DNA of 64,000 nucleotides from Mayamaea pseudoterrestris (taxonomy: Eukaryota), in contig BROI01000023.1 of assembly GCA_027923505.1 (NCBI GenBank), positions 62,001 through 126,000 of the forward strand. The letters are read 5' to 3'. Positions within the stretch are counted from its first letter, which is position 1. Each line of letters starts with the position of its first letter. The translations under genes and the position numbers were made by a program. The notes under the pieces are model-generated. The model saw nothing but the letters and a program-made list of their open reading frames with translations. It had not been told where the DNA came from and searched no databases. Shown here in pieces: positions 1-64,000 of this stretch.

Positions 1-50
1 TGAGTGAGGTTTCGAAGAAATTTGCGGAGCTAACGAAGAAGCACGACGAT

Positions 51-1064
51 ATGAGTCACGAGTACCAAAGCAAGCCCTTTGGCAATCCCATTGAAGAAGT
101 ACACGAAGAACGACAACCTGACAATGAATACGAGCATCGTTACGACGCAAGCGAGCCATACATAATTGATTTGACTAGCATGCGCACTCCTTCGACCGTC
201 GAACGAGCAGAGAATTCAACTAGCACGGAAGAACTTATCCTACTTCAATCGGATGCCCATACCGGAAGCGAAATGACTAGTTGGGACGGCTCGAGAGCAG
301 AAGAGTTGCTGTCGCGGACTAGAACTCTTGTGGCTAAAGCAAATCGTAGGAGCGACGAAACCTTTTGGGGTCGTCGGCAAGAGAAGGAGTTCCGACACAA
401 GCACTCAATGCTTTTTGATGAATTTGCATTCAATGCAACATTCAATAATGATGCCAATTATAAGCAAAGTGCTAGGGCTGGGTCCCCCAAAATGAGCACT
501 TTCGAAAGCACAAGAATTTGGCACGACCTTTCAAGTCAGTTGGACACCAACACATACATCGAAGACCACCAGATCCTCATGTTGAAGGTGGAACTTGCGG
601 AAGAGGCTAAGAAAATGGCGAAAATAAGTAAGCAAGTTGACGAGGTTTCAAGGCAAGAGATGATAATCGACGAGCGGCAGTCTGAGCTACTTGGTAAACC
701 GAGCACCGAAGATCAGGATGCCTACGATTCGGCAACTTCACTATCACGGTCGCGAAGGCTGCTCATACGTCTGTGTGACTTGGAAGACCGCATTTTGTGC
801 GATGATATCGATATCCAGCATTTGTCTTTGGAGGTTTTGTCGATTGATTTACAGTTAGATGAAATTCAAGCCAAATCGAATAACGTCCCTTCATCTTCGA
901 CAGCTCCGAAAGCGTCATTTATACCACCTAATGAGATTCGCATACATGCCGCAGCGGAGGACGCAAGAAAAGTGCAATCACAATTGAGCCGGGGACAAGA
1001 GAAGGAGAAGCTTAATGGCCGGGGATCACGTGCGACCAAAGCAAGACTTAGATCTGCCTCGTGA
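51..1064 (+). CDS. Hypothetical protein with coiled-coil-like C-terminal half; may be the 3' part of a gene starting upstream of the window
   Basis: 337-aa ORF; the frame is also open from position 3 to the ATG at 51; heptad-like segments (LKVELAEEAKKMAKISKQVDE, LSIDLQLDEIQAK); no family recognised. Confidence 0.55.
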   Translation: MSHEYQSKPFGNPIEEVHEERQPDNEYEHRYDASEPYIIDLTSMRTPSTVERAENSTSTEELILLQSDAHTGSEMTSWDGSRAEELLSRTRTLVAKANRRSDETFWGRRQEKEFRHKHSMLFDEFAFNATFNNDANYKQSARAGSPKMSTFESTRIWHDLSSQLDTNTYIEDHQILMLKVELAEEAKKMAKISKQVDEVSRQEMIIDERQSELLGKPSTEDQDAYDSATSLSRSRRLLIRLCDLEDRILCDDIDIQHLSLEVLSIDLQLDEIQAKSNNVPSSSTAPKASFIPPNEIRIHAAAEDARKVQSQLSRGQEKEKLNGRGSRATKARLRSAS

Positions 1065-1112
1065 TAGTAGATAAGAATATTTGTATTTTAACGTTTCACT
1101 TAATCTGATCTG

Positions 1113-1204
1113 TCATTTTCGTTTGTCTACAATTTGCATTCTTTCTTTCGATTGCTGCTCATTTTCGTTTGTCTACAATTTGCATTCTTTCTTTCAATTG
1201 CTGC
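1113..1204. repeat. 46-bp tandem duplication (2 copies, 1 mismatch) covering the stop codon of the oxidoreductase gene
   Basis: 1113-1158 and 1159-1204 both read tcattttcgtttgtctacaatttgcattctttctttc(g/a)attgctgc. Confidence 0.95.
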
Positions 1205-3406
1205 TTTTCATTGTTGCCAATCCAACGCTCCGTTAGACTCGACGTTGCCGGCCAAGGCCGCTTGCCAACTAGATCGACAGGAACGCCATTCTCGCGAGCG
1301 ATAATAGCACGAACACGACCCTCGCAATTGTAATTGTCCGGATCGCCTTGGCAGTGTCCCATGCCAGCTCGCGTGCGCTTGCGAATGCCCTGCGATGAAT
1401 CAATAGGAAGCGAACGCCGCATTGCTCGAACGACTTCCATTTCCGTCACCTTCTCGCATTTGCATATTACATTTTGCTCCATTTGACGAGTATTTGAGCC
1501 GTCACTGTCATTTTTGCCGACAGGGCCCATTTTGAGTCCTTTCATGCCAGCCTTGGGTGTGATGATGGGAGCTCTGTTTGGATTGAAACTAGGGTCCTTC
1601 TCCAGACGCAGGCCTTCCTTTCTTAAAAGCTCAACGACATCCAAGGCAATTGCAGGACTGCCAGCTAGGCCAGGAGAGTCAATGCCGGCTACATGTATGA
1701 ATCTGCTATTCTTCTGCGACGATTCAATGATCCAATCGCCCCGATCACTCTTGGCTCGCGCTCCGCAAAATGCGTGGATTGTCTCCTTGGGATCGAATGA
1801 TGGTACCAGTGCCTTGCATTTGGACAAAATATACTCTTGAATATCGGCCTGTGTCATGTCGCGAGCCTCTACCTTGTAAGTGTCCCTGGCCGTCGGCCCC
1901 AAGATTAAATTACCCCAAAGTGTTTGTTGTACCAAAACTCCTTTACCAAGCACAGGATCCGGGCAGGGAAAAATGGTGTGTCGCGTCAGGTGGCCCTGTT
2001 CGTACGGGCACGGCGAAAGCAATGATAAATGGTCAGAACACGCGATAAAATGCTCAATACACGGTAAACGTTTGTAGCAACACTAAGCTCACCTGATTGC
2101 GATGCAACAAAATGTAGTCGCCAAGCCTTGGCTTTATTTTGAACGAGTCATCTCCAATCAAAGCAGCAATTTGATCGGCAGCTCCACCCGCGCAATTAAT
2201 GACAAAACGGCAATGAATCTGTTCCCGTTCCACGACGCGTCCATGCATAGTGTTGGCCGCGCCCGACCCGCCGACTAGCATGTCATCGACGGTAACGCCA
2301 TGCTGCTGCGGCTGCTCCTTTGCTTTACCGTCTGGCATGCCAGCCTGCTCTACGAGCTGAGCAATGGGAGTATTCTTAGTGACACGCTTGTTAGCCTTTA
2401 GCAAAATGGGCAATAGCTTGGCCACTGCAAAGAGCGCCACAACCGCAGCAAGATGCTGATAGTGTCCAAAGGAGGACGTCAAAAGGCCAAAGAAGGATAA
2501 AGCGTGATGCACACCAACAGCAACGGTAACAATTTTGACGATTCGACTAGAGGTTACAAGCATTTGCGAGCGTTCCATGGCTTGAACGTATTCCTGCGGC
2601 TCCCAGTGGTCCATTTCCACAACAAAACCACTCTTTTGGTTTGGAGTGACGTTTACCACCTTTCGTCGAATCCGTAGCTCAACGCCATTATCAACGGCGT
2701 TCTCCGCTAATGCAATGGCATACTCATATGGAATGACATTGCCAGCATCTGGACTGTACAAGGCAGCGACTGCATTCTCGGCAATATACGGTTCCATCTT
2801 TCGCAACTCGGCTTGCTGCACAATGCGTAAGTTTTGCACGCCGTTCACCTTGCCCCGCTGCAGCAGCTCCTCCAAAATGGTAACTTCATCTCGACTCGTC
2901 GCCACCACGAGACTCCCATTTCGCTGATAGCCAAAGCGTAACTCGCGATCAAGCTGCGCAAACATTTGATTGCCGGGCCAGCAATATTTGGCGCGCAACG
3001 AACCTGGCTTGTCGTCGTATCCGGCGTGAACAATGCCGCTGTTTCCCTTGGTCGCTCCCTGCGAAACATCGTCGGCTGCTTCCAGTAGCAACACGTGTAG
3101 TTGGTACTTGCTCAACTCGCGCGCAATGGCTGATCCAATGCAGCCAGCACCAATGATGCAAACGTCGTAGGTGAATAATGATGAATCAGTTTGTTCGTTG
3201 CTGCGGTAGTTGCGACTGGCGCTTCTTGGACATGAATCTTGGTAGTCGCATCCGCTGCAACGCTGTTCGTCAATGAGAAAGGTGTCGGCACAGTCTTCAA
3301 GGTCGACCCAGGATCCTCCATAGTAAACGCCATGGACGCCGTGCTGATGCTGCTGCTTGCTGGTCGATGCTGCATCGCTCGCGTCATTTTTGAGAGGAGG
3401 AGCCAT
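1159..3406 (-). CDS. FAD-dependent oxidoreductase, GlpA/LhgO (glycerol-3-phosphate / L-2-hydroxyglutarate dehydrogenase-like), with C-terminal BFD-like [2Fe-2S] domain; 2 exons
   Basis: Exons 3406-2093 and 1995-1159; intron 1996-2092 (GTGAG...CAG) joins LLHRNQ|GHLTRH in frame. Motifs: DVCIIGAGCIG, ATKGNSGIVHAG, VINCAG, GPTA, GIDSPGLAGSPAIA, and C-terminal ICKCEKVT...RTRAGMGHCQG..C. Confidence 0.9.
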
Positions 3407-3764
3407 GTTATTTTACTATTGGTAGAAATGATCGTAATCGAGCGGCGATCTGAATTTATTTGATGCGAAAAAGATCGCGACGTCGCCATGGTGGATTCCA
3501 AGTTGCAGTCACTGCGTCACGCTTACTCCTCACTGTTCGCAAATGTCACTACACTGAGCGATAAAGAAGTCTGGACGCTAAAGAGTAGGACGCCGAACCA
3601 CAACTAAGGTTAAGGTTAAAGAATCCAACGCAAGAATCGCGCCCGAAACGATTCTTGCCACATTCAAGATTGCGTTCCGTTTGGTCACCTTTCCAGCCTC
3701 ATTGCAAGGAAGCCTGTACAAGTATACAGCGAAGTTGTTAGACAGACCATTATCATTATCCATC

Positions 3765-5034
3765 ATGTCATCGACGGAAGCGACTACTGCGGATGAACCA
3801 GTGACGGCTGCTGCTCGTACCACGGAAGCATCAACCGAGACTCCGACTGCGACGACACCAACATCCGAGTCGCTCCAAGAAAAGGCGCAGGCTGCCTTGG
3901 CCATTGTCGCCGTCAAGGCGGAGGAAGCGAGTACGGTTGCTAGAAAGTTCATGGGACTAGTCGCCGAGCCAGAGACGAATGGTGGAGAAGGTTACACGCC
4001 GAGTCGATTGAGCACGAAAATGTTTGTCAGCAAAACGACGAATTGTAAGTTTTCTTGAAGAGTGAAGAAGGAATAAGATGCTCGACATTGTTCAAAACCG
4101 TTCAACTCATCTCTCGTCGTATCCTTCTCTATTTACTTGATGCAGACGAGAAGAATGAATACGAAAACAAGTATTCCGGTGGCAATCTCAAGATTCTCGT
4201 CTTGGCCACCGAGCAGCGTTACTTGGAATGCGCCAATGGACTCAAGTTTAGCACTGGGAACCATCCGACGGAAACCTTTCTTCCGTTGCTGCATTTGGAC
4301 AAGGCTGGCTTTGGCATTGACATTGCCACGCCGACGGGGCAAACGGTCAAGACGGAAACGTGGGCCATGCCGCATGAAGGTGCGTACTGTTTGCAAGCAA
4401 GCAAATGAATATTGCTTGGAGTCATTCTGCTGCTGCATTGTCGCGTTTCTCACTTGATGTACATTACGTTCTTTGACTCACGCGCATTTTTGTTGCAGAC
4501 GCCAATGTCTTGTTCATTCAGCAAAAGTTAAAGCCAAAGCTTGACAAACCATTGAGCATCAAGGACGTTGCCAGCAAACTTGGTTCAGACAGTCCATATG
4601 TGGCAGTCTTTATTCCTGGAGGACATGGCGCCATGCTTGGTCTTCCGGAGGACGAAAACGTTGGCAAGGTGATTGACTGGGCCATGGATAATGACAAGTT
4701 CATTGTCACCTTGTGCCATGGCCCAGCTGCTCTCTTGGCCGCCTCGAACAAAAAGTTTGACGGCTACTCACTCGTTTGCTTTCCCAATGCGCTCGACAAG
4801 CTTTGCGCCTTGATTGGATACCTGCCAGGCTCGTTGAACTGGTACATGGGTGACAAGCTTGTGGAGGAGCAAGGTATGAAAGTTGTCAACGTCATGGCCA
4901 CGGGAGGCACCCATGTGGATCGGAAGCTGTTGACGGGCGATAGTCCCAATGCGGCCAATGCATTGGGAAAACTGGCGGCGGAAATGATTTTGGCGAGTGT
5001 CAATCCGAAAAAGGGTGAGGATGACGATATTTGA
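3765..5034 (+). CDS. hchA: Hsp31/HchA-type glyoxalase III / protein deglycase (DJ-1/PfpI superfamily); 3 exons
   Basis: Exons 3765-4044, 4146-4379, 4499-5034 with GT-AG introns. Motifs KFSTGNHPTETFLPLLHL, FIPGGHG, LCHGPAA, FPNALD, IGYLPG and LLTGDSPNAANALGKLAA closely match E. coli HchA; the catalytic Glu, Cys-His and Asp positions are retained. Confidence 0.9.
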
Positions 5035-5387
5035 AGGACAACGCGCCAAGCGAATGAGTGCCGATGAAAGCGCTGGATGAATATGGAAGCGCAAAGCTGA
5101 ATGAGCATTTGTTGTTAACAAAGCTCACCTAAAAACTCTATCAGATTTTATTTACTTTTAAACTGCACTGTTGTTTGCTTTGTTCCCTAGCTTGGCACTC
5201 TCTTGCTCGTACTTTTGACGTGCACGTAAAAGCTGCAGCAGGCAGTAACGCTGCGACGCGTAGCAATCGGTGCGACACGACTCATCCATCGCAAGACGAT
5301 CATCGATCCGACCATGACGACGAAGGCAAAGAGCGGCGAAAGTATCGCAAAAGCAACGTTATTCAATTCAGATAATCGAAATTTACT

Positions 5388-8300
5388 ATGGAACAGTTCG
5401 TGTTGGGGATTTTCCAAGAGCAGTTGTCAAAGGTAGGCTAGATATCCTTCTCAACGATAGTGTTGGCGATGCGAATGCTCATTGATGTATCGTATACGTA
5501 TACTGCATTTATATTCGACTCACCATTTGAATTTCTTGTATCAGTTCATAATTGGCTTTCGCAAGGAACAAGTCAATGCAAATCTGCTGAATGGCAAGGG
5601 AGAGATTACCAATGTCGAAGTCAACTGCTCCTTTCTCAACTCGCATATTAGCAAGCTGACGCCTTTTGTCGAACTGGAACGCGTTCACATTTCGAAACTC
5701 AGTTTCAGCGTCACATCATGGACCAATCTACGCAAGGCTCCCATTATTATTGATATTGAAAACATTGAAGCATATATACTCGAGCCGCTTCACTATTTGG
5801 ATCCGTCTATGCGCAAATCGATTCAGCAAGTCTTTCAGAGTCAGCTGCCAGAGCTTTTGCGAAAAGGCCTCATTTCCAAGCGAGGCGCGTACAATCTGTT
5901 TGATCGCATACTTGACAACTTGACAATCGAGGTTCGATCCGTGCTGGTAGAGTTTTCAACGTGGGGCAAGTTCAAATCGCGCCGCATTGGTCCCTGGACG
6001 CCACCCAAGCTGCAAGCCAAGCTAGCTGGAATACGCATGGTCAGTGTCAATGAGTACGGACAAGAAGCTAGTCCCGACGAAGTGTGGAAGCACAATCACA
6101 ATCAACATGCTTTTCTCATTTACAAAAAGATTGAAGTTCCTGATTTTCAAATATATTTAGTGCCGCAAACTGGAAATGGCGAAGCGATTCCACTCTTGTC
6201 GGGCAGTTGCAACAAAATGGAGGTACAACTGGCAATAAAGAGAAGAGTCAAGGACGGAGAAACCTTGGCCGTCCAACTCGATGCAACCATTCCAAAGATT
6301 GAAGTCAATGTCACGGCGCAAGTCTTGCCGCCTTTGTACAGCGCAGTGCAGGGCGTGATTTGCTTGCTGGCCAAAGATCGGGCTTTTGTCGATCCACTGA
6401 AACAGCCGACGGAGGAGAATATGGGAGTCAATGCTGCGGCAACAACTAGCGAAAATATAGCAAATGTAACTGGACCAGTGGAAGTGACATTTAGTCGCAG
6501 CGGATCAAGTGTGAGTGACAATGGATCCACTGCGGTATCCATGGGCGAAGCAGACGTTTCCGTGGAGGAGGACTTGTCGTCGTCGTCCGATGAGGAAACA
6601 GCAGGAACGAAAAGTACAAGCAGTAGTCGTCATGGTGCCAGCGTCAAGACACCTTTATCTTACTCAAGTCGGCAACAGACTCCAATATTGCCATATGCGA
6701 CCGCTAAAAACAAGTCGGATCGTCCAGTGATTGTGCTCCCCTTGGGTCTATGCATACATGAACGAGTTTCATTCAGCTTGTCGATAAATCATGCAGCCGT
6801 CAGAGGAACCTACGCAGCAACTCCCAACGCAGAAAGGCACAACAGCAGCTTTGTCCAGGCCATGTCGAGAGGATTTATTGCCGAAATGATTTGGCCAAAG
6901 ACCGACGCGACGAAAGGAGGGTATTTGCAAGCGTCGGTTGGCTTCGTCCGAGTGACTGAACAATTCGGTAATCGGGTGCGTACGCTGCTGGTTGGAGGAG
7001 CGGAAAATGCCCAAAACGGTATACATTCTCCGTCTCAAAAACCAATGATTGCCCGAGATGAATCCTTTCCGCTTTACGAAGAACGATCAATTCGGCCTGA
7101 TCCAAGTGGCCTACGCTATACTTTTCCTATTCAGTGCTTTGGGATGAAAACGACGATCGAGTGTCTGGAAAAGTCGCGCGACGGCTATAATTTAAGCGAA
7201 GAAGTGATTAAAGTAACTCATGAGGTTGGCATTGACCAGTTTGATCTAGTGGTCGATGGTCATTCATACGCGCGGGTTATGCAATTTTTTTTGAATGTTG
7301 TTGGTGGTGGCTTTGATACGAGGGTCGCTTCCGGTGATTGGACCGGCAGCATGTCACACGACATGCTACTTCAGTCAGGCGTCCCATTGGACCTCGAGGT
7401 TTGCATTCAACCCAGGAAAGAAATAATGCTCGATGAAAACGACTTTATATCATCTGATCTTTTTAATGTTACTGCACGCATTACTGAGATGGTTCTTCGT
7501 ATTCCGGCAGCAATTTCGGACGACATAAGATCGTGTGACATCTTAATGAGACTAGGCGAGGTAACCTTTGTGGTGTCGTCTGCCTTGCCGCGCACATTGC
7601 TATCAGGCAGGATTGGGAGTTCCGTGTTCGGTGACGATGCTATTGACATGGATGCCATTGATTTTCCCAATGACCCTTCTGATGTACCCTACAGTTTAAA
7701 TTCGACAGAGGATCCATCTAATCGTCAACGAGGTTTGCAGACATCGAAGCCGATTTCCACCTTTCGTATTCAAGGAACACTACGCAGGACGTCGTTCTGT
7801 CTTGTACCGGTTATATCCTACTCGGAAGACAAGCAATCGCAGCAACTCTTCTGTCAGGACGAATTTACAATGATTCTATGTTTTGAAGGTGAGCGCCCTA
7901 AAGAATCAAACAATAATTTGACTAGAATCATGATTCTCCTATCAATGGAAGTGCATCGCCTGGATATCTGTTTGGATATGGACTTGCTATCTTCCGCCGC
8001 TGGCACACTCATCTCTCATGCTAAGGATGTCGATGAGGCGGTGAAGTTATTCCGCCGCTCGTCGTGCATGACAAACGAGTCTTTAGAGCGAAATGTCGAC
8101 ATGTCTGGAGTTTCAGAACCGTCGGACAAGTTTTTGTCCCGAAGATTACAGGTTGAGAGGCAATTTAACAAAATTCGAGAGTCGGGTGGTTTAACTTTCG
8201 CATTTTGCTGCAAGGCTATGGAGGTAGAAGTATCGCTTTGGCGCCAGAATGTTCAATTTTCTTATCCATTCACCCATTACAATGGCGCGCACCGTAGTAA

Positions 8301-11300
8301 CAGTCGATCCTCCCAATACATACCCTTGGTAAAGCTGGTGTCAATTGAGTTGAAGGAGGCAGAAGTCGGACTAGAAGTAAGCATTTTTTGTAGCGACAAG
8401 CGCACCGTTTTTAAAGGGGTCATTGCCGAAACAGTTCTTTGCATTTGCGATACGACGAGCATTGCCGCTGAAACAGACACTGACAAAGTAATGGCAGAAG
8501 GCTGCGAAGCTTTGCTTCCTCGTTGGCAAAATAGCGATTTCGAAGTCTTAAGGGTTGGAAAAAAGTGTGACGAAAAATGCACAGCTTTAGACAACTACAA
8601 TGGGCTCACTGTCCGCGCGGAAGAGCAGGTTGACAGTCATCGCGTGTGGAGTCTAGCTATTGATTTGGGGAACGCAACAGTTGATTGTCAGACTGAAGCG
8701 GTTGAGAATCTTGCTGTTTGTTTATTCGAGGCACTCTTAATGCCTGCATGGCTCAATGCTGCTGCCCTGCCCATTGCTTGTGATACCGGCACCTGGAAGT
8801 TTCCACTTGGGTCTATCGGAACTTTCTTGCAGAGTCTGTCTTCACTTTTAGCAAAAGAAGTCGACGAACTATCTTTTTCGGACACCTCTGGAGCAGTACC
8901 AGAGGGTACGCAACGCACAGTTCCCGCTACAATCGATGCCATGTTACGCGAAATTATCTGGAAAGTCGTCCCGGTCGACGTGGAAGTAATACTCATGCGC
9001 TACACTGGGAGGAATCAAGTCGTTCGCGTGCCTAACGAGTCGAGCAATTTGCCTTCATTCGGATTGTTACTCGAACAGTCAGAGTTGACTGCATCTTACT
9101 TGGCAACGTCTGGACTGACAGACATACGCCTCTTAAAGGTTGTTGGAGCGAGGGGAGTCTCGTGGCAATCGATTATTCAAACCATGGACCAGGGACTGCG
9201 ACACAAATTTCAAAGCACTCAACGTATCTTTTCCTGTTCAGCCGAATCGTCCCAAACCGAATTGGGAGCTACGTTTGTGGAGCCGTTCCAGGTAGGCTAT
9301 ACATATGGGAATTCAGAAGTTGTCATGTCGCTTGGAAATCAGATAATGGTTAGGCAAGTTGCGCGACTCGATGACTTCCTCACCTCCCTTCACGCATTCG
9401 GCCTTCGATGTATAAATGCGAAAGAGAGACTGTGCTTGATCGTCTCTGCATGTCGGGACGCAGCAACAACTGTAGACGACCTCATCATGCCATCCCCCGT
9501 TGAAATCAAAGTCGAAGATAATGCGACATCAATCGCGTGCCTGGTTGCAATGAATTCGATTCGCTCAGCCAAAGAGCACATTGAATCTGCCAGGAAAGAG
9601 TTCTTAGACTATGCGCATAGCCTACACACCAGGTTGCAAGACCGAGACATTGAAGTAGCAAGATTGCGGTACCAACTTTTCTTAAAAGAGCGCGAGAAGA
9701 TGGCCGCTTACACAATGGTGTCCTCGACGACCTCAAGCTGGCTGCGCATCGGATCGAGCCAGCGGATAGGTCAAAGAGGAATTATGTCGTGGAATCTTTT
9801 GCCTTTCTGGTGCATTCTGCGAAAGTCGCTACTGTTTAAGTACGCGGGGCCGGGAATATTTACACCATTAGATGTGATTCCTCTAGAGGGTGCAAGTCTT
9901 CGACAGCTTGCTGGTGGACGCAAACGCGATCTGAAACGTGCGTTTGCTGTGGTCGAAAAAGATGGAGTTGTTCACGTTATCGTTACTGCAACCGATCGCG
10001 AGTTTAACAGATGGGTTCAAGAATTGTCGAAAGTTATTGAAGTGGTCGATTATGAACGAATGTCAATGGATCATCTTGACGACATCGCATCAGAAAGCCT
10101 TATAGCTCGACATACATCAGGCACTGTAGTCGATGAGCCGCCAGAGTATGTACATGACGCTCAGCCTCGGCAAAATCGATTCGCTAAAGTTCTTCAGCAA
10201 GCCGCCAAATCAACTGGCCAAGCAGTTGTCGAACGTCGACGACGCAAGCACGCGGACAATACGCAGGAGCCAGGTCTTGTCGCTCAAGATACTCAAGATG
10301 TCACAACTAAGAATGCGCAACAATTCTCTGACGAGATGGGAATAAGCACGGGAACGGCGGATAGCATGGACTGTGTAAATTCTCATCTGGACACCGCAGC
10401 CTCTGGCTCCTCGCCACATCTGACTCGAAACACTCATTCTCTAGGATTACCGAGGAACGATGCCATTGCCAATGAAAGTCAATTGCGAAATCGACTTACT
10501 GGAATGAGAGTTGCCACAAAAAATCGTGTCGAGACTGCGCTTGTGGCGGCGAAACAGAAGGGAAAAGATGTGTCATCAAGCGTACGCGCGCGGAAGAATG
10601 TACAAACGAGCTCCGTTGGGGGACAGTCAGACTCAAAAGTCCCCGCCAACTTCGAGGACTCTGCTGCAAAGGAATGGATTTGTCCAGTCTGCACCTACTG
10701 CAACGATGCAATTTATTTGACTTGCGAAATGTGTCAAACAGTACGCGAGCCACTTGCTGGCGACGAGATTCCCAGGACAAGTAATGGTGGCGGTGGCTAT
10801 CAGCAGGTGGCAGTCGGGATAGATAAGGGATTAATCATTGATAATGATTCCGAGCTAAACAGCGAGAGTCAGTCACATTTGAAAAGGCCAATGAAGAATC
10901 TATTCGGTGCAGCTGTCCAGAGTTTGCGCAGAAATGGACAGGAGTCTTCAGATGGCGCAGGCGGTCACTTCAATCAACGTAACTTATTTGACGAAGTCCC
11001 GCTTGGAGCTCCAGAAGCTTTGCGATTACGAGACGTGGGTCTTGCAGGTCCTCTCCCTCCCGCCAGATATGTTGACCCGATCAGCCACAACACATCCCAG
11101 CCTATCGACAATAACAACACAATTCTGAGAAGACTTGCAGGAACGTGGTTTGTCTCGGCCGTGCTCCTCTTTGAACCGGACGTGGCTTTATCAACAGCAA
11201 TGACTGATGCGGGAAATCTTGCGCCGTTAAGTGGCACGGGTGTGGCTATTGATAAGAATTGGCTTGGCCAACCCGCCCTCAACGTGGACGACATTCTCCT

Positions 11301-12561
11301 GGTCACAGTCAGCATTGAGGTGTTTGGCAAGACGTTCAGCACTGATTGTGATTCAGGTTGTGATTCAAAACCGAATGTCGTACTCGGCAAAAAAGTGCAC
11401 GAATTGCTTTCGTTGCATACTAAGATTTCAGAGTGCCTGTCCGATGCATCTATTTATGAACGAGCCGACGATGGTGTCCCTGTGCCCGTTGGCAATGCCA
11501 TGCCCGAGGGAGCCATTATATCATGTCACGATGCTGTCGAGCACACCGGATTGCTTTTGTCTGGCCTAATTCGAGATATACCTTCTCGATGTTCTAGACC
11601 TATGCTTTCATACTGCGGTAAGCACATTTGCCATAGTGTGTGTCAGACACCAGCCTTCGATGCCGTTACGTAGCTCACACAATACTCAACATTAGCTGAC
11701 GTTTTTAAACAAATCTTAAACACGTTTTTGGATAGCTACCTCCCCGTGGAATGCCTAACGCATTTGACTGACTTTTTGAAGATATCGGATGGCTCGACAA
11801 TAGACTTCATGCCTACGGCATCGCTGAATCTGTCGCTGCCCGTCGAAACATTGGACAGCACTGTCAGCACCGCCATTCCGCAGCTAAGTGCGGCGGAGGC
11901 TAGTTTAATTCAAGCAGAGACGCAAGTGCTCAATGCGGAGCACATTGCTACTGTAGAGTCTAACAGGCATCATGGAGAGGCACACGACCATCCGCTCAAA
12001 CATATTCAAAAGTTTTATCATCCTATTTCTCACCAATATCGCGAAGCCATGTACTCTGCCTTAATGAATGTCATGGAAGAGAGAGACGAGGCTCACGCAA
12101 GAATGGTATCTGCTGAGGTCGTCCAGGTTCACGAATTGGAACAGCAACGGAAGATAGCTGAGCACCTTTCAAACGAACTAGAGAAAAAGGACCGCGTTCT
12201 CCACAGACTGAAGCAAGCAAGCGTCAAGAAAGGGAACATACAATCTGAGTCCCTGGACAAGCCCAATCATTCGATTGCATTAAAATCTCGTTCCAATCTC
12301 CGTTCCGATGATGAAATGATATCCTTATGTCAGCAGCTTTCTGCTGAAATATCTTCGCGTACAGCAGCGTCACTCGAAATACTACGTTTAAAAGAGAGCA
12401 GAAAAGTTGAACGCGACAATGAAGCGGCCGAGCGAAGTGCACTGGAGAATGAACTCAATCGAACCCGCGAAATGCTCGCATATCATAAGTTGCAGTTGGC
12501 TCAGAAAGAACTCGAGTGCATGAACTGGCAACGCTCCTACGAGAATGCGATCAAGCGATAA
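5388..12561 (+). CDS. Chorein-N (VPS13/ATG2/BLTP3-like) bridge-like lipid transfer protein with PH domain, RanBP2-type zinc finger and C-terminal coiled coil; 3 exons, ~2,330 aa
   Basis: Exons 5388-5432, 5545-11617, 11696-12561 (GTAGGC..CAG, GTAAGC..TAG; frames join). N-terminus MEQFVLGIFQEQLSK|FIIGFRKEQVNANLLNGKGEITNVEVN...SWTNLRKAPIIIDIENI is chorein-N-like. PH: WCILRKSLLFKY...IPLEGA...EFNRWVQELSKV. ZnF: WICPVCTYCNDAIYLTCEMCQTVR. Confidence 0.8.
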
Positions 12562-12617
12562 TCACATACCAGGATCGTAAAGGTTAAAGTTTGGGATGTT
12601 ATCTTTAAGAATCCAGA

Positions 12618-15600
12618 TCATAATTTTTGCAGCTCGTCGTATAAATGTTCTTTTTCGTCATCGTAAACTCTCAGCAGACGGCGGAATTTCCGCGCTATAC
12701 TCGGATTTCGAATGAGACGATCATCCAGCGATCGTGCTCGTTGCCTGGCAGGTGATTTTGATCGCCGTCGTCCACGAGAAATGTCCCTTTCAAAACTATC
12801 TTTCGCACGAGACATATAGTGCTCAATCAAAGGAGATTTCCGTGGTTTTTCCGATAGCCGAGAAATGACAGAAGCAGCACTGCAGTAGCCCGCTGATAGT
12901 GTTGATTCCTCTATAGTACTGCTCTCTCGTCGCATCAGATACGAATTTATGGATGCACGACCTTTGTCGTTTGCTACCTCGTTCGTTTGTGGTGGAGCAA
13001 GGTCCTTTTTCCGCCGGATAATGTTAGTTTTTGGTGGAGCAAGAGCGACTTCAATACTCGACTTTTCGCCCTCATTGATTCTTTGTGCCATGTGTTGGCA
13101 AGAATTCGCTGACTGCGCCGTTGCTGTAGATAGAGCTAGTGATGTGAAAGACGCTCGCGCCTTTCCGTCGGGTGCGCGATTTGCACTCGTTTCATTGAAA
13201 GGAATCGGAGAGCCACTTTTTAATGTGCAAGGGAAATGCCCTCTATTCCCTTGTGTATCATCGCCCTCGAAAGGATTTTCTTCCATGCCAACCCTGTCGT
13301 AGCACCGATATGTCTTGTAACTGTCAGTAAGTGGCATGTTGGCTTGCAGATGCCCACGAATTTCGGACGACTGGGTCGGAAAGAATGGGGAGGATGGCAC
13401 AGCAACCCATGCGCTTCTGTTTTTGGTCGACTTGCTGTTATTCATCGCGTCGTAATTACGGGAAATTTTGGTCAACTCATTGGACAAGTCGTCCACAATT
13501 TCGGCTGCATCTAGCGACGAAGCCGCGGCATCATCGAACGGAACGCGGCCGCTGGTTGCATTAAAACTCCCTCCGATTGATACTACATCGCCGTCGCGAC
13601 GCTTATAATCTCCGTCGCTACCGCATTGTGACGCCGAGGTTCGAATCGATGTTGGCATTTCCAGACTCACAAACTTGGCTTCAAGCCCAGCAGCTGCGTC
13701 CATGCTAGTTTCGAGTAGGTCAATTCGATTGCGCAGCATGGAAGAGTCCCATGGATGCGCCCTCTTCATTGCCATGTTGCCATTGATATCGCCTTCTCTA
13801 GCAGTAGCATCGGGCGCGTCAAAAGAGAATACGCGCGACAAGCTTGCAGTCAACTGATCCCATCGGGAAATCTTGTCTGCAATATCCTCGGCATCCGAAG
13901 CAACAACCACTGGAACTTGTGAGTGACTCGCCGCCGGCAAACTAAGTTCGATTCTCTCATCTTTCGTCAGAGATCTGTCCCTCTCATGATCGTGCATCGT
14001 GACCGCCTGCTCTGCCTGCTCTTTATTGGGCATTTTAATGACGACATTTTCCGCTTGTAGCAACGTTGTACACTTGGTTTCAATTGAACCAGGTGGCGGT
14101 GTGCCTGACCGCCGCTGTTTTCTCTTGTTGATTTTTGTTGGACCGTTATCTACGACGAGCGCCTCCCGAAATTGACTCCTGGTCTTTAGACTACGAAAGT
14201 TGTTGTAAGTCTGCAAACCAGACGGCCTTGGTTTCCCCGCCGAGCATGGTGCTTGCACCAGAAGAGCATCTTGTTTCGCATAAGTAGGATTCGTGAGGGA
14301 GGAAACACTAGTTTCGTCGTCGTCGTCGTTGTCATCATCATCACTGTCCTGTAGATCATCTTCTTCCTTTGAAGGGTCAACCGGTGTCTGGGGAACAATT
14401 CGGGACGATGATTGTTGACGTGGTATCGAAGCATTCTGGTTGTGCGTATGCGAAAGAACAGTGCCTTGCCGCGCCAAAATGGCATCAATTTGAGCCAAAG
14501 CAGCTCTGGGGTCGTCGCGGCTAACCGTCTTTAGCTCCGCGACCAAGTCGACAAAGCTTCCACTCTTTGGAGACGACGCTGGCGGGACCGATACATGACT
14601 TTTTGGAACTGGCGGCGAGGTGATACGCATGATCGTCGCCCTGCTTCGCTGATGGGACGCAACACTCCGATCCGGTGTCGTCCGAACGGCAGCGTCAATG
14701 AACCGAGACGAAAAACGATTCTTGGTAGTACTAGAAGTCATGATGGTCACGCCGGATCGAAGACTTGCGGTAGACCGACTCGTCCGAGGTGACAGCGACC
14801 GAGCGTGTCGAGCTAGTTTGGAATCCAACCGATTTGTATCGCGTCGGACTGATTCGACAGCGGCTGGCGGTTTCAGTGCCTTCATAATTGTGATACCTGC
14901 TTTTGCCTGATCCGTCTGTGCATGATACGTTTGAGCAAAACGGCTCGTTCGGAACCGGTCGTCAAGTGCTTGCTGCTGCTTCATGGTCCGCATGGAACTA
15001 TCAACTTCCCTCCTGTTAGCCTTGCTGCGCTGCCACGCCTCCGTCTGCGGCTTGAGTTTTTCACTCTGCTCATCCCAAAGCTTGTGCTTGATCGCCTGAA
15101 CTCGTGACGATTGCAACGAAGGCGAGGACATGCTGTCCGTCACGGAAGTAGACTTGTCCATGCAGGACTGCTTGGGCGATGCATGTTGCAGCGAGTCGCC
15201 ATCGATCCTTGCTCCCGATAGTCGCTTATTTCGTGGGAGCGCATCGTAACGACGAGCAAGCGCTGGTGGCTGCACGATAAAGTTGTCCGAGTCGTCATGT
15301 TTCTCGACAGAATATGAATTATCATGTTTCGGAAATTCGTTTGGATTGGCATGTCTATGGGCTAGATGCGCAGCCTGTATCACTTTGGATGGAGTAGTTG
15401 TTTGTGACTTTGGAACATGCTGCTGCACCAGCTGCTCGCGCGTCGGCTTGAGAAACTCCAATACAATGGGCGCACTCTGCTGGTCTTTCCCAAACACTTC
15501 AGGATCCGTTGTGAATGTATCATCATCCGTCGTGTTCATTATTTCCTGAAAGTCTTCCAAATGTTGCGCTAGCTTTGGTGTCTGCTGCTGATTGCTGCTT

Positions 15601-16418
15601 GTCATTGAGTGGCTCGTTTCCCTTTTGTTCGCATTAGCCTGTTGTCGACGCTTTTGAAGCAAGGTTCGCAGTCGCGAAGTATTCATAGATTCCTTATGCG
15701 GCTGCTGCTGCTGCAAGTCCTCCTCCTTCTTCTCCTCCTCTTCATTTTGTTTCGAAAACTCCTTTACTGCTGTTGCTTTCGAATAAGGTTGTTGCTGCTG
15801 ATTTTTAGACAAGGCGTGCGCGTGACGCTGCTTCAAGTAGGCATGAATGCGCTCCTGGCTCGAGGGCGTTCCTGGTTCACTCATGGCGGCAGTTCCTCGG
15901 CGGCGGGCAGGTGAGTCAATGAGCGGATGCGGTTTTGAGTTTGAAGTAGAAGCAAATGCTTGCTGCGGAGAAGAGTCATTGTGGATTGTTGCGTCATCGT
16001 TCGCTCCATCATATCCACTATTGTGACAATTTTTATCTGGCGACGGACTCACAAGGCGCGCCTGTTCGACGGACGATTCTCGCCGATTTGAACGTAAATC
16101 AGTCTGGTAGTGTCTGACATTGTCATGACTATTGGGCGTCCAGCTCTGTGCGTATCTTGGCTGCTGCTGTCGTTCCTCGGTAGCCGTTTTGATGCGCAGC
16201 AAAAGATCGCTATTGTTGGCTTCCTTTGGATGCGACCTCGGAAACAAGTGACTATTGCCGCCACTATGCTTCGAACTGCTGATTTCCTTGCTCAAGGAAG
16301 TATCGTACGTATTCGCAAATGAATTGGAAGTGCTGCTGCTTGGAGCAGCCTGTTGATTGCTTGGAGACGAATGATAGCTGCGAATCGTCAGACGAGGCTG
16401 ACTGGTGCGGGGACTCAT
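12618..16418 (-). CDS. Large low-complexity (S/Q/R-rich), probably disordered hypothetical protein
   Basis: 1266-aa uninterrupted ORF, convergent with the chorein-N gene; no recognisable domain. Confidence 0.75.
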   Translation of the reverse strand: MSPRTSQPRLTIRSYHSSPSNQQAAPSSSTSNSFANTYDTSLSKEISSSKHSGGNSHLFPRSHPKEANNSDLLLRIKTATEERQQQPRYAQSWTPNSHDNVRHYQTDLRSNRRESSVEQARLVSPSPDKNCHNSGYDGANDDATIHNDSSPQQAFASTSNSKPHPLIDSPARRRGTAAMSEPGTPSSQERIHAYLKQRHAHALSKNQQQQPYSKATAVKEFSKQNEEEEKKEEDLQQQQPHKESMNTSRLRTLLQKRRQQANANKRETSHSMTSSNQQQTPKLAQHLEDFQEIMNTTDDDTFTTDPEVFGKDQQSAPIVLEFLKPTREQLVQQHVPKSQTTTPSKVIQAAHLAHRHANPNEFPKHDNSYSVEKHDDSDNFIVQPPALARRYDALPRNKRLSGARIDGDSLQHASPKQSCMDKSTSVTDSMSSPSLQSSRVQAIKHKLWDEQSEKLKPQTEAWQRSKANRREVDSSMRTMKQQQALDDRFRTSRFAQTYHAQTDQAKAGITIMKALKPPAAVESVRRDTNRLDSKLARHARSLSPRTSRSTASLRSGVTIMTSSTTKNRFSSRFIDAAVRTTPDRSVASHQRSRATIMRITSPPVPKSHVSVPPASSPKSGSFVDLVAELKTVSRDDPRAALAQIDAILARQGTVLSHTHNQNASIPRQQSSSRIVPQTPVDPSKEEDDLQDSDDDDNDDDDETSVSSLTNPTYAKQDALLVQAPCSAGKPRPSGLQTYNNFRSLKTRSQFREALVVDNGPTKINKRKQRRSGTPPPGSIETKCTTLLQAENVVIKMPNKEQAEQAVTMHDHERDRSLTKDERIELSLPAASHSQVPVVVASDAEDIADKISRWDQLTASLSRVFSFDAPDATAREGDINGNMAMKRAHPWDSSMLRNRIDLLETSMDAAAGLEAKFVSLEMPTSIRTSASQCGSDGDYKRRDGDVVSIGGSFNATSGRVPFDDAAASSLDAAEIVDDLSNELTKISRNYDAMNNSKSTKNRSAWVAVPSSPFFPTQSSEIRGHLQANMPLTDSYKTYRCYDRVGMEENPFEGDDTQGNRGHFPCTLKSGSPIPFNETSANRAPDGKARASFTSLALSTATAQSANSCQHMAQRINEGEKSSIEVALAPPKTNIIRRKKDLAPPQTNEVANDKGRASINSYLMRRESSTIEESTLSAGYCSAASVISRLSEKPRKSPLIEHYMSRAKDSFERDISRGRRRSKSPARQRARSLDDRLIRNPSIARKFRRLLRVYDDEKEHLYDELQKL

Positions 16419-16955
16419 TCAACGACGAGTTTCTTTCGTTTCTTGACCCGCCCGCTAGCTTTGATACTTGTAAGTCGTTGCTACTGAACTGTAGATGCAT
16501 TAACAACAACGACGAGCCAGTGAATTGCGTCGCGCCATGGCCGAAGCAAGCAACAACAACGAATCCAAACCCTTGGCGCGCAGCGCGCGTGCCGGTGCAC
16601 ACAAAAAAGGTGCTCCAACGGATAGCAACCACAAACAATATTAAGGTTGGGGTTACGCAATCTACTACTTGCTGCTTGTCGATTTATCTCCCAGGTAGAA
16701 GGAACCTGTAATGAATGTAATTGACGACAAAGTAGTGTTTATTGCCTTGAACGATACTCATGTCTTTTCTATTGCGAACTTGGCGCGAATCTTGGACGCC
16801 TGCTTTTATTTTGCCGGAAGTGGGAGGACAATCTTACGTACTTGACAAACATAAAAATATCTTCCAGCTATCCGGACTAACATCTACGAATGAATCCGTG
16901 TTAATGCTTAACGTGCTAACTTTTCTATGACTGACTACCTAGAATCTCCATGAGA

Positions 16956-17969
16956 CTATGCTCCAGCACCAGCATTAATTCTCCATAAGTCCAACTCCTT
17001 TAAATTCCGATCAAACATAGATTGACTGCCACAGTAGCGATCCATTAGAATCATTTCAGGAATTGTCTCACTCATTTTACGTGGCTTGTATCGCGTTCGT
17101 GTCATATATTGGTGGGTACGGCCTCGATCAATCCATTCGTCAAGGGCCACCTCATCATCACATTCGTCAATTGCCTTGAAGCAGGCCATTTGATACTCGT
17201 AAATGGCTCGCGGAGTATCCAGTGTCGTGCGCAAAACCTCCATGACGAGACCGATATGAAAGTGAAAGAACGCTCTGGCCGAGAGACTCTCGTCGCATCG
17301 TTCCTTTTCGCGATCGTTCAACTTGTCACGCATCCTAGTCAAATGCACACTTAAATCTTCCATGATTCGCCCCTTTCGTAACTTTATACCACCATCCTTT
17401 TTGACACCGTTCATTCGATTGGTTGGCGACAAGACAAACTTGTAGAAAATGTCTCGTCGTCGACGCAAGAGTGATTGTGACGGCTGCTTCTGGAAGACTT
17501 GAACGCAAAACAGGTACCAGGCGCCATTCTTCTTTATAGGAATGCTACAATCGCGACTGCTGAGAAAGTCTGATTCTGATACATCAATGACTCGTCGACC
17601 GGCGCGAGGGCAGCATCCAGGGTTCGGCATTGCTCGGTCAAGTTCATTGACTTGGCAACATCGATGATCCAATGGATCTCGAGTACTTTGATGCGCCGCA
17701 CAACTTTGTGTCTTTGTCTCTGGACACGGCCAATCTGCCTGCGTCCAGATGACTGGCAACGGAAAGTGGCGATTGGCCGCTTCGGGTAGGATAAAGTAAC
17801 CAGTATGGTTGGTCCGATGGATCAAGCGGAAATGATCCATGGATGTCGACCGGCTCAGCGTTTGCGACGCTGCCGAAGCGGAGGTTGAGGTGCATGACAT
17901 GGAGGAAGAATATGATGACATGTTTAGTTGTTGTAAGTCCTCTTTACAGCTCATTTCTTCACTCGACAT
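16956..17969 (-). CDS. Hypothetical protein (Cys/His-rich central region, helical C-terminus)
   Basis: ~337-aa ORF from the ATG at 17969; no family recognised. Confidence 0.6.
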   Translation of the reverse strand: MSSEEMSCKEDLQQLNMSSYSSSMSCTSTSASAASQTLSRSTSMDHFRLIHRTNHTGYFILPEAANRHFPLPVIWTQADWPCPETKTQSCAAHQSTRDPLDHRCCQVNELDRAMPNPGCCPRAGRRVIDVSESDFLSSRDCSIPIKKNGAWYLFCVQVFQKQPSQSLLRRRRDIFYKFVLSPTNRMNGVKKDGGIKLRKGRIMEDLSVHLTRMRDKLNDREKERCDESLSARAFFHFHIGLVMEVLRTTLDTPRAIYEYQMACFKAIDECDDEVALDEWIDRGRTHQYMTRTRYKPRKMSETIPEMILMDRYCGSQSMFDRNLKELDLWRINAGAGA

Positions 17970-18398
17970 ATTATTCAACTCAAAAATCAGTCACAGCTTG
18001 GATGGATGCTTGGTCCTTGGTTTGATCCTCCCACAGAATTTTTTGGCCGCGGTGTTTGAATTTTGAATCGAACTGCCAGAGCACTCTATGCGCCACAGTA
18101 AATTGCTGCGGCATAACATGCACGCGTTGAAACGCACGATTATAGCGAGCCGGCCGCGCCTTTGGCGCGCGCGTTCACGACATTCCACTCACATCGCCAA
18201 TGAAAAAATGTGGGTAGAGTCGACTTCACTACCTCCGCAATATCTCACCGTAGACATTCACTTCATCAGTCAAGTTGCCGCAAAGCAAGGACGAGAAAAA
18301 GCCAAGGCAAAAGCAAGTTCTCCAGGCCAGACAAAGGAAAGCGTTGACGGGAGACTATTCAAACGCAACCGAAAACCAACAAGACGCAGTGATCAGTG

Positions 18399-20198
18399 AT
18401 GTCCATGTCCACGAACGAACGTTCGTTAGGGTCGCCTAAAACGACCCAGAAACGATCGAGCGAAGGGTCTTCTACCGGCGTGGCGGATCCCACAGCAGAA
18501 TTCGATGCTCCTTCACCTATGCAGAAAAACAAACTCACTGCCTATTTTGCTCGGCGTGAGTCAGCGTCTCCCCGAAGCAAGCCCACAGCTGAGGCGCCAA
18601 GCTTTGAGGAGTATCAGTCACTAAAGCTTTCATCTATACAAACTCATCACTATCGGCCCGACAAGCAGTACGTCATGACAAGTGGTCCGGTTGCCGCCTC
18701 ATCAAGGCCTGCTACTATGCTTAGTACTTCAACACGAAATTCTCGCGAACGAGAAGACATTTTAATGCAAATGATGAAATCGATCAAGTATGCCCGCAGC
18801 CGAAATCGTTATGAAGAAAGGAGCGGGTGTATTCGACCTGCGAAGCAAACGATACAAAATGGCGAAGGCTGTTACGAAGAGCCCCTGGAAAACGTGCCCC
18901 TGCTCGGATTCCATTGGCAGGCCGAGACTAACGTTTACATTCCCGACAAAGTCGGAATTCTTCCGGCCGCAGTATGGAACAAAATGCACAGGGAAGGACG
19001 CATTGATCCTTCTGGGGCTTTTCAAGCAAAAATAACACCAACGAAATGTGATACAGGAATATTCCCAGCGCCAAAGGGGAATCCATTGACTGGCTGTCTC
19101 TGGAATTTTGTGCAAGGTGTATGGATGACAGTGGCGCACGCAGCCAACTATCCCGCAAATGATTTTTGCATTGACCATCTTCACAATGAAGCAATTGCGA
19201 TGCAGCCGCGCAAGATGTCAAAGACACGTAAAAATGGACAATATTCATTTCGGGCGAAAGCCGAGCATGATGGCCGCTTGCTTTCCGATGGCTGCATCGA
19301 GCCTGAAAACGGTACATTTCGAGACGCTAGTGGATTTTTTCTGCGTCCTTACGGACCAAATCCTAAGGGATATTGCTGGGATGCAAGAGTCGGACTTTGG
19401 ATGGAGTCCATGCCAGATGAGTCGCTTGATTCGGAGAATCAGAACCAACAAGATACGAGTATGAGATCATCAACGCTAGCCCGAGCTGCTACTGATTCCC
19501 AGAACGTCATTTACAACAGGTCGACAGAGCCGCAAGTAAATGTTGCAATTGCAGCTACACGCGGGGGCACCAAGGAGCATCAAGCGTCTTTTGCACAGAC
19601 CGACCCACATTTATCAATTAACATCAAAAATAACAATGGTTATAAGCATTCCGCAGCCTCGTGTGCTTCTTTAAATCGCAATCGCTACTCGAACAATCGG
19701 CATTCCTATCCAAGTGTCACTTCCATTATAAATCATGGACGCACAAAACCAGTGCACAGGATAAGCCGAGGCATGCCGGTACCTAGCGTCAATGGTACAA
19801 TGATACATGGAAGAATGGCGACCGCAAGTGATATTGCTATACCTGGTGGCAAGCGCCAAAAAGTGAGCGTGGCATCGGCGTCTGCAGTCTTGGATGGGCA
19901 TGACATTCACTCGAATTCGTTGCCTATTGAGTGGGAGGAGCTGCGCGAACGAGTTCTCAGGTGCCTACTTCATCGCAAAACGTTTTATGAGGCCCTTTGC
20001 ACTTACATCGACGAAGGCGAGGTGGAGCAGATGATGAGGCGCGGGAGAAAGGCCTATAACATTCTCATTCGCCGCGAGCAGAACATTTGCGAGGATTACG
20101 AATTTCTTAAGAATGGTCTCCTCTTGTCATTTGACTCTGACGAGTCCACACTTATTGACTCTATCATTAATGTCCTTGCAATGTTCTCGGATGATTGA
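18399..20198 (+). CDS. Hypothetical protein with three copies of an unnamed 'GR..GCI.P...PxG[FYC]xW....G.[WY]' module and a helical C-terminal domain
   Basis: ~600-aa ORF with internal repeats PLLGFHWQAETNVY, PLTGCLWNFVQGVW and PKGYCWDARVGLW; paralogous to the next gene. Confidence 0.75.
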   Translation: MSMSTNERSLGSPKTTQKRSSEGSSTGVADPTAEFDAPSPMQKNKLTAYFARRESASPRSKPTAEAPSFEEYQSLKLSSIQTHHYRPDKQYVMTSGPVAASSRPATMLSTSTRNSREREDILMQMMKSIKYARSRNRYEERSGCIRPAKQTIQNGEGCYEEPLENVPLLGFHWQAETNVYIPDKVGILPAAVWNKMHREGRIDPSGAFQAKITPTKCDTGIFPAPKGNPLTGCLWNFVQGVWMTVAHAANYPANDFCIDHLHNEAIAMQPRKMSKTRKNGQYSFRAKAEHDGRLLSDGCIEPENGTFRDASGFFLRPYGPNPKGYCWDARVGLWMESMPDESLDSENQNQQDTSMRSSTLARAATDSQNVIYNRSTEPQVNVAIAATRGGTKEHQASFAQTDPHLSINIKNNNGYKHSAASCASLNRNRYSNNRHSYPSVTSIINHGRTKPVHRISRGMPVPSVNGTMIHGRMATASDIAIPGGKRQKVSVASASAVLDGHDIHSNSLPIEWEELRERVLRCLLHRKTFYEALCTYIDEGEVEQMMRRGRKAYNILIRREQNICEDYEFLKNGLLLSFDSDESTLIDSIINVLAMFSDD

Positions 20199-20640
20199 TG
20201 AGACGGAAATATCGGTGATCTGCTGTTGTCCAAATCTTTGATTACTGTCTCCGAGCTCGAGTGTATGTTTATGACCGGTATTCTAAAAAAAGTCAAGTTT
20301 AAGTTATTCAGTTACCTGTCAAAGTGCCTCTTGACTGAGCTACTTCATTCCAGTTATTGCCTGCTGATTGTCCAAACGCGCATAGTATCGGTATACTTTC
20401 CACCGTTGGCCCAATCTACAATTACTGTACCGGTAGCTAACAACTCGACCCGCGCCGACATCATACCGGTACGACTTTTCCTGGCCGCGCCGCGCCACAC
20501 ACCGTTCTCGAGCGCGATCTTTCCGAGTCGAGTTGCACAATCATCGCTCATCGCAGAAACCAAATCAAAGGTGCGACGTTACAGTTTAGCAACAGCACGC
20601 AAAAGGATTTTACCAAGGGCGTGTATAAAGTAACTCTGTC

Positions 20641-23256
20641 ATGTCGAATGCAATCTCAGTGAACGCAAATGCGACGGAAGCAATTGAATGTTTAATGGTC
20701 ATGTCTGGAGGTTTTCAGGGGATGCCTTGGAATGATCGCCAAGAAACGCGCCCGGAGCCAGAAGTTTGGTCAGTCCATTCAAGCAGCGACGATGAAGAAG
20801 AAGGCGACGATTTAGCTGACGGTGATTCAATTGCAGAGACTATTGAGAGTGCCCCGGCTTGCGAACTTGTTGAAGATGAAGAAGGCGACGACGACGAGGC
20901 GGTCTCCGAGGTCATCAACGTCGTAACACCTATGAAGACCAGCAAAACTTCAATGGCAGCAAATACGACGAAGCGAGACACTGACCATGCAGGAGCAAAG
21001 GATCCAGAGCAGCTGACACGCTTCAACAAGGCCTCGGCTGCAACAGACGGCTCAGCTGACAGTTTATCCTCAAGAACGGATCGGTCCATCCCGACGAAGA
21101 ATACTCGGTCAACAATGGCTCCATCACCCGGTCGACCTGGCATAAGCAAGCCATCGCGAAAGACTCTCAATAAGCACGACTCGCAAAACAATCCAATCAA
21201 ACGGTCTGTAGCGTCCAAGCAGGAGTGCCTCGTCGAGCCACTAGAAGGCAATGTTCCTCCTGCCAAGGGATCCGAGTCACTAGAAACCAAGAATGACTCG
21301 ACTTCTGATGACACGAGGGACTCAGAAAAACCAGATTTGGATCAATACAAGGCTCCTGCGGCGAAAGCAGCGAATGAACGTTTGCCACCTGGGCCATTGT
21401 CTGCCGTTTCTAATTCTGACGAGGAAAGCAGCAAGGTTGCGAAAACTATGGCTGAACATGCGTCTAATGCTTCAAACTCGGACGACGAGGATGACCGCAA
21501 GCCAGCTGCGAAAACAGAGGAGGAGCTGCTAGCCGCACAATATGTGGAGGAGGTAGAAGTTACACTTGGCGAGCTCGGTTTCACCTTTAGCGAACATGAC
21601 AACGGCAAGGCGAATTCCAAGAAATGCGGCATTGCCGCAGCTGCCGCTGCACGAGACCAACATGCCGCTCGTCGACCTCATCAAAATGTTGCTGGCGGTA
21701 AGATCCGAAAGTTGGCTAGCATTAAAACTCCTGGCGATTTAGGCGTGTCGCTGTTCGGCTGGCGTCAGAGTCATGCTTCGACTGATATGTTGGACACTGT
21801 TAGATGGGCAAAAAGCGTTCGACGCTATGATGAGAGAAACATGTGCATATTGCCGGCCGATACTGGCAATTGTCAAGATCGTGACGGAAGGCATGCTGAA
21901 TCAGTCGAAATGTTTCCATTGGTTGGGTTCCAATGGAACCCGGCCAGGGGTGTATACATGCGCGACGACCGCAAGTCCAAGCCACCCGACGGGCCCACGG
22001 ACAAGCCTGCAGTGATAAAACCAAAACGTAAATACCAGCAGAGAAAGGATAACGTCCAGCGTGAGTCGATGTTCACGCAAGCAAAGATGGCAAAACCTTA
22101 CGCCACGGACGCCATTCGCGTGGCAGAAAATGATGGTCGTCTACGGCTCATGGACGAGGGTCGTACACTCGTCCTTAAACCAAAACGTGATTGCAAGCTT
22201 AAGAGGAGGAGCGACGGCACTTATTCTCAACCGAAAAAGCTTCCAAAAGGATTTGTATGGGATAAGAAGCGACGTCATGCGCTCTTTCTTAATTTCGACC
22301 CGAAAGTGCATTTAGAAAGAAGCGCCGACGATGATCAGAGCAAACGTCCAAGACCTTACAATCGAAATGCAGTTAATGAGAAGCTAATTTCCTCTCCAGA
22401 CGCTGTCATTTTAGAAGAGAGTGAGGCAGTTGCCAGCGACCCCGATGCAAACGAACGTTCAGACGAGGATAGCCTTTACAGGCTTTCCACAAACCAAACG
22501 ACCAATATTTCGAAGCCTGGTTTTAAGCGTCACCAGAGCAAACCATCTCCTCGGACCAGGCTATCAACTGCAGAGATGAACTCGATGCCCACACGCAGTG
22601 CTAGGGACCGCAATGTCAGCGTCCCCCCAGAGACGAGGTCATTTAGTTTGGCAAAACGTCGGGAGAATCAACATTTGGAAGCCTGCAGACTTACTGGGGA
22701 TGGTGATTCCACCCAGTCACCAGCTTGCGATGAAGACGACGAGCCTTTCGAGCCCCATTCAAGCAAGACCCAAAACAGGATCAGCAGCAACTCATCATCC
22801 AAATCTTCTCCGTGCTCGCTTCGCCGGCAAACTGAGTCATTGAAGCGAGGTAAAGCTTCTTCATTGGCAGCATCAAAGGCAGTCACTAGTCCAGCCAAAC
22901 GTCACAAAAAGAACGCCAAAGAGACTGTCGCTGACGCGTCTCATCAAGGTGAAGACCAAGCAAAACCGGTATACGAGAGTTGGCAGTCGCAACAAGAAGC
23001 AATCCTTGAGGTAATTCTTCGCATGAATAATGATCTGTTCCCAGAGCTTTCGCTAGCGGAACAAGCCAAGGTCAACCTCAAGGCAAACGAGATTTATCGT
23101 ACACTTCTCATGCCAGAAACTGCAAACGGCAAGTATCAAGCAATCAAAAGGACGATTGAAATGATGTTTAAGTTGAACTGCGGCGATCCGCTGCGCATCT
23201 TGCGACGGACCATTGAACTAATGTATGACGTTGATTCGAAGAATTCAAGCCGATGA
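20641..23256 (+). CDS. Hypothetical protein, tandem paralogue of 18399-20198 (two module copies plus the shared C-terminal domain)
   Basis: 871-aa ORF; PLVGFQWNPARGVY and LPKGFVWDKKRRH; C-terminal W..Q.E.IL...IY..LL...Y..IK..I...F pattern shared with the upstream gene. Confidence 0.75.
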   Translation: MSNAISVNANATEAIECLMVMSGGFQGMPWNDRQETRPEPEVWSVHSSSDDEEEGDDLADGDSIAETIESAPACELVEDEEGDDDEAVSEVINVVTPMKTSKTSMAANTTKRDTDHAGAKDPEQLTRFNKASAATDGSADSLSSRTDRSIPTKNTRSTMAPSPGRPGISKPSRKTLNKHDSQNNPIKRSVASKQECLVEPLEGNVPPAKGSESLETKNDSTSDDTRDSEKPDLDQYKAPAAKAANERLPPGPLSAVSNSDEESSKVAKTMAEHASNASNSDDEDDRKPAAKTEEELLAAQYVEEVEVTLGELGFTFSEHDNGKANSKKCGIAAAAAARDQHAARRPHQNVAGGKIRKLASIKTPGDLGVSLFGWRQSHASTDMLDTVRWAKSVRRYDERNMCILPADTGNCQDRDGRHAESVEMFPLVGFQWNPARGVYMRDDRKSKPPDGPTDKPAVIKPKRKYQQRKDNVQRESMFTQAKMAKPYATDAIRVAENDGRLRLMDEGRTLVLKPKRDCKLKRRSDGTYSQPKKLPKGFVWDKKRRHALFLNFDPKVHLERSADDDQSKRPRPYNRNAVNEKLISSPDAVILEESEAVASDPDANERSDEDSLYRLSTNQTTNISKPGFKRHQSKPSPRTRLSTAEMNSMPTRSARDRNVSVPPETRSFSLAKRRENQHLEACRLTGDGDSTQSPACDEDDEPFEPHSSKTQNRISSNSSSKSSPCSLRRQTESLKRGKASSLAASKAVTSPAKRHKKNAKETVADASHQGEDQAKPVYESWQSQQEAILEVILRMNNDLFPELSLAEQAKVNLKANEIYRTLLMPETANGKYQAIKRTIEMMFKLNCGDPLRILRRTIELMYDVDSKNSSR

Positions 23257-23558
23257 ACCGATGAACGGACAGTGATTGAACAGGGCCACATTTCGCCTCC
23301 CATATGCTGCGCAAAACCATTTGATATATTAAAAAGCTCTCTTTCTATCCTTGTAGTTGAAACAATTGTTGCTCCTCTCACTTTAAATACGCGGCGGGAA
23401 AGATCAAGTGCTAGTCTAGGCGCCTTGAAAGCGCACGCGAAATGGCACCGTCGTCATGATCTCATCGTTGTCAAAGCTGCCGCGCCCAGCGGTGCCAGTG
23501 TCACCTTGAGAGTACACATCGACGTCAGCAGTCCGTGACGTCACATTGACTATGGACA

Positions 23559-23697
23559 AAAGTGTACTGCCAAAAACTTTGATTTTTATCAAAGTTATTG
23601 GCACTGTAGAGTAAAGTGTAGTGCCAAAAACTTTCATTTTCAAAGTTATCGGCACTATCAGACAAAGTGTACTTCCAAAAACTTTGATTTTCAAAAA
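23559..23697. repeat. ~52-bp tandem repeat (about 2.7 copies); each full unit is an imperfect inverted repeat
   Basis: Units begin aaagtgta at 23559, 23613 and 23664; within a unit a(c/g)tgccaaaaacttt pairs with aaagttat(t/c)ggcact. Confidence 0.85.
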
Positions 23698-23746
23698 CTA
23701 ATCGAAGACACAGCGCGCCACTATCATTTTTTCATCAGTCTGCGCC

Positions 23747-24385
23747 ATGGGAATATCGCGGCCAAAACGCGGCCATTCAAGGTTACTAATGGCTATTCTC
23801 ATGCCATCTACATTCTCTATAGTGACAGCATTCCAACCATATGCGAAAAGATTGTCAGTTTCGTCTTCGCGACGCTTCAGCACCGCGACAATCATGCATC
23901 CTCAAGCCGCCGTTTCAGTGGGTGTTCGATGCAGAAAAACGACCGACAATAACAGTTACTATCTAATGATACAACGAGGCAAAGAACCAAACAAGGGCAA
24001 ATGGTCCATTCCGGGAGGTCGTCTCATGTTTGGCGAAACTGCCTATGAAGGTGGCGTCCGCGAGTTGGCCGAAGAAACGAAATGGAACGATTCTGCAGCC
24101 TTTCAGTCACTATGCTGGTACAAGGGAACGGTTTGTGCGAGCGACTATGTCGGAAAAGAGTATCACTACTTGATTGCTCAGTGCTTTGCCGAACTGGAGT
24201 GTGACGAGTTACCAATCGTTGTAGCGGACGACGATGCGGATGATGCGAAATGGTTTCTGTTGGACAAAGTCAAGGAATGGAGCGACAAGAGCCTGGTATC
24301 GGAAGGAGTCTACGAAGTGTTTATTCGAATGGAGACATTGGCAAACCATGGGTTTCTTCCGACGACAGAACTGCCTTATAGATGA
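23747..24385 (+). CDS. Nudix hydrolase (ADP-ribose pyrophosphatase-like), probably plastid-targeted
   Basis: Nudix box GGRLMFGETAYEGGVRELAEETK, RGKEPNKGKWSIPGG, ADDDADDAKW; hydrophobic leader ending IVTA-FQP followed by an S/R-rich transit-like stretch. Confidence 0.85.
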   Translation: MGISRPKRGHSRLLMAILMPSTFSIVTAFQPYAKRLSVSSSRRFSTATIMHPQAAVSVGVRCRKTTDNNSYYLMIQRGKEPNKGKWSIPGGRLMFGETAYEGGVRELAEETKWNDSAAFQSLCWYKGTVCASDYVGKEYHYLIAQCFAELECDELPIVVADDDADDAKWFLLDKVKEWSDKSLVSEGVYEVFIRMETLANHGFLPTTELPYR

Positions 24386-24556
24386 CAGTCCGTTGATGAG
24401 GAGCCAGCCAAAGCAAGATGGACACGACAAGCCGTCATTCTCATATACCTGCGCTAGCTTTATTTTATAATTTGCTCGTAAATGTACCATTAATACCTGT
24501 CAATAGTGAAACAAAATCTCGTCTTGAAGAGAGGTATGTAGTCTAGATAGTTCGCT

Positions 24557-25624
24557 TTAGGGAAGGCTGCTCAGGACATCATCCACTCCCTTCTTACGTC
24601 GCTTCGGATCAGCGCTAATCAAACCGCCCGTCGGAAAGCCATACCAAATGCATCCGGCGACTCGCTCCTTGGATGTATCGACGCCACAAATGTCAGCGAA
24701 TTCGCTCGTCTTTTGCACCGGGCCACTGGTCCATTTCGTGCCTATGCCTTCACTCCACATGCTCAGCATAAAGTTTTGAACGGCGCAGCTGGTCGATTTA
24801 AAATCTTCAAGCTCTCGTTCCGGATCATGCGGCGACAGTTTGGTTGTCACGACACACCATCCGGGAATCTTGGTCCAATCGACGCTCGATGATAAGCCAT
24901 CGGCAGTTTCCATAGTTTGCATTGACTTTTGTTTCAGCTGCACAAACTTTTGCACCGTCTCTGGTCCAACTTGAATGAATCTCCAAGGTTCCGACTGACT
25001 ACGGTTCGGCGCAGCAATCGCGCAAGTGACAGCCCGACGCAAGACGGCGCGATCCACTGGCGTTTGGTCAAACTGGTCAACCGTCCGTCGGCCGACAATG
25101 AGTGACTGAAACTCCATGGCAACTTGCTTGGCTGCTTCCGATGTCTTTAAATACCACGGCAAAAAGTCATCGACTGACACTTCACCAGTTTCGTCAACGT
25201 CAAAGTATTTGAACAAGGCTTGCACGTCTTGAGGACTAGCGTCAATGTCAAGCATGCGGAGCATTTCGTCAAGCTCAACGGCATCCAATGTACCGGAATT
25301 GTCGGTATCGACGCGCGAAAAGACTTCGAGGGCGTGCTCCAGTTCGGCTGTTGAAGAGGTCCAAAAGTTGGAATTCTCAATAGCACTGCTGTCAGCGGCA
25401 TCGGCGGTATCGTCTCGGCTGAATGATGCCAATGAAGTTATCACCGCAGCTGCTCGCGATGGCGTAGTGATGGCATTGAGTTTTCTGCTCGTCAGATGCA
25501 CAGGAGCTAAAAACGCATTGTGAAAAGGAATTAGCGCCAGCAGAAATAAAAGACTCTTAGGACGAAGAAACGCATTGGCTAAAGGCAGGCAAGCCGCTTG
25601 AAGCAAGCCTTGGCGCATCTTCAT
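24557..25624 (-). CDS. EF-hand pair fused to a nitroreductase-family (FMN) domain, probably plastid-targeted
   Basis: EF loops DTDNSGTLDAVE and DVDETGEVSVDD; nitroreductase motifs GRRTVDQF, AIAAPNRSQSEPWRF, CAVQNFMLSMWSEGIGTKW and IWYGFP; leader ...LLALIPFHNA-FLAP. Confidence 0.85.
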   Translation of the reverse strand: MKMRQGLLQAACLPLANAFLRPKSLLFLLALIPFHNAFLAPVHLTSRKLNAITTPSRAAAVITSLASFSRDDTADAADSSAIENSNFWTSSTAELEHALEVFSRVDTDNSGTLDAVELDEMLRMLDIDASPQDVQALFKYFDVDETGEVSVDDFLPWYLKTSEAAKQVAMEFQSLIVGRRTVDQFDQTPVDRAVLRRAVTCAIAAPNRSQSEPWRFIQVGPETVQKFVQLKQKSMQTMETADGLSSSVDWTKIPGWCVVTTKLSPHDPERELEDFKSTSCAVQNFMLSMWSEGIGTKWTSGPVQKTSEFADICGVDTSKERVAGCIWYGFPTGGLISADPKRRKKGVDDVLSSLP

Positions 25625-25841
25625 GGTTGATGTGTGAAGATGGCATGGAAGAAGAAAGATCGCAGTTCAAACTTATGTCGCTACGGTACTGATCGAGAAC
25701 CTTTACTCGCTGCGCGCGGAACGAGACGTTGCTTCGGTTCCTTTCCCGCCAATGCACAATGCGGAAAATGGTCATATCAATAAATTACTTACTCCGCACG
25801 AGCACACTTTTGATTCAGAAAGCTGATACTGCGATATCATC

Positions 25842-26399
25842 ATGGACCATCGTGGGCAACAAGAGTTTGGCATCCACCCGCCAGCCGCTGCTCCTGGCGG
25901 CCAGGGCCACGGGAGGATTCGCGTCATGATTCAGCAGCAGCAGCTGGAGGAGGAGCCTATCGGTGGCGTACCTATCATTGTGAGACTCGGTGGCTCGCCC
26001 CCACGCCTGCATGATGACGGTTTTGCGCCTTTTGCGCGCGCACGAGTTGCACTTCCGTTCCCTGCCGAGGTCCCTCATGATCTCGACGATGACGACTTTA
26101 ACGACGACGACAATCCAGTATTGGCTAATCTGAATGAAGCGGTCAACCCATTTAACGCAGGCCATGCTCGCGCTCGCTCCCATCACTTGTTCATGCTTCA
26201 TCCTGCGCCGCCGGAGGACGACTTGGAACTTTTTCGTGGCCTCATTCCTTTACACCTTGGCGAAAATCTTGTAACTGACCATGAAGACTCATGGAGCAGT
26301 TCCAGTCTCAATACAATGCATAGCAACAACGCTTTGAGTGAAACCAGTGGTTTGCAAAGAAACGGTCATGGCGATGAATCGATGGAATTTAACTATTAA
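25842..26399 (+). CDS. Short hypothetical low-complexity protein
   Basis: 185-aa ORF, divergent from the nitroreductase gene; no homology recognised. Confidence 0.4.
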   Translation: MDHRGQQEFGIHPPAAAPGGQGHGRIRVMIQQQQLEEEPIGGVPIIVRLGGSPPRLHDDGFAPFARARVALPFPAEVPHDLDDDDFNDDDNPVLANLNEAVNPFNAGHARARSHHLFMLHPAPPEDDLELFRGLIPLHLGENLVTDHEDSWSSSSLNTMHSNNALSETSGLQRNGHGDESMEFNY

Positions 26400-26725
26400 A
26401 AACAAGACGCAGTCTGAAGGATGCATGTGAATGCATGGGAGTTTTGAAAGTCATCAAAAATGAAACGTGGAAGTAGGAACCTTCAGACATAGATAGTTTT
26501 CGAATATGTGGTAATCTAATTAGTCGATAAAATGCAAGCGTTTAAAGTAACATATTTAAATCATAAGGAACGAAAAAGCTGTTGCTAGCAAAGAATCCAT
26601 CCGGCACTGAAAAGACCGTTTCATTCATGCGTGACGCTTGAACGACCAATCTCGCATTCGCCCAAGCTTGCGATGCGGATGTGACACTTTCATTGGATTT
26701 GTGGCTGCTTAAAAAACTTATTTCA

Positions 26726-27700
26726 GGAATCATCATTGTTGCCTGTTGAGGCCTCCAATCCATTCAATTCATGTTTGGTTTCATGATGGGCCAATGGTTG
26801 GGTCAAATGCACATATTGTAGTCTCCACAAAGATGTTCGCCATGGTGAGACTCATCAGATCCAACAACTTGTTGGATCTGGTAGCAGTGCACCTCCAGTG
26901 GCACTGTAGGCTGGCAGAATGGCCCACCACGCCTGGAATACAAACACCATTCCGTTTCTAATTGATTAGAATACAAAGGCTTGTCAGCTTGGGTGTGAAT
27001 CCATCCCCTTGCCATGAGACTCCACACATTCAACAAGTGGTTGAATGTGCCAGCGGTGCAAATCTTTTTGGCTACAGGAATCATCAGTGTTGCCTGTTGA
27101 GCCCTCCAATCCATTCAATTCATGATTGGTGTCATGATGGGCCAATGTTTGGGTCAATTGCACCCATTGCAGTCTCCACAAAGATGTTCACCATGGTGAG
27201 ACTCAGCAGATCCAACAATTTGTTGGATCTGGTAGCGGTGCACCTCCAGTGGCACTGCAGGCTGCCAGAGTGGCCTGCCACTCCTGTTATACAACAAAGA
27301 TTCCGTTTAAAGTGGAATACAACAAACATTCCATTTAAAATAGAATGGGACTGATAGTCTCGTCATTTTGGGTGTGGAACCCATCACCATGCTAGGAGAT
27401 TCCGCACATTCAACAAATGGTTGAATGTGCCAGCAGGGCCCCCTTTTTGGCTGCAAAGATCATCAGCATTGCGTGCTGAGCCCTCCAATACCTATCAATT
27501 CATGTTTGTTGACATGATGGGCTAGGAAGTTGGTCACATGCACCTCATTATCCATCACCATGGATGCTATTGGTGATACTTGGCAGATCCAACAACTTGT
27601 TGGATCTGCGAGCCCTGCACCTCAAGTGGCAAGTCCAACTGCCTGAATGGCCAACAGACCCTGGAATACAACAAACATGGACATTGCATTCCATGGAGAC
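26726..27700. repeat. Diverged ~350-380-bp tandem repeat (about 2.7 copies), each a dimer of ~170-180-bp palindrome-bearing subunits; left flank of the satellite
   Basis: Units begin near 26726, 27076 and 27456 (aggaatcatca../aagatcatca..); shared blocks cctccaat...tcaattcatg, cagatccaacaaNttgttggatctg, gcacctcNagtggca and cacattcaacaaNtggttgaatgtg. Confidence 0.85.
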
Positions 27701-27778
27701 ATTAGCCTGTCAACTTGTCTTGTAGTGCATCTGAAATAAGGTTGTGAGTTGGATACAAAAAAACATGGGCAGTTCAGA

Positions 27779-28040
27779 CATCCACACAGGAACCAGCTCC
27801 ATGGTGCTACAGTGCATGGCCTACAAAATCTACTCCCAATTGTAGTCTTGATCCATCAATCTTGTTTAGCTATGCTTGAAGACATGCTTGCGGTGAGATT
27901 GCTGCCCAAAAATCATCCATAGCTGATTCGTAGCAGCTACAGTATGGAAGGGCAACACAGCCATCCACACAGGAACCAGCACCATGGTGCTACAGTGCGT
28001 GCCCTTCCATACCTACCCCCAAATGTAGTCATTGTCCAGT
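27779..28040. repeat. Two diverged copies of a ~183-bp unit bridging the left-flank repeat and the satellite
   Basis: catccacacaggaaccagc(t/a)ccatggtgctacagtgc at 27779 and 27962. Confidence 0.75.
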
Positions 28041-31000
28041 CTGTGCAACAAGATGGTATGCTTGGACTGGCAGGTGTCTGAGGGGATGGCAATGTATTTG
28101 GTGACAACTTGTCACCAGTCTCAGCCCGCAGATGCCATGACATTCAAACGCCCCTACAGCAAACCCTGTAGGTGCCCAAATTACACCAGAATGGTGCCAA
28201 CATCATTATTCAGGCTGCGCTACAAGATGGTAGGCTTGGCTGGTGTCTCAGGGGATGGCAATGTATTTGGTGACAACTTGTCACCAGTCTCAGCCCGCAG
28301 ATGCCATGACATTCAAATGCCCCTACAGCAAGCCCTGTAGGTGCCCAAATGACACCAGAATGGTGCCAACATCATTATTCAGGCTGCGCTACAAGATGGT
28401 AGGCTTGGCTGGTGTCTCAGGGGATGGCAATGTATTTGGTGACAACTTGTCACCAGTCTCAGCCCGCAGATGCCATGACATTCAAATGCCCCTACAGCAA
28501 GCCCTGTAGGTGCCCAAATGACACCAGAATGGTGCCAACATCATTATTCAGGCTGCGCTACAAGATGGTAGGCTTGCCTGGTGTCTCAGGGGATGGCAAT
28601 GTATTTGGTGACAACTTGTCACCAGTCTCAGCCCGCAGATGCCACAACATTCAAATGCCCCTACAGCAAGCCCTGTAGGTGCCCAAATTACACCAGAATG
28701 GTGCCAACATCATTATTCAGGCTGCGCTACAAGATGGTAGGCTTGGCTGGTGTCTCAGGGGATGGCAATGTATTTGGTGACAACTTGTCACCAGTCTCAG
28801 CCCGCAGATGCCATGACATTCAAACGCCCCTACAGCAAGCCCTGTAGGTGCCCAAATGACACCAGAATGGTGCCAACATCATTATTCAGGCTGCGCTACA
28901 AGATGGTAGGCTTGGCTGGTGTCTCAGGGGATAGCAATGTATTTGGTGACAACTTGTCACCAGTCTCAGCCCGCAGATGCCATGACATTCAAACGCCCCT
29001 ACAGCAAGCCCTGTAGGTGCCCAAATGACACCAGAATGGTGCCAACATCGTTATTCAGGCTGCGCTACAAGATGGTAGGCTTGCCTGGTGTCTCAGGGGA
29101 TGGCAACGTATTTGGTGACAACTTGTCACCAGTCTCAGCCCGCAGATGCCATGACATTCAAACGCCCCTACAGCAAGCCCTGTAGGTGCCCAAATGACAC
29201 CAGAATGGTGCCAACATTGTTATTCAGGCTGCGCTACAAGATGGTAGGCTTGGCTGGTGTCTCAGGGGATGGCAATGTATTTGGTGACAACTTGTCACCA
29301 GTCTCAGCCCGCAGATGCCACGACATTCAAACGCCCCTACAGCAAGCCCTGTAGGTGCCCAAATGACACCAGAATGGTGCCAACATCAATATTCAGGTTG
29401 CGCTACAAGATAGGAGACTTGGCTGGTGTCTGAGGGGATGGCAATGTATTTGGTGACAACTTGTCACCATTTTCAGCCCGCAGATGCCATGACATTCAAA
29501 CGCCCCTACAGCAAGCCCTGTTGGTGCCCAAATGACACCAGAATGGTGCCAACATCATTACTTCGGCTGCGCTACATGATGGTAGGCTTGGCTGGTGTCT
29601 CAGGGGATGGCAATGTATTTGGTGTCAACTTGTCACCAGTCTCAGCCTGCAGATGCCATGACATTCAAACGCCCCTACAGCAAGCCCTGTTGGTGCCCAA
29701 ATGACACCAGAATGGTGCCAACATCATTATTTCGGCTGCGCTACAAGATGGTAGGCTTGGCTGGTGTCTCAGGGGATGGCAATGTATTTGGTGACAACTT
29801 GTCACCAGTCTCAGCCCGCAGATGCCATGACATTCAAACGCCCCTACAGCAAGCCCTGTAGGTGCCCAAATTACACCAGAATGGTGCCAACATCATTATT
29901 CAGGCTGCGCTACAAGATGGTAGGCTTGGCTGGTGTCTCAGGGGATGGCAATGTATTTGGTGACAACTTGTCACCAGTCTCAGCCCGCAGATGCCATGAC
30001 ATTCATATACCCCTACAGCAAGCCCTGTTGGTGCCCAAATGACACCAGAATGGTGCCAACATCATTATTTCGGCTGCGCTACAAGATGGTAGGCTTGGCT
30101 GGTGTCTCAGGGGATGGCAATGTATTTGGTGACAACTTGTCACCAGTCTCAGCCCGCAGATGCCATGACATTCAAACGCCCCTACAGCAAGCCCTGTAGG
30201 TGCCCAAATGACACCAGAATGGTGCCAACATCATTATTTTAACTGCGCTACAAGATGGTAGGCTTGGCTGGTGTCTCAGGGGATGGCAATGTATTTGGTG
30301 ACAACTTGTCACCAGTCTCAGCCTGCAGATGCCATGACATTCAAACGCCCCTACAGCAAGCCCTGTAGGTGCGCAAATGACACCAGAATGGTGCCAACAT
30401 CATTATTCAGGCTGCGCTACAAGATGGTAGGCTTGCCTGGTGTCTCAGGGGATGGCAATGTATTTGGTGACAACTTGTCACCAGTCTCAGCCCGCAGATG
30501 CCATGACATTCAAACGCCCCTACAGCAAGCCCTGTAGGTGCGCAAATGACACCAGAATGGTGCCAACACCATTATTCAGGCTGCGCTACAAGATGGTAGG
30601 CTTGCCTGGTGTCTCAGGGGATGGCAATGTATTTGGTGACAACTTGTCACCAGTCTCAGCCTGCAGATGCCATGACATTCAAACGCCCCTACAGCAAGCC
30701 CTGTAGGTGCCCAAATGACACCAGAATGGTGCCAACATCATTATTCAGGCTGCGCTACAAGATGGTAGGCTTGGCTGGGGTCTCAGGGGATGGCAATGTA
30801 TTTGGTGACAACTTGTCATCAGTCTCAGCCCGCAGATGCCATGACATTCAAACGCCCCTACAGCAAGCCCTGTAGGTGCCCAAATGACACCAGAATGGTG
30901 CCAACATCGTTACTTCGGCTGCGCTACAAGATGGTAGGCTTGGCTGGTGTCTCAGGGGATGGCAACGTATTTGGTGACAACTTGTCACCAGTCTCAGCCC

Positions 31001-34000
31001 GCAGATGCCATGACATTCAAACGCCCCTACAGCAAGCCCTGTAGGTGCCCAAATAACACCAGAATGGTGCCAACATCGTTATTTCGGCTGCGCTACAAGA
31101 TGGTAGGCTTGGCTGGTGTCTCAGGGGATGGCAATGTATTTGGTGACAACTTGTCACCAGTCTCAGCCCGCAGATGCCATGACATTCAAACGCCCCTACA
31201 GCAAGCCCTGTAGGTGCCCAAATGACACCAGAATGGTGCCAACATCATTATTCAGGCTGCGCTACAAGATGGTAGGCTTGGCTGGTGTCTCAGGGGATGG
31301 CAATGTATTTGGTGACAACTTGTCACTAGTCTCAGCCCGCAGATGCCGTGACATTCAAACAACCCTACAGCAAGCCCTGTAGGTGCCCAAATTACACCAG
31401 AATGGTGCCAACACCATTATTCAGGCTGCGCTACAAGATGGTAGGCTTGCCTGGTGTCTCAGGGGATGGCAATGTATTTGGTGACAACTCGTCACCAGTC
31501 TCAGCCCGCAGATGCCATGACATTCAAACGCCCCTACAGCAAGCCCTGTTGGTGCCCAAATTACACCAGAATGGTGCCAACATCATTATTCAGGCTGCGC
31601 TACAAGATGGTAGGCTTGGCTGGTGTCTCAGGGGATGGCAATGTATTTGGTGACAACTTGTCACCAGTCTCAGCCCGCAGATGCCATGACATTCAAATTC
31701 CCTACAGCAAGCCCTGTTGGTGCCCAAATGACACCAGAATGGTGCCAACATCATTATTTCGGCTGCGCTACAAGATGGTAGGCTTGGCTGGTGTCTCAGG
31801 GGATGGCAATGTATTTGGTGACAACTTGTCACCAGTCTCAGCCCGCAGATGCCATGACATTCATACACCCCTACAGCAAGCCCTGTAGGTGCCCAAATGA
31901 CACCAGAATGGTGCCAACATCATTATTCAGGCTGCGCTACAAGATGGTAGGCTTGGCTGGTGTCTCAGGGGATGGCAATGTATTTGGTGACAACTTGTCA
32001 CCAGTCTCAGCCCGCAGATGCCATGACATTCAAACGCCCCTACAGCAAGCCCTGTAGGTGCCCAAATGACACCAGAATGGTGCCAACATCATTATTCAGG
32101 CTGCGCTACAAGATGGTAGGCTTGGCTGGTGTCTCAGGGGATGGCAATGTATTTGGTGACAACTTGTCACCAGTCTCAGCCTGCAGATGCCATGACATTC
32201 AAACGCCCCTACAGCAAGCCCTGTAGGTGCCCAAATGACACCAGAATGGTGCCAACATCATTATTCAGGCTGCGCTACAAGATGGTAGGCTTGGCTGGTG
32301 TCTCAGGGGATGGCAATGTATTTGGTGACAACTTGTCACCAGTCTCAGCCCGCAGATGCCATGACATTCAAACGCCCCTACAGCAAGCCCTGTAGGTGCG
32401 CAAATGACACCAGAATGGTGCCAACATCATTATTCAGGCTGCGCTACAAGATGGTAGGCTTGCCTGGTGTCTCAGGGGATGGCAATGTATTTGGTGACAA
32501 CTTGTCACCAGTCTCAGCCCGCAGATGCCATGACATTCAAACGCCCCTACAGCAAGCCCTGTAGGTGCGCAAATGACACCAGAATGGTGCCAACACCATT
32601 ATTCAGGCTGCGCTACAAGATGGTAGGCTTGGCTGGTGTCTCAGGGGATGGCAATGTATTTGGTGACAACTTGTCACCAGTCTCAGCCTGCAGATGCCAT
32701 GACATTCAAACGCCCCTACAGCAAGCCCTGTAGGTGCCCAAATGACACCAGAATGGTGCCAACATCATTATTCAGGCTGCGCTACAAGATGGTAGGCTTG
32801 GCTGGGGTCTCAGGGGATGGCAACGTATTTGGTGACAACTTGTCATCAGTCTCAGCCCGCAGATGCCATGACATTCAAACGCCCCTACAGCAAGCCCTGT
32901 AGGTGCCCAAATGACACCAGAATTGTGCCAACATCGTTACTTCGGCTGCGCTACAAGATGGTAGGCTTGGCTGGTGTCTCAGGGGATGGCAACGTATTTG
33001 GTGACAACTTGTCACCAGTCTCAGCCCGCAGATGCCATGACATTCAAACGCCCCTACAGCAAGCCCTGTAGGTGCCCAAATGACACCAGAATGGTGCCAA
33101 CATCATTATTCAGGCTGCGCTACAAGATGGTAGGCTTGGCTGGTGTCTCAGGGGATGGCAATGTATTTGGTGACAACTTGTCACCAGTCTCAGCCCGCAG
33201 ATGCCGTGACATTCAAACAACCCTACAGCAAGCCCTGTAGGTGCCCAAATGACACCAGAATGGTGCCAACACCATTATTCAGGCTGCGCTACAAGATGGT
33301 AGGCTTGGCTGGTGTCTCAGGGGATGGCAATGTATTTGGTGACAACTTGTCACCAGTCTCAGCCCGCAGATGCCGTGACATTCAAACGCCCCTACAGCAA
33401 GCCCTGTAGGTGCCCAAATTACACCAGAATGGTGCCAACACCATTATTCAGGCTGCGCTACAAGATGGTAGGCTTGCCTGGTGTCTCAGGGGATGGCAAT
33501 GTATTTGGTGACAACTTGTCACCAGTCTCAGCCCGCAGATGCCATGACATTCAAATGCCCCTACAGCAAGCCCTGTTGGTGCCCAAATGACACCAGAACA
33601 GTGCCAACAGCATTACTTCGGCTGCGCTACAAGATGGTAGGCTTGGCTGGTGTCTCAGGGGATGGCAATGTATTTGGTGACAACTTGTCACCAGTCTCAG
33701 CCCGCAGATGCCACGACATTCAAACAACCCTACAGCAAGCCCTGTAGGTGCCCAAATGACACCAGAATGGTGCCAACATCATTATTCAGGCTGCGCTACA
33801 AGATGGTAGGCTTGGCTGGTGTCTCAGGGGATGGCAATGTATTTGGTGACAACTTGTCACCAGTCTCAGCCCGCAGATGCCATGACATTCAAATGCCCCT
33901 ACAGCAAGCCCTGTTGGTGCCCAAATGACACCAGAACAGTGCCAACAGCATTACTTCGGCTGCGCTACAAGATGGTAGGCTTGGCTGGTGTCTCAGGGGA

Positions 34001-37000
34001 TGGCAATGTATTTGGTGACAACTTGTCACCAGTCTCAGCCCGCAGATGCCATGACATTCAAACGCCCCTACAGCAAGCCCTGTAGGTGCCCAAATGACAC
34101 CAGAATGGTGCCAACATCATTATTCAGGCTGCGCTACAAGATGGTAGGCTTGGCTGGTGTCTCAGGGGATGGCAATGTATTTGGTGACAACTTGTCACCA
34201 GTCTCAGCCCGCAGATGCCATGACATTCAAACGCCCCTACAGCAAGCCCTGTAGGTGCCCAAATGACACCAGAATGGTGCCAACATTATTATTCAGGCTG
34301 CGCTACAAGATGGTAGGCTTGGCTGGTGTCTCAGGGGATGGCAATGTATTTGGTGACAACTTGTCACCAGTCTCAGCCCGCAGATGCCACGACATTCAAA
34401 TGCCCCTACAGCAAGCCCTGTAGGTGCCCAAATGACACCAGAATGGTGCCAACATCATTATTCAGGCTGCGCTACAAGATGGTAGGCTTGGCTGGTGTCT
34501 CAGGGGATGGCAATGTATTTGGTGACAACTTGTCACCAGTCTCAGCCCGCAGATGCCACGACATTCAAATGCCCATACAGCAAGCCCTGTAGGTGCCCAA
34601 ATGACACCAGAATGGTGCCAACATCATTATTCAGGCTGCGCTACAAGATGGTAGGCTTGGCTGGTGTCTCAGGGGATGGCAATGTATTTGGTGACAACTT
34701 GTCACCAGTCTCAGCCCGCAGATGCCATGACATTCAAACGCCCCTACAGCAAGCCCTGTAGGTGCCCAAATGACACCAGAATGGTGCCAACACATCTTCC
34801 GATCCTCAAATCTTCCTGGTGTCTCAGGGGATGGCAAGTATTTCCTGCGCTACAAGATGGTAGGCCCATGTGGGCCTCTCGGTGCGCTCATAGCTCTGCA
34901 GGGGATGGCAATGTATTTGGTGACAACTTGTCACCAGTCTCAGCCCGCAGATGCCACAACATTCAAACGCCCCTACAGCAAGCCCTGTAGGTGCCGAAAT
35001 TACACCAGAATGGTGCCAACATCATTATTCAGGCTGCGCTACAAGATGGTAGGCTTGGATGGTGCCTCAGGGGATGGCAATGTATTTGGTGACAACTCGT
35101 CACCAGTCTCAGCCCGCAGATGCCATGACATTCAAACGCCCCTACAGCAAGCCCTGTAGGTGCCCAAATTACACCAGAATGGTGCCAACATCATTATTTC
35201 GGCTGCGCTACAAGATGGTAGGCTTGGATGGTGCCTCAGGGGATGGCAATGTATTTGGTGACAATTTGTCACCAGTCTCAGCCCGCAGATGCCACAACAT
35301 TCAAATGCCCCTACAGCAAGCCCTGTAGGTGCCGAAATTACACCAGAATGGTGCCAACATCATTATTCAGGCTGCGCTACAAGATGGTAGGCTTGGATGG
35401 TGCCTCAGGGGATGGCAATGTATTTGGTGACAACTCGTCACCAGTCTCAGCCCGCAGATGCCATGACATTCAAACGCCCCTACAGCAAGCCCTGTAGGTG
35501 CCCAAATTACACCAGAATGGTGCCAACATCATTATTTTGGCTGCGCTACAAGATGGTAGGCTTGGATGGTGCCTCAGGGGATGGCAATGTATTTGGTGAC
35601 AACTCATCACCAGTCTCAGCCCGCAGATGCCATGACATTCAAACGCCCCTACAGCAAGCCCTGTAGGTGCCCAAATGACACCAGAATGGTGCCAACATCA
35701 TTATTCAGGCTGCGCTACAAGATGGTAGGCTTGGCTGGTGTCTCAGGGGATGGCAATGTATTTGGTGACAACTTGTCACCAGTCTCAGCCCGCAGATGCC
35801 ATGACATTCAAACGCCCCTACAGCAAGCCCTGTTGGTGCCCAAATGACACCAGAATGGTGCCAACACCATTATTCAAGCTGCGCTACAAGATGGTAGGCT
35901 TGGCTGGTGTCTCAGGGGATGGCAATGTATTTGGTGACAACTTGTCACCAGTCTCAGCCCGCAGATGCCACGACATTCAAACGCCCCTACAGCAAGCCCT
36001 GTAGGTGCCCAAATGACACCAGAATGGTGCCAACATCGTTACTTCGGCTGCGCTACAAGATGGTAGGCTTGGCTGGTGTCTCAGGGGATGGCAATGTATT
36101 TGGTGACAACTTGTCACCAGTCTCAGCCCGCAGATGCCATGACATTCAAACGCCCCTACAGCAAGCCCTGTAGGTGCCCAAATGACACCAGAATGGTGCC
36201 ATTATCATTAATTCGGCTGCGCTACATGATGGTAGGCTTGGCTGGTGTCTCAGGGGATGGCAATGTATTTGGTGGCAACTTGTCACCAGTCTCAGCCCGC
36301 AGATGCCATGACATTCAAACGCCCCTACAGCAAGCCCTGTAGGTGCCCAAATGACACCAGAATGGTGCCAACATCATTACTTCGGCTGCGCTACATGATG
36401 GTAGGCTTGCCTGGTGTCTCAGGGGATGGCAATGTATTTGGTGACAACTTGTCACCAGTCTCAGCCTGCAGATGCCACGACATTCAAATGCCCCTACAGC
36501 AAGCCCTGTAGGTGCCCAAATGACACCAGAATGGTGCCAACATCATTATTCAGGCTGCGCTACAAGATGGTAGGCTTGGCTGGGGTCTCAGGGGATGGCA
36601 ATGTATTTGGTGACAACTTGTCACCAGTCTCAGCCCGCAGATGCCATGACATTTAAACGCCCCTACAGCAAGCCCTGTTGGTGCCCAAATGACACCAGAA
36701 TGGTGCCAACATCATTACTTCGGCTGCGCTACATGATGGTAGGCTTGGCTGGTGTCTCAGGGGATGGCAATGTATTTGGTGACAACTTGTCACCAGTCTC
36801 AGCCCGCAGATGCCATGACATTCAAACGCCCCTACAGCAAGCCCTGTAGGTGCCCAAATGACACCAGAATGGTGCCAACATCATTATTCAGGCTGCGCTA
36901 CAAGATGGTAGGCTTGGCTGGTGTCTCAGGGGATGGCAATGTATTTGGTGACAACTTGTCACCAGTCACAGCCCGCAGATGCCACGACATTCAAATGCCC

Positions 37001-38456
37001 CTACAGCAAGCCCTGTAGGTGCCCAAATTACACCAGAATGGTGCCAACATCATTATTTTAACTGCGCTACAAGATGGTAGGCTTGGCTGGTGTCTCAGGG
37101 GATGGCAATGTATTTGGTGACAACTTGTCACCAGTCTCAGCCCGCAGATGCCATGACATTTAAACGCCCCTACAGCAAGCCCTGTTGGTGCCCAAATTAC
37201 ACCAGAATGGTGCCAACATTATTACTTCGGCTGCGCTACAAGATGGTAGGCTTGGCTGGTGTCTCAGGGGATGGCAATGTATTTGGTGACAACTTGTCAC
37301 CAGTCTCAGCCCGCAGATGCCATGACATTCAAATGCCCCTACAGCAAGCCCTGTAGGTGCCCAAATTACACCAGAATGGTGCCAACATCATTATTTTAAC
37401 TGCGCTACAAGATGGTAGGCTTGGCTGGTGTCTCAGGGGATGGCAATGTATTTGGTGACAACTTGTCACCAGTCTCAGCCCGCAGATGCCATGACATTCA
37501 AACGCCCCTACAGCAAGCCCTGTAGGTGCCCAAATGACACCAGAATGGTGCCAACATCATTATTCAGGCTGCGCTACAAGATGGTAGGCTTGGCTGGTGT
37601 CTCAGGGGATGGCAATGTATTTGGTGACAACTTGTCACCAGTCTCAGCCCGCAGATGCCATGACATTCAAACGCCCCTACAGCAAGCCCTGTAGGTGCCC
37701 AAATGACACCAGAATGGTGCCAACATCGTTATTCAGGCTGCGCTACAAGATGGTAGGCTTGGCTGGTGTCTCAGGGGATGGCAATGTATTTGGTGACAAC
37801 TTGTCACCAGTCACAGCCCGCAGATGCCACGACATTCAAATGCCCCTACAGCAAGCCCTGTAGGTGCCCAAATTACACCAGAATGGTGCCAACATCATTA
37901 TTTTAACTGCGCTACAAGATGGTAGGCTTGGCTGGTGTCTCAGGGGATGGCAATGTATTTGGTGACAACTTGTCACCAGTCTCAGCCCGCAGATGCCATG
38001 ACATTAAAACGCCCCTACAGCAAGCCCTGTTGGTGCCCAAATTACACCAGAATGGTGCCAACATCATTATTCAGGCTGCGCTACAAGATGGTAGGCTTGG
38101 CTGGTGTCTCAGGGGATGGCAATGTATTTGGTGACAACTTGTCACCAGTCTCAGCCCGCAGATGCCATGACATTCAAACGCCCCTACAGCAAGCCCTGTT
38201 GGTGCCCAAATGACACCAGAATGGTGCCAACATCATTATTCAGGCTGCGCTACAAGATGGTAGGCTTGGCTGGTGTCTCAGGGGATGGCAATGTATTTGG
38301 TGACAACTTGTCACCGGTCTCAGCCCGCAGATGCCATGACATTCAAACGCCCCTACAGCAAGCCCTGTAGGTGCCCAAATGACACCAGAATGGTGCCAAC
38401 ATCATTATTCAGGCTGCGCTACAAGATGGTAGGCTTGGCTGGTGTCTCAGGGGATG
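28040..38456. repeat. 169-bp tandem satellite, ~62 copies, ~10.4 kb, highly homogeneous
   Basis: Consensus ggtgcccaaatgacaccagaatggtgccaacatcattattcaggctgcgctacaagatggtaggcttggctggtgtctcaggggatggcaatgtatttggtgacaacttgtcaccagtctcagcccgcagatgccatgacattcaaacgcccctacagcaagccctgta. The ORF track steps by 169; there is one 1-bp deletion near 31700 and one +60-bp disruption near 34791-34900. Confidence 0.98.
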
Positions 38457-38945
38457 CGATACAATATGGAAGGCTTGGCTGGTGTCTCAGGGGATGGCAA
38501 TGTGACTGGTGAGAACTTCGCACCAGTCTCTGCCCGCAGATGCCTTGACCTTCCAATGCTCATATATCAAGCCATGTGCACCCAAAACATACAAGAATGG
38601 CGCCAGCATTATTTTCAGGCTGCGTTACAAGATGGAATGCTTGGCTTGTCCCTTTGGATGCTGCAATGCCATTGTTGAGAACTTCTCACCTGTCCCAGTG
38701 TCCCAGCCAGCAGCAGCCATGACTTCAACAGCCCATTTTCTCAGAGCCATGTCCATGGACAATACACACCAGAATGGTGGAATTGTATATCTTTTAGGCT
38801 GGTCTACAAAGATGGAATACCTGCTCATTGGTGAGAACTCCCAGCTAGCAGCAGCCTTTGACTTTCAGCAGGCCATTCTCCGAGCCATGTCATTTGCTCC
38901 TTATCGCAGCGGTTCTTGCACCAGAATGCGTGATAATAATATTAT
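38457..38945. repeat. About 3 progressively degenerate satellite monomers (right flank)
   Basis: Recognisable caccagaatg, caggctgcg-tacaagatgg and ggtgagaact blocks with increasing divergence out to ~38940. Confidence 0.85.
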
Positions 38946-39193
38946 GACCGATTCGATACCGAACCTTTTCTCGTTGTCACACATTCATCATCTGATCCCG
39001 CAAGCAAATGTTAGTTGCTGTACATTAATTTGTGTATTCGGTATACTCGCAAGAAGGAAATCGACTGCATCGTACGACTTGCAAGCCGCAGAGTCTCGTT
39101 GATTTTCCAAATTCCAAGCGCTGGCTCGCTGGGTCACTTCACCTCTTTGTCACATCCTAAGGTCTTGCGTTCGATCTCCAGTCATATTATTTC

Positions 39194-40459
39194 ATGTCTG
39201 TATCAAGTTCATTGCCGCCTCAATGGCTTCCGACAGATCAGCTGCAACAGGAGCTCCTCGAAATGGATCCAGACTTTGCAACGCCGCAGCCTCTCTCCGA
39301 GATTGTTTTGCAGGGACGCCTGCAAGATTCCTTTCTTGACTGGAATGACTTCACAGATAGATGCCTTGCAAGCTTGACAGAAAAGCCGATTGTATGGACG
39401 GGTCCTCATGTGTTTCTGACCACAGCCATGGGTATTTCCGACTTGGTTGACAGCTGGCATGATGCCATTGCTCATATTTACGTGAGTCGATGCGCCGCGA
39501 GTGAGCACATGACTATTAATGGGAATGATGAACAGCAAGGCGGGGACGACACAAATGTGTACTCTCTTTATACAACGTTTGAGGAACATCCAATGCGAAC
39601 GCTCGACGGCATTTGCAAGCTGCTTAGTCATTGCCAACCACCGCTGAATAGCGTTCAAGTCTCCATGCTCATGCATCCACTTTCCACACTGAGTCTTTCA
39701 AGATTGGCTTCCGGCAATATACGCAAGATAGAAATCACGACACCGAAGGGTGTTTGGTCCGGTCGCGAGTGCCAGGCGCTTGCATCTGCGAGCGATCCTA
39801 GATGTCAGCTTGAAATCATGGTGGATTCATTGACGGACAGTGCTTCCAAAACCCTGGCCACAGTACTGGCAAGCAATGCAGGTCCGTCAAGATTACGACT
39901 GGGCACCATTGAATGGGACGCCTTTTTGCGCCTCACGCAGCCGCTTGCCGACCCAGGTACCACGCGATTACAGTCTTTGACAGTATTGGAGGTGACAAAT
40001 GTTCATCTTGCCGTCTTGGCCGTTTCACTGGCAACAAACGCTGGATTGGAGGAGCTGGCTATTGTGGGGACGTTTGGAAGCAAGGAGACTGACACAAGCT
40101 TTCAAGCATTGATGCAAGCAGTGGCGACTCATTCGAGCATGACCAGTTTGACGCTGAACCTTCATCTCGCCCCAAACACGAGTGAAAGACGCGTTGCCGA
40201 GCTGAGTCAAGCAATTCAAGACATGATCGTTCAAAGCAAGAGCTTGACGCATGTCAGCCTTCCGCTAGACTATGCTTTTTTGGAATGCATCTCCATTGAC
40301 GTTGATCGCTACATAAAATACAATCAACATCGACCGAGAGCTGCGGCGTTGCGGGCATCGAGCTACCATCAAAAACTCTTGTCAACTACGTTAGCGGCAG
40401 TCAACGACATAAACGAATTGGTTTATCTGTTTCTGCGGCAAGCAGTCGAGTACTTGTAA
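39194..40459 (+). CDS. RNI-like / leucine-rich-repeat protein of a lineage-expanded family
   Basis: 421-aa ORF; LxxLxL-type repeats (RLQSLTV, NAGLEELAI, HSSMTSLTL, SKSLTHVSL) and the C-terminal 'LLSTTLAAV..NELVYLFL' tail often seen in diatom RNI-like proteins. Confidence 0.7.
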   Translation: MSVSSSLPPQWLPTDQLQQELLEMDPDFATPQPLSEIVLQGRLQDSFLDWNDFTDRCLASLTEKPIVWTGPHVFLTTAMGISDLVDSWHDAIAHIYVSRCAASEHMTINGNDEQQGGDDTNVYSLYTTFEEHPMRTLDGICKLLSHCQPPLNSVQVSMLMHPLSTLSLSRLASGNIRKIEITTPKGVWSGRECQALASASDPRCQLEIMVDSLTDSASKTLATVLASNAGPSRLRLGTIEWDAFLRLTQPLADPGTTRLQSLTVLEVTNVHLAVLAVSLATNAGLEELAIVGTFGSKETDTSFQALMQAVATHSSMTSLTLNLHLAPNTSERRVAELSQAIQDMIVQSKSLTHVSLPLDYAFLECISIDVDRYIKYNQHRPRAAALRASSYHQKLLSTTLAAVNDINELVYLFLRQAVEYL

Positions 40460-41973
40460 AAAAATAATAACGGAACGTTCGAGTACTTGTAAAGATTATG
40501 GAAGGTTATGGATGTACGAAATTCAAACTAAATCATTTATGTATGCTTTACGCAATCGGCTCCGTCAACCATACTACTTGCCATGTGTCCATCGCGCAAC
40601 GCATCCGTCTCGACGACGCTGACAAAGCCATGCATGGCAAGCGATCGACCTGATCTCCTCGCCAGCTCTGCGCCCAAAATGAAAACAACTTGGGTAGATC
40701 AATGACGACTCATCATGTACTCTCCCTTCCTGCGAACAGCGCAAACACAATAAGATGAGAAAATGTCGCACATACTTGCAGACTCGATACGCTGGAAATG
40801 CAATACAAAGCATACTCAGAACACACTTGTTTTGTCGGCAAGAGCGCTCTGAACAAGATGTTCGTCATTTTCGGGGCGCGAATGATTGTCACACGACCTG
40901 TTGCACGGCGTCATGGACAGAGATTTACCCCTTCTTTTCGATCAGATATCGCATTTGCTGACAGTAAACGTACCTTCTACCATAATTTGGTATATGCTGT
41001 AAAAAGAGATCAAGCAGCTCGTCAAAAGATAAAGATTCCAGACACTGCTTGAGTTCAGCCTACCGAGTAGCCGAGAAAAGGGCAAAGAGAGTTTAGAATA
41101 TTGAAGAAGGGAGATTGTCGGATCCAGGAAAAGGAGCCTCAGCAATGTCAGATGCGAAGGTCCTATTACTAACAGGGTCCTCACACTATCGGGACATGAA
41201 AAAGGTCTATGCGTTCTCGCCCGCAGGCTTCACTAGACAGAGTGTTAGTCCCTTTAGCCAATCAAGCTAGAACTGCAGGAACGTACCTCCGAATCCGTAT
41301 GTTCGCTGCTTGTCGCCCATCTTACATCGGAAAAGCAGGTGCAAAGAGGGCTGCATGCTGCATCATGCTACGAGAAGCTGTCATTTCTTTCAGTATTTCG
41401 CTTTAAGCTTCGATAATTTCGTGCAGAACCATGGTTCGAGCAAAGCATGATATTGATCAATGACAACAACATGAGCTTCTTATCGAGCAGCCAACTTTTG
41501 TGAGCCATCACAGTGCGTCAATCGATGGTCGAGCGTCTCAGTCGCTTCGTTACCCGAGTAACGGTCAGACGATCTACCGGTAGGCTCATGCAATGCGCGA
41601 ACCAGTACCGGTCCAAGTCCTCCGGACACCCCATCAATTACAAACATTGCCACCATGGATCAAGATATCAATGAGGTCAAGTAACCCAAACAAATCTGCC
41701 AAGCTCCACGGTGTGGGTCGCGCGGGTCGCCCCGATTTATTTACGTAGAAACCTACACATTCCAGTACATCCCATTTTTTCGTAACATTTTTTATAGAAC
41801 CCCAATTACAATCAATTAGTACATCTATTTTGTGTTTTGTGCAGTATAGATGTTATGTACGACAAGCTTACAAGCATCTCTGTGGATGGATACACTGAGA
41901 TGCTGGTGCGTGATTGCAATGTCTAATCCTTGATATATTTATATTGTACAAAAACCCAAAAACACTCGGGAAG

Positions 41974-43229
41974 CTACGTCTGCATCGAAATGGTCGCACC
42001 TTCTGAAATAGTCGGAACGTCCGGTGCTGTTTCAAGGTTCCCAGCCACTGCATTTGCATCATGGGGCCACTTCGTTCGAGCAATCTCCTCGGAAGCTTCT
42101 GCCTTGATGTGATGGTTGTTCTGCAAGTGCCCCGACTCACCCGACAATGGCTCATCAAATATTTGCACATCCGCTGTCGTTGCGACAATCTCATGCTGCA
42201 ATCGGCCTTTTAAAAACACCAGTACGTTCAACGCATGCTTAACTGTCAGCAATGTTCCAGTGTACGATTCAATGGTGCACGGAGGAACTTTCAAATCATA
42301 CCAGTTGCGTTTCCATGTCAATTGTGCCATCAACTCCGCATAGGTGCTTGGACCAATATCTTTGCCATGTTCGGGATGCGTCGTTGGCCTCGTAAAGGAT
42401 CCTGGTAGAGTCAAGTCTTGAAGAGACGCAATGGTTGTCATTTGCTGCTTTTCGTGTCCGTTTGCTCGCCATTCGACCGTTTCGACAAGCTGCAAATCGA
42501 CGCGCTCCAATTCAATTTTGCTTTCGTTTCGCACCGACAAGGAACACTTGAGTCGCTCGCCCTTTGCAATATGAGTATTGCAAATCTTGGTCGCCACCAG
42601 AAAGCGCCCTTGGTCGAGAATGCCAAACGACTTGAGCGGAATGGCGCTTGGCTCTTGCACATTTGGCATCTCCTTGATATCGCGGCAGGGAGCGCCAACG
42701 ACAGTGACAGGCTTCGTCACCGTCACATCGTGCTGGTCCAAACGAGCCGTCAGCAGGTAATCGACCGACGCCGTCCCGCCCTTTTGGTCGTCAAAGTGAA
42801 TTGATGGTGGCATACTCGCTGGCAAGTAAAAGTTAAAGGCGAGTTTGTGAACGTCGCCCGCCGCCAAGGTTGACTCATTATGTTGCTGCAGCTTGTCAAT
42901 CAAAACGCTCTCGTCAAACAGCAAATGCTCTTCCAAAACAGTTTCAGATAAAAGTCCAGGCACTGTGGTGCGTTCGTAACCCGTCAATTGAACCGTCACG
43001 CTGAAGCCTTGCGTTGCTTCCTTGACAAATACAACGACATTCCCCTTGAGCCACTTTTGAGCCCGAAAGACTGCGTCTGCACAAGAAGAGATGCAGCAAA
43101 GGAAATTAAAAATGGAGGCCTCATGCTATTTCGTTCGTTTCGCTCATGCCAGGTCACATACGTCACGCATCACGCACCGTCATGCTCAAGGTCGATGCTG
43201 CACTCGATTTTGCTGCTACTGTCAGTCAT
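41974..43229 (-). CDS. Arrestin-fold (alpha-arrestin-like, Arrestin_N + Arrestin_C) protein; 2 exons
   Basis: Exons 43229-43178 and 43076-41974 (GTGCGT..CAG). Motifs LKGNVVV, VQLTGYERT, FNFYLPASMPPS, VDYLLTARL, VRNES, SYTGTLLTVKHALNV. Confidence 0.8.
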
Positions 43230-43467
43230 GTTTCTCGAAAGGATTGATTTATGATCGTAAGCTTGTCTTTGCTTGGCTATGTTAGTCGACTTAAAGAGGA
43301 AGGATCTCGTCGCAATGCCTGCATCAGCATCGTGATGTGATGAAGGGTTCGCGCTTCGCGCGACGCTTTCGCTTCGTTTCGTTCGATCTTTTGTTGTCGC
43401 AGCGAAACTCAACGGATCTCGGAGCGGTTGCCGCGCTATGTAAAATTTCCGCAACGATTTCGAAACC

Positions 43468-44514
43468 ATGGCAGCCTCCTCCACCAACGACTCGTCGCTG
43501 TTGGAGACTATATGGAAGCTTCTGGAGACAGGCAACAAGCTTTACGAGCGTCTGGACTACTGGAAGGCAGCCGAGTGCTTTTACGATGCGCAGGAGAAGC
43601 TACGAGACCTTCACGAGCAAGCAAAATGCAAAGTCGCAACGGATGACGAGGCTACTACCAAAATTGCACAACTTTATCAGAAACAAGCCATTGAATATTT
43701 TGGCAAGGCTCGAAAGTCAGTTATCTGTGCCCTTGAGAAGCAGATGAAGCAAGAGGATGTCGAGAAGAGCGTTGATGGATGTTCTGCGCCAATTTTTGAT
43801 GCCGACGAGATAGGTCGTAGCCGACTACTGCTTTTCGCTCAACTCTTTGCCGGCAAAGACCTTTTGAACGAATTCAAGGCGACACAAGAATATGGTAAAC
43901 AGTCAGATACGGTTTCTGAATTCTCCTTGGACGAGCGACTGGCGCAACTGAACCAAAACATGCCAAGGAATTTGCTCACAACGGAGCAGCGCATGCAGCA
44001 CCTTAACAAGGGTTTGAACAAACTTGGATACAGCTTGTATGACAGTAATAATGCTGCCAGCGATAAGATTGAACTCCCAAAGTCGGAGGAGGATGAGGTC
44101 AGTGCTATTATAGCGCAAGCCAAGGAGGAAGTTGCGCTTTTACGGACGACGAATAACGTGGCGAGTACTATGATTGATCCAATTTCAGCTCCAACAGCAG
44201 CGCCAATCATTGGCAAGGAAAGGCATGGAAGCTTTTTGGATCAAGACTCGGACGAAGATGACGACAACAGTAGCGCATCATCAGAGGAAGCCAGGGAGCT
44301 GACTCCCCAACAAATTGAAAGTATTCGCGACAAGATTGCTTCGGCATCCGCGCAACTGTCACAGCTACTCGTTCTGCTCCAGCCCGACGAGGGCGGCTAT
44401 ACGGATATTGACTTTGACCCTACATCAGGCAAGCATGCGCTGCAACAAGCGCGGCGGCTGCTGTCCGACGCGGCCAAGGAATGGGGATACTTGACCAGGG
44501 ACTTGACCACTTAA
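43468..44514 (+). CDS. Helical protein with a putative N-terminal MIT-like three-helix bundle
   Basis: 348-aa ORF; LLETGNKLYERLDYWKAAECFYDAQEKL...LYQKQAIEYFGKAR resembles MIT domains (pattern-level inference). Confidence 0.6.
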   Translation: MAASSTNDSSLLETIWKLLETGNKLYERLDYWKAAECFYDAQEKLRDLHEQAKCKVATDDEATTKIAQLYQKQAIEYFGKARKSVICALEKQMKQEDVEKSVDGCSAPIFDADEIGRSRLLLFAQLFAGKDLLNEFKATQEYGKQSDTVSEFSLDERLAQLNQNMPRNLLTTEQRMQHLNKGLNKLGYSLYDSNNAASDKIELPKSEEDEVSAIIAQAKEEVALLRTTNNVASTMIDPISAPTAAPIIGKERHGSFLDQDSDEDDDNSSASSEEARELTPQQIESIRDKIASASAQLSQLLVLLQPDEGGYTDIDFDPTSGKHALQQARRLLSDAAKEWGYLTRDLTT

Positions 44515-44620
44515 AACATGCGATATGAGTTGCTACAATAAATTAATCTTTTTAATTTAAGAAGTCACTTTGCACGAATAGTAATAGTTTTATGTAAAAC
44601 AAACGTCGCATAAATCAAAC

Positions 44621-46198
44621 TTAAATTGCTTCGTCCTCTAACAAAATCTCCTTGTTTGTCGGTGGAAGAGGCTCGTCAGTTGACGTCTGCTCCGTATCTG
44701 ATTCACCATCCTTGCCATTGTGCTTGATAAGAGAGTCTGGTACGCTTGTGGGCGCTTCATCAATGATGTCGACCGCTTCCTTCTTGGCATTGTCGGGAAA
44801 CGAGTCGTCACTCACCACACCCTTGGAGGCACTCTTGTTCCATGGCGCGTCGTCAGTGTCAACTCCCTCTCCATGCGACGAGTCATCATCGTCCTTATCG
44901 CCGCCGTCACCACCAAGCGAAGCATCGTCGCCATCACCATCCGGGTCACTCACGTCCGAGTGGACCGAGCCATCATCCTTGGCCTCGATGAAGAGTTCGG
45001 GGTGATTTCCATTCATCGACCTGCCGTTACTGTCGTCGGAAAGGATGACTTCCTTCTTCTTGGTGAGTCGGACTGAGTCGTTGATAGGAAGACCTCGAAG
45101 GGCACTCAATGTCGCCGACGGACCAAGGTGGTCGTACTTTTTGTCCGACAAAACGTTCCAGTTGGCAAGTTCCACTTCTTCAAGATTGATGCCGTCAAAC
45201 TCGCCTGATGCCTTGAGCTTGGCAATGAGCTTATCTTGATTCGCAATGGTGTCTTCGTACAAGGCTTGCATGGAGCTATGAGTAGCATCCAGCGTCATGA
45301 GATTCATTTCGCACAGTGCTTGCTTGTCGGAAAGCCATCCTTTGCAACGTTGCAAATACTTTTTCATTTCTCTCGTTGACTTTTTAACCTTGGACTTTTG
45401 CTTTTCGAGGGCAAGCATTTGATGCATGTTTCGACAAAGCTGGGCTTCCAAAGCGAGTTCTTCGTCTGTTCCCTTTTTCTTCCACTTTTTGCTCGCCTTC
45501 ATCATGGCCTTGGCGTATTCATGAATATTGTAGCCAGATGCGACAAACGCCTTTTGCGTTCGTTTGAGCTTGTCGAGAATTTGCATCATGGACTTTTCTT
45601 GTCGCTGTCTCTTGAATGAATGTCTCGTTTCGACGCGGTTTCCCTGCAGTCGATGCGCCTTGAGTGTCTTTTGCATGAGTTTGATCCGTCGTCGCAAGTC
45701 TTGGTATTGGGGATCAGCCTTAATTTCCTCGGCGTACAGCTGCCTCGCTTGCGCGTCTCTAATCTCCTCTGCCTTTTTTTCTGCAGCAATACGAATTTCC
45801 TCCGCTTTGGCTTGAGCAGCAGCAACTCCTCCTTGTAACCATCCAAGCGCCGAAGCCTTTTTGTCCTCCCATGCTTGAGCAGCTTCTTCCTCCTTCTTTC
45901 GCTGTTCCTCGAGCCTTTTGCTTTGAAAGTCATCGACAATCTTTGTCTGCGCGTTGGACGCCCCCACCAAAACTCGAAGTTCCGCCGGTGATAAATGAGG
46001 ATTCTTGGCGGCTGCCATGGCCATTTCCATTGCGACGCGTATTTCCTCATCCTGCTCGGCTTGCTGCTTCATTTCCTCAGACATTTCTGGCTCCTTGTAG
46101 GTTGCTTCTGGTGCTGGTGGTGCAGCGGTCGTTACTTCCTCCTCGGCAGCTGCAGTCTCGTCTGCTGCAGCATCCATTTGCTCTTCTTCCGACGACAT
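44621..46198 (-). CDS. Coiled-coil protein with acidic termini, function unknown
   Basis: ~525-aa ORF from the ATG at 46198; long E/K/A/Q-rich heptads. Confidence 0.75.
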   Translation of the reverse strand: MSSEEEQMDAAADETAAAEEEVTTAAPPAPEATYKEPEMSEEMKQQAEQDEEIRVAMEMAMAAAKNPHLSPAELRVLVGASNAQTKIVDDFQSKRLEEQRKKEEEAAQAWEDKKASALGWLQGGVAAAQAKAEEIRIAAEKKAEEIRDAQARQLYAEEIKADPQYQDLRRRIKLMQKTLKAHRLQGNRVETRHSFKRQRQEKSMMQILDKLKRTQKAFVASGYNIHEYAKAMMKASKKWKKKGTDEELALEAQLCRNMHQMLALEKQKSKVKKSTREMKKYLQRCKGWLSDKQALCEMNLMTLDATHSSMQALYEDTIANQDKLIAKLKASGEFDGINLEEVELANWNVLSDKKYDHLGPSATLSALRGLPINDSVRLTKKKEVILSDDSNGRSMNGNHPELFIEAKDDGSVHSDVSDPDGDGDDASLGGDGGDKDDDDSSHGEGVDTDDAPWNKSASKGVVSDDSFPDNAKKEAVDIIDEAPTSVPDSLIKHNGKDGESDTEQTSTDEPLPPTNKEILLEDEAI

Positions 46199-46697
46199 GG
46201 TAGACAACTACTACTAGTTGCAATCGCTATACGCTCGACGCAATAGTCACTCTATCGTCCTGCAACCGATGGATGCACGCGAAGATCCAGCGGGTCGTCG
46301 TGAACCTCCGAGGGGCTGTGATAAAAAGGGTCACACGAAATGACTCTTCGATTCATCGAAGCGATCTTGCGTGCCAGAATGACCTTGTCGGTCTTAAGGA
46401 TGGGGATGTCGGTTGAATTAGCTACCGCACGCGTATGTGAGATACTGAACTATTTCTGACGTCTTTGACTTGCACGTTTAATTTGTTTTGCATTTTGCGA
46501 CATAAACATGTACTGTCTTGAGGAAAGACGCAGTTTCTGAAATATTATTTTATGAAGAATGCTAAGTTTTACCAGGCAACTGTTGTGTACTCAATTTCAT
46601 CGGCACGACGAGCAGCAGCAGCCTTGTTGGGTCAGCAATCAGACAGGGATGCGTAATGGTCACAGGGACCACAGAAGAAGGTCGTAATGATCATATT

Positions 46698-48001
46698 TTA
46701 CAGGGCTCCGCATGTTATTTCCATAGCTCTGCCTTTCTCGTCAATTGACGATGCCGCTTGGCATTCAGTGGTTGCTTCAATGGAGTCGCATAAATGCTCG
46801 ACTTCGGGTGTCGTCTCGTTGCTAGTGATGACATTCTGAGTGTGCAGTTGACTTTCATCAGCATTGCAAGTCTCTTCCTTACGACCCCCTCGCAGTTTGG
46901 CCAAATCGCCTTTGCTCACTCCAGCATTCAATAGTTGTTTCCATGTGGCCACGGTTTTGCTGCCGTGTTCAACGTCCTTCTCATATTCAATGCCACTCGC
47001 GTTGGCGCAAAGTAGCTTTAGTATTGGTAGACAAACTAATCCAGCTTCGTCACAAAAGTATGTCTGATGCAGCCGCTTTGTTCTTTGCTGACACAACTCC
47101 TTGTATCGAATCCGATCCAGCTTTTGCTTCGTACATTCATCCACTGTCAAAAAGACGTGCCGGCAAAAGGGACAATCTGAATGCCGTAATAACCATTCTT
47201 TTATGCATTCGTGATGGTCTGATGGATTTTCAACGAGCGCAAATGAGAAAGCATTCTGACAGCAGTGTTGCTGCGCATTCAATGTCAACCCTAGACTTAC
47301 AAACATGATTACACTGCTCATTTGGACTCCAAGAAACAATCTCATTCACTTTAAACGCCGACATGCATATTGGACACTCCTTGTCCTCCATATAGTCAGA
47401 CTCGGTAGTTTCATGCGTGTCGTACGATGCGGTTTGTTGCAGTGGCGGCGCAGGACTACCAGTCCCAAATTCCTGTCCATCTTCAGTATCTTTACTATTA
47501 CATGCAGATGCGAACTTTAAAGTTGATTGCTCAGTAGTATCGCCCGCATGTTTGTTCCTGCATTCGCACTCATCGTCATGAGCTCGAACTCTCTGTCAAA
47601 TTGTAAACAAGATTGAATTGGGAATAGAGGACAAATCAGTAAAAGGAGGATGACACCATCCGATTACACTGTCGCATAGACATGTGATATCACTCGATAT
47701 GTGTTACCTTTGTAATGAGCCACCCTTCAATCGTTTCATAGCGAGAATCGACTCGTTTTTTGCTGACAGGTGCCAGCGATCGCAGTCGCGTCCACAGGGG
47801 CGGCACAATGAGATAAAGGAGCAGACACGCCAGCAGTATGATAATCCCAATCAGCGCACCAACAATGGCAACATCTTGGTCTGGACGGCTAGCGGTAGCT
47901 TCCATGGGTAAGGGTTCAGGTGTCGATGACTGTAGAACCGATGTGGTGTCGGCAACACGAATGTACGGACCATTCGTCACCTCGTTTTTGGTTCGGTTCA
48001 T
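46698..48001 (-). CDS. Single-pass membrane RING-H2 E3 ubiquitin ligase; 3 exons
   Basis: Exons 48001-47708, 47592-47301, 47218-46698 with GT-AG introns; splicing assembles CPIC...CNHV|YHHECIKEW...CPFC; TM helix VAIVGALIGIIILLACLLLYLIV. Confidence 0.85.
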
Positions 48002-48642
48002 TGGCTGTGTCAAAGGTCAATATAGACAATATCTAAAAAAGCTAGCTTCAATTGGCGAAAGGACGAATTTCTAAAGTCTCCAAGTTGACCATCATTGCGA
48101 AGAAGTCTTCACTCGAAAAGTTGTCGAACGAAACGACGAAACGATGAGTGCCGGCTGGCGCATGAATCGTATCTAGCGTGACTCGTGTTGTCAGTTACAT
48201 GGTCAACGGCGTCGTTCTGGCAAGGCTGGCTCGTGGAAAAAGTGGTTCACAATATTTGAGGCCCATTGAAAGCAACATACAGTCAGCATAGCTTGCTTCA
48301 GCTACCTCTAGGTATAGCGCGGCAACGAGAAGAGAAACTTAACGACACCAAGCAAACTTCATTCTTAATATTAGCCATTTGTGAGTAGATACTGACCGAC
48401 GAGCCTCTCTTGGTCGACATGAGCAGTGTTTCGGCTGCGATTGCAAATGCGCTTCGACAAACACTTTCAAAGTTTAACACCTGTAGATGCATCAAAATGA
48501 AGGTTCGCCAGAACAGATCCGTAGTAACGAAGAGCTGAACGAGATGGAGGAAGCTAGCTCGATTACTGTCATCCATCGTCAAGCCTACGCTCTGCTCTTG
48601 GACAACACGCGCCTTTCCCCACCCATTCATCCTTTCATTCAT

Positions 48643-49179
48643 TCATCCACTATGCGTTCGCTGATACTCTGCCTGTTGCTTTATCAAAGCATCGCGCTCC
48701 ATTTCCTGCAGCCGTTCCACAGTCTCCCAAACCTGCAGCGCTTCCGAGGGTGCGACGCTGCGTGTAATGCCCAAATTAATGGCGACTGCTTCGAGTTGGT
48801 GCGGATTCGTGAACTCTGGGTCATTGTGCAGAGTATCGAGCCAATCGACTGGTGTTGTGTTAACGTTTGGAAGCATCGAAGGATGACTGACGTTTGCAGC
48901 GTCGGCGTTAACGTTGAGTGCTCGTTCTGACTGCTCTAGCTTGTCTGACAAACAATCGTCGGACCAAAGCACCATATTGGTACATACTTCTTCTGTAGGA
49001 GGAACGTCTAAACTATTGGATGACCGGCGAAGGGGCCTTGGAACGGGCTCGGATCGACATGTCACTGCCACGTTCAAGCCGTTCAATAATGGCGATCGTG
49101 ACACTGGCAGCTGTTTGGCATCTGAACAAGAGGAATTTTCGTCGCTCTCATCGGATCCGTAGTCTCCTAAAGCATCCAT
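48643..49179 (-). CDS. SAP30-binding protein / HCNGP-like
   Basis: N-terminal ALGDYGSDESDE and the LHNDPEFTNPHQLEAVAINLGI motif resemble the HCNGP 'F.NP..LE' domain. Confidence 0.6.
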   Translation of the reverse strand: MDALGDYGSDESDENSSCSDAKQLPVSRSPLLNGLNVAVTCRSEPVPRPLRRSSNSLDVPPTEEVCTNMVLWSDDCLSDKLEQSERALNVNADAANVSHPSMLPNVNTTPVDWLDTLHNDPEFTNPHQLEAVAINLGITRSVAPSEALQVWETVERLQEMERDALIKQQAEYQRTHSG

Positions 49180-49464
49180 TGCGATGCTGTGTTGGTTTGT
49201 CAGCTAATGATTAGTGCTTTTATCATATCGGTCGTTGCGTTCAATATATTTCATGTCGCGACGGTGCGCGCAATTCTTGACCTGATGTCGCAACGGTTCC
49301 TGTGAGTACCGGTGCGGCATGCACGATGCATTTTCAAAGAACAAGCGTTCCTCATCGAGGCATCACTCGTTTGACATTCGACCATGAAGATGCTCCGACG
49401 CTGCGCCCACATGCCCATAAGATAGCAATACCATTATCTGCAACCAAGCGAAACAGTGCAAAGC

Positions 49465-49992
49465 ATGAACGAGCAAGACTACGAATCAGCTGTTGCAAAC
49501 GCATTGACCCTGGCCCTCGAAGCTGAGCTCGACTGCGACGACGCCATCGCAACTTCAACTGCCCACATTCCATCGGATTATCGACCAACAGCCGCCGACA
49601 CTTGGACAATTGGAGAAAAGGAGTTTTCCATTGAGATTGGAGGGCATGAGCTGCTAGCCAGCATTCCGTCGACTCGGTCCTCGGTGAGCAGTGATCCGAA
49701 CGATGTGGATGAGTCAGAGTATCATCGCGACGATGATGCTTCACTATCGGAGCAAGAAGCAGAGGATGACGATGAAGACTACTATGATGATGAAGACTAT
49801 GAAGAAGATGGAGGTGGTGATGAGGGCGAATACGAAGATGATTATCAATTTACAAGAGGGGATTTTGAGCAAAATGACTGCCCGATTGACGCTGACGCCC
49901 AAGCCGATCACCCTTCCTTGACTGAACGAATAGTTGACAATCGGCAGCAAAGTTGCGAACCAAACAGTGCCCAATTATCGTTAACTCGATAG
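49465..49992 (+). CDS. Small highly acidic hypothetical protein
   Basis: ~175-aa ORF with D/E/Y-rich tract; divergent from the SAP30BP-like gene. Confidence 0.5.
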   Translation: MNEQDYESAVANALTLALEAELDCDDAIATSTAHIPSDYRPTAADTWTIGEKEFSIEIGGHELLASIPSTRSSVSSDPNDVDESEYHRDDDASLSEQEAEDDDEDYYDDEDYEEDGGGDEGEYEDDYQFTRGDFEQNDCPIDADAQADHPSLTERIVDNRQQSCEPNSAQLSLTR

Positions 49993-51876
49993 AGTATTAT
50001 CTACTTTGTTTTTCGTCGCAAAGCTGGCTGGCTGTCGATCAGGAATGGCAACAACGAGACCAACAAATTAGTCTCCTACTCGTACAAAACAATCAAACCA
50101 ATTTCACTATCGGCACTGGACGACATTTAACATAATCGCATCGTAAGATGGTTAAGTAGCTTTTGGTAGATAGATTGTTTCTAGACGAGCACCCAAATAT
50201 CCGCCAAGGGCTGCATCTGCGTAGCTGGCTATGCTGCAACTGTAAAGTTTTCGTTGGTGATAGACTGCTGTCGTCATAGTCGGCCTGGCTTGGGCTTCTT
50301 GTTTCCTTCCCGTCGCTTGAACCCGTCACTGATGAAGTGCGTGCCGCCATTGGATGCATTCACCGTTTGAGCAGTAGACTCAGATTTCATCATTCCGTTA
50401 AAAGACAAAGCTCCAGCGCTCGCAACATAATCGTTGTAACCTCACCTTAGCAAAGTACGAAGTTTGGAGTGTCATTTATTTGCGCCCAAGCCATTTAATT
50501 ATATCGCTTGCATTCGCCTCGAACTCAAACCACTCCATCTTCTTTCATGTACAGTTTTTCGCCAAGTTTAACATTGACATTGTTCCATGCGACAGTTTGC
50601 TCGCCGGACGAGTCTTGGCCGTCTTTCCCGAGTTTTTGCTTGAGCAATCTCTAACAACACAAAAGCCAGGCCAATATGATTGGATGCCAACTTGCTTCGC
50701 ATGGTCTGGAGCTCCCATGCCATACAAACACGCGTTTTAACAACTCTTGCGTGCTTGCGAAGACGCGGTGAATTGTTGTTTGCTCCAATACTTGAATGTT
50801 GTCACTCCCATTGTTTGTACGAAACCTCGTACGCTGCTTTGGCCATTCCGGCGTCCGACTCCCATTCGCGCCGATCAAGCTCCTTGTCTCTCTCATTTGC
50901 AGCGTCAAATTCGTAGCAAGGAGGCACGTCCTCACAAACCTATGTCCATTTCAATCCCAGTAAATGCCTGAGCCTTCGTATTACTCATGAAAAGCTCCGT
51001 GGTGGCAGCAGTTGACTAGACATTGCATGTAGCAGTTGCAGCCATATCCGTTACTATAGCTTGCGGCCACTTGTCGTTCTCCTCTTGCCAAAGTGTCTCA
51101 TGTTGTATTGAATTGAAAAGAAAACAAGATATATGACGCCATTGCACAAGATAGACATGCGTGCATGCACTCATTCATTCCAGCACTCTGGATGCTGTTT
51201 CGTTTCGCTGTTTTAATGCAATCAGCAAGTACTCCTCCATCGAAGTAAGGACAAGGGATAGGCGTTCGTTATCCAATGAATTCGCGCTGCCGATGATTGG
51301 TGGAACGATATCGTTCAAATGATTGACGCTAGTGAAGCCTTTGATATCGCAGTTTTGATTAGAAATTGCTTGCCGCAATTTTTAAACGAAAATCGCACAA
51401 CTGACTTGTGGCGACTGAGAGTGAAGTTGATGCTGCTGCTATTGCTGCTGCCGAAATGATTTCCATCGTCCAGAAAGTCATGAAATCAACCAATTGATCG
51501 AGTATGTAGAGTATGATATGCGTTAACCTCAATACCTTCCCTTGACTTCGACCCTCATGGGAGCATGATGATGGGGTCAATGGCCGATGGCGCGGCGAAT
51601 CGTTCCGAGGTGCATTGCTGTCGCACCGGTTTTGACAAATCGCTGATTGGATGGTAAGACTTAAATAATTTAACGCCTTTTTACCGCGTGACGTTTCACA
51701 CAAAGAGCGAATCACCATGCGCGCTGCGCCCCTCCAACGCCGAGGATACATCCATCACATTCCCTTGCTTGCTGCTCCTTGCTCGCTAATCAGTCTGAGG
51801 TTCCATTCTTATTGCTGCTGCATAACAAAGCGCCTACCAAAGGAGATATTGCTCCGATTGCGTAGTCTTGGTTGCC

Positions 51877-54800
51877 ATGAAACGAGACCATAATGCTGGC
51901 ACCAAGCAGCAGCAGCAACCCTCATCTCCTCGCACCTTGTCCTCGGATGCAACGGCAATCATTCGATGCATGGGCTATGGCATGGCTTTACTCTTTGCCT
52001 TATGCAGTTTTCATGTTTCGAGACAGATGCTGATCGTTTTGGGCGATCGAGATGAAGGTGGGAGCATGGCAATGAGTCTGACTGCATCGGCAGCAGCATC
52101 TGCAAGTAGCTACAAATATCTACCCGACTATGGATTGCGCCTTCGACGAACAACCACTACAAGTGAAGCATCAGTCTACCAACGACAAAATAACAACAAA
52201 AAGCGAATAGTCAAAAAGACTTTTTCAGTTACTTGGCTCATGTCGTATCCTCATTCAGGAGCGACCTATACGCTCCAAAACATTCAGCACTTGACGCAGC
52301 AATCCACGGCAACCATTTACGAAACGGAAGTTGACGACGAGCATGTCAGCTACGTGGAAGCAAGTCACTTGGTTCAAATGAGTGCTACAGCAAGGAACGC
52401 TCCGCAGCAGGAGCGGCAATCGCTCTCCGACGACTATGCTTCGGACGTTTCGTCGCGCCTGCTCCCCCATGAAAATGATGCTGCAACAGATGCTCCGCGT
52501 TTTTACCTCTACAACTCATCACTGCCAATTCCCGATAACTTACTAGTCAAGACACATTGCACAAACTTTTGCGAAAATTGCGTCCATGTACATGAAGAGG
52601 AAGCAGATTTTGACGAGTTTGAACGATTGTGTAGAACGGAGCAACGCAAGCAACCACAAAGGGGGCAGACGCCAGTCACTCCGCCCCAGTATACTGTGAG
52701 CAGTGTTATACATCTTTGGCGAAATCCGCTCGATAATATACTATCGCGCATGCACAGCCACGGGTCAGAAGGCTCGTTCAAGAAAGCAACGCGAAGCAAA
52801 GTCTTGGCCTGGTGCAGCTACTCGAAGAGTCATGCGATTGGCGGGACAAGTAGCAGCAATGCCTCGACTGCAATCAACACTAAAATGATACAAAAGGCAC
52901 TCTCATGGCTCGACGACGACGATGAAACAAGTTGGAGCGCACTCGCGGCAAACGTTCCTTGCGTCTTTGACTTGATTCGTCTCGTGCAGTGGCACAATCA
53001 TGCGCTACAAGTTGCCACTCGCGCCAATGTGCCAGTCATGCACCTTTACTACGAGGACTATGCCACCAATGACGAATCGCTGCGGGATACTAATCGCGAC
53101 TTACTATCGTTTTTGAATTTGAAAGGTGTTGCCTCGTCGTCGCCACTGCCATTCGACGCTTCCAGTGAAAGATACGCGCGCTTCTTTACGCAGATGGAGC
53201 TATCAAGCATGGCCAAACTCATCAAGCGACTAGCGAGTCGAGACACTTGGCCATTTATTAGAAACTATGTGCATGAGCTGCGGCTGACTGAGACTTTTGA
53301 GATGAAGGATCGAGGGATTGATAAAGCAAACGAAGCAAAGGCGTTGACGCAACTCGGGCCGCACCAACCCGAATTTACATCGGACATTGTGTGGCTAGTA
53401 TCTTTTCCAAATAGCGGTACAAGCTACACGATGAACAATGTCCGCCGGACAAGTAACATGACGACTGCCACCAACTACGCCGCCGAAGCCATTCAAACAG
53501 CGGGTCGCTTGGTGCCAGTGAAGCCCAATCTGCCGGATGGTCCGTATTTGCTCTTACCAAACTTGCAAGTTCCAAAGTACAGTTTAACCAAGACGCACTG
53601 CACAGCGTACTGCGACGCTTGTCAAACCATGGATACTGTCCGAGCGTTGGATCAGTTCGAGGAAGGCTGTCGAATTGTTACAAAGGGAGTCTGGCCGAAT
53701 TTAACAAAGATATCGCAGCGATATGAACCGGTCAAGGGTGAGTGAGAATTCAAAGCGATGTGCATGGCACTTTGCTGAGAAATACCAGTGTTGGCCACCA
53801 AAATATCTGACACTTTACACCTTTACGAACAGCGGTTCACATTTTTCGCTCGCCCTTTGACAATCTCGTGGCGCGAAAGCACTTGGGATCAAAACGCCGG
53901 TTAACATTGGGCATTTTCAAGCCCGACGACCTAGCCTTTCAAGACAGTCGGGAGGGCATGGTGGCTTGGTGCAACTTCATCGACAAAGGATTTATAACGA
54001 GCGCACACAACAAGGGCATCCAGCCATTTACACCGGAACTGGAAGCACTGTTTCGCAAGGTGCCATGCTACTCGGACTGGTTTCGCTACATCCAATGGCA
54101 CGACCTGGCCATGGCGGCGGTAGGACGAATGGAGATTCCGGTGCATGACATTTACTACGAAAGCTACTCTGACAATTACGACCACACGGTGCGAAAATTG
54201 AACCAGTTTTTGGAGCTCCCAAGCGTGGTCGAACCGGAACCATTTATCACTGGCAAGCAGTACCGCCATTTCTTCAACCGAGACGACGTTGCGCATGCGC
54301 GCGAGCTAGTCAAGTACTTGTCGACGATGCAGTTGTGGAAAAAGCTGCGGCACTACTTCGACGATGATCAGTTTGGATTCAAGGAGAATTTGAGTAGTGG
54401 TGCAGTAGGTATCCAGCAATCCGCGAACGACCACGTTGCTAGCGAAGAGGACAATATTGCGGTTGGGATCATTGATGAAGAGCAGAAGGAAGCAACAATC
54501 AACGATGCAGGCGACGACGATGACGGGGAGGAGTTGGAAGGAGAAGACGATGATGATGTTGATGATGGTACGGACGATGATGCATCTGCAAGTGGAGAAG
54601 GCTTATTAATGCCATCAACATCGCCACGAACGAAAATTGCCTGGTTGATGAGCTTTCCTAATAGTGGTACATCGTATACAATAACAAACATTCAACACAT
54701 GTCAAACATGACGCAGGCTACAAACCATGGTATGGAAGCGAACCAGTCGCTACCTCTGTTGCCCGATCTGCCGAATGGCCCATTTATCCTTGATCCGCAA

Positions 54801-55556
54801 AGAGAAGTTGGCAAATACACTTTGGTAAAAACACATTGCACTGGATACTGCGATGTCTGCAATCAGACCCAATCGAAAAAGAAGCTACGCGCTTTTCAAA
54901 TGGGATGCGTCTCGACTAAGAGAAACGAAAACGGAGTCTTCGTCGTGCACAAATACAATGAAACTATTCCAAAGAAAGCAGTTCACGTATTCCGCAATCC
55001 TTTTGATAACATGGTTGCACGTATGCACCTTGGCGTCAAGGATCGGCGGATGGCTGGCTTTCCAAGTTCTCTTTTGAACACGTTCAATGATACCGAGGCA
55101 GGTATTCTGTCCTGGTGTAGCTACATGGATGCTGAGTTTGCTAAGGCGTCCAACAGTAGCTACTTTTCAGCCGAAACGTTGCAGCTGATGCCGCAGGTTC
55201 CATGCCATTCCGACTTGTTCCGCTACATACAATGGCACAATCTCGCCATCCAACTCGTCGACAAGCTCCAGCTACCACATTTGATGGTTCATTACGAGGA
55301 TTACGCGACCGACTACAATACGACAATGAATAGCTTGCTAAAATTTCTGGATGTCGAGCCAGTCCAGGCGCCGCTTGACTTTGTCCTTGGCAAATCGTAC
55401 GTACATTTGTACAGCAAGCAGCATGCTCGGTCCATGGCTCTTTTGGCTCGATCTATGGCGAGTCCAAGCTGCTGGGAACAAGTAAGACGTTACTTCCAAG
55501 AATTTTTTTCGGTCGATGACCAGAATCTTCTGGCGTCCAAGGCAACGGCACGATGA
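51877..55556 (+). CDS. Type II membrane protein with three tandem PAPS-dependent sulfotransferase-like (WSCD-like) domains; 2 exons, ~1,194 aa
   Basis: Exons 51877-53737 and 53833-55556 (GTGAGT..CAG; joins PVK|AVHIFRSPFDN). Three sets of WL.S[FY]P.SG..YT / KTHC / H..R.P.DN...R / QWH / YE.Y motifs; N-terminal TM helix. Confidence 0.85.
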
Positions 55557-55646
55557 TGGAAAATCCCTTCGACCATAAATATCGTTAATATTGGTAGCAA
55601 TAAAACACAATTTCACTCCGTAACATAGCATTATCTATCTTGCTTC

Positions 55647-56744
55647 TTAACAAGGGTCTCTATCATCCACCGCGCGAGGCAAATAGCCCGGACACCCATG
55701 CTTTTGTTGCAACGTGGCCACCATTTTATTAAAGAGGTGCTCGTCAAGCCATGCGACAATTGCTTTGAGTTCCACTCTCGTTTCGGTTCCGTTCGACGTC
55801 CCATGACCAATCTTCTTGTCTGCCAGTGTCGCATGTTGAAAGTCATTGTAGCCAGGTAAAGCATCTTTGCCAATTTCAACAGGATACAACCACTCCAGCA
55901 TGCGACGCATCGTGTAGGCTGTCGCGTCTGGATCCGACAATTCCTCATAACAAATGAACAGCATCTTTGTACTCGCAACCGGCAATTGCATCAAATCAAG
56001 CGTGTCTGAAAGACCATCGTACCAACGACCAAAAGCTACATCCATGTACACTCGCATTCCGTCCAAGACCGACTCTTCTTGAAGATAGGTGCAAAGGTCT
56101 CGACCCTGCTTCGACGGCTCGAGCGCGGTGCGATTCATGTACTTTTCCCAATCGGAACTCATAAAAAAGCGAGACCGTTTTGAGCTGGCCGTACTCATGT
56201 TAGATACGTATGCGGTTGAGTTTATGCCAAATTGTTCCCGTAGCGGCACGCCAAATGCATCCAATGAGCATTCTCGTCCGGATTGATGATACAAGTAGCC
56301 AGACACCAAAGCATCGTAAACATCGCGAACCACGACCACGTCTCGATGATCAGTCGCAGGCAGCTCCCAGCGCTTGCGTTGCGTCACTAGAATATTAAGT
56401 AGCGATGATGATGGCAACTTTATCTTTCGCATTAAATCGCGCGTCAAAGTGTAGCCCATCTTGTGCGAGGATCGAATCGTCCGCTGACAGCAGTCCCACG
56501 GCGCGTCTGAATTCTCGCACGAGCAGCTTCTGCTCTTGCTCGCCGTCGTTATTGCATCAATCGTTGAATTTTTGCTTGGAGGAAGAATTGGTTGCAGATT
56601 GTCGAACTGATACTCGTCCACGACGACGTCAACTAACGGCCGGCGAGAGCGCAAGCCATTTTCCGTCAACTGCGCCACCCACCAGATGAGTAAGACCGCC
56701 ACGACGCCGGAAACAAGATGATGCTTTTGCAAATGGCTCGCCAT
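55647..56744 (-). CDS. Type II membrane sulfotransferase (different subfamily)
   Basis: N-terminal TM helix; 5'-PSB-like SSHKMGYTL, 3'-PB-like VVVRDVYDALVSGYLYH, and FICYEEL. Confidence 0.75.
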   Translation of the reverse strand: MASHLQKHHLVSGVVAVLLIWWVAQLTENGLRSRRPLVDVVVDEYQFDNLQPILPPSKNSTIDAITTASKSRSCSCENSDAPWDCCQRTIRSSHKMGYTLTRDLMRKIKLPSSSLLNILVTQRKRWELPATDHRDVVVVRDVYDALVSGYLYHQSGRECSLDAFGVPLREQFGINSTAYVSNMSTASSKRSRFFMSSDWEKYMNRTALEPSKQGRDLCTYLQEESVLDGMRVYMDVAFGRWYDGLSDTLDLMQLPVASTKMLFICYEELSDPDATAYTMRRMLEWLYPVEIGKDALPGYNDFQHATLADKKIGHGTSNGTETRVELKAIVAWLDEHLFNKMVATLQQKHGCPGYLPRAVDDRDPC

Positions 56745-57969
56745 GATAGATTAAGGAATGCGAAGGCAATTAAAGCAACGAGTAGACCAGCAATTCTTTA
56801 CGGAAATGGCCAGTACCGCGCTAATTCCACGATCGCGCGCCATGCGTTGAGCGGATTCATCCCGCACCTCTTGTACAGGTCAAACGTGTCGCATCTAATC
56901 AGTAACGCATTACCGAAATGTTGCTTTGCGTGATGTTTTGGACGCGCATTTCGCGCCAGTAGCAGCTGCGCCGCTCTCTTCATGCAGCATTGAGCAAGCT
57001 GCAATTTATCACGACGACTTGTGTGTTTGTGCAGACAAGGCGAATAGAGTCAATACATTCATAAAAGGCTCTGCAACCGAGCTATTGGGTTGATGGTTCG
57101 TCAAACGGATAAAGCTGTCATCAGAAAAAGTCGACCACGGTTGTCAATGACCGTGCCCAAGCATGCCTGCTTTTCAAACATGAAAAAACGTATCGCACTC
57201 ATCATGGTCATTTCATTTCAATATTACTGCAAAACTCGGCCTCGTTTGTTGCTGGATGCTTGTGCAATCCTTTCTTTTCGCAAAGTTAAGGAAGGCGTAG
57301 GGCGACAACACGAGCGCGCCGCAGCCAACCTACCGGTAGGCATCTTCAAAAGGCGATAACAACAGTTGCTCTAGTTATACGCAGCTCCAAGCGTCATTCG
57401 CAGTGTCCGAGAAATATTGCCAAGGAAAAGATTGGCAATGTGCATTTTCCAAACCCATGGGTGCATTCGATCAAGACTTTCGCACTCAAGGTCTTTCGAT
57501 ACCAAACCTTGCTTGCAGCCTTCATTTGATTCGGCTCGTTTCTTCAAACATGCAAACACAAGAACCACCATGTAGTTTGAGATTACTGACTCCTTCGACT
57601 TCATGAATATGTCGCAACGACGCACTGTCTGCAGAGTCGAACAATCTTGTATACACCATGATGCCAGAGACAATCAACGTCGCCGCACCAAGTTGCAAGA
57701 GACATGTAGTCGAAGCATTATTTGTTGGCAACTGAATATAAAGTGTGGCGAATTTCTTTTAGCGCTGATGCTGTTTTCGGCGAGACCCTCTCCAAAAGCT
57801 TTGTGATCCATAAAGACTGCTCTTCCGAGCACGCAGCACCATAATGCTATTGTTAGTAGTAGATAACTTCGTTAACATGTACAAAGTTGCTTATCCATGT
57901 CGCGAACCGAGCCGCCTTTGCGGTCGCGATAGAATGCATGAGAGTGGCCTCCGTTATTGCTTGATCCAA

Positions 57970-58349
57970 TGACGTAGTTTTCACTGGCACTCGTTTCATA
58001 CTATAGCCTTGTGACGCAGTTTTCACTGGCACTCGTTTCATACTTAAGCCTTGTGTCGCGGTTTTCACTGGCACCCGTTTCGTATTATTGCCGTATGACG
58101 TAATTGACACTGGCACTTGTTTCACACTATTGCCTTATGACGTTTCACTGGCACTCGTTTCAAATTGTTTCCTCATGACGCAGTTTTCACTGGCACTCGT
58201 TTCACACTATTGCCTAATGACGTAATTGACACTGGCACTCGTTTCGTATTATTGCCTTATGACGCAATTGACACTGGCACTTGTTTCGCACTATTGCCTT
58301 ATGGCGTGATTGACACTGGCACTCGTTTTACACTATTGCCTTATGACGC
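57970..58349. repeat. 42-bp minisatellite, ~9 copies (one 38-bp unit)
   Basis: Consensus tgacgYa(gtttt/attga)cactggcactcgtttcacactattgcctta; units at 57970, 58012, 58054, 58096, 58138, 58176, 58218, 58260 and 58302. Confidence 0.95.
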
Positions 58350-59232
58350 TATTGTGTACTTAACGATCGTGCAAAATGGCGAGGCGACGACGACGACGAT
58401 GAAGATCCGCTCTTGTCGTCGTTCTTTAAACAAACATCGTCCCAGCATTCGTATACTTTGCACATATGGTATTTTGATGTGCATTCGAGGAACGAGTTTC
58501 GCAAATTTGCGTGAAGAAGGCTCTGGGAAACCACCAGTTGATGCAGTGCTCGAGTCTGGAGAAATATACACCTACCGAGCTCATGAGCAGCAGCCTTTTT
58601 CCTTCTGCGCAAATCTCAAGCTGCGAAGAAGCATATATACAGCTCGTCTGAATATGAATGAGATCATGATTTATGTGGCGTTTTGGACGCCGGAGTTGCA
58701 TCAGCGCGGACGCCAGTCATAGACGACTTGTTTGAAAATTCGCTCATCGTCGCAAGAACCACACTAAGAATGTATCGTTCGACAAGTCGACACGGTGCAT
58801 GCGGAATTCATGTCAACGAGTGGAATGCCGGTGAAAACAAGTAAAGATGTTGCGTTGAATACGTTGACATGATGCGTTACAACTTGGCAATACTATTAGG
58901 CAGGGCCTTGGCGAAGCACTGAAAGGCTAATTTGGAAGCGATTGATGCTACATTGCCGACATTGAATGCCATCAGATACGCTGAAAATGCTGTAGTATCC
59001 ACCTGGTTGCTCTACTTAATGAGACTGCGAAGCCAACGACTCTGAATGCCCACTATGGACCCGGCACGCGCAATACCAATCGTTACGCTCGAAATTGTGA
59101 GATTGTGACTAATATCAGTCAAGAAGTTGTCGCGCTGTGCCGGAATTTGTGCGATGAACATCATTGTACAATTACTCGTAGCTGATAAGAATATATTTAG
59201 TTGTCCTTGGCTAAAGAAGTTGCGTACTGTGT

Positions 59233-62200
59233 TTAAATACCAAACCTTCCAACACCTTGCACGAAGTTCATGCTGGAAGTCATTTTTAACTCCAACCCAT
59301 CACGCCATTCATCGTAATCGTAGAAGTCGAAGACAGTCTGCTCGACATTGTTCGTGAACGACCATCCTAGTGAATTGCGCTGCCACTTACGCCCGAGCGC
59401 TTTCCTCATCTTGTTCGAGATCCCGCACAAACCCCGCGGATCCGGTTTGTTTCCCCAATGCTGATGCATATCCTCAAGCATTATAAGGTCGACATGCGCC
59501 CACCAGTCATGCGTGGGTACTGGAATGCCTTCGTCATCAAGTCGAAGGACGCCCGACTTGCACAACGAGAGCAGCTCGTCCGTCACACCTGATACAGTTG
59601 GAGAAATGACCATTGACAATAGACTTAAAGCCCGTGAACGTTCCTCTACGTGATCGCTCTCCAATGCCTTTATGACGATCTCATCAATTACGAACCGAAT
59701 ATTTTCTAGACAAAGTCCGCCAGGTGCACGAGGGTTTCGAGCAAACTCCTTCCGACAGCCCTTTGACTCTTCGTCGTTCCCGCAGTGGAATATTTCCCAA
59801 CGCCAAATATAGTCGGGGTTGTCAGGTTCGCTATACAAATGGCCCCATTTATGACTTATAGTGTGAAGCAGTTTGGCAAGAAATTTCGGACGGATGACCT
59901 GCAAAGTCCCCCCTTTTTGTGTCTTGTTAGCTTCCGTCCGTGGCCGCTTCGCCAGTTGCACTAATGGAACATCATCATCGTCGTCGTCGACGACTTCGTC
60001 ATCGAATCCTCCGGTAGTATGACTGGATAGCTCGCTCGAAGCAGGCGTTTCAACGTCGGCGGATTGAACAAACATGGAGCCGGTATGTGGCGTTTGGAGG
60101 AATTCTGGACACACTTCAAACACTGCAGAAAGAACCACGGCCGTCAAGCTTTTGGGAGAACGGACAGCTTGTTTCAGGTCTCGGATTTGAATCTCTTCCA
60201 TCTCCGATATGAAATCCTCTTCCCTCTGAGTGAATTTCTTGTCGACTTGCTCTCGAATGAAACGATCCTTGTATGCCTTCTCGAGAGTCTTAAGATCTTT
60301 AGATGCCGGAAGAATAGCTTTCATGCGCTTCATCTCCTCCTCCATGGTAAGTACTGGCTCGGTGCTTTGTTGCTTGGACAAATGCCGAAGGTTGCTGTAT
60401 AGGGGACACTTGACGTCGTATACGTACTTGTGATCGGCGGCACCGCACTGGCAACCTGTGGCGGGCTTGGTAGCCGCTCGTAGTGTGCTTCGTTGGGAGT
60501 CAGACATGAATTTTTCAACTCCAAACTGCTGCCGAATCTCCAACGACTCATTGGCCCACGTTGCTTTCCAGTGTTCCGTCGCCTTTTGCGTCATGACAAC
60601 CTGCATTTGAGATCGCATGCGTTCCCATTCGAATCGCAGCTGTTCCAAATTCCGAGAGCATAGCATTGGATCCAATATTAGATCCGCGTCTGGTATCTCA
60701 TTCTTTCCCAAAGCAACGCGCTTGAGCCCAGCCAAAGCCTTGATCACGCATGAGCTGTACGCTCCCATTTCAATAGTCGTCAAAGGCGTGACAATTTTGC
60801 GTCGAGCAAGTGTCAATTTACATGTTACAGTTCCTTGCGCGTCCGTCGTGGAGCAAGTTTTGATGAGCTGAATCGCTTCCTCGAATGTCAAATCGCTGGT
60901 GGTCCGTCCGTTTATGGAAAGTATGATATCGTCTGCTTGTAACAGCGTGAGTTTGGCTTCAGGCAATGACGCTTCATGGCGGGCATTTTGCTCCTCGCAG
61001 CGGTCAATGGACAAGGCATAGAAGCGCTTCTCGACTTTTGTTGACGCATGCGTGGCTTCAATGTCATTGCCGTTGTGGTCGTGCGTAGTACTTTCATTTT
61101 CATTTGCGTCAGCATTTATCAATGCCAACGCATCCTTCTTTCTGAGTGTCATGCCAAAGGAAGTATCAGTTGGACGCTTGATGATTGTTACTACATCTGG
61201 AAGCCAGTAGTGCGAGATTGCAAAGGGAGATGGCGGCTGGAGCAGCTTACTGGAAAGTCGATCGACGGACGCAGCTGGAACGTTGCTTTTACTACGGGTA
61301 GACGGAGACGGAACCTTGTTCAACTCCAACTTTGGTAGGATTGCAGAGTAGCTATGCATCGGTTGAGATACGGCTGTCCCAGCCATGGGATGTCCAAAGG
61401 GAGTCGGACCGAACGTTGGAAATGAATGCATTGGCGGCGCCTGCGGCTGCGTCATCGATGCAGAGTGAGGCTGTAAGAACTGCATTGAAGGATGCGGAAA
61501 GTGCATTTGCATCCACGGGTTTGGCTGAAATGGATGATACCCATATGGCGGATGAGCAAACTGCTGATTTAAAGCGGGCATGTATATTGGCAAGATTGGT
61601 GGCTGCATTGGATGATTGCTGGCTGGCACAGGCGACTGTCGAAGAACATGCATTGCATCTGTACCAAGAGAAGCAGAAGCGCTACCAGAAGACACTATCG
61701 TGGAAGCATGCGCAGCAATGCTTGTCGTTATATTTGGTTGCTGATTGTGCGGCACGTCTTGCGGTGGTGGTGCAGCAGCCATTGGCGACAAGGATACTCG
61801 GTTGCTCGGAAGTGCGACTGACGAGGCACCAGGAACTGCAGTCGCCGCATTCGATGAAGTGACAGGAGAAGATGATAAAGTCTCTGTTACTGTTGCTTTT
61901 ACCAGCAGTGGAACGTACTCAATGCCATTCTTTTCGCACTGCTCCTTGCGCAAAGCCTCGAGTTTTCGCTGTCGTTTTTCCTCCTTTCTGCGCTGCTTTT
62001 CGAGTTCGAGTTGCTTCTTCTTGGCCTCGTTCATTCGCTTGAGAGTCTCAATATCATTTTTGAGTTTGATTTTCTTGTCGATTGGTTTATTGGCTGGCAA
62101 CAGAGGACTGATTGATGGCACAGGTGATGGCTTGGTCGGCATGGAAAGAGGGAGCTGCTTGGTCTCATTTTCCTTTGTAATAAGTGCTTTGGATGTACTA

Positions 62201-62271
62201 ACTGGGTCTCTTATGCCTGTACTGGACGAGATAGACGACTTGGCGTACGGATTCACCGGAAGGGACGCCAT
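59233..62271 (-). CDS. Large protein with coiled coil, Pro/Gln-rich region, PDZ domain and CxC-H-C zinc-knuckle-like motif
   Basis: ~1,012-aa ORF; PDZ: VTIIKRPTDTSFGMTL...LQADDIILSINGRTTSDLTFEEAIQLIK; GCQCGAADHKYVYDVKCPLY. Confidence 0.75.
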   Translation of the reverse strand: MASLPVNPYAKSSISSSTGIRDPVSTSKALITKENETKQLPLSMPTKPSPVPSISPLLPANKPIDKKIKLKNDIETLKRMNEAKKKQLELEKQRRKEEKRQRKLEALRKEQCEKNGIEYVPLLVKATVTETLSSSPVTSSNAATAVPGASSVALPSNRVSLSPMAAAPPPQDVPHNQQPNITTSIAAHASTIVSSGSASASLGTDAMHVLRQSPVPASNHPMQPPILPIYMPALNQQFAHPPYGYHPFQPNPWMQMHFPHPSMQFLQPHSASMTQPQAPPMHSFPTFGPTPFGHPMAGTAVSQPMHSYSAILPKLELNKVPSPSTRSKSNVPAASVDRLSSKLLQPPSPFAISHYWLPDVVTIIKRPTDTSFGMTLRKKDALALINADANENESTTHDHNGNDIEATHASTKVEKRFYALSIDRCEEQNARHEASLPEAKLTLLQADDIILSINGRTTSDLTFEEAIQLIKTCSTTDAQGTVTCKLTLARRKIVTPLTTIEMGAYSSCVIKALAGLKRVALGKNEIPDADLILDPMLCSRNLEQLRFEWERMRSQMQVVMTQKATEHWKATWANESLEIRQQFGVEKFMSDSQRSTLRAATKPATGCQCGAADHKYVYDVKCPLYSNLRHLSKQQSTEPVLTMEEEMKRMKAILPASKDLKTLEKAYKDRFIREQVDKKFTQREEDFISEMEEIQIRDLKQAVRSPKSLTAVVLSAVFEVCPEFLQTPHTGSMFVQSADVETPASSELSSHTTGGFDDEVVDDDDDDVPLVQLAKRPRTEANKTQKGGTLQVIRPKFLAKLLHTISHKWGHLYSEPDNPDYIWRWEIFHCGNDEESKGCRKEFARNPRAPGGLCLENIRFVIDEIVIKALESDHVEERSRALSLLSMVISPTVSGVTDELLSLCKSGVLRLDDEGIPVPTHDWWAHVDLIMLEDMHQHWGNKPDPRGLCGISNKMRKALGRKWQRNSLGWSFTNNVEQTVFDFYDYDEWRDGLELKMTSSMNFVQGVGRFGI

Positions 62272-62968
62272 GGTCGCTTGGTTGCAATGTGCCTCGTCGT
62301 TCAAGCTTTTGGCTCAAAGCGCTGCGCATTGGTCGTCGCATTGGTGCACGCCTGGAGTCTGTCCTGTCGGCGTCACACCGGTACGGTACCCGAGCCAGTA
62401 TCCGACAAAAATAGGTATCGTCATGTAGCTCTCTGAGTTATTCCCGACTGTAGAAGGCATTATTTGAATATACTACCATGGTGCAATCTGCTGTTGACAA
62501 TCTTAACTTGGTCTGCTCCGGGAAGCAAGCTAGCCTTTTATCAATCTGAGATATTCATTCGGTGAATCAATCATGGCCCCTATGATTTTAGGCATTGGTT
62601 TGTGTTGCTCAAAGCATTATCTTTACTTGCTTGATAGGTATTATATATAATCAGCTACCTCCGCTGATTCATTGCATGCGGTAGCAAATGCGGATCCCGC
62701 TGTTCTCTAGATGTCACGCGAAGCTATGCACCACCTAGCAAGCCAACGACTACCGCAGCAGCATACAATAACGAGCGTCAATTATACATCGTAAACGATC
62801 GATTATGGTGAAACTTGTATGCGATAACAATATATATTTTAAAAACCGCTATGGCTTTGTTGGCAGCTCATCGCGCACGAGAAAACAGTGAACGAGCGCA
62901 CACGCTCGCTTGTTTCCAATTCAAAAGAAGTGGAAATGCGCCGCTTACATCATATGTCCGTCTGACGT

Positions 62969-63448
62969 TCACTCGCCATTGATTACACTATATTCCAATG
63001 GTGTGGGTTGCTGCATCAGTTCTACGAGAACTAACGTCCACAAGGCCAAATTTGACAAAACGTAAAGCTGGAACGTGTGCGCCCACGTCATTCCCAACCA
63101 ATCGTCGCGATTCTTACTTTTCATGGCCATGTCGTGAGCAGTCAGGCTCAATATGATTCCCAGCGCCAGTAGGTAGTTTATGAGGACAAGAACTGTCGCA
63201 GCGATGGAAGCCCGACGATGATTGAAATATGCAGCCAACGCCAACAATCCCATCGAGTACTGACCGAGCTCTTGAGTAACGCCATCCGCATACTTGTTAT
63301 GCAGCGCCCAGATGCAGTAGAACAAGGCAATCTTCCATACTTGAGCAAGTAGTGGCCGCTGTCGAAGAACCAAATACCAGGCGACGGCTTGCGAGGCCGG
63401 CATGAGCGCCGTGCGAAAGATGAGACTGGAGTCGGACATGCTCATCAT
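62969..63448 (-). CDS. Small multi-pass membrane protein, function unknown
   Basis: 159-aa ORF with about 4-5 hydrophobic segments. Confidence 0.65.
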   Translation of the reverse strand: MMSMSDSSLIFRTALMPASQAVAWYLVLRQRPLLAQVWKIALFYCIWALHNKYADGVTQELGQYSMGLLALAAYFNHRRASIAATVLVLINYLLALGIILSLTAHDMAMKSKNRDDWLGMTWAHTFQLYVLSNLALWTLVLVELMQQPTPLEYSVINGE

Positions 63449-64000
63449 ACGGAAATATGTGGTCGGGTTACTGTCTAATCTTTCAACGGCTTATCGTCTC
63501 TATCCGACTGTTGTTGATCACGCAGTTCGATCGGATAATTGTATCAAGAAAATGGATGATGTGCTGCTGTGATGGTCGCAGCGATGATCCGCAGAACAAA
63601 ATCGACGACCATGAAGCAGTGCTGGTGCGACGCGGGCTTGTTTGGCGAGGTCGTCACAAATGACATTTCTTCTTTCTCGGCTGTTTCTTCCGTCATTTTG
63701 TAGTCGACGGATTTCATGATTCCTTGCAAGGGATGCATGTCATGTCAAGCGAAGCAATCGTCCGCTTCGCAATCAACGATGATTCGATCGTACTGATGGC
63801 GAAAGGCCTTTCATCATGTATACTTATTCGTAGAAGTAATGTGCACCATATTCGCAGCCACGACAAGCGTACATTAACACAATTGGATTGCTGAATTATA
63901 GCAAGGAAAAATCCACGCCAAGCCTTCCGTCGAGCCAATGTCAGACAGTTCAACAGTAACGACTGCAGACTTAGGCGATGTTAAGAGCAATTTATTGTTA

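What the first reader, a model, noticed from the sequence alone, without database searches (positions are those of the whole stretch)
26856..38690. A dyad kept palindromic by compensatory changes and phased about every 170 bp across the array and both diverged flanks
Seen: every 169-mer carries TGGTGACAA-C-TTGTCACCA or a close variant (first centre 28108). Right-flank monomers change both arms together: TGGTGAGAA-C-TTCGCACCA (38516) and TGAGAA-C-TTCTCA (38682). Left-flank units have different arms around the same core: CAGATCCAACAA-C/T-TTGTTGGATCTG (centres 26868, 27219, 27596) and CACATTCAACAA-N-TGGTTGAATGTG (27037, 27417). Spacings are 169, 182, 198 (170 after removing an internal duplication), 179, then 512 (3 x ~171) to the first satellite dyad. 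The monomer has two more inverted repeats (CACCA-gaa-TGGTG; CCTACAG-caagcc-CTGTAGG). Inference: symmetry rather than sequence is conserved, suggesting one cruciform or dimeric-protein site per nucleosome, possibly a structure-based centromere or chromatin signal. Arm-to-arm conversion is a neutral alternative.
Basis: partly seen in the sequence, partly recalled or inferred. Interest (0 to 1): 0.85.

Follow-up and report, generated by a model that had tools for sequence, protein, structure and literature searches.

The report
Palindrome-bearing satellite DNA in a diatom
This is a block of ordinary but very abundant tandem-repeat (satellite) DNA in a soil/freshwater diatom: the evenly spaced palindrome comes from copying one 169-base unit 61 times, and only a neighbouring repeat family shows signs that its palindrome is actively preserved.

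Summary
The sequences and coordinates are real. 50 of 61 in-array units carry the perfect 9-1-9 palindrome. The reading is only partly right.

- **Inside the array:** the dyad mutates like the rest of the monomer, at 8 variant types on 19 sites against 50 on 150. All 10 arm variants break a pair and none is compensated.
- **Right flank:** it holds 2-3 decayed monomers. Their arms are as diverged as the rest, and they share one compensated pair (P about 0.06-0.12).
- **Left flank:** it is not diverged monomers. It holds two other repeat families (AB and X) plus an inverted monomer fragment. Homology to the monomer is not detectable.
- **The 512 = 3 x 171 phasing:** numerology.
- **AB family:** the arms are invariant between copies that are 62-80% identical elsewhere. 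The loop base varies, and the A and B types differ by two compensated pairs (P = 0.0035).
- **Host:** a Mayamaea-like diatom. All three families have summed contig depths far above single copy.
- **Known diatom centromere features:** low GC is not met.

Verdict: a new satellite family of a known kind. Function is untested.

The parts
28068..38456 (.). Array of the 169-bp satellite monomer (S): 61 dyad-bearing units, about 2% mean divergence from consensus
   Evidence: TRF rows 28068-34792 and 34899-38456, period 169, 96% matches. 61 dyad hits. Per-monomer differences of 0-10.
28099..28117 (.). First copy of the 9-1-9 palindrome TGGTGACAA-C-TTGTCACCA. It recurs every 169 bp up to 38298-38316.
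   Evidence: The hairpin of a copy folds at -7.0 kcal/mol as single-stranded DNA.
34793..34898 (.). Interruption of the array: a scrambled unit with partial monomer pieces and two short foreign stretches. The unit here lacks the dyad.
   Evidence: Dyad spacing of 229. Sequence read.
38455..38598 (+). Decayed monomer R1 (81% identical outside the dyad). Dyad TGGTGAGAA-C-TTCGCACCA has 8 of 9 pairs.
   Evidence: nhmmer E = 4e-32. Identity, dyad, hairpin -4.2 kcal/mol.
38600..38775 (+). Decayed monomer R2 (72% identical outside the dyad). Dyad TGTTGAGAA-C-TTCTCACCT has 7 of 9 pairs.
   Evidence: nhmmer E = 7.5e-20.. Hairpin -2.3 kcal/mol, which 27 of 200 shuffles match.
38797..38890 (+). Weak third decayed monomer R3. 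It keeps arm 1 (TGGTGAGAA), but the second arm is lost.
   Evidence: nhmmer E = 0.58. Alignment z = 6.3 against shuffles. Sequence read.
26713..27700 (+). About 2.7 copies of a 351-380-bp repeat made of homologous A and B halves. It belongs to a separate abundant family and is not detectably related to S.
   Evidence: Direct-repeat families D1-D5 and D8. TRF period 380. A against B alignment score 167, right flank alone z = 3.9. Summed contig depth of 1e4-5e5 against 105 single copy.
26856..26880 (.). A1 dyad CAGATCCAACAA-C-TTGTTGGATCTG (12-1-12)
27025..27049 (.). B1 dyad CACATTCAACAA-G-TGGTTGAATGTG (10-bp stem with 5-nt loop, or 11 of 12 pairs)
27207..27231 (.). A2 dyad (12-1-12, loop T)
27404..27430 (.). 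B2 dyad (11-bp stem, 5-nt loop)
   Evidence: Hairpin -11.1 kcal/mol.
27583..27609 (.). A3 dyad (13-1-13)
   Evidence: Hairpin -12.3 kcal/mol.
27680..27745 (-). Inverted partial S monomer lying between the AB repeat and the X units
   Evidence: nhmmer minus-strand hit, E = 0.0085. Alignment z = 9.1, 0 of 200 shuffles.
27767..28038 (+). Two 183-bp X units, 82% alike, each with the palindrome AGC(A/T)CCATGGTGCT. Only the last roughly 35 nt grades into S.
   Evidence: D6, D9 and I14. X against S z = 0.4-1.0. Summed depth 4e3-4e4.
27942..28012 (.). In X2 only: a perfect 13-bp inverted repeat (27942-27954 and 28000-28012) around 45 nt. It is absent from X1.
   Evidence: Fold -19 kcal/mol, z = -5.0. 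X1/X2 alignment.

Best explanation
Shown:
- The region is a block of satellite DNA in a Mayamaea-like pennate diatom.
- Its core is a young, homogenised 61-unit array of a non-coding 169-bp monomer (S). S belongs to a family whose summed contig depth is four to five orders of magnitude above the single-copy flank.
- On the right the array ends in two to three decayed monomers.
- On the left it abuts two other abundant tandem families (AB and X) and an inverted S fragment.
- The even spacing of the dyad in the array is the trivial result of amplifying a monomer that happens to contain a 9-1-9 palindrome. Inside the array the palindrome decays at the same rate as the rest of the unit, without compensation.

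Inferred:
- Over longer times, palindromes in this block are created and re-symmetrised by replication template switching or hairpin-templated repair. This mutational process yields 'compensatory' pairs without selection.
- In the AB family something more acts. The arms are held constant while the loop and flanks vary. The most likely cause is that the dyad is read by a dimeric protein. Alternatively it forms a hairpin or cruciform that attracts breakage and gene conversion, and so favours the repeat's own homogenisation and spread.
For: - Tandem structure and dyad counts.
- Non-coding: 5 (+) and 9 (-) stops per 507 nt in every frame. No Rfam family or tRNA.
- Abundance: in run X1 the unique flank 26400-26885 is one 5525-nt contig at depth 105 with 0 differences. 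S bins sum to 1.1e6-1.2e7, AB bins to 2e3-5e5 and X bins to 4e3-4e4. Run X2 shows the same pattern against a flank depth of 30.5. 73,172 contigs were laid in X1.
- No constraint in the array, over 59 regular monomers: 8 variant types on 19 dyad sites against 50 on 150 other sites. Variable sites are 7/19 against 42/150 (Fisher p = 0.43). Of 11 variant dyads, 10 break one or two pairs, 1 is loop-only and 0 are compensated.
- Right-flank arms are no better kept than the rest.
- The left flank is unrelated to S by nhmmer and by shuffle-calibrated alignment.
- Template-switch-like event in situ: X2 carries a perfect 13-bp inverted repeat. Its sister copy X1 has only 5 of 13 complementary positions there, by my reading. 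The changes are clustered on both sides.
- Template switching as a source of hairpins and compensatory changes is published (PMC8794818 and PMC5453318; titles and abstract starts seen in the listing).
- AB constraint: arms are identical at 48/48, 24/24 and 24/24 positions, against 80%, 68% and 62% elsewhere (Fisher 7e-5, 2e-4, 2e-5).
- The loop base varies in both A and B.
- Summed depth peaks in bins that hold AB dyads, for example 231,536 against 16,058 and 10,086 beside A1.
Against: - Three compensated pairs are more than random placement predicts (A/B P = 0.0035). This is what selection for symmetry would also give.
- Unbiased arm-to-arm conversion does not lower the substitution rate, so it cannot by itself explain invariant AB arms.
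- The array is young (about 2% divergence), so the test for constraint on the S dyad has little power.
- S has more long (>=7 bp) dyads than shuffles (1 of 300 reach it). Its K&H dyad density (0.308) is above every background window of this locus (maximum 0.254).
- A and S dyads share the central ACAA-C-TTGT, which I cannot explain.
- The X2 event has no outgroup, so its direction is inferred.
- One search shows only the 40 best-supported of 265 letter differences, so genome-wide dyad variants were not seen.
Confidence: 0.55

Rival explanations
1. Each dyad is a functional site, one per nucleosome-sized unit, read as a cruciform or by a homodimeric protein. It organises satellite chromatin, and selection keeps the symmetry.
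For: - AB arms are invariant while the loop varies and the flanks are 62-80% identical.
- Two compensated pairs separate A from B (P = 0.0035) and one separates S from R.
- Hairpins are stable: -12.3, -11.1 and -7.0 kcal/mol.
- AB units fold better than shuffles (z = -2.4 to -3.8 in 4 of 5 units). Their dyad density is 0.48 against 0.21 (0 of 300 shuffles).
- Unit lengths of 169-190 bp are nucleosome-sized.
Against: - There is no depletion of variants and no compensation in 59 S monomers.
- R1 and R2 arms are as diverged as the rest, and R3 and the unit at 34793-34898 have lost the dyad.
- The best-kept block between S, R1 and R2 is CTACAAGATGG, not the dyad (by my reading of the alignments).
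- The S monomer as a whole folds no better than shuffles (59 of 200).
- The 7-6-7 repeat is lost without compensation in R1, R2 and an abundant subfamily.
- No binding protein or structural data exist.
Confidence: 0.25
2. The S array, perhaps collapsed in the assembly, is the centromere or pericentromere of this chromosome. The dyads would be part of a structure-based centromere signal of the kind proposed by Kasinathan and Henikoff.
For: - S is by far the most abundant tandem repeat seen.
- In many eukaryotes the most abundant tandem repeat is centromeric (recalled: Melters et al. 2013, cited inside PMC5889037).
- The layout of a homogeneous core with older, different repeat layers beside it resembles layered centromeric arrays (recalled).
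- The 64-kb window has no low-GC centromere candidate of the P. tricornutum type (at most 2 windows of <=32% GC per 3 kb).
Against: - Experimentally defined diatom centromeres are short, below 33% GC and free of repeats (Diner et al., bioRxiv 10.1101/096016, passages read). Putative ones in the naviculoid Fistulifera are 36-42% GC (10.1101/2021.11.10.468027, passages read).
- The array has 47-56% GC.
- S does not pass the K&H dyad-density test against permutations.
- Chromosomal position and CenH3 occupancy are unknown.
Confidence: 0.12
3. The units are transposon-derived, as tandemly abutted MITE-like elements or Helitron ends. On this view each dyad is a junction of two terminal inverted repeats or a terminal hairpin.
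For: - Conserved termini with divergent interiors are typical of non-autonomous DNA elements.
- Tandem arrays derived from mobile elements are known in animals (recalled).
- AB, X and S pieces are joined in several other arrangements elsewhere in the genome (joints).
Against: - The perfectly complementary arms lie across the unit junction, not at the two ends of one unit. By my reading of the dyads, A-right against B-left would give only 10/12, and B-right against A-left only 9/12.
- A single base separates the arms, so there is no target-site duplication.
- No TC...CTRR ends or hairpin-plus-CTAG motif are seen in the sequence (read by eye).
- No transposase ORF adjoins the block (one search scanned 14 of the 33 ORFs of >=150 aa listed, and none was a transposase).
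Confidence: 0.05

Closest known systems
Dyad-symmetry-rich centromeric satellites and the non-B-form DNA model (Kasinathan & Henikoff 2018, PMC5889037; abstract and passages read)
   Same: - Nucleosome-sized tandem monomers carrying short dyads predicted to form hairpins or cruciforms.
- The AB units exceed permuted sequence in dyad density and fold energy.
   Different: - Their dyads are under 10 bp and counted as a density. Here there is one long site per unit: 9-1-9, or 12/13-1-12/13.
- S does not exceed shuffles on their measure.
- Centromere location and CenH3 binding are unknown here.
- Diatoms were not in their survey ('diatom' occurs 0 times).
Satellites with a conserved box: the CENP-B box in alpha and minor satellite, and the 19-bp box shared by divergent CenH3-bound repeats in Meloidogyne (PMC8097292, abstract read)
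   Same: In the AB family a short block (the 24 arm bases) is invariant among copies that have diverged 20-38% elsewhere.
   Different: - The box here is a perfect palindrome with a variable centre.
- No binding protein or CenH3 association is known.
- In the S family the dyad is not the best-kept block.
Template-switch (quasi-palindrome) mutation that creates and maintains hairpins (PMC8794818, PMC5453318; titles and abstract starts only)
   Same: - A perfect 13-bp inverted repeat appears in one of two sister copies through clustered changes.
- Compensated pairs occur in dyads without evidence of selection in the young array.
   Different: - Those studies used reconstructed ancestors. Here no outgroup was available, so direction is inferred.
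- This process alone does not explain the invariant AB arms.
Diatom centromeres of Phaeodactylum tricornutum (Diner et al., bioRxiv 10.1101/096016; passages read)
   Same: Same lineage (pennate diatoms) and a non-coding region between genes.
   Different: Those are short, below 33% GC and non-repetitive. This block is 47-56% GC and purely repetitive.
Oomycete satellites PpSat1 and PpSat2 of Phytophthora parasitica (PMC7290008; one section and passages read)
   Same: Stramenopile satellites in arrays of tens of units, some of them interrupted.
   Different: - Monomers of 337 and 143 bp with other GC contents.
- No palindromes are mentioned ('palindrom', 'dyad', 'hairpin' and 'inverted repeat' each occur 0 times).
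- Not related to S by monomer size. The sequences were not compared.

Membership tests
Satellite DNA | Head-to-tail tandem monomers in a long array | tested here: met
   Period 169, 39.8 + 21.1 copies, 96% matches. 61 dyads at 169-bp spacing.
Satellite DNA | Non-coding, with no structured-RNA gene | tested here: met
   5 or 9 stops per 507 nt in every frame. No Rfam match at gathering score in the window, and only one E = 1.6 hit in 25600-29200. No tRNA.
Satellite DNA | High copy number genome-wide | tested here: met
   Summed contig depth in S bins is 1.1e6-1.2e7 against 105 for the unique flank in X1. In X2 it is 1.4e5-1.3e6 against 30.5. The tool warns that summed depth is not a copy number, so only the order of magnitude is used.
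Dyad-enriched (non-B-form) centromeric satellite, Kasinathan-Henikoff sense | Dyad density (palindrome >4 bp, spacer <20) above permuted sequence | tested here: not met
   S: 0.308 against 0.207 +- 0.088, and 40 of 300 shuffles reach it. AB does meet it: 0.480 against 0.206, 0 of 300.
Dyad-enriched (non-B-form) centromeric satellite, Kasinathan-Henikoff sense | More stable predicted secondary structure than composition-matched sequence | tested here: inconclusive
   S z = -0.56 (59 of 200 shuffles). A1, A2, B2 and A3 give z = -2.4 to -3.8. B1 gives -0.8, and R1-R3 give -1.0 to +0.2.
Dyad-enriched (non-B-form) centromeric satellite, Kasinathan-Henikoff sense | Lies at the functional centromere (CenH3/CENP-A occupancy) | not testable with these tools
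   No ChIP data and no whole genome are held for this window.
Diatom centromere, P. tricornutum type | At least about 500 bp at 32-33% GC or less, with clustered low-GC 100-bp windows | tested here: not met
   Array 100-bp windows are 47-56% GC. The lowest 500-bp GC in the whole window is 40%. At most 2 low-GC windows fall in any 3 kb. Criterion taken.
Diatom centromere, P. tricornutum type | No repeats | tested here: not met
   The block is purely tandem repeats.
Conserved-box satellite (CENP-B-box or Meloidogyne-box type) | A short block invariant across otherwise diverged monomers | tested here: inconclusive
   Met in AB (arms 48/48, 24/24 and 24/24 against 80, 68 and 62% elsewhere). Not met in S/R (arms 15/18 and 14/18 against 81% and 72%).
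Conserved-box satellite (CENP-B-box or Meloidogyne-box type) | A protein that binds the box | not testable with these tools
   None available.
Structure kept by compensatory substitution | Double changes that keep pairing, in excess of chance | tested here: inconclusive
A/B: 2 compensated pairs among 5 arm changes (P = 0.0035). S/R: 1 shared pair (P = 0.059 for R1, 0.116 for R2). Within 59 array monomers: 0 compensated against 10 monomers with broken pairs.
Template-switch product | Clustered changes that turn a stretch into the exact complement of a nearby stretch, relative to a sister or ancestor | tested here: inconclusive
   The X2 13-bp perfect inverted repeat is absent from X1. No outgroup was available to fix the direction.
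MITE- or Helitron-derived tandem array | Terminal inverted repeats within one unit plus a target-site duplication, or TC...hairpin...CTRR ends | tested here: not met
   The complementary arms lie across unit junctions and are separated by one base. No such termini were seen by eye. No formal TE library search was possible.

The most novel reading that the evidence does not exclude
This small diatom, unlike Phaeodactylum, has megabase-scale satellite DNA. The palindromes of its S and AB families would be the structure or binding site that recruits centromeric or heterochromatin machinery. That would make it a satellite- and dyad-based centromere type in a lineage thought to have tiny, non-repetitive, low-GC centromeres.
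Probability: 0.12. Interest if true: 0.8.

Novelty: new member of a known kind. Interest (0 to 1): 0.38.

Why it matters
Palindromes inside satellite monomers are common, and the dyad-centromere idea is already in print.

Two things remain useful.

First, the host is a Mayamaea-like diatom. Its published repeat table lists 'Satellites 0' (PMC9724779 Table S3). Yet contig depths suggest that this 169-bp family and two neighbouring families are among the most abundant sequences of the genome. I found no paper describing diatom satellite DNA in three searches.

Second, the AB palindrome is a clean, testable candidate for a protein-binding or hairpin site. It has invariant arms, a variable centre and two compensated pairs between subtypes. 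If it or S proved to be centromeric, that would change the current picture of diatom centromeres.

Tried and rejected
- **Own genome:** not held, so no genome-wide monomer census was possible.
- **Metagenome contig scan:** I used an anchor away from the dyad. It gave 7 loci, all single chance matches, with nhmmer hits confined to the anchor.
- **GTDB genome contigs:** 1 chance hit in a bacterial MAG.
- **IMG/VR:** 0 hits.
- **Sequencing runs:** no RNA holder is listed, so nothing can be said on expression.
- **Runs X4 and X6 (other organism labels, same study as X1):**
  - They carry S and AB pieces at low depth but do not cover the unique flank.
  - An adapter-like loose end and the roughly 1000-fold lower depth make carry-over between libraries possible.
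  - I therefore do not count them as cross-species conservation.
- **Rfam and tRNA scans:** nothing found.
- **Earlier findings of this scan:** none for this genome or sequence. The word search returned only unrelated virus and phage cases.
- **Phytophthora PpSat1/2:** different monomer sizes.
- **Homology of the left flank to S or to R1-R3:** z = 0.1-4.0 over 36 strand-specific tests (14 + 8 + 6 + 8). The inverted fragment (z = 9.1) and an X2 piece that ran into the array start (z = 9.4) are set apart from that count. I treat the homology as not established rather than excluded.
- **Array-wide higher-order repeat:** none (mean differences of 5.7-6.9 at lags 1-24).
- **Script:** it used free end gaps and crashed partway. 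Its flank identities are unreliable and were replaced.
- **MITE and Helitron readings:** rejected on anatomy, by eye only.


Full report
**What is there**

The window is gene-dense eukaryotic DNA with long open frames. These carry PH, RanBP zinc finger, arrestin, PDZ and sulfotransferase domains. One frame (2054-3406, minus strand) is 98% identical over 99% of its length to a protein named as from Mayamaea pseudoterrestris, and the next hits are other diatoms. The host is therefore this terrestrial/freshwater pennate diatom or a very close relative. No whole genome is held for the window.

Between two genes lies a 12.4-kb non-coding block. Its core is a tandem array of a 169-bp monomer, here called S, spanning 28068-38456.

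**Checking the observation**

A search for the 19-mer with up to 4 substitutions finds 63 sites.
- 61 lie in the array and 50 of those are perfect. Spacing is 169 except once 168 and once 229.
- The left-flank dyads and their spacings (169, 182, 198, 179, 512) are also as stated, and the 28-bp internal duplication is real.

Perfect palindromes with stem >=8 and loop <=5 number 57 inside 26700-38900. The other 51.8 kb holds 7, which is what shuffles give (5.4 +- 1.8, 10 shuffles). The dyads are real and well above background. The array copies, however, are one ancestral site copied 61 times, and the five left-flank sites are two site types copied three and two times.

**The array itself**

Monomers differ from their consensus by 0-10 bases. 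The two irregular units were dropped, namely the first unit and the one after the interruption, leaving 59 regular monomers.
- The 19 dyad positions carry 8 variant types on 7 variable sites. The other 150 positions carry 50 types on 42 sites (Fisher p = 0.43).
- Among all 169 circular 19-nt windows, 121 have as few or fewer variant types than the dyad window.
- Eleven monomers have a variant dyad. Nine break one pair, one breaks two, one changes only the loop, and none is compensated.
- One unit at 34793-34898 has lost the dyad through rearrangement.
- The monomer has stops in all six frames and matches no RNA family or tRNA.
- As single-stranded DNA the whole monomer folds no better than dinucleotide shuffles (z = -0.56, 59 of 200). 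The 19-mer alone makes a -7.0 kcal/mol hairpin.
- By the dyad-density measure of Kasinathan and Henikoff, S scores 0.308 against 0.207 +- 0.088 for shuffles, and 40 of 300 shuffles reach it. Only for dyads of 7 bp or more does it stand out (1 of 300).

Inside the array the periodicity is trivial, and there is no sign of selection on symmetry. With about 2% divergence the power of this test is low.

**The right flank**

nhmmer with a monomer profile finds two clear decayed monomers and one weak one: R1 at 38455-38598, R2 at 38600-38775 and R3 at 38797-38890.
- Outside the dyad, R1 is 81% and R2 72% identical to S.
- In the arms, 15 of 18 and 14 of 18 bases are unchanged, so the arms are no better kept than the rest.
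- R1 and R2 share one compensated pair, C to G with G to C at arm position 7. R1 has one further unilateral change and R2 has two.
- R3 keeps the first arm and has lost the second.
- Placing the observed number of changes at random gives one compensated pair with P = 0.059 (R1) or 0.116 (R2).
- The 7-6-7 inverted repeat of S is not kept in R1 or R2. It is also missing from an abundant genome-wide subfamily, whose right arm is replaced without a matching change in the left arm (loose ends).
- By my reading, the best-kept block between S, R1 and R2 is CTACAAGATGG, not the dyad.

**The left flank is something else**

The monomer profile finds no plus-strand match left of 28000. It finds only a minus-strand fragment at 27680-27745, which shuffle-calibrated alignment confirms (z = 9.1, 0 of 200). 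The rest is made of two parts.
- About 2.7 copies of a 351-380-bp repeat (26713-27700). Its two halves, A and B, are homologous around their dyads.
- Two 183-bp X units (27767-28038), each with its own 14-nt palindrome.

Alignment of these units to S or to R1-R3, on either strand, gives z = 0.1-4.0. Homology is not established. 'Both diverged flanks' therefore holds only for the right side.

**Abundance**

Contigs of four public runs were laid on 26400-28500.
- Runs X1 and X2 each hold the unique flank 26400-26885 in a 5525-nt contig with no differences, at depth 105 and 30.5. They are the same organism as the window.
- Summed contig depths in X1 are 1.1e6-1.2e7 over S, 2e3-5e5 over AB and 4e3-4e4 over X. 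X2 shows the same pattern.
- 73,172 contigs were laid in X1: 13,626 at >=99% likeness, 32,591 at 95-99%, 23,464 at 90-95% and 3,491 below 90%.

The tool warns that summed depth is not a copy number. I use it only to say that all three families are highly repeated genome-wide and that S is probably present at megabase scale (inference). Joints in the same call show S, AB and X pieces abutting in other arrangements elsewhere.

The genome paper of M. pseudoterrestris reports 30.6 Mb and 19% repeats, mostly Copia. It does not use the word satellite in its main text (passages). Its Table S3 lists Satellites 0 and Unclassified 2.26 Mb.

**The AB palindrome looks constrained**

- Between the three AB copies the 24 or 48 arm positions are all identical (48/48, 24/24, 24/24). 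The remaining aligned positions are 80%, 68% and 62% identical (Fisher 7e-5, 2e-4, 2e-5).
- The single loop base differs between copies in both A and B. The 12 bases on either side of the dyad are invariant at 8 of 12 positions.
- Summed depth peaks in the bins that contain AB dyads.
- Majority letters at 26855 and 27232 turn the bases next to the A dyads into the G...C seen in A3. The commonest family form is therefore probably 13-1-13.
- A and B arms differ at 5 of 24 sites. Four of these form two compensated pairs (P = 0.0035).
- AB units fold better than shuffles in 4 of 5 cases and have a dyad density of 0.48 against 0.21 (0 of 300).

Unbiased arm-to-arm conversion would not slow arm divergence, by my reasoning. 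Each mutation is either reverted or fixed on both sides, which leaves the per-site rate unchanged. Something more must act here: a protein reading the site, or a hairpin that makes the dyad a hot spot for breakage and gene conversion between copies.

**A mutational source of palindromes in this locus**

X2 has a perfect 13-bp inverted repeat around 45 nt (-19 kcal/mol, z = -5.0). In the sister copy X1 the same columns are complementary at only 5 of 13 positions, by my reading. The differences are clustered on both sides. This is the signature described for replication template switching (PMC8794818 and PMC5453318; listing only). Without an outgroup the direction is inferred.

**Comparison with what is known**

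That study did not include diatoms.

The only experimentally defined diatom centromeres are short, non-repetitive and below 33% GC (10.1101/096016). Putative ones in Fistulifera are 36-42% GC. The array is 47-56% GC, and the window has no low-GC island.

I found no description of diatom satellite DNA, and the 19-mer does not appear in print. These searches cover only the held library.

**Verdict**

This is a new satellite family of a familiar kind.
- The S dyad is inherited by amplification, and no constraint on it is detectable.
- The compensated pairs are few and equally well explained by template switching.
- The AB palindrome is a plausible functional or self-promoting site.
- A centromeric role is possible but runs against what is known for diatoms.

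Noticed in passing
window 28068-38456, with runs X1 and X2: The 169-bp family appears to be a major genome component. Summed contig depth is 1e4-1e5 times the single-copy flank. Yet the published repeat table for the matching species lists no satellites and 2.26 Mb of unclassified repeats. The array here may be collapsed in the assembly.
   Followed up: partly
window 27942-27954 and 28000-28012: A perfect 13-bp inverted repeat is present in X2 and absent from the adjacent 82%-identical X1. It looks like a one-step template-switch event.
   Followed up: partly
window 27680-27745 (-): An inverted partial S monomer lies between the AB and X repeats. One search also reports an opposite-strand joint between AB and S elsewhere in the genome.
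   Followed up: partly
window 26868, 27219, 27596 and all S dyads: A and S dyads share the central ACAA-C-TTGT although their units show no detectable homology. This could be chance, deep common ancestry or a shared binding core.
   Followed up: no
window 30221-30897 and 32248-32924: The same run of monomer variants recurs 12 units apart. This is a local multi-monomer duplication, and there is no array-wide higher-order repeat.
   Followed up: partly
window 57969-58349: About 9 copies of a 42-bp tandem repeat with 79% matches. It overlaps the start of an ORF at 58165-58722.
   Followed up: no
window 23559-23695: A 51-bp repeat in 2.6 copies contains a 9-4-9 palindrome at 23575-23596. It sits in an intergenic spacer.
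   Followed up: no
window 51868-53745 and 53868-55556: Two adjacent ORFs both carry a sulfotransferase domain, so they are probably tandem paralogues.
   Followed up: no
window 24557-25624 (-): An ORF combines an EF-hand pair with a nitroreductase domain.
   Followed up: no
runs X4 and X6: Two runs labelled as other organisms in the same study hold S and AB pieces at about 1000-fold lower depth, without the unique flank. One loose end looks like a sequencing adapter. This may be library carry-over rather than shared satellites.
   Followed up: no

Follow-up and report, generated by a model that had tools for sequence, protein, structure and literature searches.

Nucleosome-length satellites are known from several well-studied genomes, including human alpha satellite (171 bp), the Arabidopsis repeat (178-180 bp) and rice CentO (155 bp). 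To our knowledge, diatom genomes have been described as transposon-rich and essentially without classical satellites, and the only experimentally defined diatom centromeres that we know of are short, AT-rich and repeat-free. Phaeodactylum tricornutum and Fistulifera solaris are naviculoid relatives of the diatom addressed here. For P. tricornutum, the accessible part of one report places the centromeres, by ChIP and episome assays, in short repeat-free regions below 33% GC, with sequences of typical GC failing in episome maintenance, and gives as a rule at least 500 bp at less than 33% GC, clustered 100-bp windows at 32% GC or less, and no repeats (10.1101/096016). The putative centromeres of F. 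solaris lie at 36-42% GC and are without highly repeated elements (10.1101/2021.11.10.468027). Our literature search found no CENH3/CENP-A study of tandem repeats in diatoms, nor any paper on satellite families of diatoms or on diatom centromeres made of satellites.

Two further systems offer a likeness. The satellites PpSat1 and PpSat2 of the oomycete Phytophthora parasitica, as presented in a portion of their source, likewise belong to a stramenopile, comprise several families with differing unit lengths and dynamics, and were found only after a better assembly; the oomycete is nevertheless a different phylum-level lineage, and the likeness is one of description (PMC7290008). In the insect Tribolium castaneum, arrays of about 170 bp on the euchromatic arms place satellite-typical units among genes, as here, according to excerpts of the original report, whereas the euchromatic array described below seems to represent a small fraction of a far larger complement that escaped assembly (PMC4675708).

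This report addresses a 169-bp satellite array within a window of 64 kb (64,000 nucleotides, the whole stretch of DNA analysed) from a 525,119-bp contig of Mayamaea pseudoterrestris. The array and its neighbours are arranged as follows, in coordinates of the window.

24557-25624, minus strand: left gene with EF-hand and nitroreductase domains, a 355-aa open reading frame (ORF) from an ATG (Pfam)
26713-27680, no strand given: second tandem family, 351-380-bp unit, about 2.7 copies (direct-repeat families D1-D5 and D7; Tandem Repeats Finder, TRF, period 380)
27767-28038, no strand given: third tandem family, 183-bp unit, about 1.5 copies (direct-repeat family D6)
28029-34782, plus strand: 169-bp satellite, left block, monomers 0-39 (TRF, anchor scan, monomer alignment, blastn)
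34783-34898, no strand given: interruption of the array (sequence reading; anchor spacing of 229 instead of 169)
34899-38456, plus strand: 169-bp satellite, right block, monomers 40-60 (TRF, anchor scan, monomer alignment)
38457-38920, plus strand: decayed 169-bp monomers of the right edge (blastn, alignment against shuffles, TRF)
39194-40459, plus strand: right long ORF, 421 aa, without a Pfam family, a putative gene by ORF length only

The array proper (28029-38456, plus strand) holds 61 monomers of 169 bp, arranged head-to-tail on a single strand, about 96% alike and of 52% GC. At period 169, TRF reports it as 39.8 copies (28068-34792) and 21.1 copies (34899-38456), each with 96% matches. 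A 22-nt anchor of the monomer, with up to four substitutions allowed, matches 62 times on the plus strand and never on the minus strand, and the spacing between anchors is exactly 169 in 58 of 61 cases, the remaining three being 168, 229 and 209. Among the 58 full monomers the mean pairwise identity is 96.2%; six monomers are identical to the consensus, which has a GC content of 52.1%. The first-pass annotation had counted about 62 near-identical monomers, and these figures bear it out. The 168-bp monomer, at 31629, is the only one of that length in the left block. Between the blocks lies a patch of about 115 bp (34783-34898), composed of shuffled monomer fragments with roughly 24 nt and 33 nt of non-satellite filler, which may be a poorly resolved assembly join. 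Elsewhere in the 64-kb window, blastn found no further copies of the unit.

Within the blocks, the array carries traces of local block duplication. In the left block, monomers ~11-19 recur at a lag of 12 as monomers 23-31; the copies show 1.6-2.6 differences per monomer, where the mean over the array is 6.4. Identical pairs are found on both sides of the patch (15 and 27, 32 and 34 in the left block; 52 and 57 in the right), and in the right block monomers 40 and 42, as well as 41 and 43, differ by one or two bases. Identity is otherwise flat across lags 1-14 (0.959-0.965), without a periodic higher-order repeat. A centromeric satellite would be expected to show higher-order repeats, or a homogenised core between older layers; the array shows local block duplications, and layered decay on the right edge alone. 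The monomer bears short perfect dyads, GGTGACAA-C-TTGTCACC and CCTACAG-n6-CTGTAGG. Its folding energy is unexceptional (z -1.17; 23 of 200 shuffles fold equally well), and a special hairpin potential was rejected at this value.

The two edges of the array differ. On the right, decay increases outward through the monomers at 38488, 38656 and 38825, whose alignments score z 70, 17 and 3 against shuffles, and blastn identity to the consensus falls from 74% over 38488-38779 to 68% over 38656-38779; a 40-bp local duplication (TRF period 40) is also found at this edge, at 38415-38496. On the left, the array begins abruptly and mid-monomer at 28029, adjoining the two other tandem families. The degenerate edges reported earlier are thus seen on the right and not on the left.

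The second family, with direct repeats D1-D5 and D7 spaced 351-380 apart and inverted repeats I1-I4, is built of a dimer of ~182-198-bp subunits, whose two types are mutually related (z 11) and show no detectable relation to the 169-bp unit (z 0-1.8). It contains a 25-nt perfect palindrome, CAGATCCAACAAnTTGTTGGATCTG, occurring three times against none expected, and a protein search with its ORF found no homologue. In the third family, the 89-nt D6 copies stand 183 bp apart at 82% identity, and they too are unrelated to the 169-bp unit (z 0.1-0.4). A common origin of the three families was rejected by alignment against shuffles. Dyads of the ACAAnTTGT type are nevertheless present in all three, despite this lack of detectable relation.

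The array is non-coding. The unit length of 169 nt equals 3 x 56 + 1, every one of the six frames of the tandem consensus is interrupted by stop codons, and a protein-coding repeat was rejected for the window on this ground. The soil-catalogue protein P0123 corresponds to about 3.7 translated monomers, at 87% identity, and is open over its length; this is no evidence of coding, since a protein-level catalogue keeps open frames only. From 25600 to 39300 there are no Rfam matches at E <= 1, and a search for tRNA genes gave none.

The repeats lie among genes. The left gene (PF00881 at 8.5e-18, together with EF-hand families) and the right ORF both turn their 5' ends towards the repeat domain, and the array occupies a 13.5-kb gap between these divergently oriented genes. 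About 275 bp separate the last recognisable decayed monomer from the start of the right ORF at 39194. On the other side, the start of the left gene is 1,089 bp distant from the composite repeat domain and 2.4 kb distant from the 169-bp array; in this interval lies an ORF at 25842-26399 that has no support and stops 314 bp short of the domain. The earlier statement that genes resume within about 300 bp on both sides holds for the right side, whereas on the left the first gene with Pfam support is 1,089 bp away. Diatom homologues of the nitroreductase/EF-hand protein are 58-76% identical to it, the best named relatives coming from Cylindrotheca, Seminavis and Nitzschia, in agreement with the diatom-like chromosome first proposed; from its sequence, the source organism is recognisable as a raphid pennate diatom with a small genome. 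More than 25 kb with long ORFs extends on either side of the array, and the telomere repeat (TTAGGG)3 is absent from both strands of the 64-kb window, so that the locus is interstitial, not subtelomeric.

The composition of the repeats sets them sharply apart. Over the repeat domain (26713-38920), the CpG observed/expected ratio is 0.19-0.30, against 1.11 in the rest of the window. By segment, the ratio is 0.19 in both the 351-380-bp and 183-bp families, 0.27 in the decayed edge and 0.30 in the 169-bp array, the array figure amounting to that of one 169-nt consensus (3 CpGs against 11.4 expected) and the left families adding 1.2 kb only. TpG and CpA are enriched in the repeat segments (1.58-1.78). 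None of 151 control windows of 1.3 kb falls below 0.88, and the non-repeat spacers adjoining the domain stand at 1.14 and 1.34, so the depleted and TpG/CpA-enriched domain is sharply bounded and coincides with the repeats. Of the 217 variant cells among the monomers, the six CpG positions account for 24, every one a C>T or G>A change, where 3.6% would be expected. A deficit of CpG and an excess of TpG/CpA that stop at the limits of the repeat are the pattern of methylated heterochromatic repeats. We infer that the depletion is the footprint of long-term cytosine methylation, with a putative silent chromatin state. The alternative proposal of the first-pass annotation, a discrete heterochromatin block, gains support from it. 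For P. tricornutum, the part of the source at hand describes CG methylation, laid down by DNMT5a, as marking transposable elements and silencing them (PMC9998398).

The abundance of the family was read from contigs assembled from public reads of four runs, of which X1 and X2 come from different studies; contig joints and loose ends (e.g. 28021>28619, 25-nt side) fell below the reliability guide and were left out. In both studies the satellite depth is about 10^4 times that of the single-copy flank. Summed contig depth does not translate into copy number, and other organisms may contribute to it, so that any estimate in megabases is an order of magnitude only. In X1, a single 5,525-bp contig makes up the unique flank, at a word depth of 105.4, against totals of 1.48-7.08 million in the four satellite bins; in X2, the flank depth is 30.5 and the bins reach 196,000-789,000. 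Contigs matching a 5.8-kb stretch number 73,730 of 555,133 in X1 and 14,460 of 182,933 in X2, and they include common satellite variants that are absent among the window's core monomers. The neighbouring families are high-copy too, with summed depths in X1 of 48,800-200,900 for the 351-380-bp family and 11,000-20,100 for the 183-bp family, against the same flank. In runs X4 and X5 the satellite is accompanied by a handful of contigs that match the flank exactly, at a depth of 2-3, too thin for more than presence. The small-share runs from soil, rhizosphere and leaf litter (X9-X16) carry no weight here as evidence of habitat.

The family is also found at a second locus: on a contig of 917,834 bp, an NCBI 'hypothetical protein' of Mayamaea pseudoterrestris proves to be diverged monomers in translation, at 58-62% identity. 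Two contigs are thus known to carry the family. The repetitive proteins P0124 (archaeal MAG) and P0125 (mite), at E ~1e-4 to 1e-3, were judged chance matches, and exact 37-mer and 22-mer monomer patterns had no match in metagenome contigs. With depth at such an excess over the flank, the family is multi-locus and probably megabase-scale. The assembled array is probably cut short, and most of the family would be absent from the long-read assembly or collapsed in it. The earlier caution that the assembly may not give the real length of the array is very probably correct. It had also been stated that presence at one locus only, or only at subtelomeres, would speak against a centromeric role; the excess depth, the diverged copy on the second contig and the interstitial position show neither. 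K-mer estimators of genome size commonly drop very-high-copy k-mers. In the parts of the Mayamaea paper available to us, the k-mer genome size is 27.2 Mb, near the 30.6-Mb assembly, and Table S3 gives 0 bp of 'Satellites' with 2.26 Mb 'Unclassified', which at face value argues against a large missing satellite fraction; the words 'satellite' and 'tandem' do not occur in its main text (PMC9724779).

The locus combines the hallmarks of satellite DNA, being a one-strand head-to-tail array, non-coding, and at high copy at more than one locus. Compared with plant and animal satellites, whose general properties are taken from part of a review (PMC8122249), it shares a unit of about one nucleosome, the one-strand arrangement, a homogeneity of ~96%, local block duplications, edge decay, a non-coding character, and abundance in the genome with under-representation in assemblies. 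Unlike them, it is of 52% GC and not AT-rich, is without higher-order repeat periodicity, and, in a compact genome of ~30 Mb, has a gene starting ~275 bp away. The likeness is one of organisation, and similarity in sequence is not expected.

The likely explanation, in our judgement, is a very abundant, non-coding 169-bp satellite family, methylated and of heterochromatin type, that evolves by unequal exchange. Its arrays would expand, contract and homogenise through unequal crossing-over and gene conversion, while the repeats would carry CpG methylation and lie in silent chromatin resembling heterochromatin, each unit holding about one nucleosome and the remaining CpGs continuing to mutate to TpG/CpA. 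The family would take up megabases of the real genome, mostly absent from the assembly or collapsed in it, and the array would be one assembled locus, beside small blocks of the 351-380-bp and 183-bp satellite-like families.

Other explanations deserve weight in differing measure. There is an appreciable chance, short of even, that the 10.4-kb length, the patch and possibly the flank linkage reflect a collapse or false join inside a much longer real array. The out-of-order fragments and filler sit exactly at the split into 6.7-kb and 3.6-kb blocks, the depth implies far more copies than were assembled, and the nanopore reads behind the assembly, in the part of the paper that describes them, have an N50 of 8.6 kb, shorter than the array (PMC9724779). 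However, both blocks have variant types in common, e.g. C.TC and TTAA at monomer positions 129-134, and the left flank to 26885 is confirmed by the 5,525-bp contig in two runs. An origin from or within a mobile element (a Helitron, a MITE or a retrotransposon-derived repeat), with spread by transposition, seems improbable. Three unrelated tandem families with short palindromes adjoin here, the 169-bp family is dispersed to other contigs, and plant satellites often arise from retrotransposon-derived tandem repeats, in the excerpt consulted (PMC7004042); but 25,600-39,200 contains no transposase, reverse-transcriptase or Rep/helicase ORF, its ORFs of at least 100 aa being satellite read-throughs or family-less only, the bounds of the repeat domain lack the terminal repeats of a transposable element, and viral contigs gave no satellite match. 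An ordinary single-locus macrosatellite (VNTR) without genome-wide presence would fit the one locus in the 64-kb window, and if the depth signal were an artefact, this is what the array would be; it is very improbable, as depth and contig counts in two studies exceed 62 copies by orders of magnitude (unless another organism was in both runs), and diverged copies are found on another contig and in an environmental record.

A functional satellite centromere is in our view unlikely. On this proposal, made by analogy with alpha satellite and the ~180-bp satellites of plants, the family would bind CENH3/CENP-A and nucleate the kinetochore, either at this locus or in larger arrays, one to a chromosome, that are missing from the assembly. 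The unit has nucleosome length and short perfect dyads, the family is multi-locus and the locus interstitial, and among the read-derived contigs matched to the region it is by far the commonest tandem repeat; the commonest tandem repeat is reportedly a widely used predictor of centromeric satellites in plants and animals, a usage attributed to Melters et al. 2013. The window also holds no competing low-GC cluster of the P. tricornutum type: 9 of 1,279 windows of 100 bp are at 32% GC or less, with at most two in any 3 kb, and the lowest 500-bp GC is 39.6%. The GC scan, however, spans 64 kb of a 525-kb contig, and a low-GC centromere could lie elsewhere on it; the folding energy is ordinary (z -1.17), and a satellite of 52% GC conflicts with the low-GC rule of diatom centromeres. 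Like the centromeres of P. tricornutum and the putative ones of F. solaris, the locus belongs to a naviculoid diatom and is intergenic, kb-scale and close to genes; unlike those short, repeat-free regions (<33% and 36-42% GC, respectively), it consists purely of tandem repeats at 52% GC. A shade more doubtful is the fuller version, a centromeric or centromere-embedding satellite in arrays of hundreds of kb, one per chromosome and collapsed in the assembly, by which the genome would perhaps be at least a third larger and the lineage would have switched from low-GC, repeat-free Phaeodactylum-type centromeres to a GC-balanced, methylated satellite centromere. If true, this would be the first satellite centromere in diatoms, possibly in stramenopiles.

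Returning to the abundant methylated satellite that we favour, its megabase-scale, CpG-depleted arrays, if true, would mean that an entire compartment of the genome can be lost from small long-read assemblies of diatoms, and that k-mer genome sizes of such diatoms can run too low. The 169-bp satellite provides a concrete probe sequence for FISH, CENH3 ChIP and 5mC calling. It opens the questions of how conserved the diatom centromere type is, and of how heterochromatin may exist a few hundred bases from active genes.

The 169-bp array is real and far beyond chance, a conclusion which follows from its strict periodicity and the identity of its monomers. The elements of the repeat domain and the genes that border it are listed below, with both blocks of the array as delimited by Tandem Repeats Finder.

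24557-25624, minus strand: EF-hand/nitroreductase gene, 5' end toward the repeat domain
26713-27680: 351-380-bp tandem family, about 2.7 copies, a dimer of ~182-198-bp subunits
26856-26880, 27207-27231, 27584-27608; 27025-27050, 27404-27429: palindromes of the 351-380-bp family
27767-28038: 183-bp tandem family, about 1.5 copies
28068-34792: 169-bp period, left block, 39.8 copies, 96% matches
34783-34898: interruption of the array, ~115 bp, with out-of-order monomer fragments and non-satellite fillers of ~24 nt and 33 nt
34899-38456: 169-bp period, right block, 21.1 copies, 96% matches
39194-40459, plus strand: 421-aa ORF, 5' end toward the repeat domain

A 22-nt anchor (up to 4 substitutions) matches 62 times on the plus strand and never on the minus strand. 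The spacing between anchors is exactly 169 in 58 of 61 cases, the exceptions being 168 (monomer at 31629), 229 (across 34783-34898) and 209 (first decayed monomer). Mean pairwise identity is 96.2% across the 58 full-length monomers, and six monomers match the consensus (52.1% GC) exactly. The ~62 near-identical monomers reported in the first-pass annotation are thus borne out. Monomer identity is flat with distance (0.959-0.965 over lags 1-14), and therefore the array has no regular higher-order repeat. There are nonetheless internal duplications: a block of monomers (~11-19) is repeated at 23-31, the two copies showing 1.6-2.6 differences per monomer versus an array mean of 6.4, the pairs 15 and 27, 32 and 34, and 52 and 57 are identical, and a dimer is duplicated in monomers 40-43. 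Such duplications point to unequal exchange, or possibly to assembler consensus building. The satellite is non-coding, with a unit of 3x56+1 nt and stops in all six frames of the tandem consensus; no Rfam match was found in the repeat region, and no tRNA gene was found. The monomer contains two short perfect dyads, and its single-strand folding is not unusual (z -1.17).

The repeat domain is composite and spans 26713-38920, since two unrelated tandem families precede the 169-bp array. Kinship of the 351-380-bp or the 183-bp family with the 169-bp unit was considered, and none was detectable (z 0-1.8). In the 351-380-bp family, a perfect 25-nt palindrome occurs 3 times versus 0 expected, and perfect or near-perfect palindromes of 25-26 nt occur once per ~190-bp subunit. 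An ACAAnTTGT-type core is common to these palindromes and to the 169-bp monomer's dyad (GGTGACAACTTGTCACC), the units being otherwise unrelated; this common core could be a protein-binding or cruciform motif. The degenerate edges described earlier hold on the right, where three more monomers decay outward (blastn identity 74%, then 68%; alignment z-scores versus shuffles 70, 17 and 3), but not on the left, where the array starts abruptly and mid-monomer at 28029. The patch at 34783-34898, with 6.7 kb of the array on its left and 3.6 kb on its right, may be a place where the assembly was joined or left unpolished. The published genome of Mayamaea pseudoterrestris, the probable source of the window or a very close relative of it, comprises 30.6 Mb in 41 contigs, with a nanopore read N50 of 8.6 kb and a genome size estimated from k-mers at 27.2 Mb (PMC9724779). 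The assembled array length of 10.4 kb exceeds this N50, and may well represent the collapsed or falsely joined form of a longer array.

All segments of the repeat domain are depleted in CpG, as the observed/expected ratios indicate.

169-bp array: 0.30
351-380-bp family: 0.19
183-bp family: 0.19
Decayed right edge: 0.27
Rest of the window: 1.11
Non-repeat spacer 25625-26712: 1.14
Non-repeat spacer 38921-39193: 1.34

No control window of 1.3 kb, out of 151, falls below 0.88. The depletion in the array is effectively that of one 169-nt consensus (3 CpGs versus 11.4 expected), and the left families contribute just 1.2 kb of independent sequence. The repeat segments are enriched in TpG and CpA (1.58-1.78), and 24 of 217 variant cells in the array fall on the 6 CpG positions (3.6% expected), all being C>T or G>A. 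This pattern, confined to the repeats, is what long-term CpG methylation and subsequent deamination classically leave behind. In Phaeodactylum tricornutum, transposable elements are marked and silenced via CG methylation by DNMT5a (PMC9998398), and by analogy the simplest explanation would be a DNMT5a-type CG methylation machinery acting on satellites.

The abundance of the family was assessed by placing Logan contigs of four public runs on positions 23000-28800, a 5.8-kb stretch. Two runs from different studies, X1 and X2, gave the following depths.

X1: flank in one 5,525-bp contig at word depth 105.4; four satellite bins at 1.48-7.08 million, 14,000-67,000x flank
X2: flank contig likewise 5,525 bp, depth 30.5; satellite bins at 196,000-789,000, 6,400-25,900x flank

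Over 3,886 bp, the flank contig of X1 shows 5 differences from the window, and the stretch received 73,730 of the 555,133 contigs in X1 and 14,460 of the 182,933 in X2. Stacking 62 copies on ~4.3 monomers would be expected to give only ~14x flank depth. Read for order of magnitude only, because depth summed over contigs does not measure copy number and may take in other organisms, these depths correspond to about 10^4-10^5 monomers, that is, megabases of satellite; sequencing errors can inflate contig number, not summed depth. The left-flank families are also repeated, with depths of 48,800-200,900 (351-380-bp) and 11,000-20,100 (183-bp) versus 105.4 in X1. The run contigs carry abundant variants missing from the core monomers of the window, such as ...GCCATGTATACACCC...

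At the protein level, a word-index search of 5.8 billion proteins with the satellite's 84-aa read-through ORF gave one match, a Mayamaea pseudoterrestris 'hypothetical protein' on a 917,834-bp contig (58% identity); its sequence shows it to be a translated stretch of monomers from a diverged subfamily resembling the right-edge monomers. Four proteins, among them the Mayamaea protein and the soil-catalogue protein P0123 (208 aa, 87% identity), reached E <= 1e-3 in a complete phmmer scan over 1.84 billion representatives; the two others, matches to repetitive proteins, were put down to chance. P0123 carries the GCCATGTATACACCC variant and reads through ~3.7 monomers in one continuous frame, and therefore all three phases of its unit are open. 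The window consensus has 5 stops per 507 nt on the plus strand, and the open frame of P0123 is probably a selection artefact of protein-level assembly. Run depth and phmmer matches together establish that the 169-bp family is multi-locus and exists outside this assembly, in which it is probably heavily under-represented. According to the genome paper, repeats, mostly Copia, make up 19% of the genome; the satellite entry of Table S3 reads 'Satellites 0, 0 bp', 2.26 Mb is given there as 'Unclassified', and the words 'satellite' and 'tandem' are absent from its main text (PMC9724779).

Long ORFs occupy more than 25 kb on each side of the repeat domain within the window. Genes had been placed within ~300 bp on both sides; this is so on the right, where the gene starts ~275 bp beyond the last recognisable decayed monomer, but the left gene starts 1,089 bp away. 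Among the best 120 matches, the closest named relatives of the nitroreductase protein are the raphid pennate diatoms Cylindrotheca (66-67%), then Seminavis and Nitzschia, in keeping with the diatom-like chromosome first proposed. A 51-bp tandem repeat (2.6 copies, 23559-23695) lies just upstream of a NUDIX-domain ORF (23747-24385); bins over it reach 6-26x flank depth in X1 and X2, so the unit is repeated elsewhere in the genome. Another, of 42 bp (57969-58349, ~9 copies, 79% matches, nested 122/164/206-bp periods), lies between genes and is an unrelated minisatellite. At 51826-55556, two adjoining long ORFs with weak sulfotransferase-domain matches look like a tandem gene duplication.

We consider it likely that the array represents one locus of a major satellite family of this diatom, not reported before, which would be kept homogeneous by unequal exchange and conversion, and would be methylated and probably heterochromatic. 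The unit lengths of 169, 183 and ~2x190 bp would suit one nucleosome per unit. The first-pass annotation went further and proposed a candidate satellite centromere, a role that we regard as unlikely. Nucleosome length and dyad symmetries in the monomer are consistent with it, and no tandem repeat seen was more abundant than this family, a property used as one heuristic to recognise the centromeric satellites of plants and animals. Confinement to one locus or to subtelomeres, named there as speaking against a centromere, is not what was found: the family is multi-locus, and this locus is interstitial, with no telomere repeats in the 64-kb window. However, the satellite is at 52% GC, and the P. 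tricornutum centromeres, described as the only functionally defined ones in diatoms, are short, below 33% GC and repeat-free, with episomes not maintained by DNA of typical GC (10.1101/096016). Putative Fistulifera centromeres are likewise described as 36-42% GC and without highly repeated elements (10.1101/2021.11.10.468027). The window holds no low-GC cluster of the Phaeodactylum type (9 of 1,279 100-bp windows at or below 32% GC, at most 2 per 3 kb; lowest 500-bp GC 39.6%), and a low-GC centromere could sit in the remaining 461 kb of the 525,119-bp contig.

As a class of element, satellite DNA is familiar. In the literature searched, we found no description of a diatom satellite DNA family or of a satellite centromere in diatoms; among stramenopiles, the closest precedent is PpSat1/2 of Phytophthora parasitica (PMC7290008). 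Should the depth signal prove an artefact, only an ordinary intergenic macrosatellite would be left. The interest of the satellite is that it occurs in a lineage believed to be free of such DNA, that it seems to constitute a large, hidden part of a 'compact' genome, and that it opens the diversity of diatom centromeres to direct tests.
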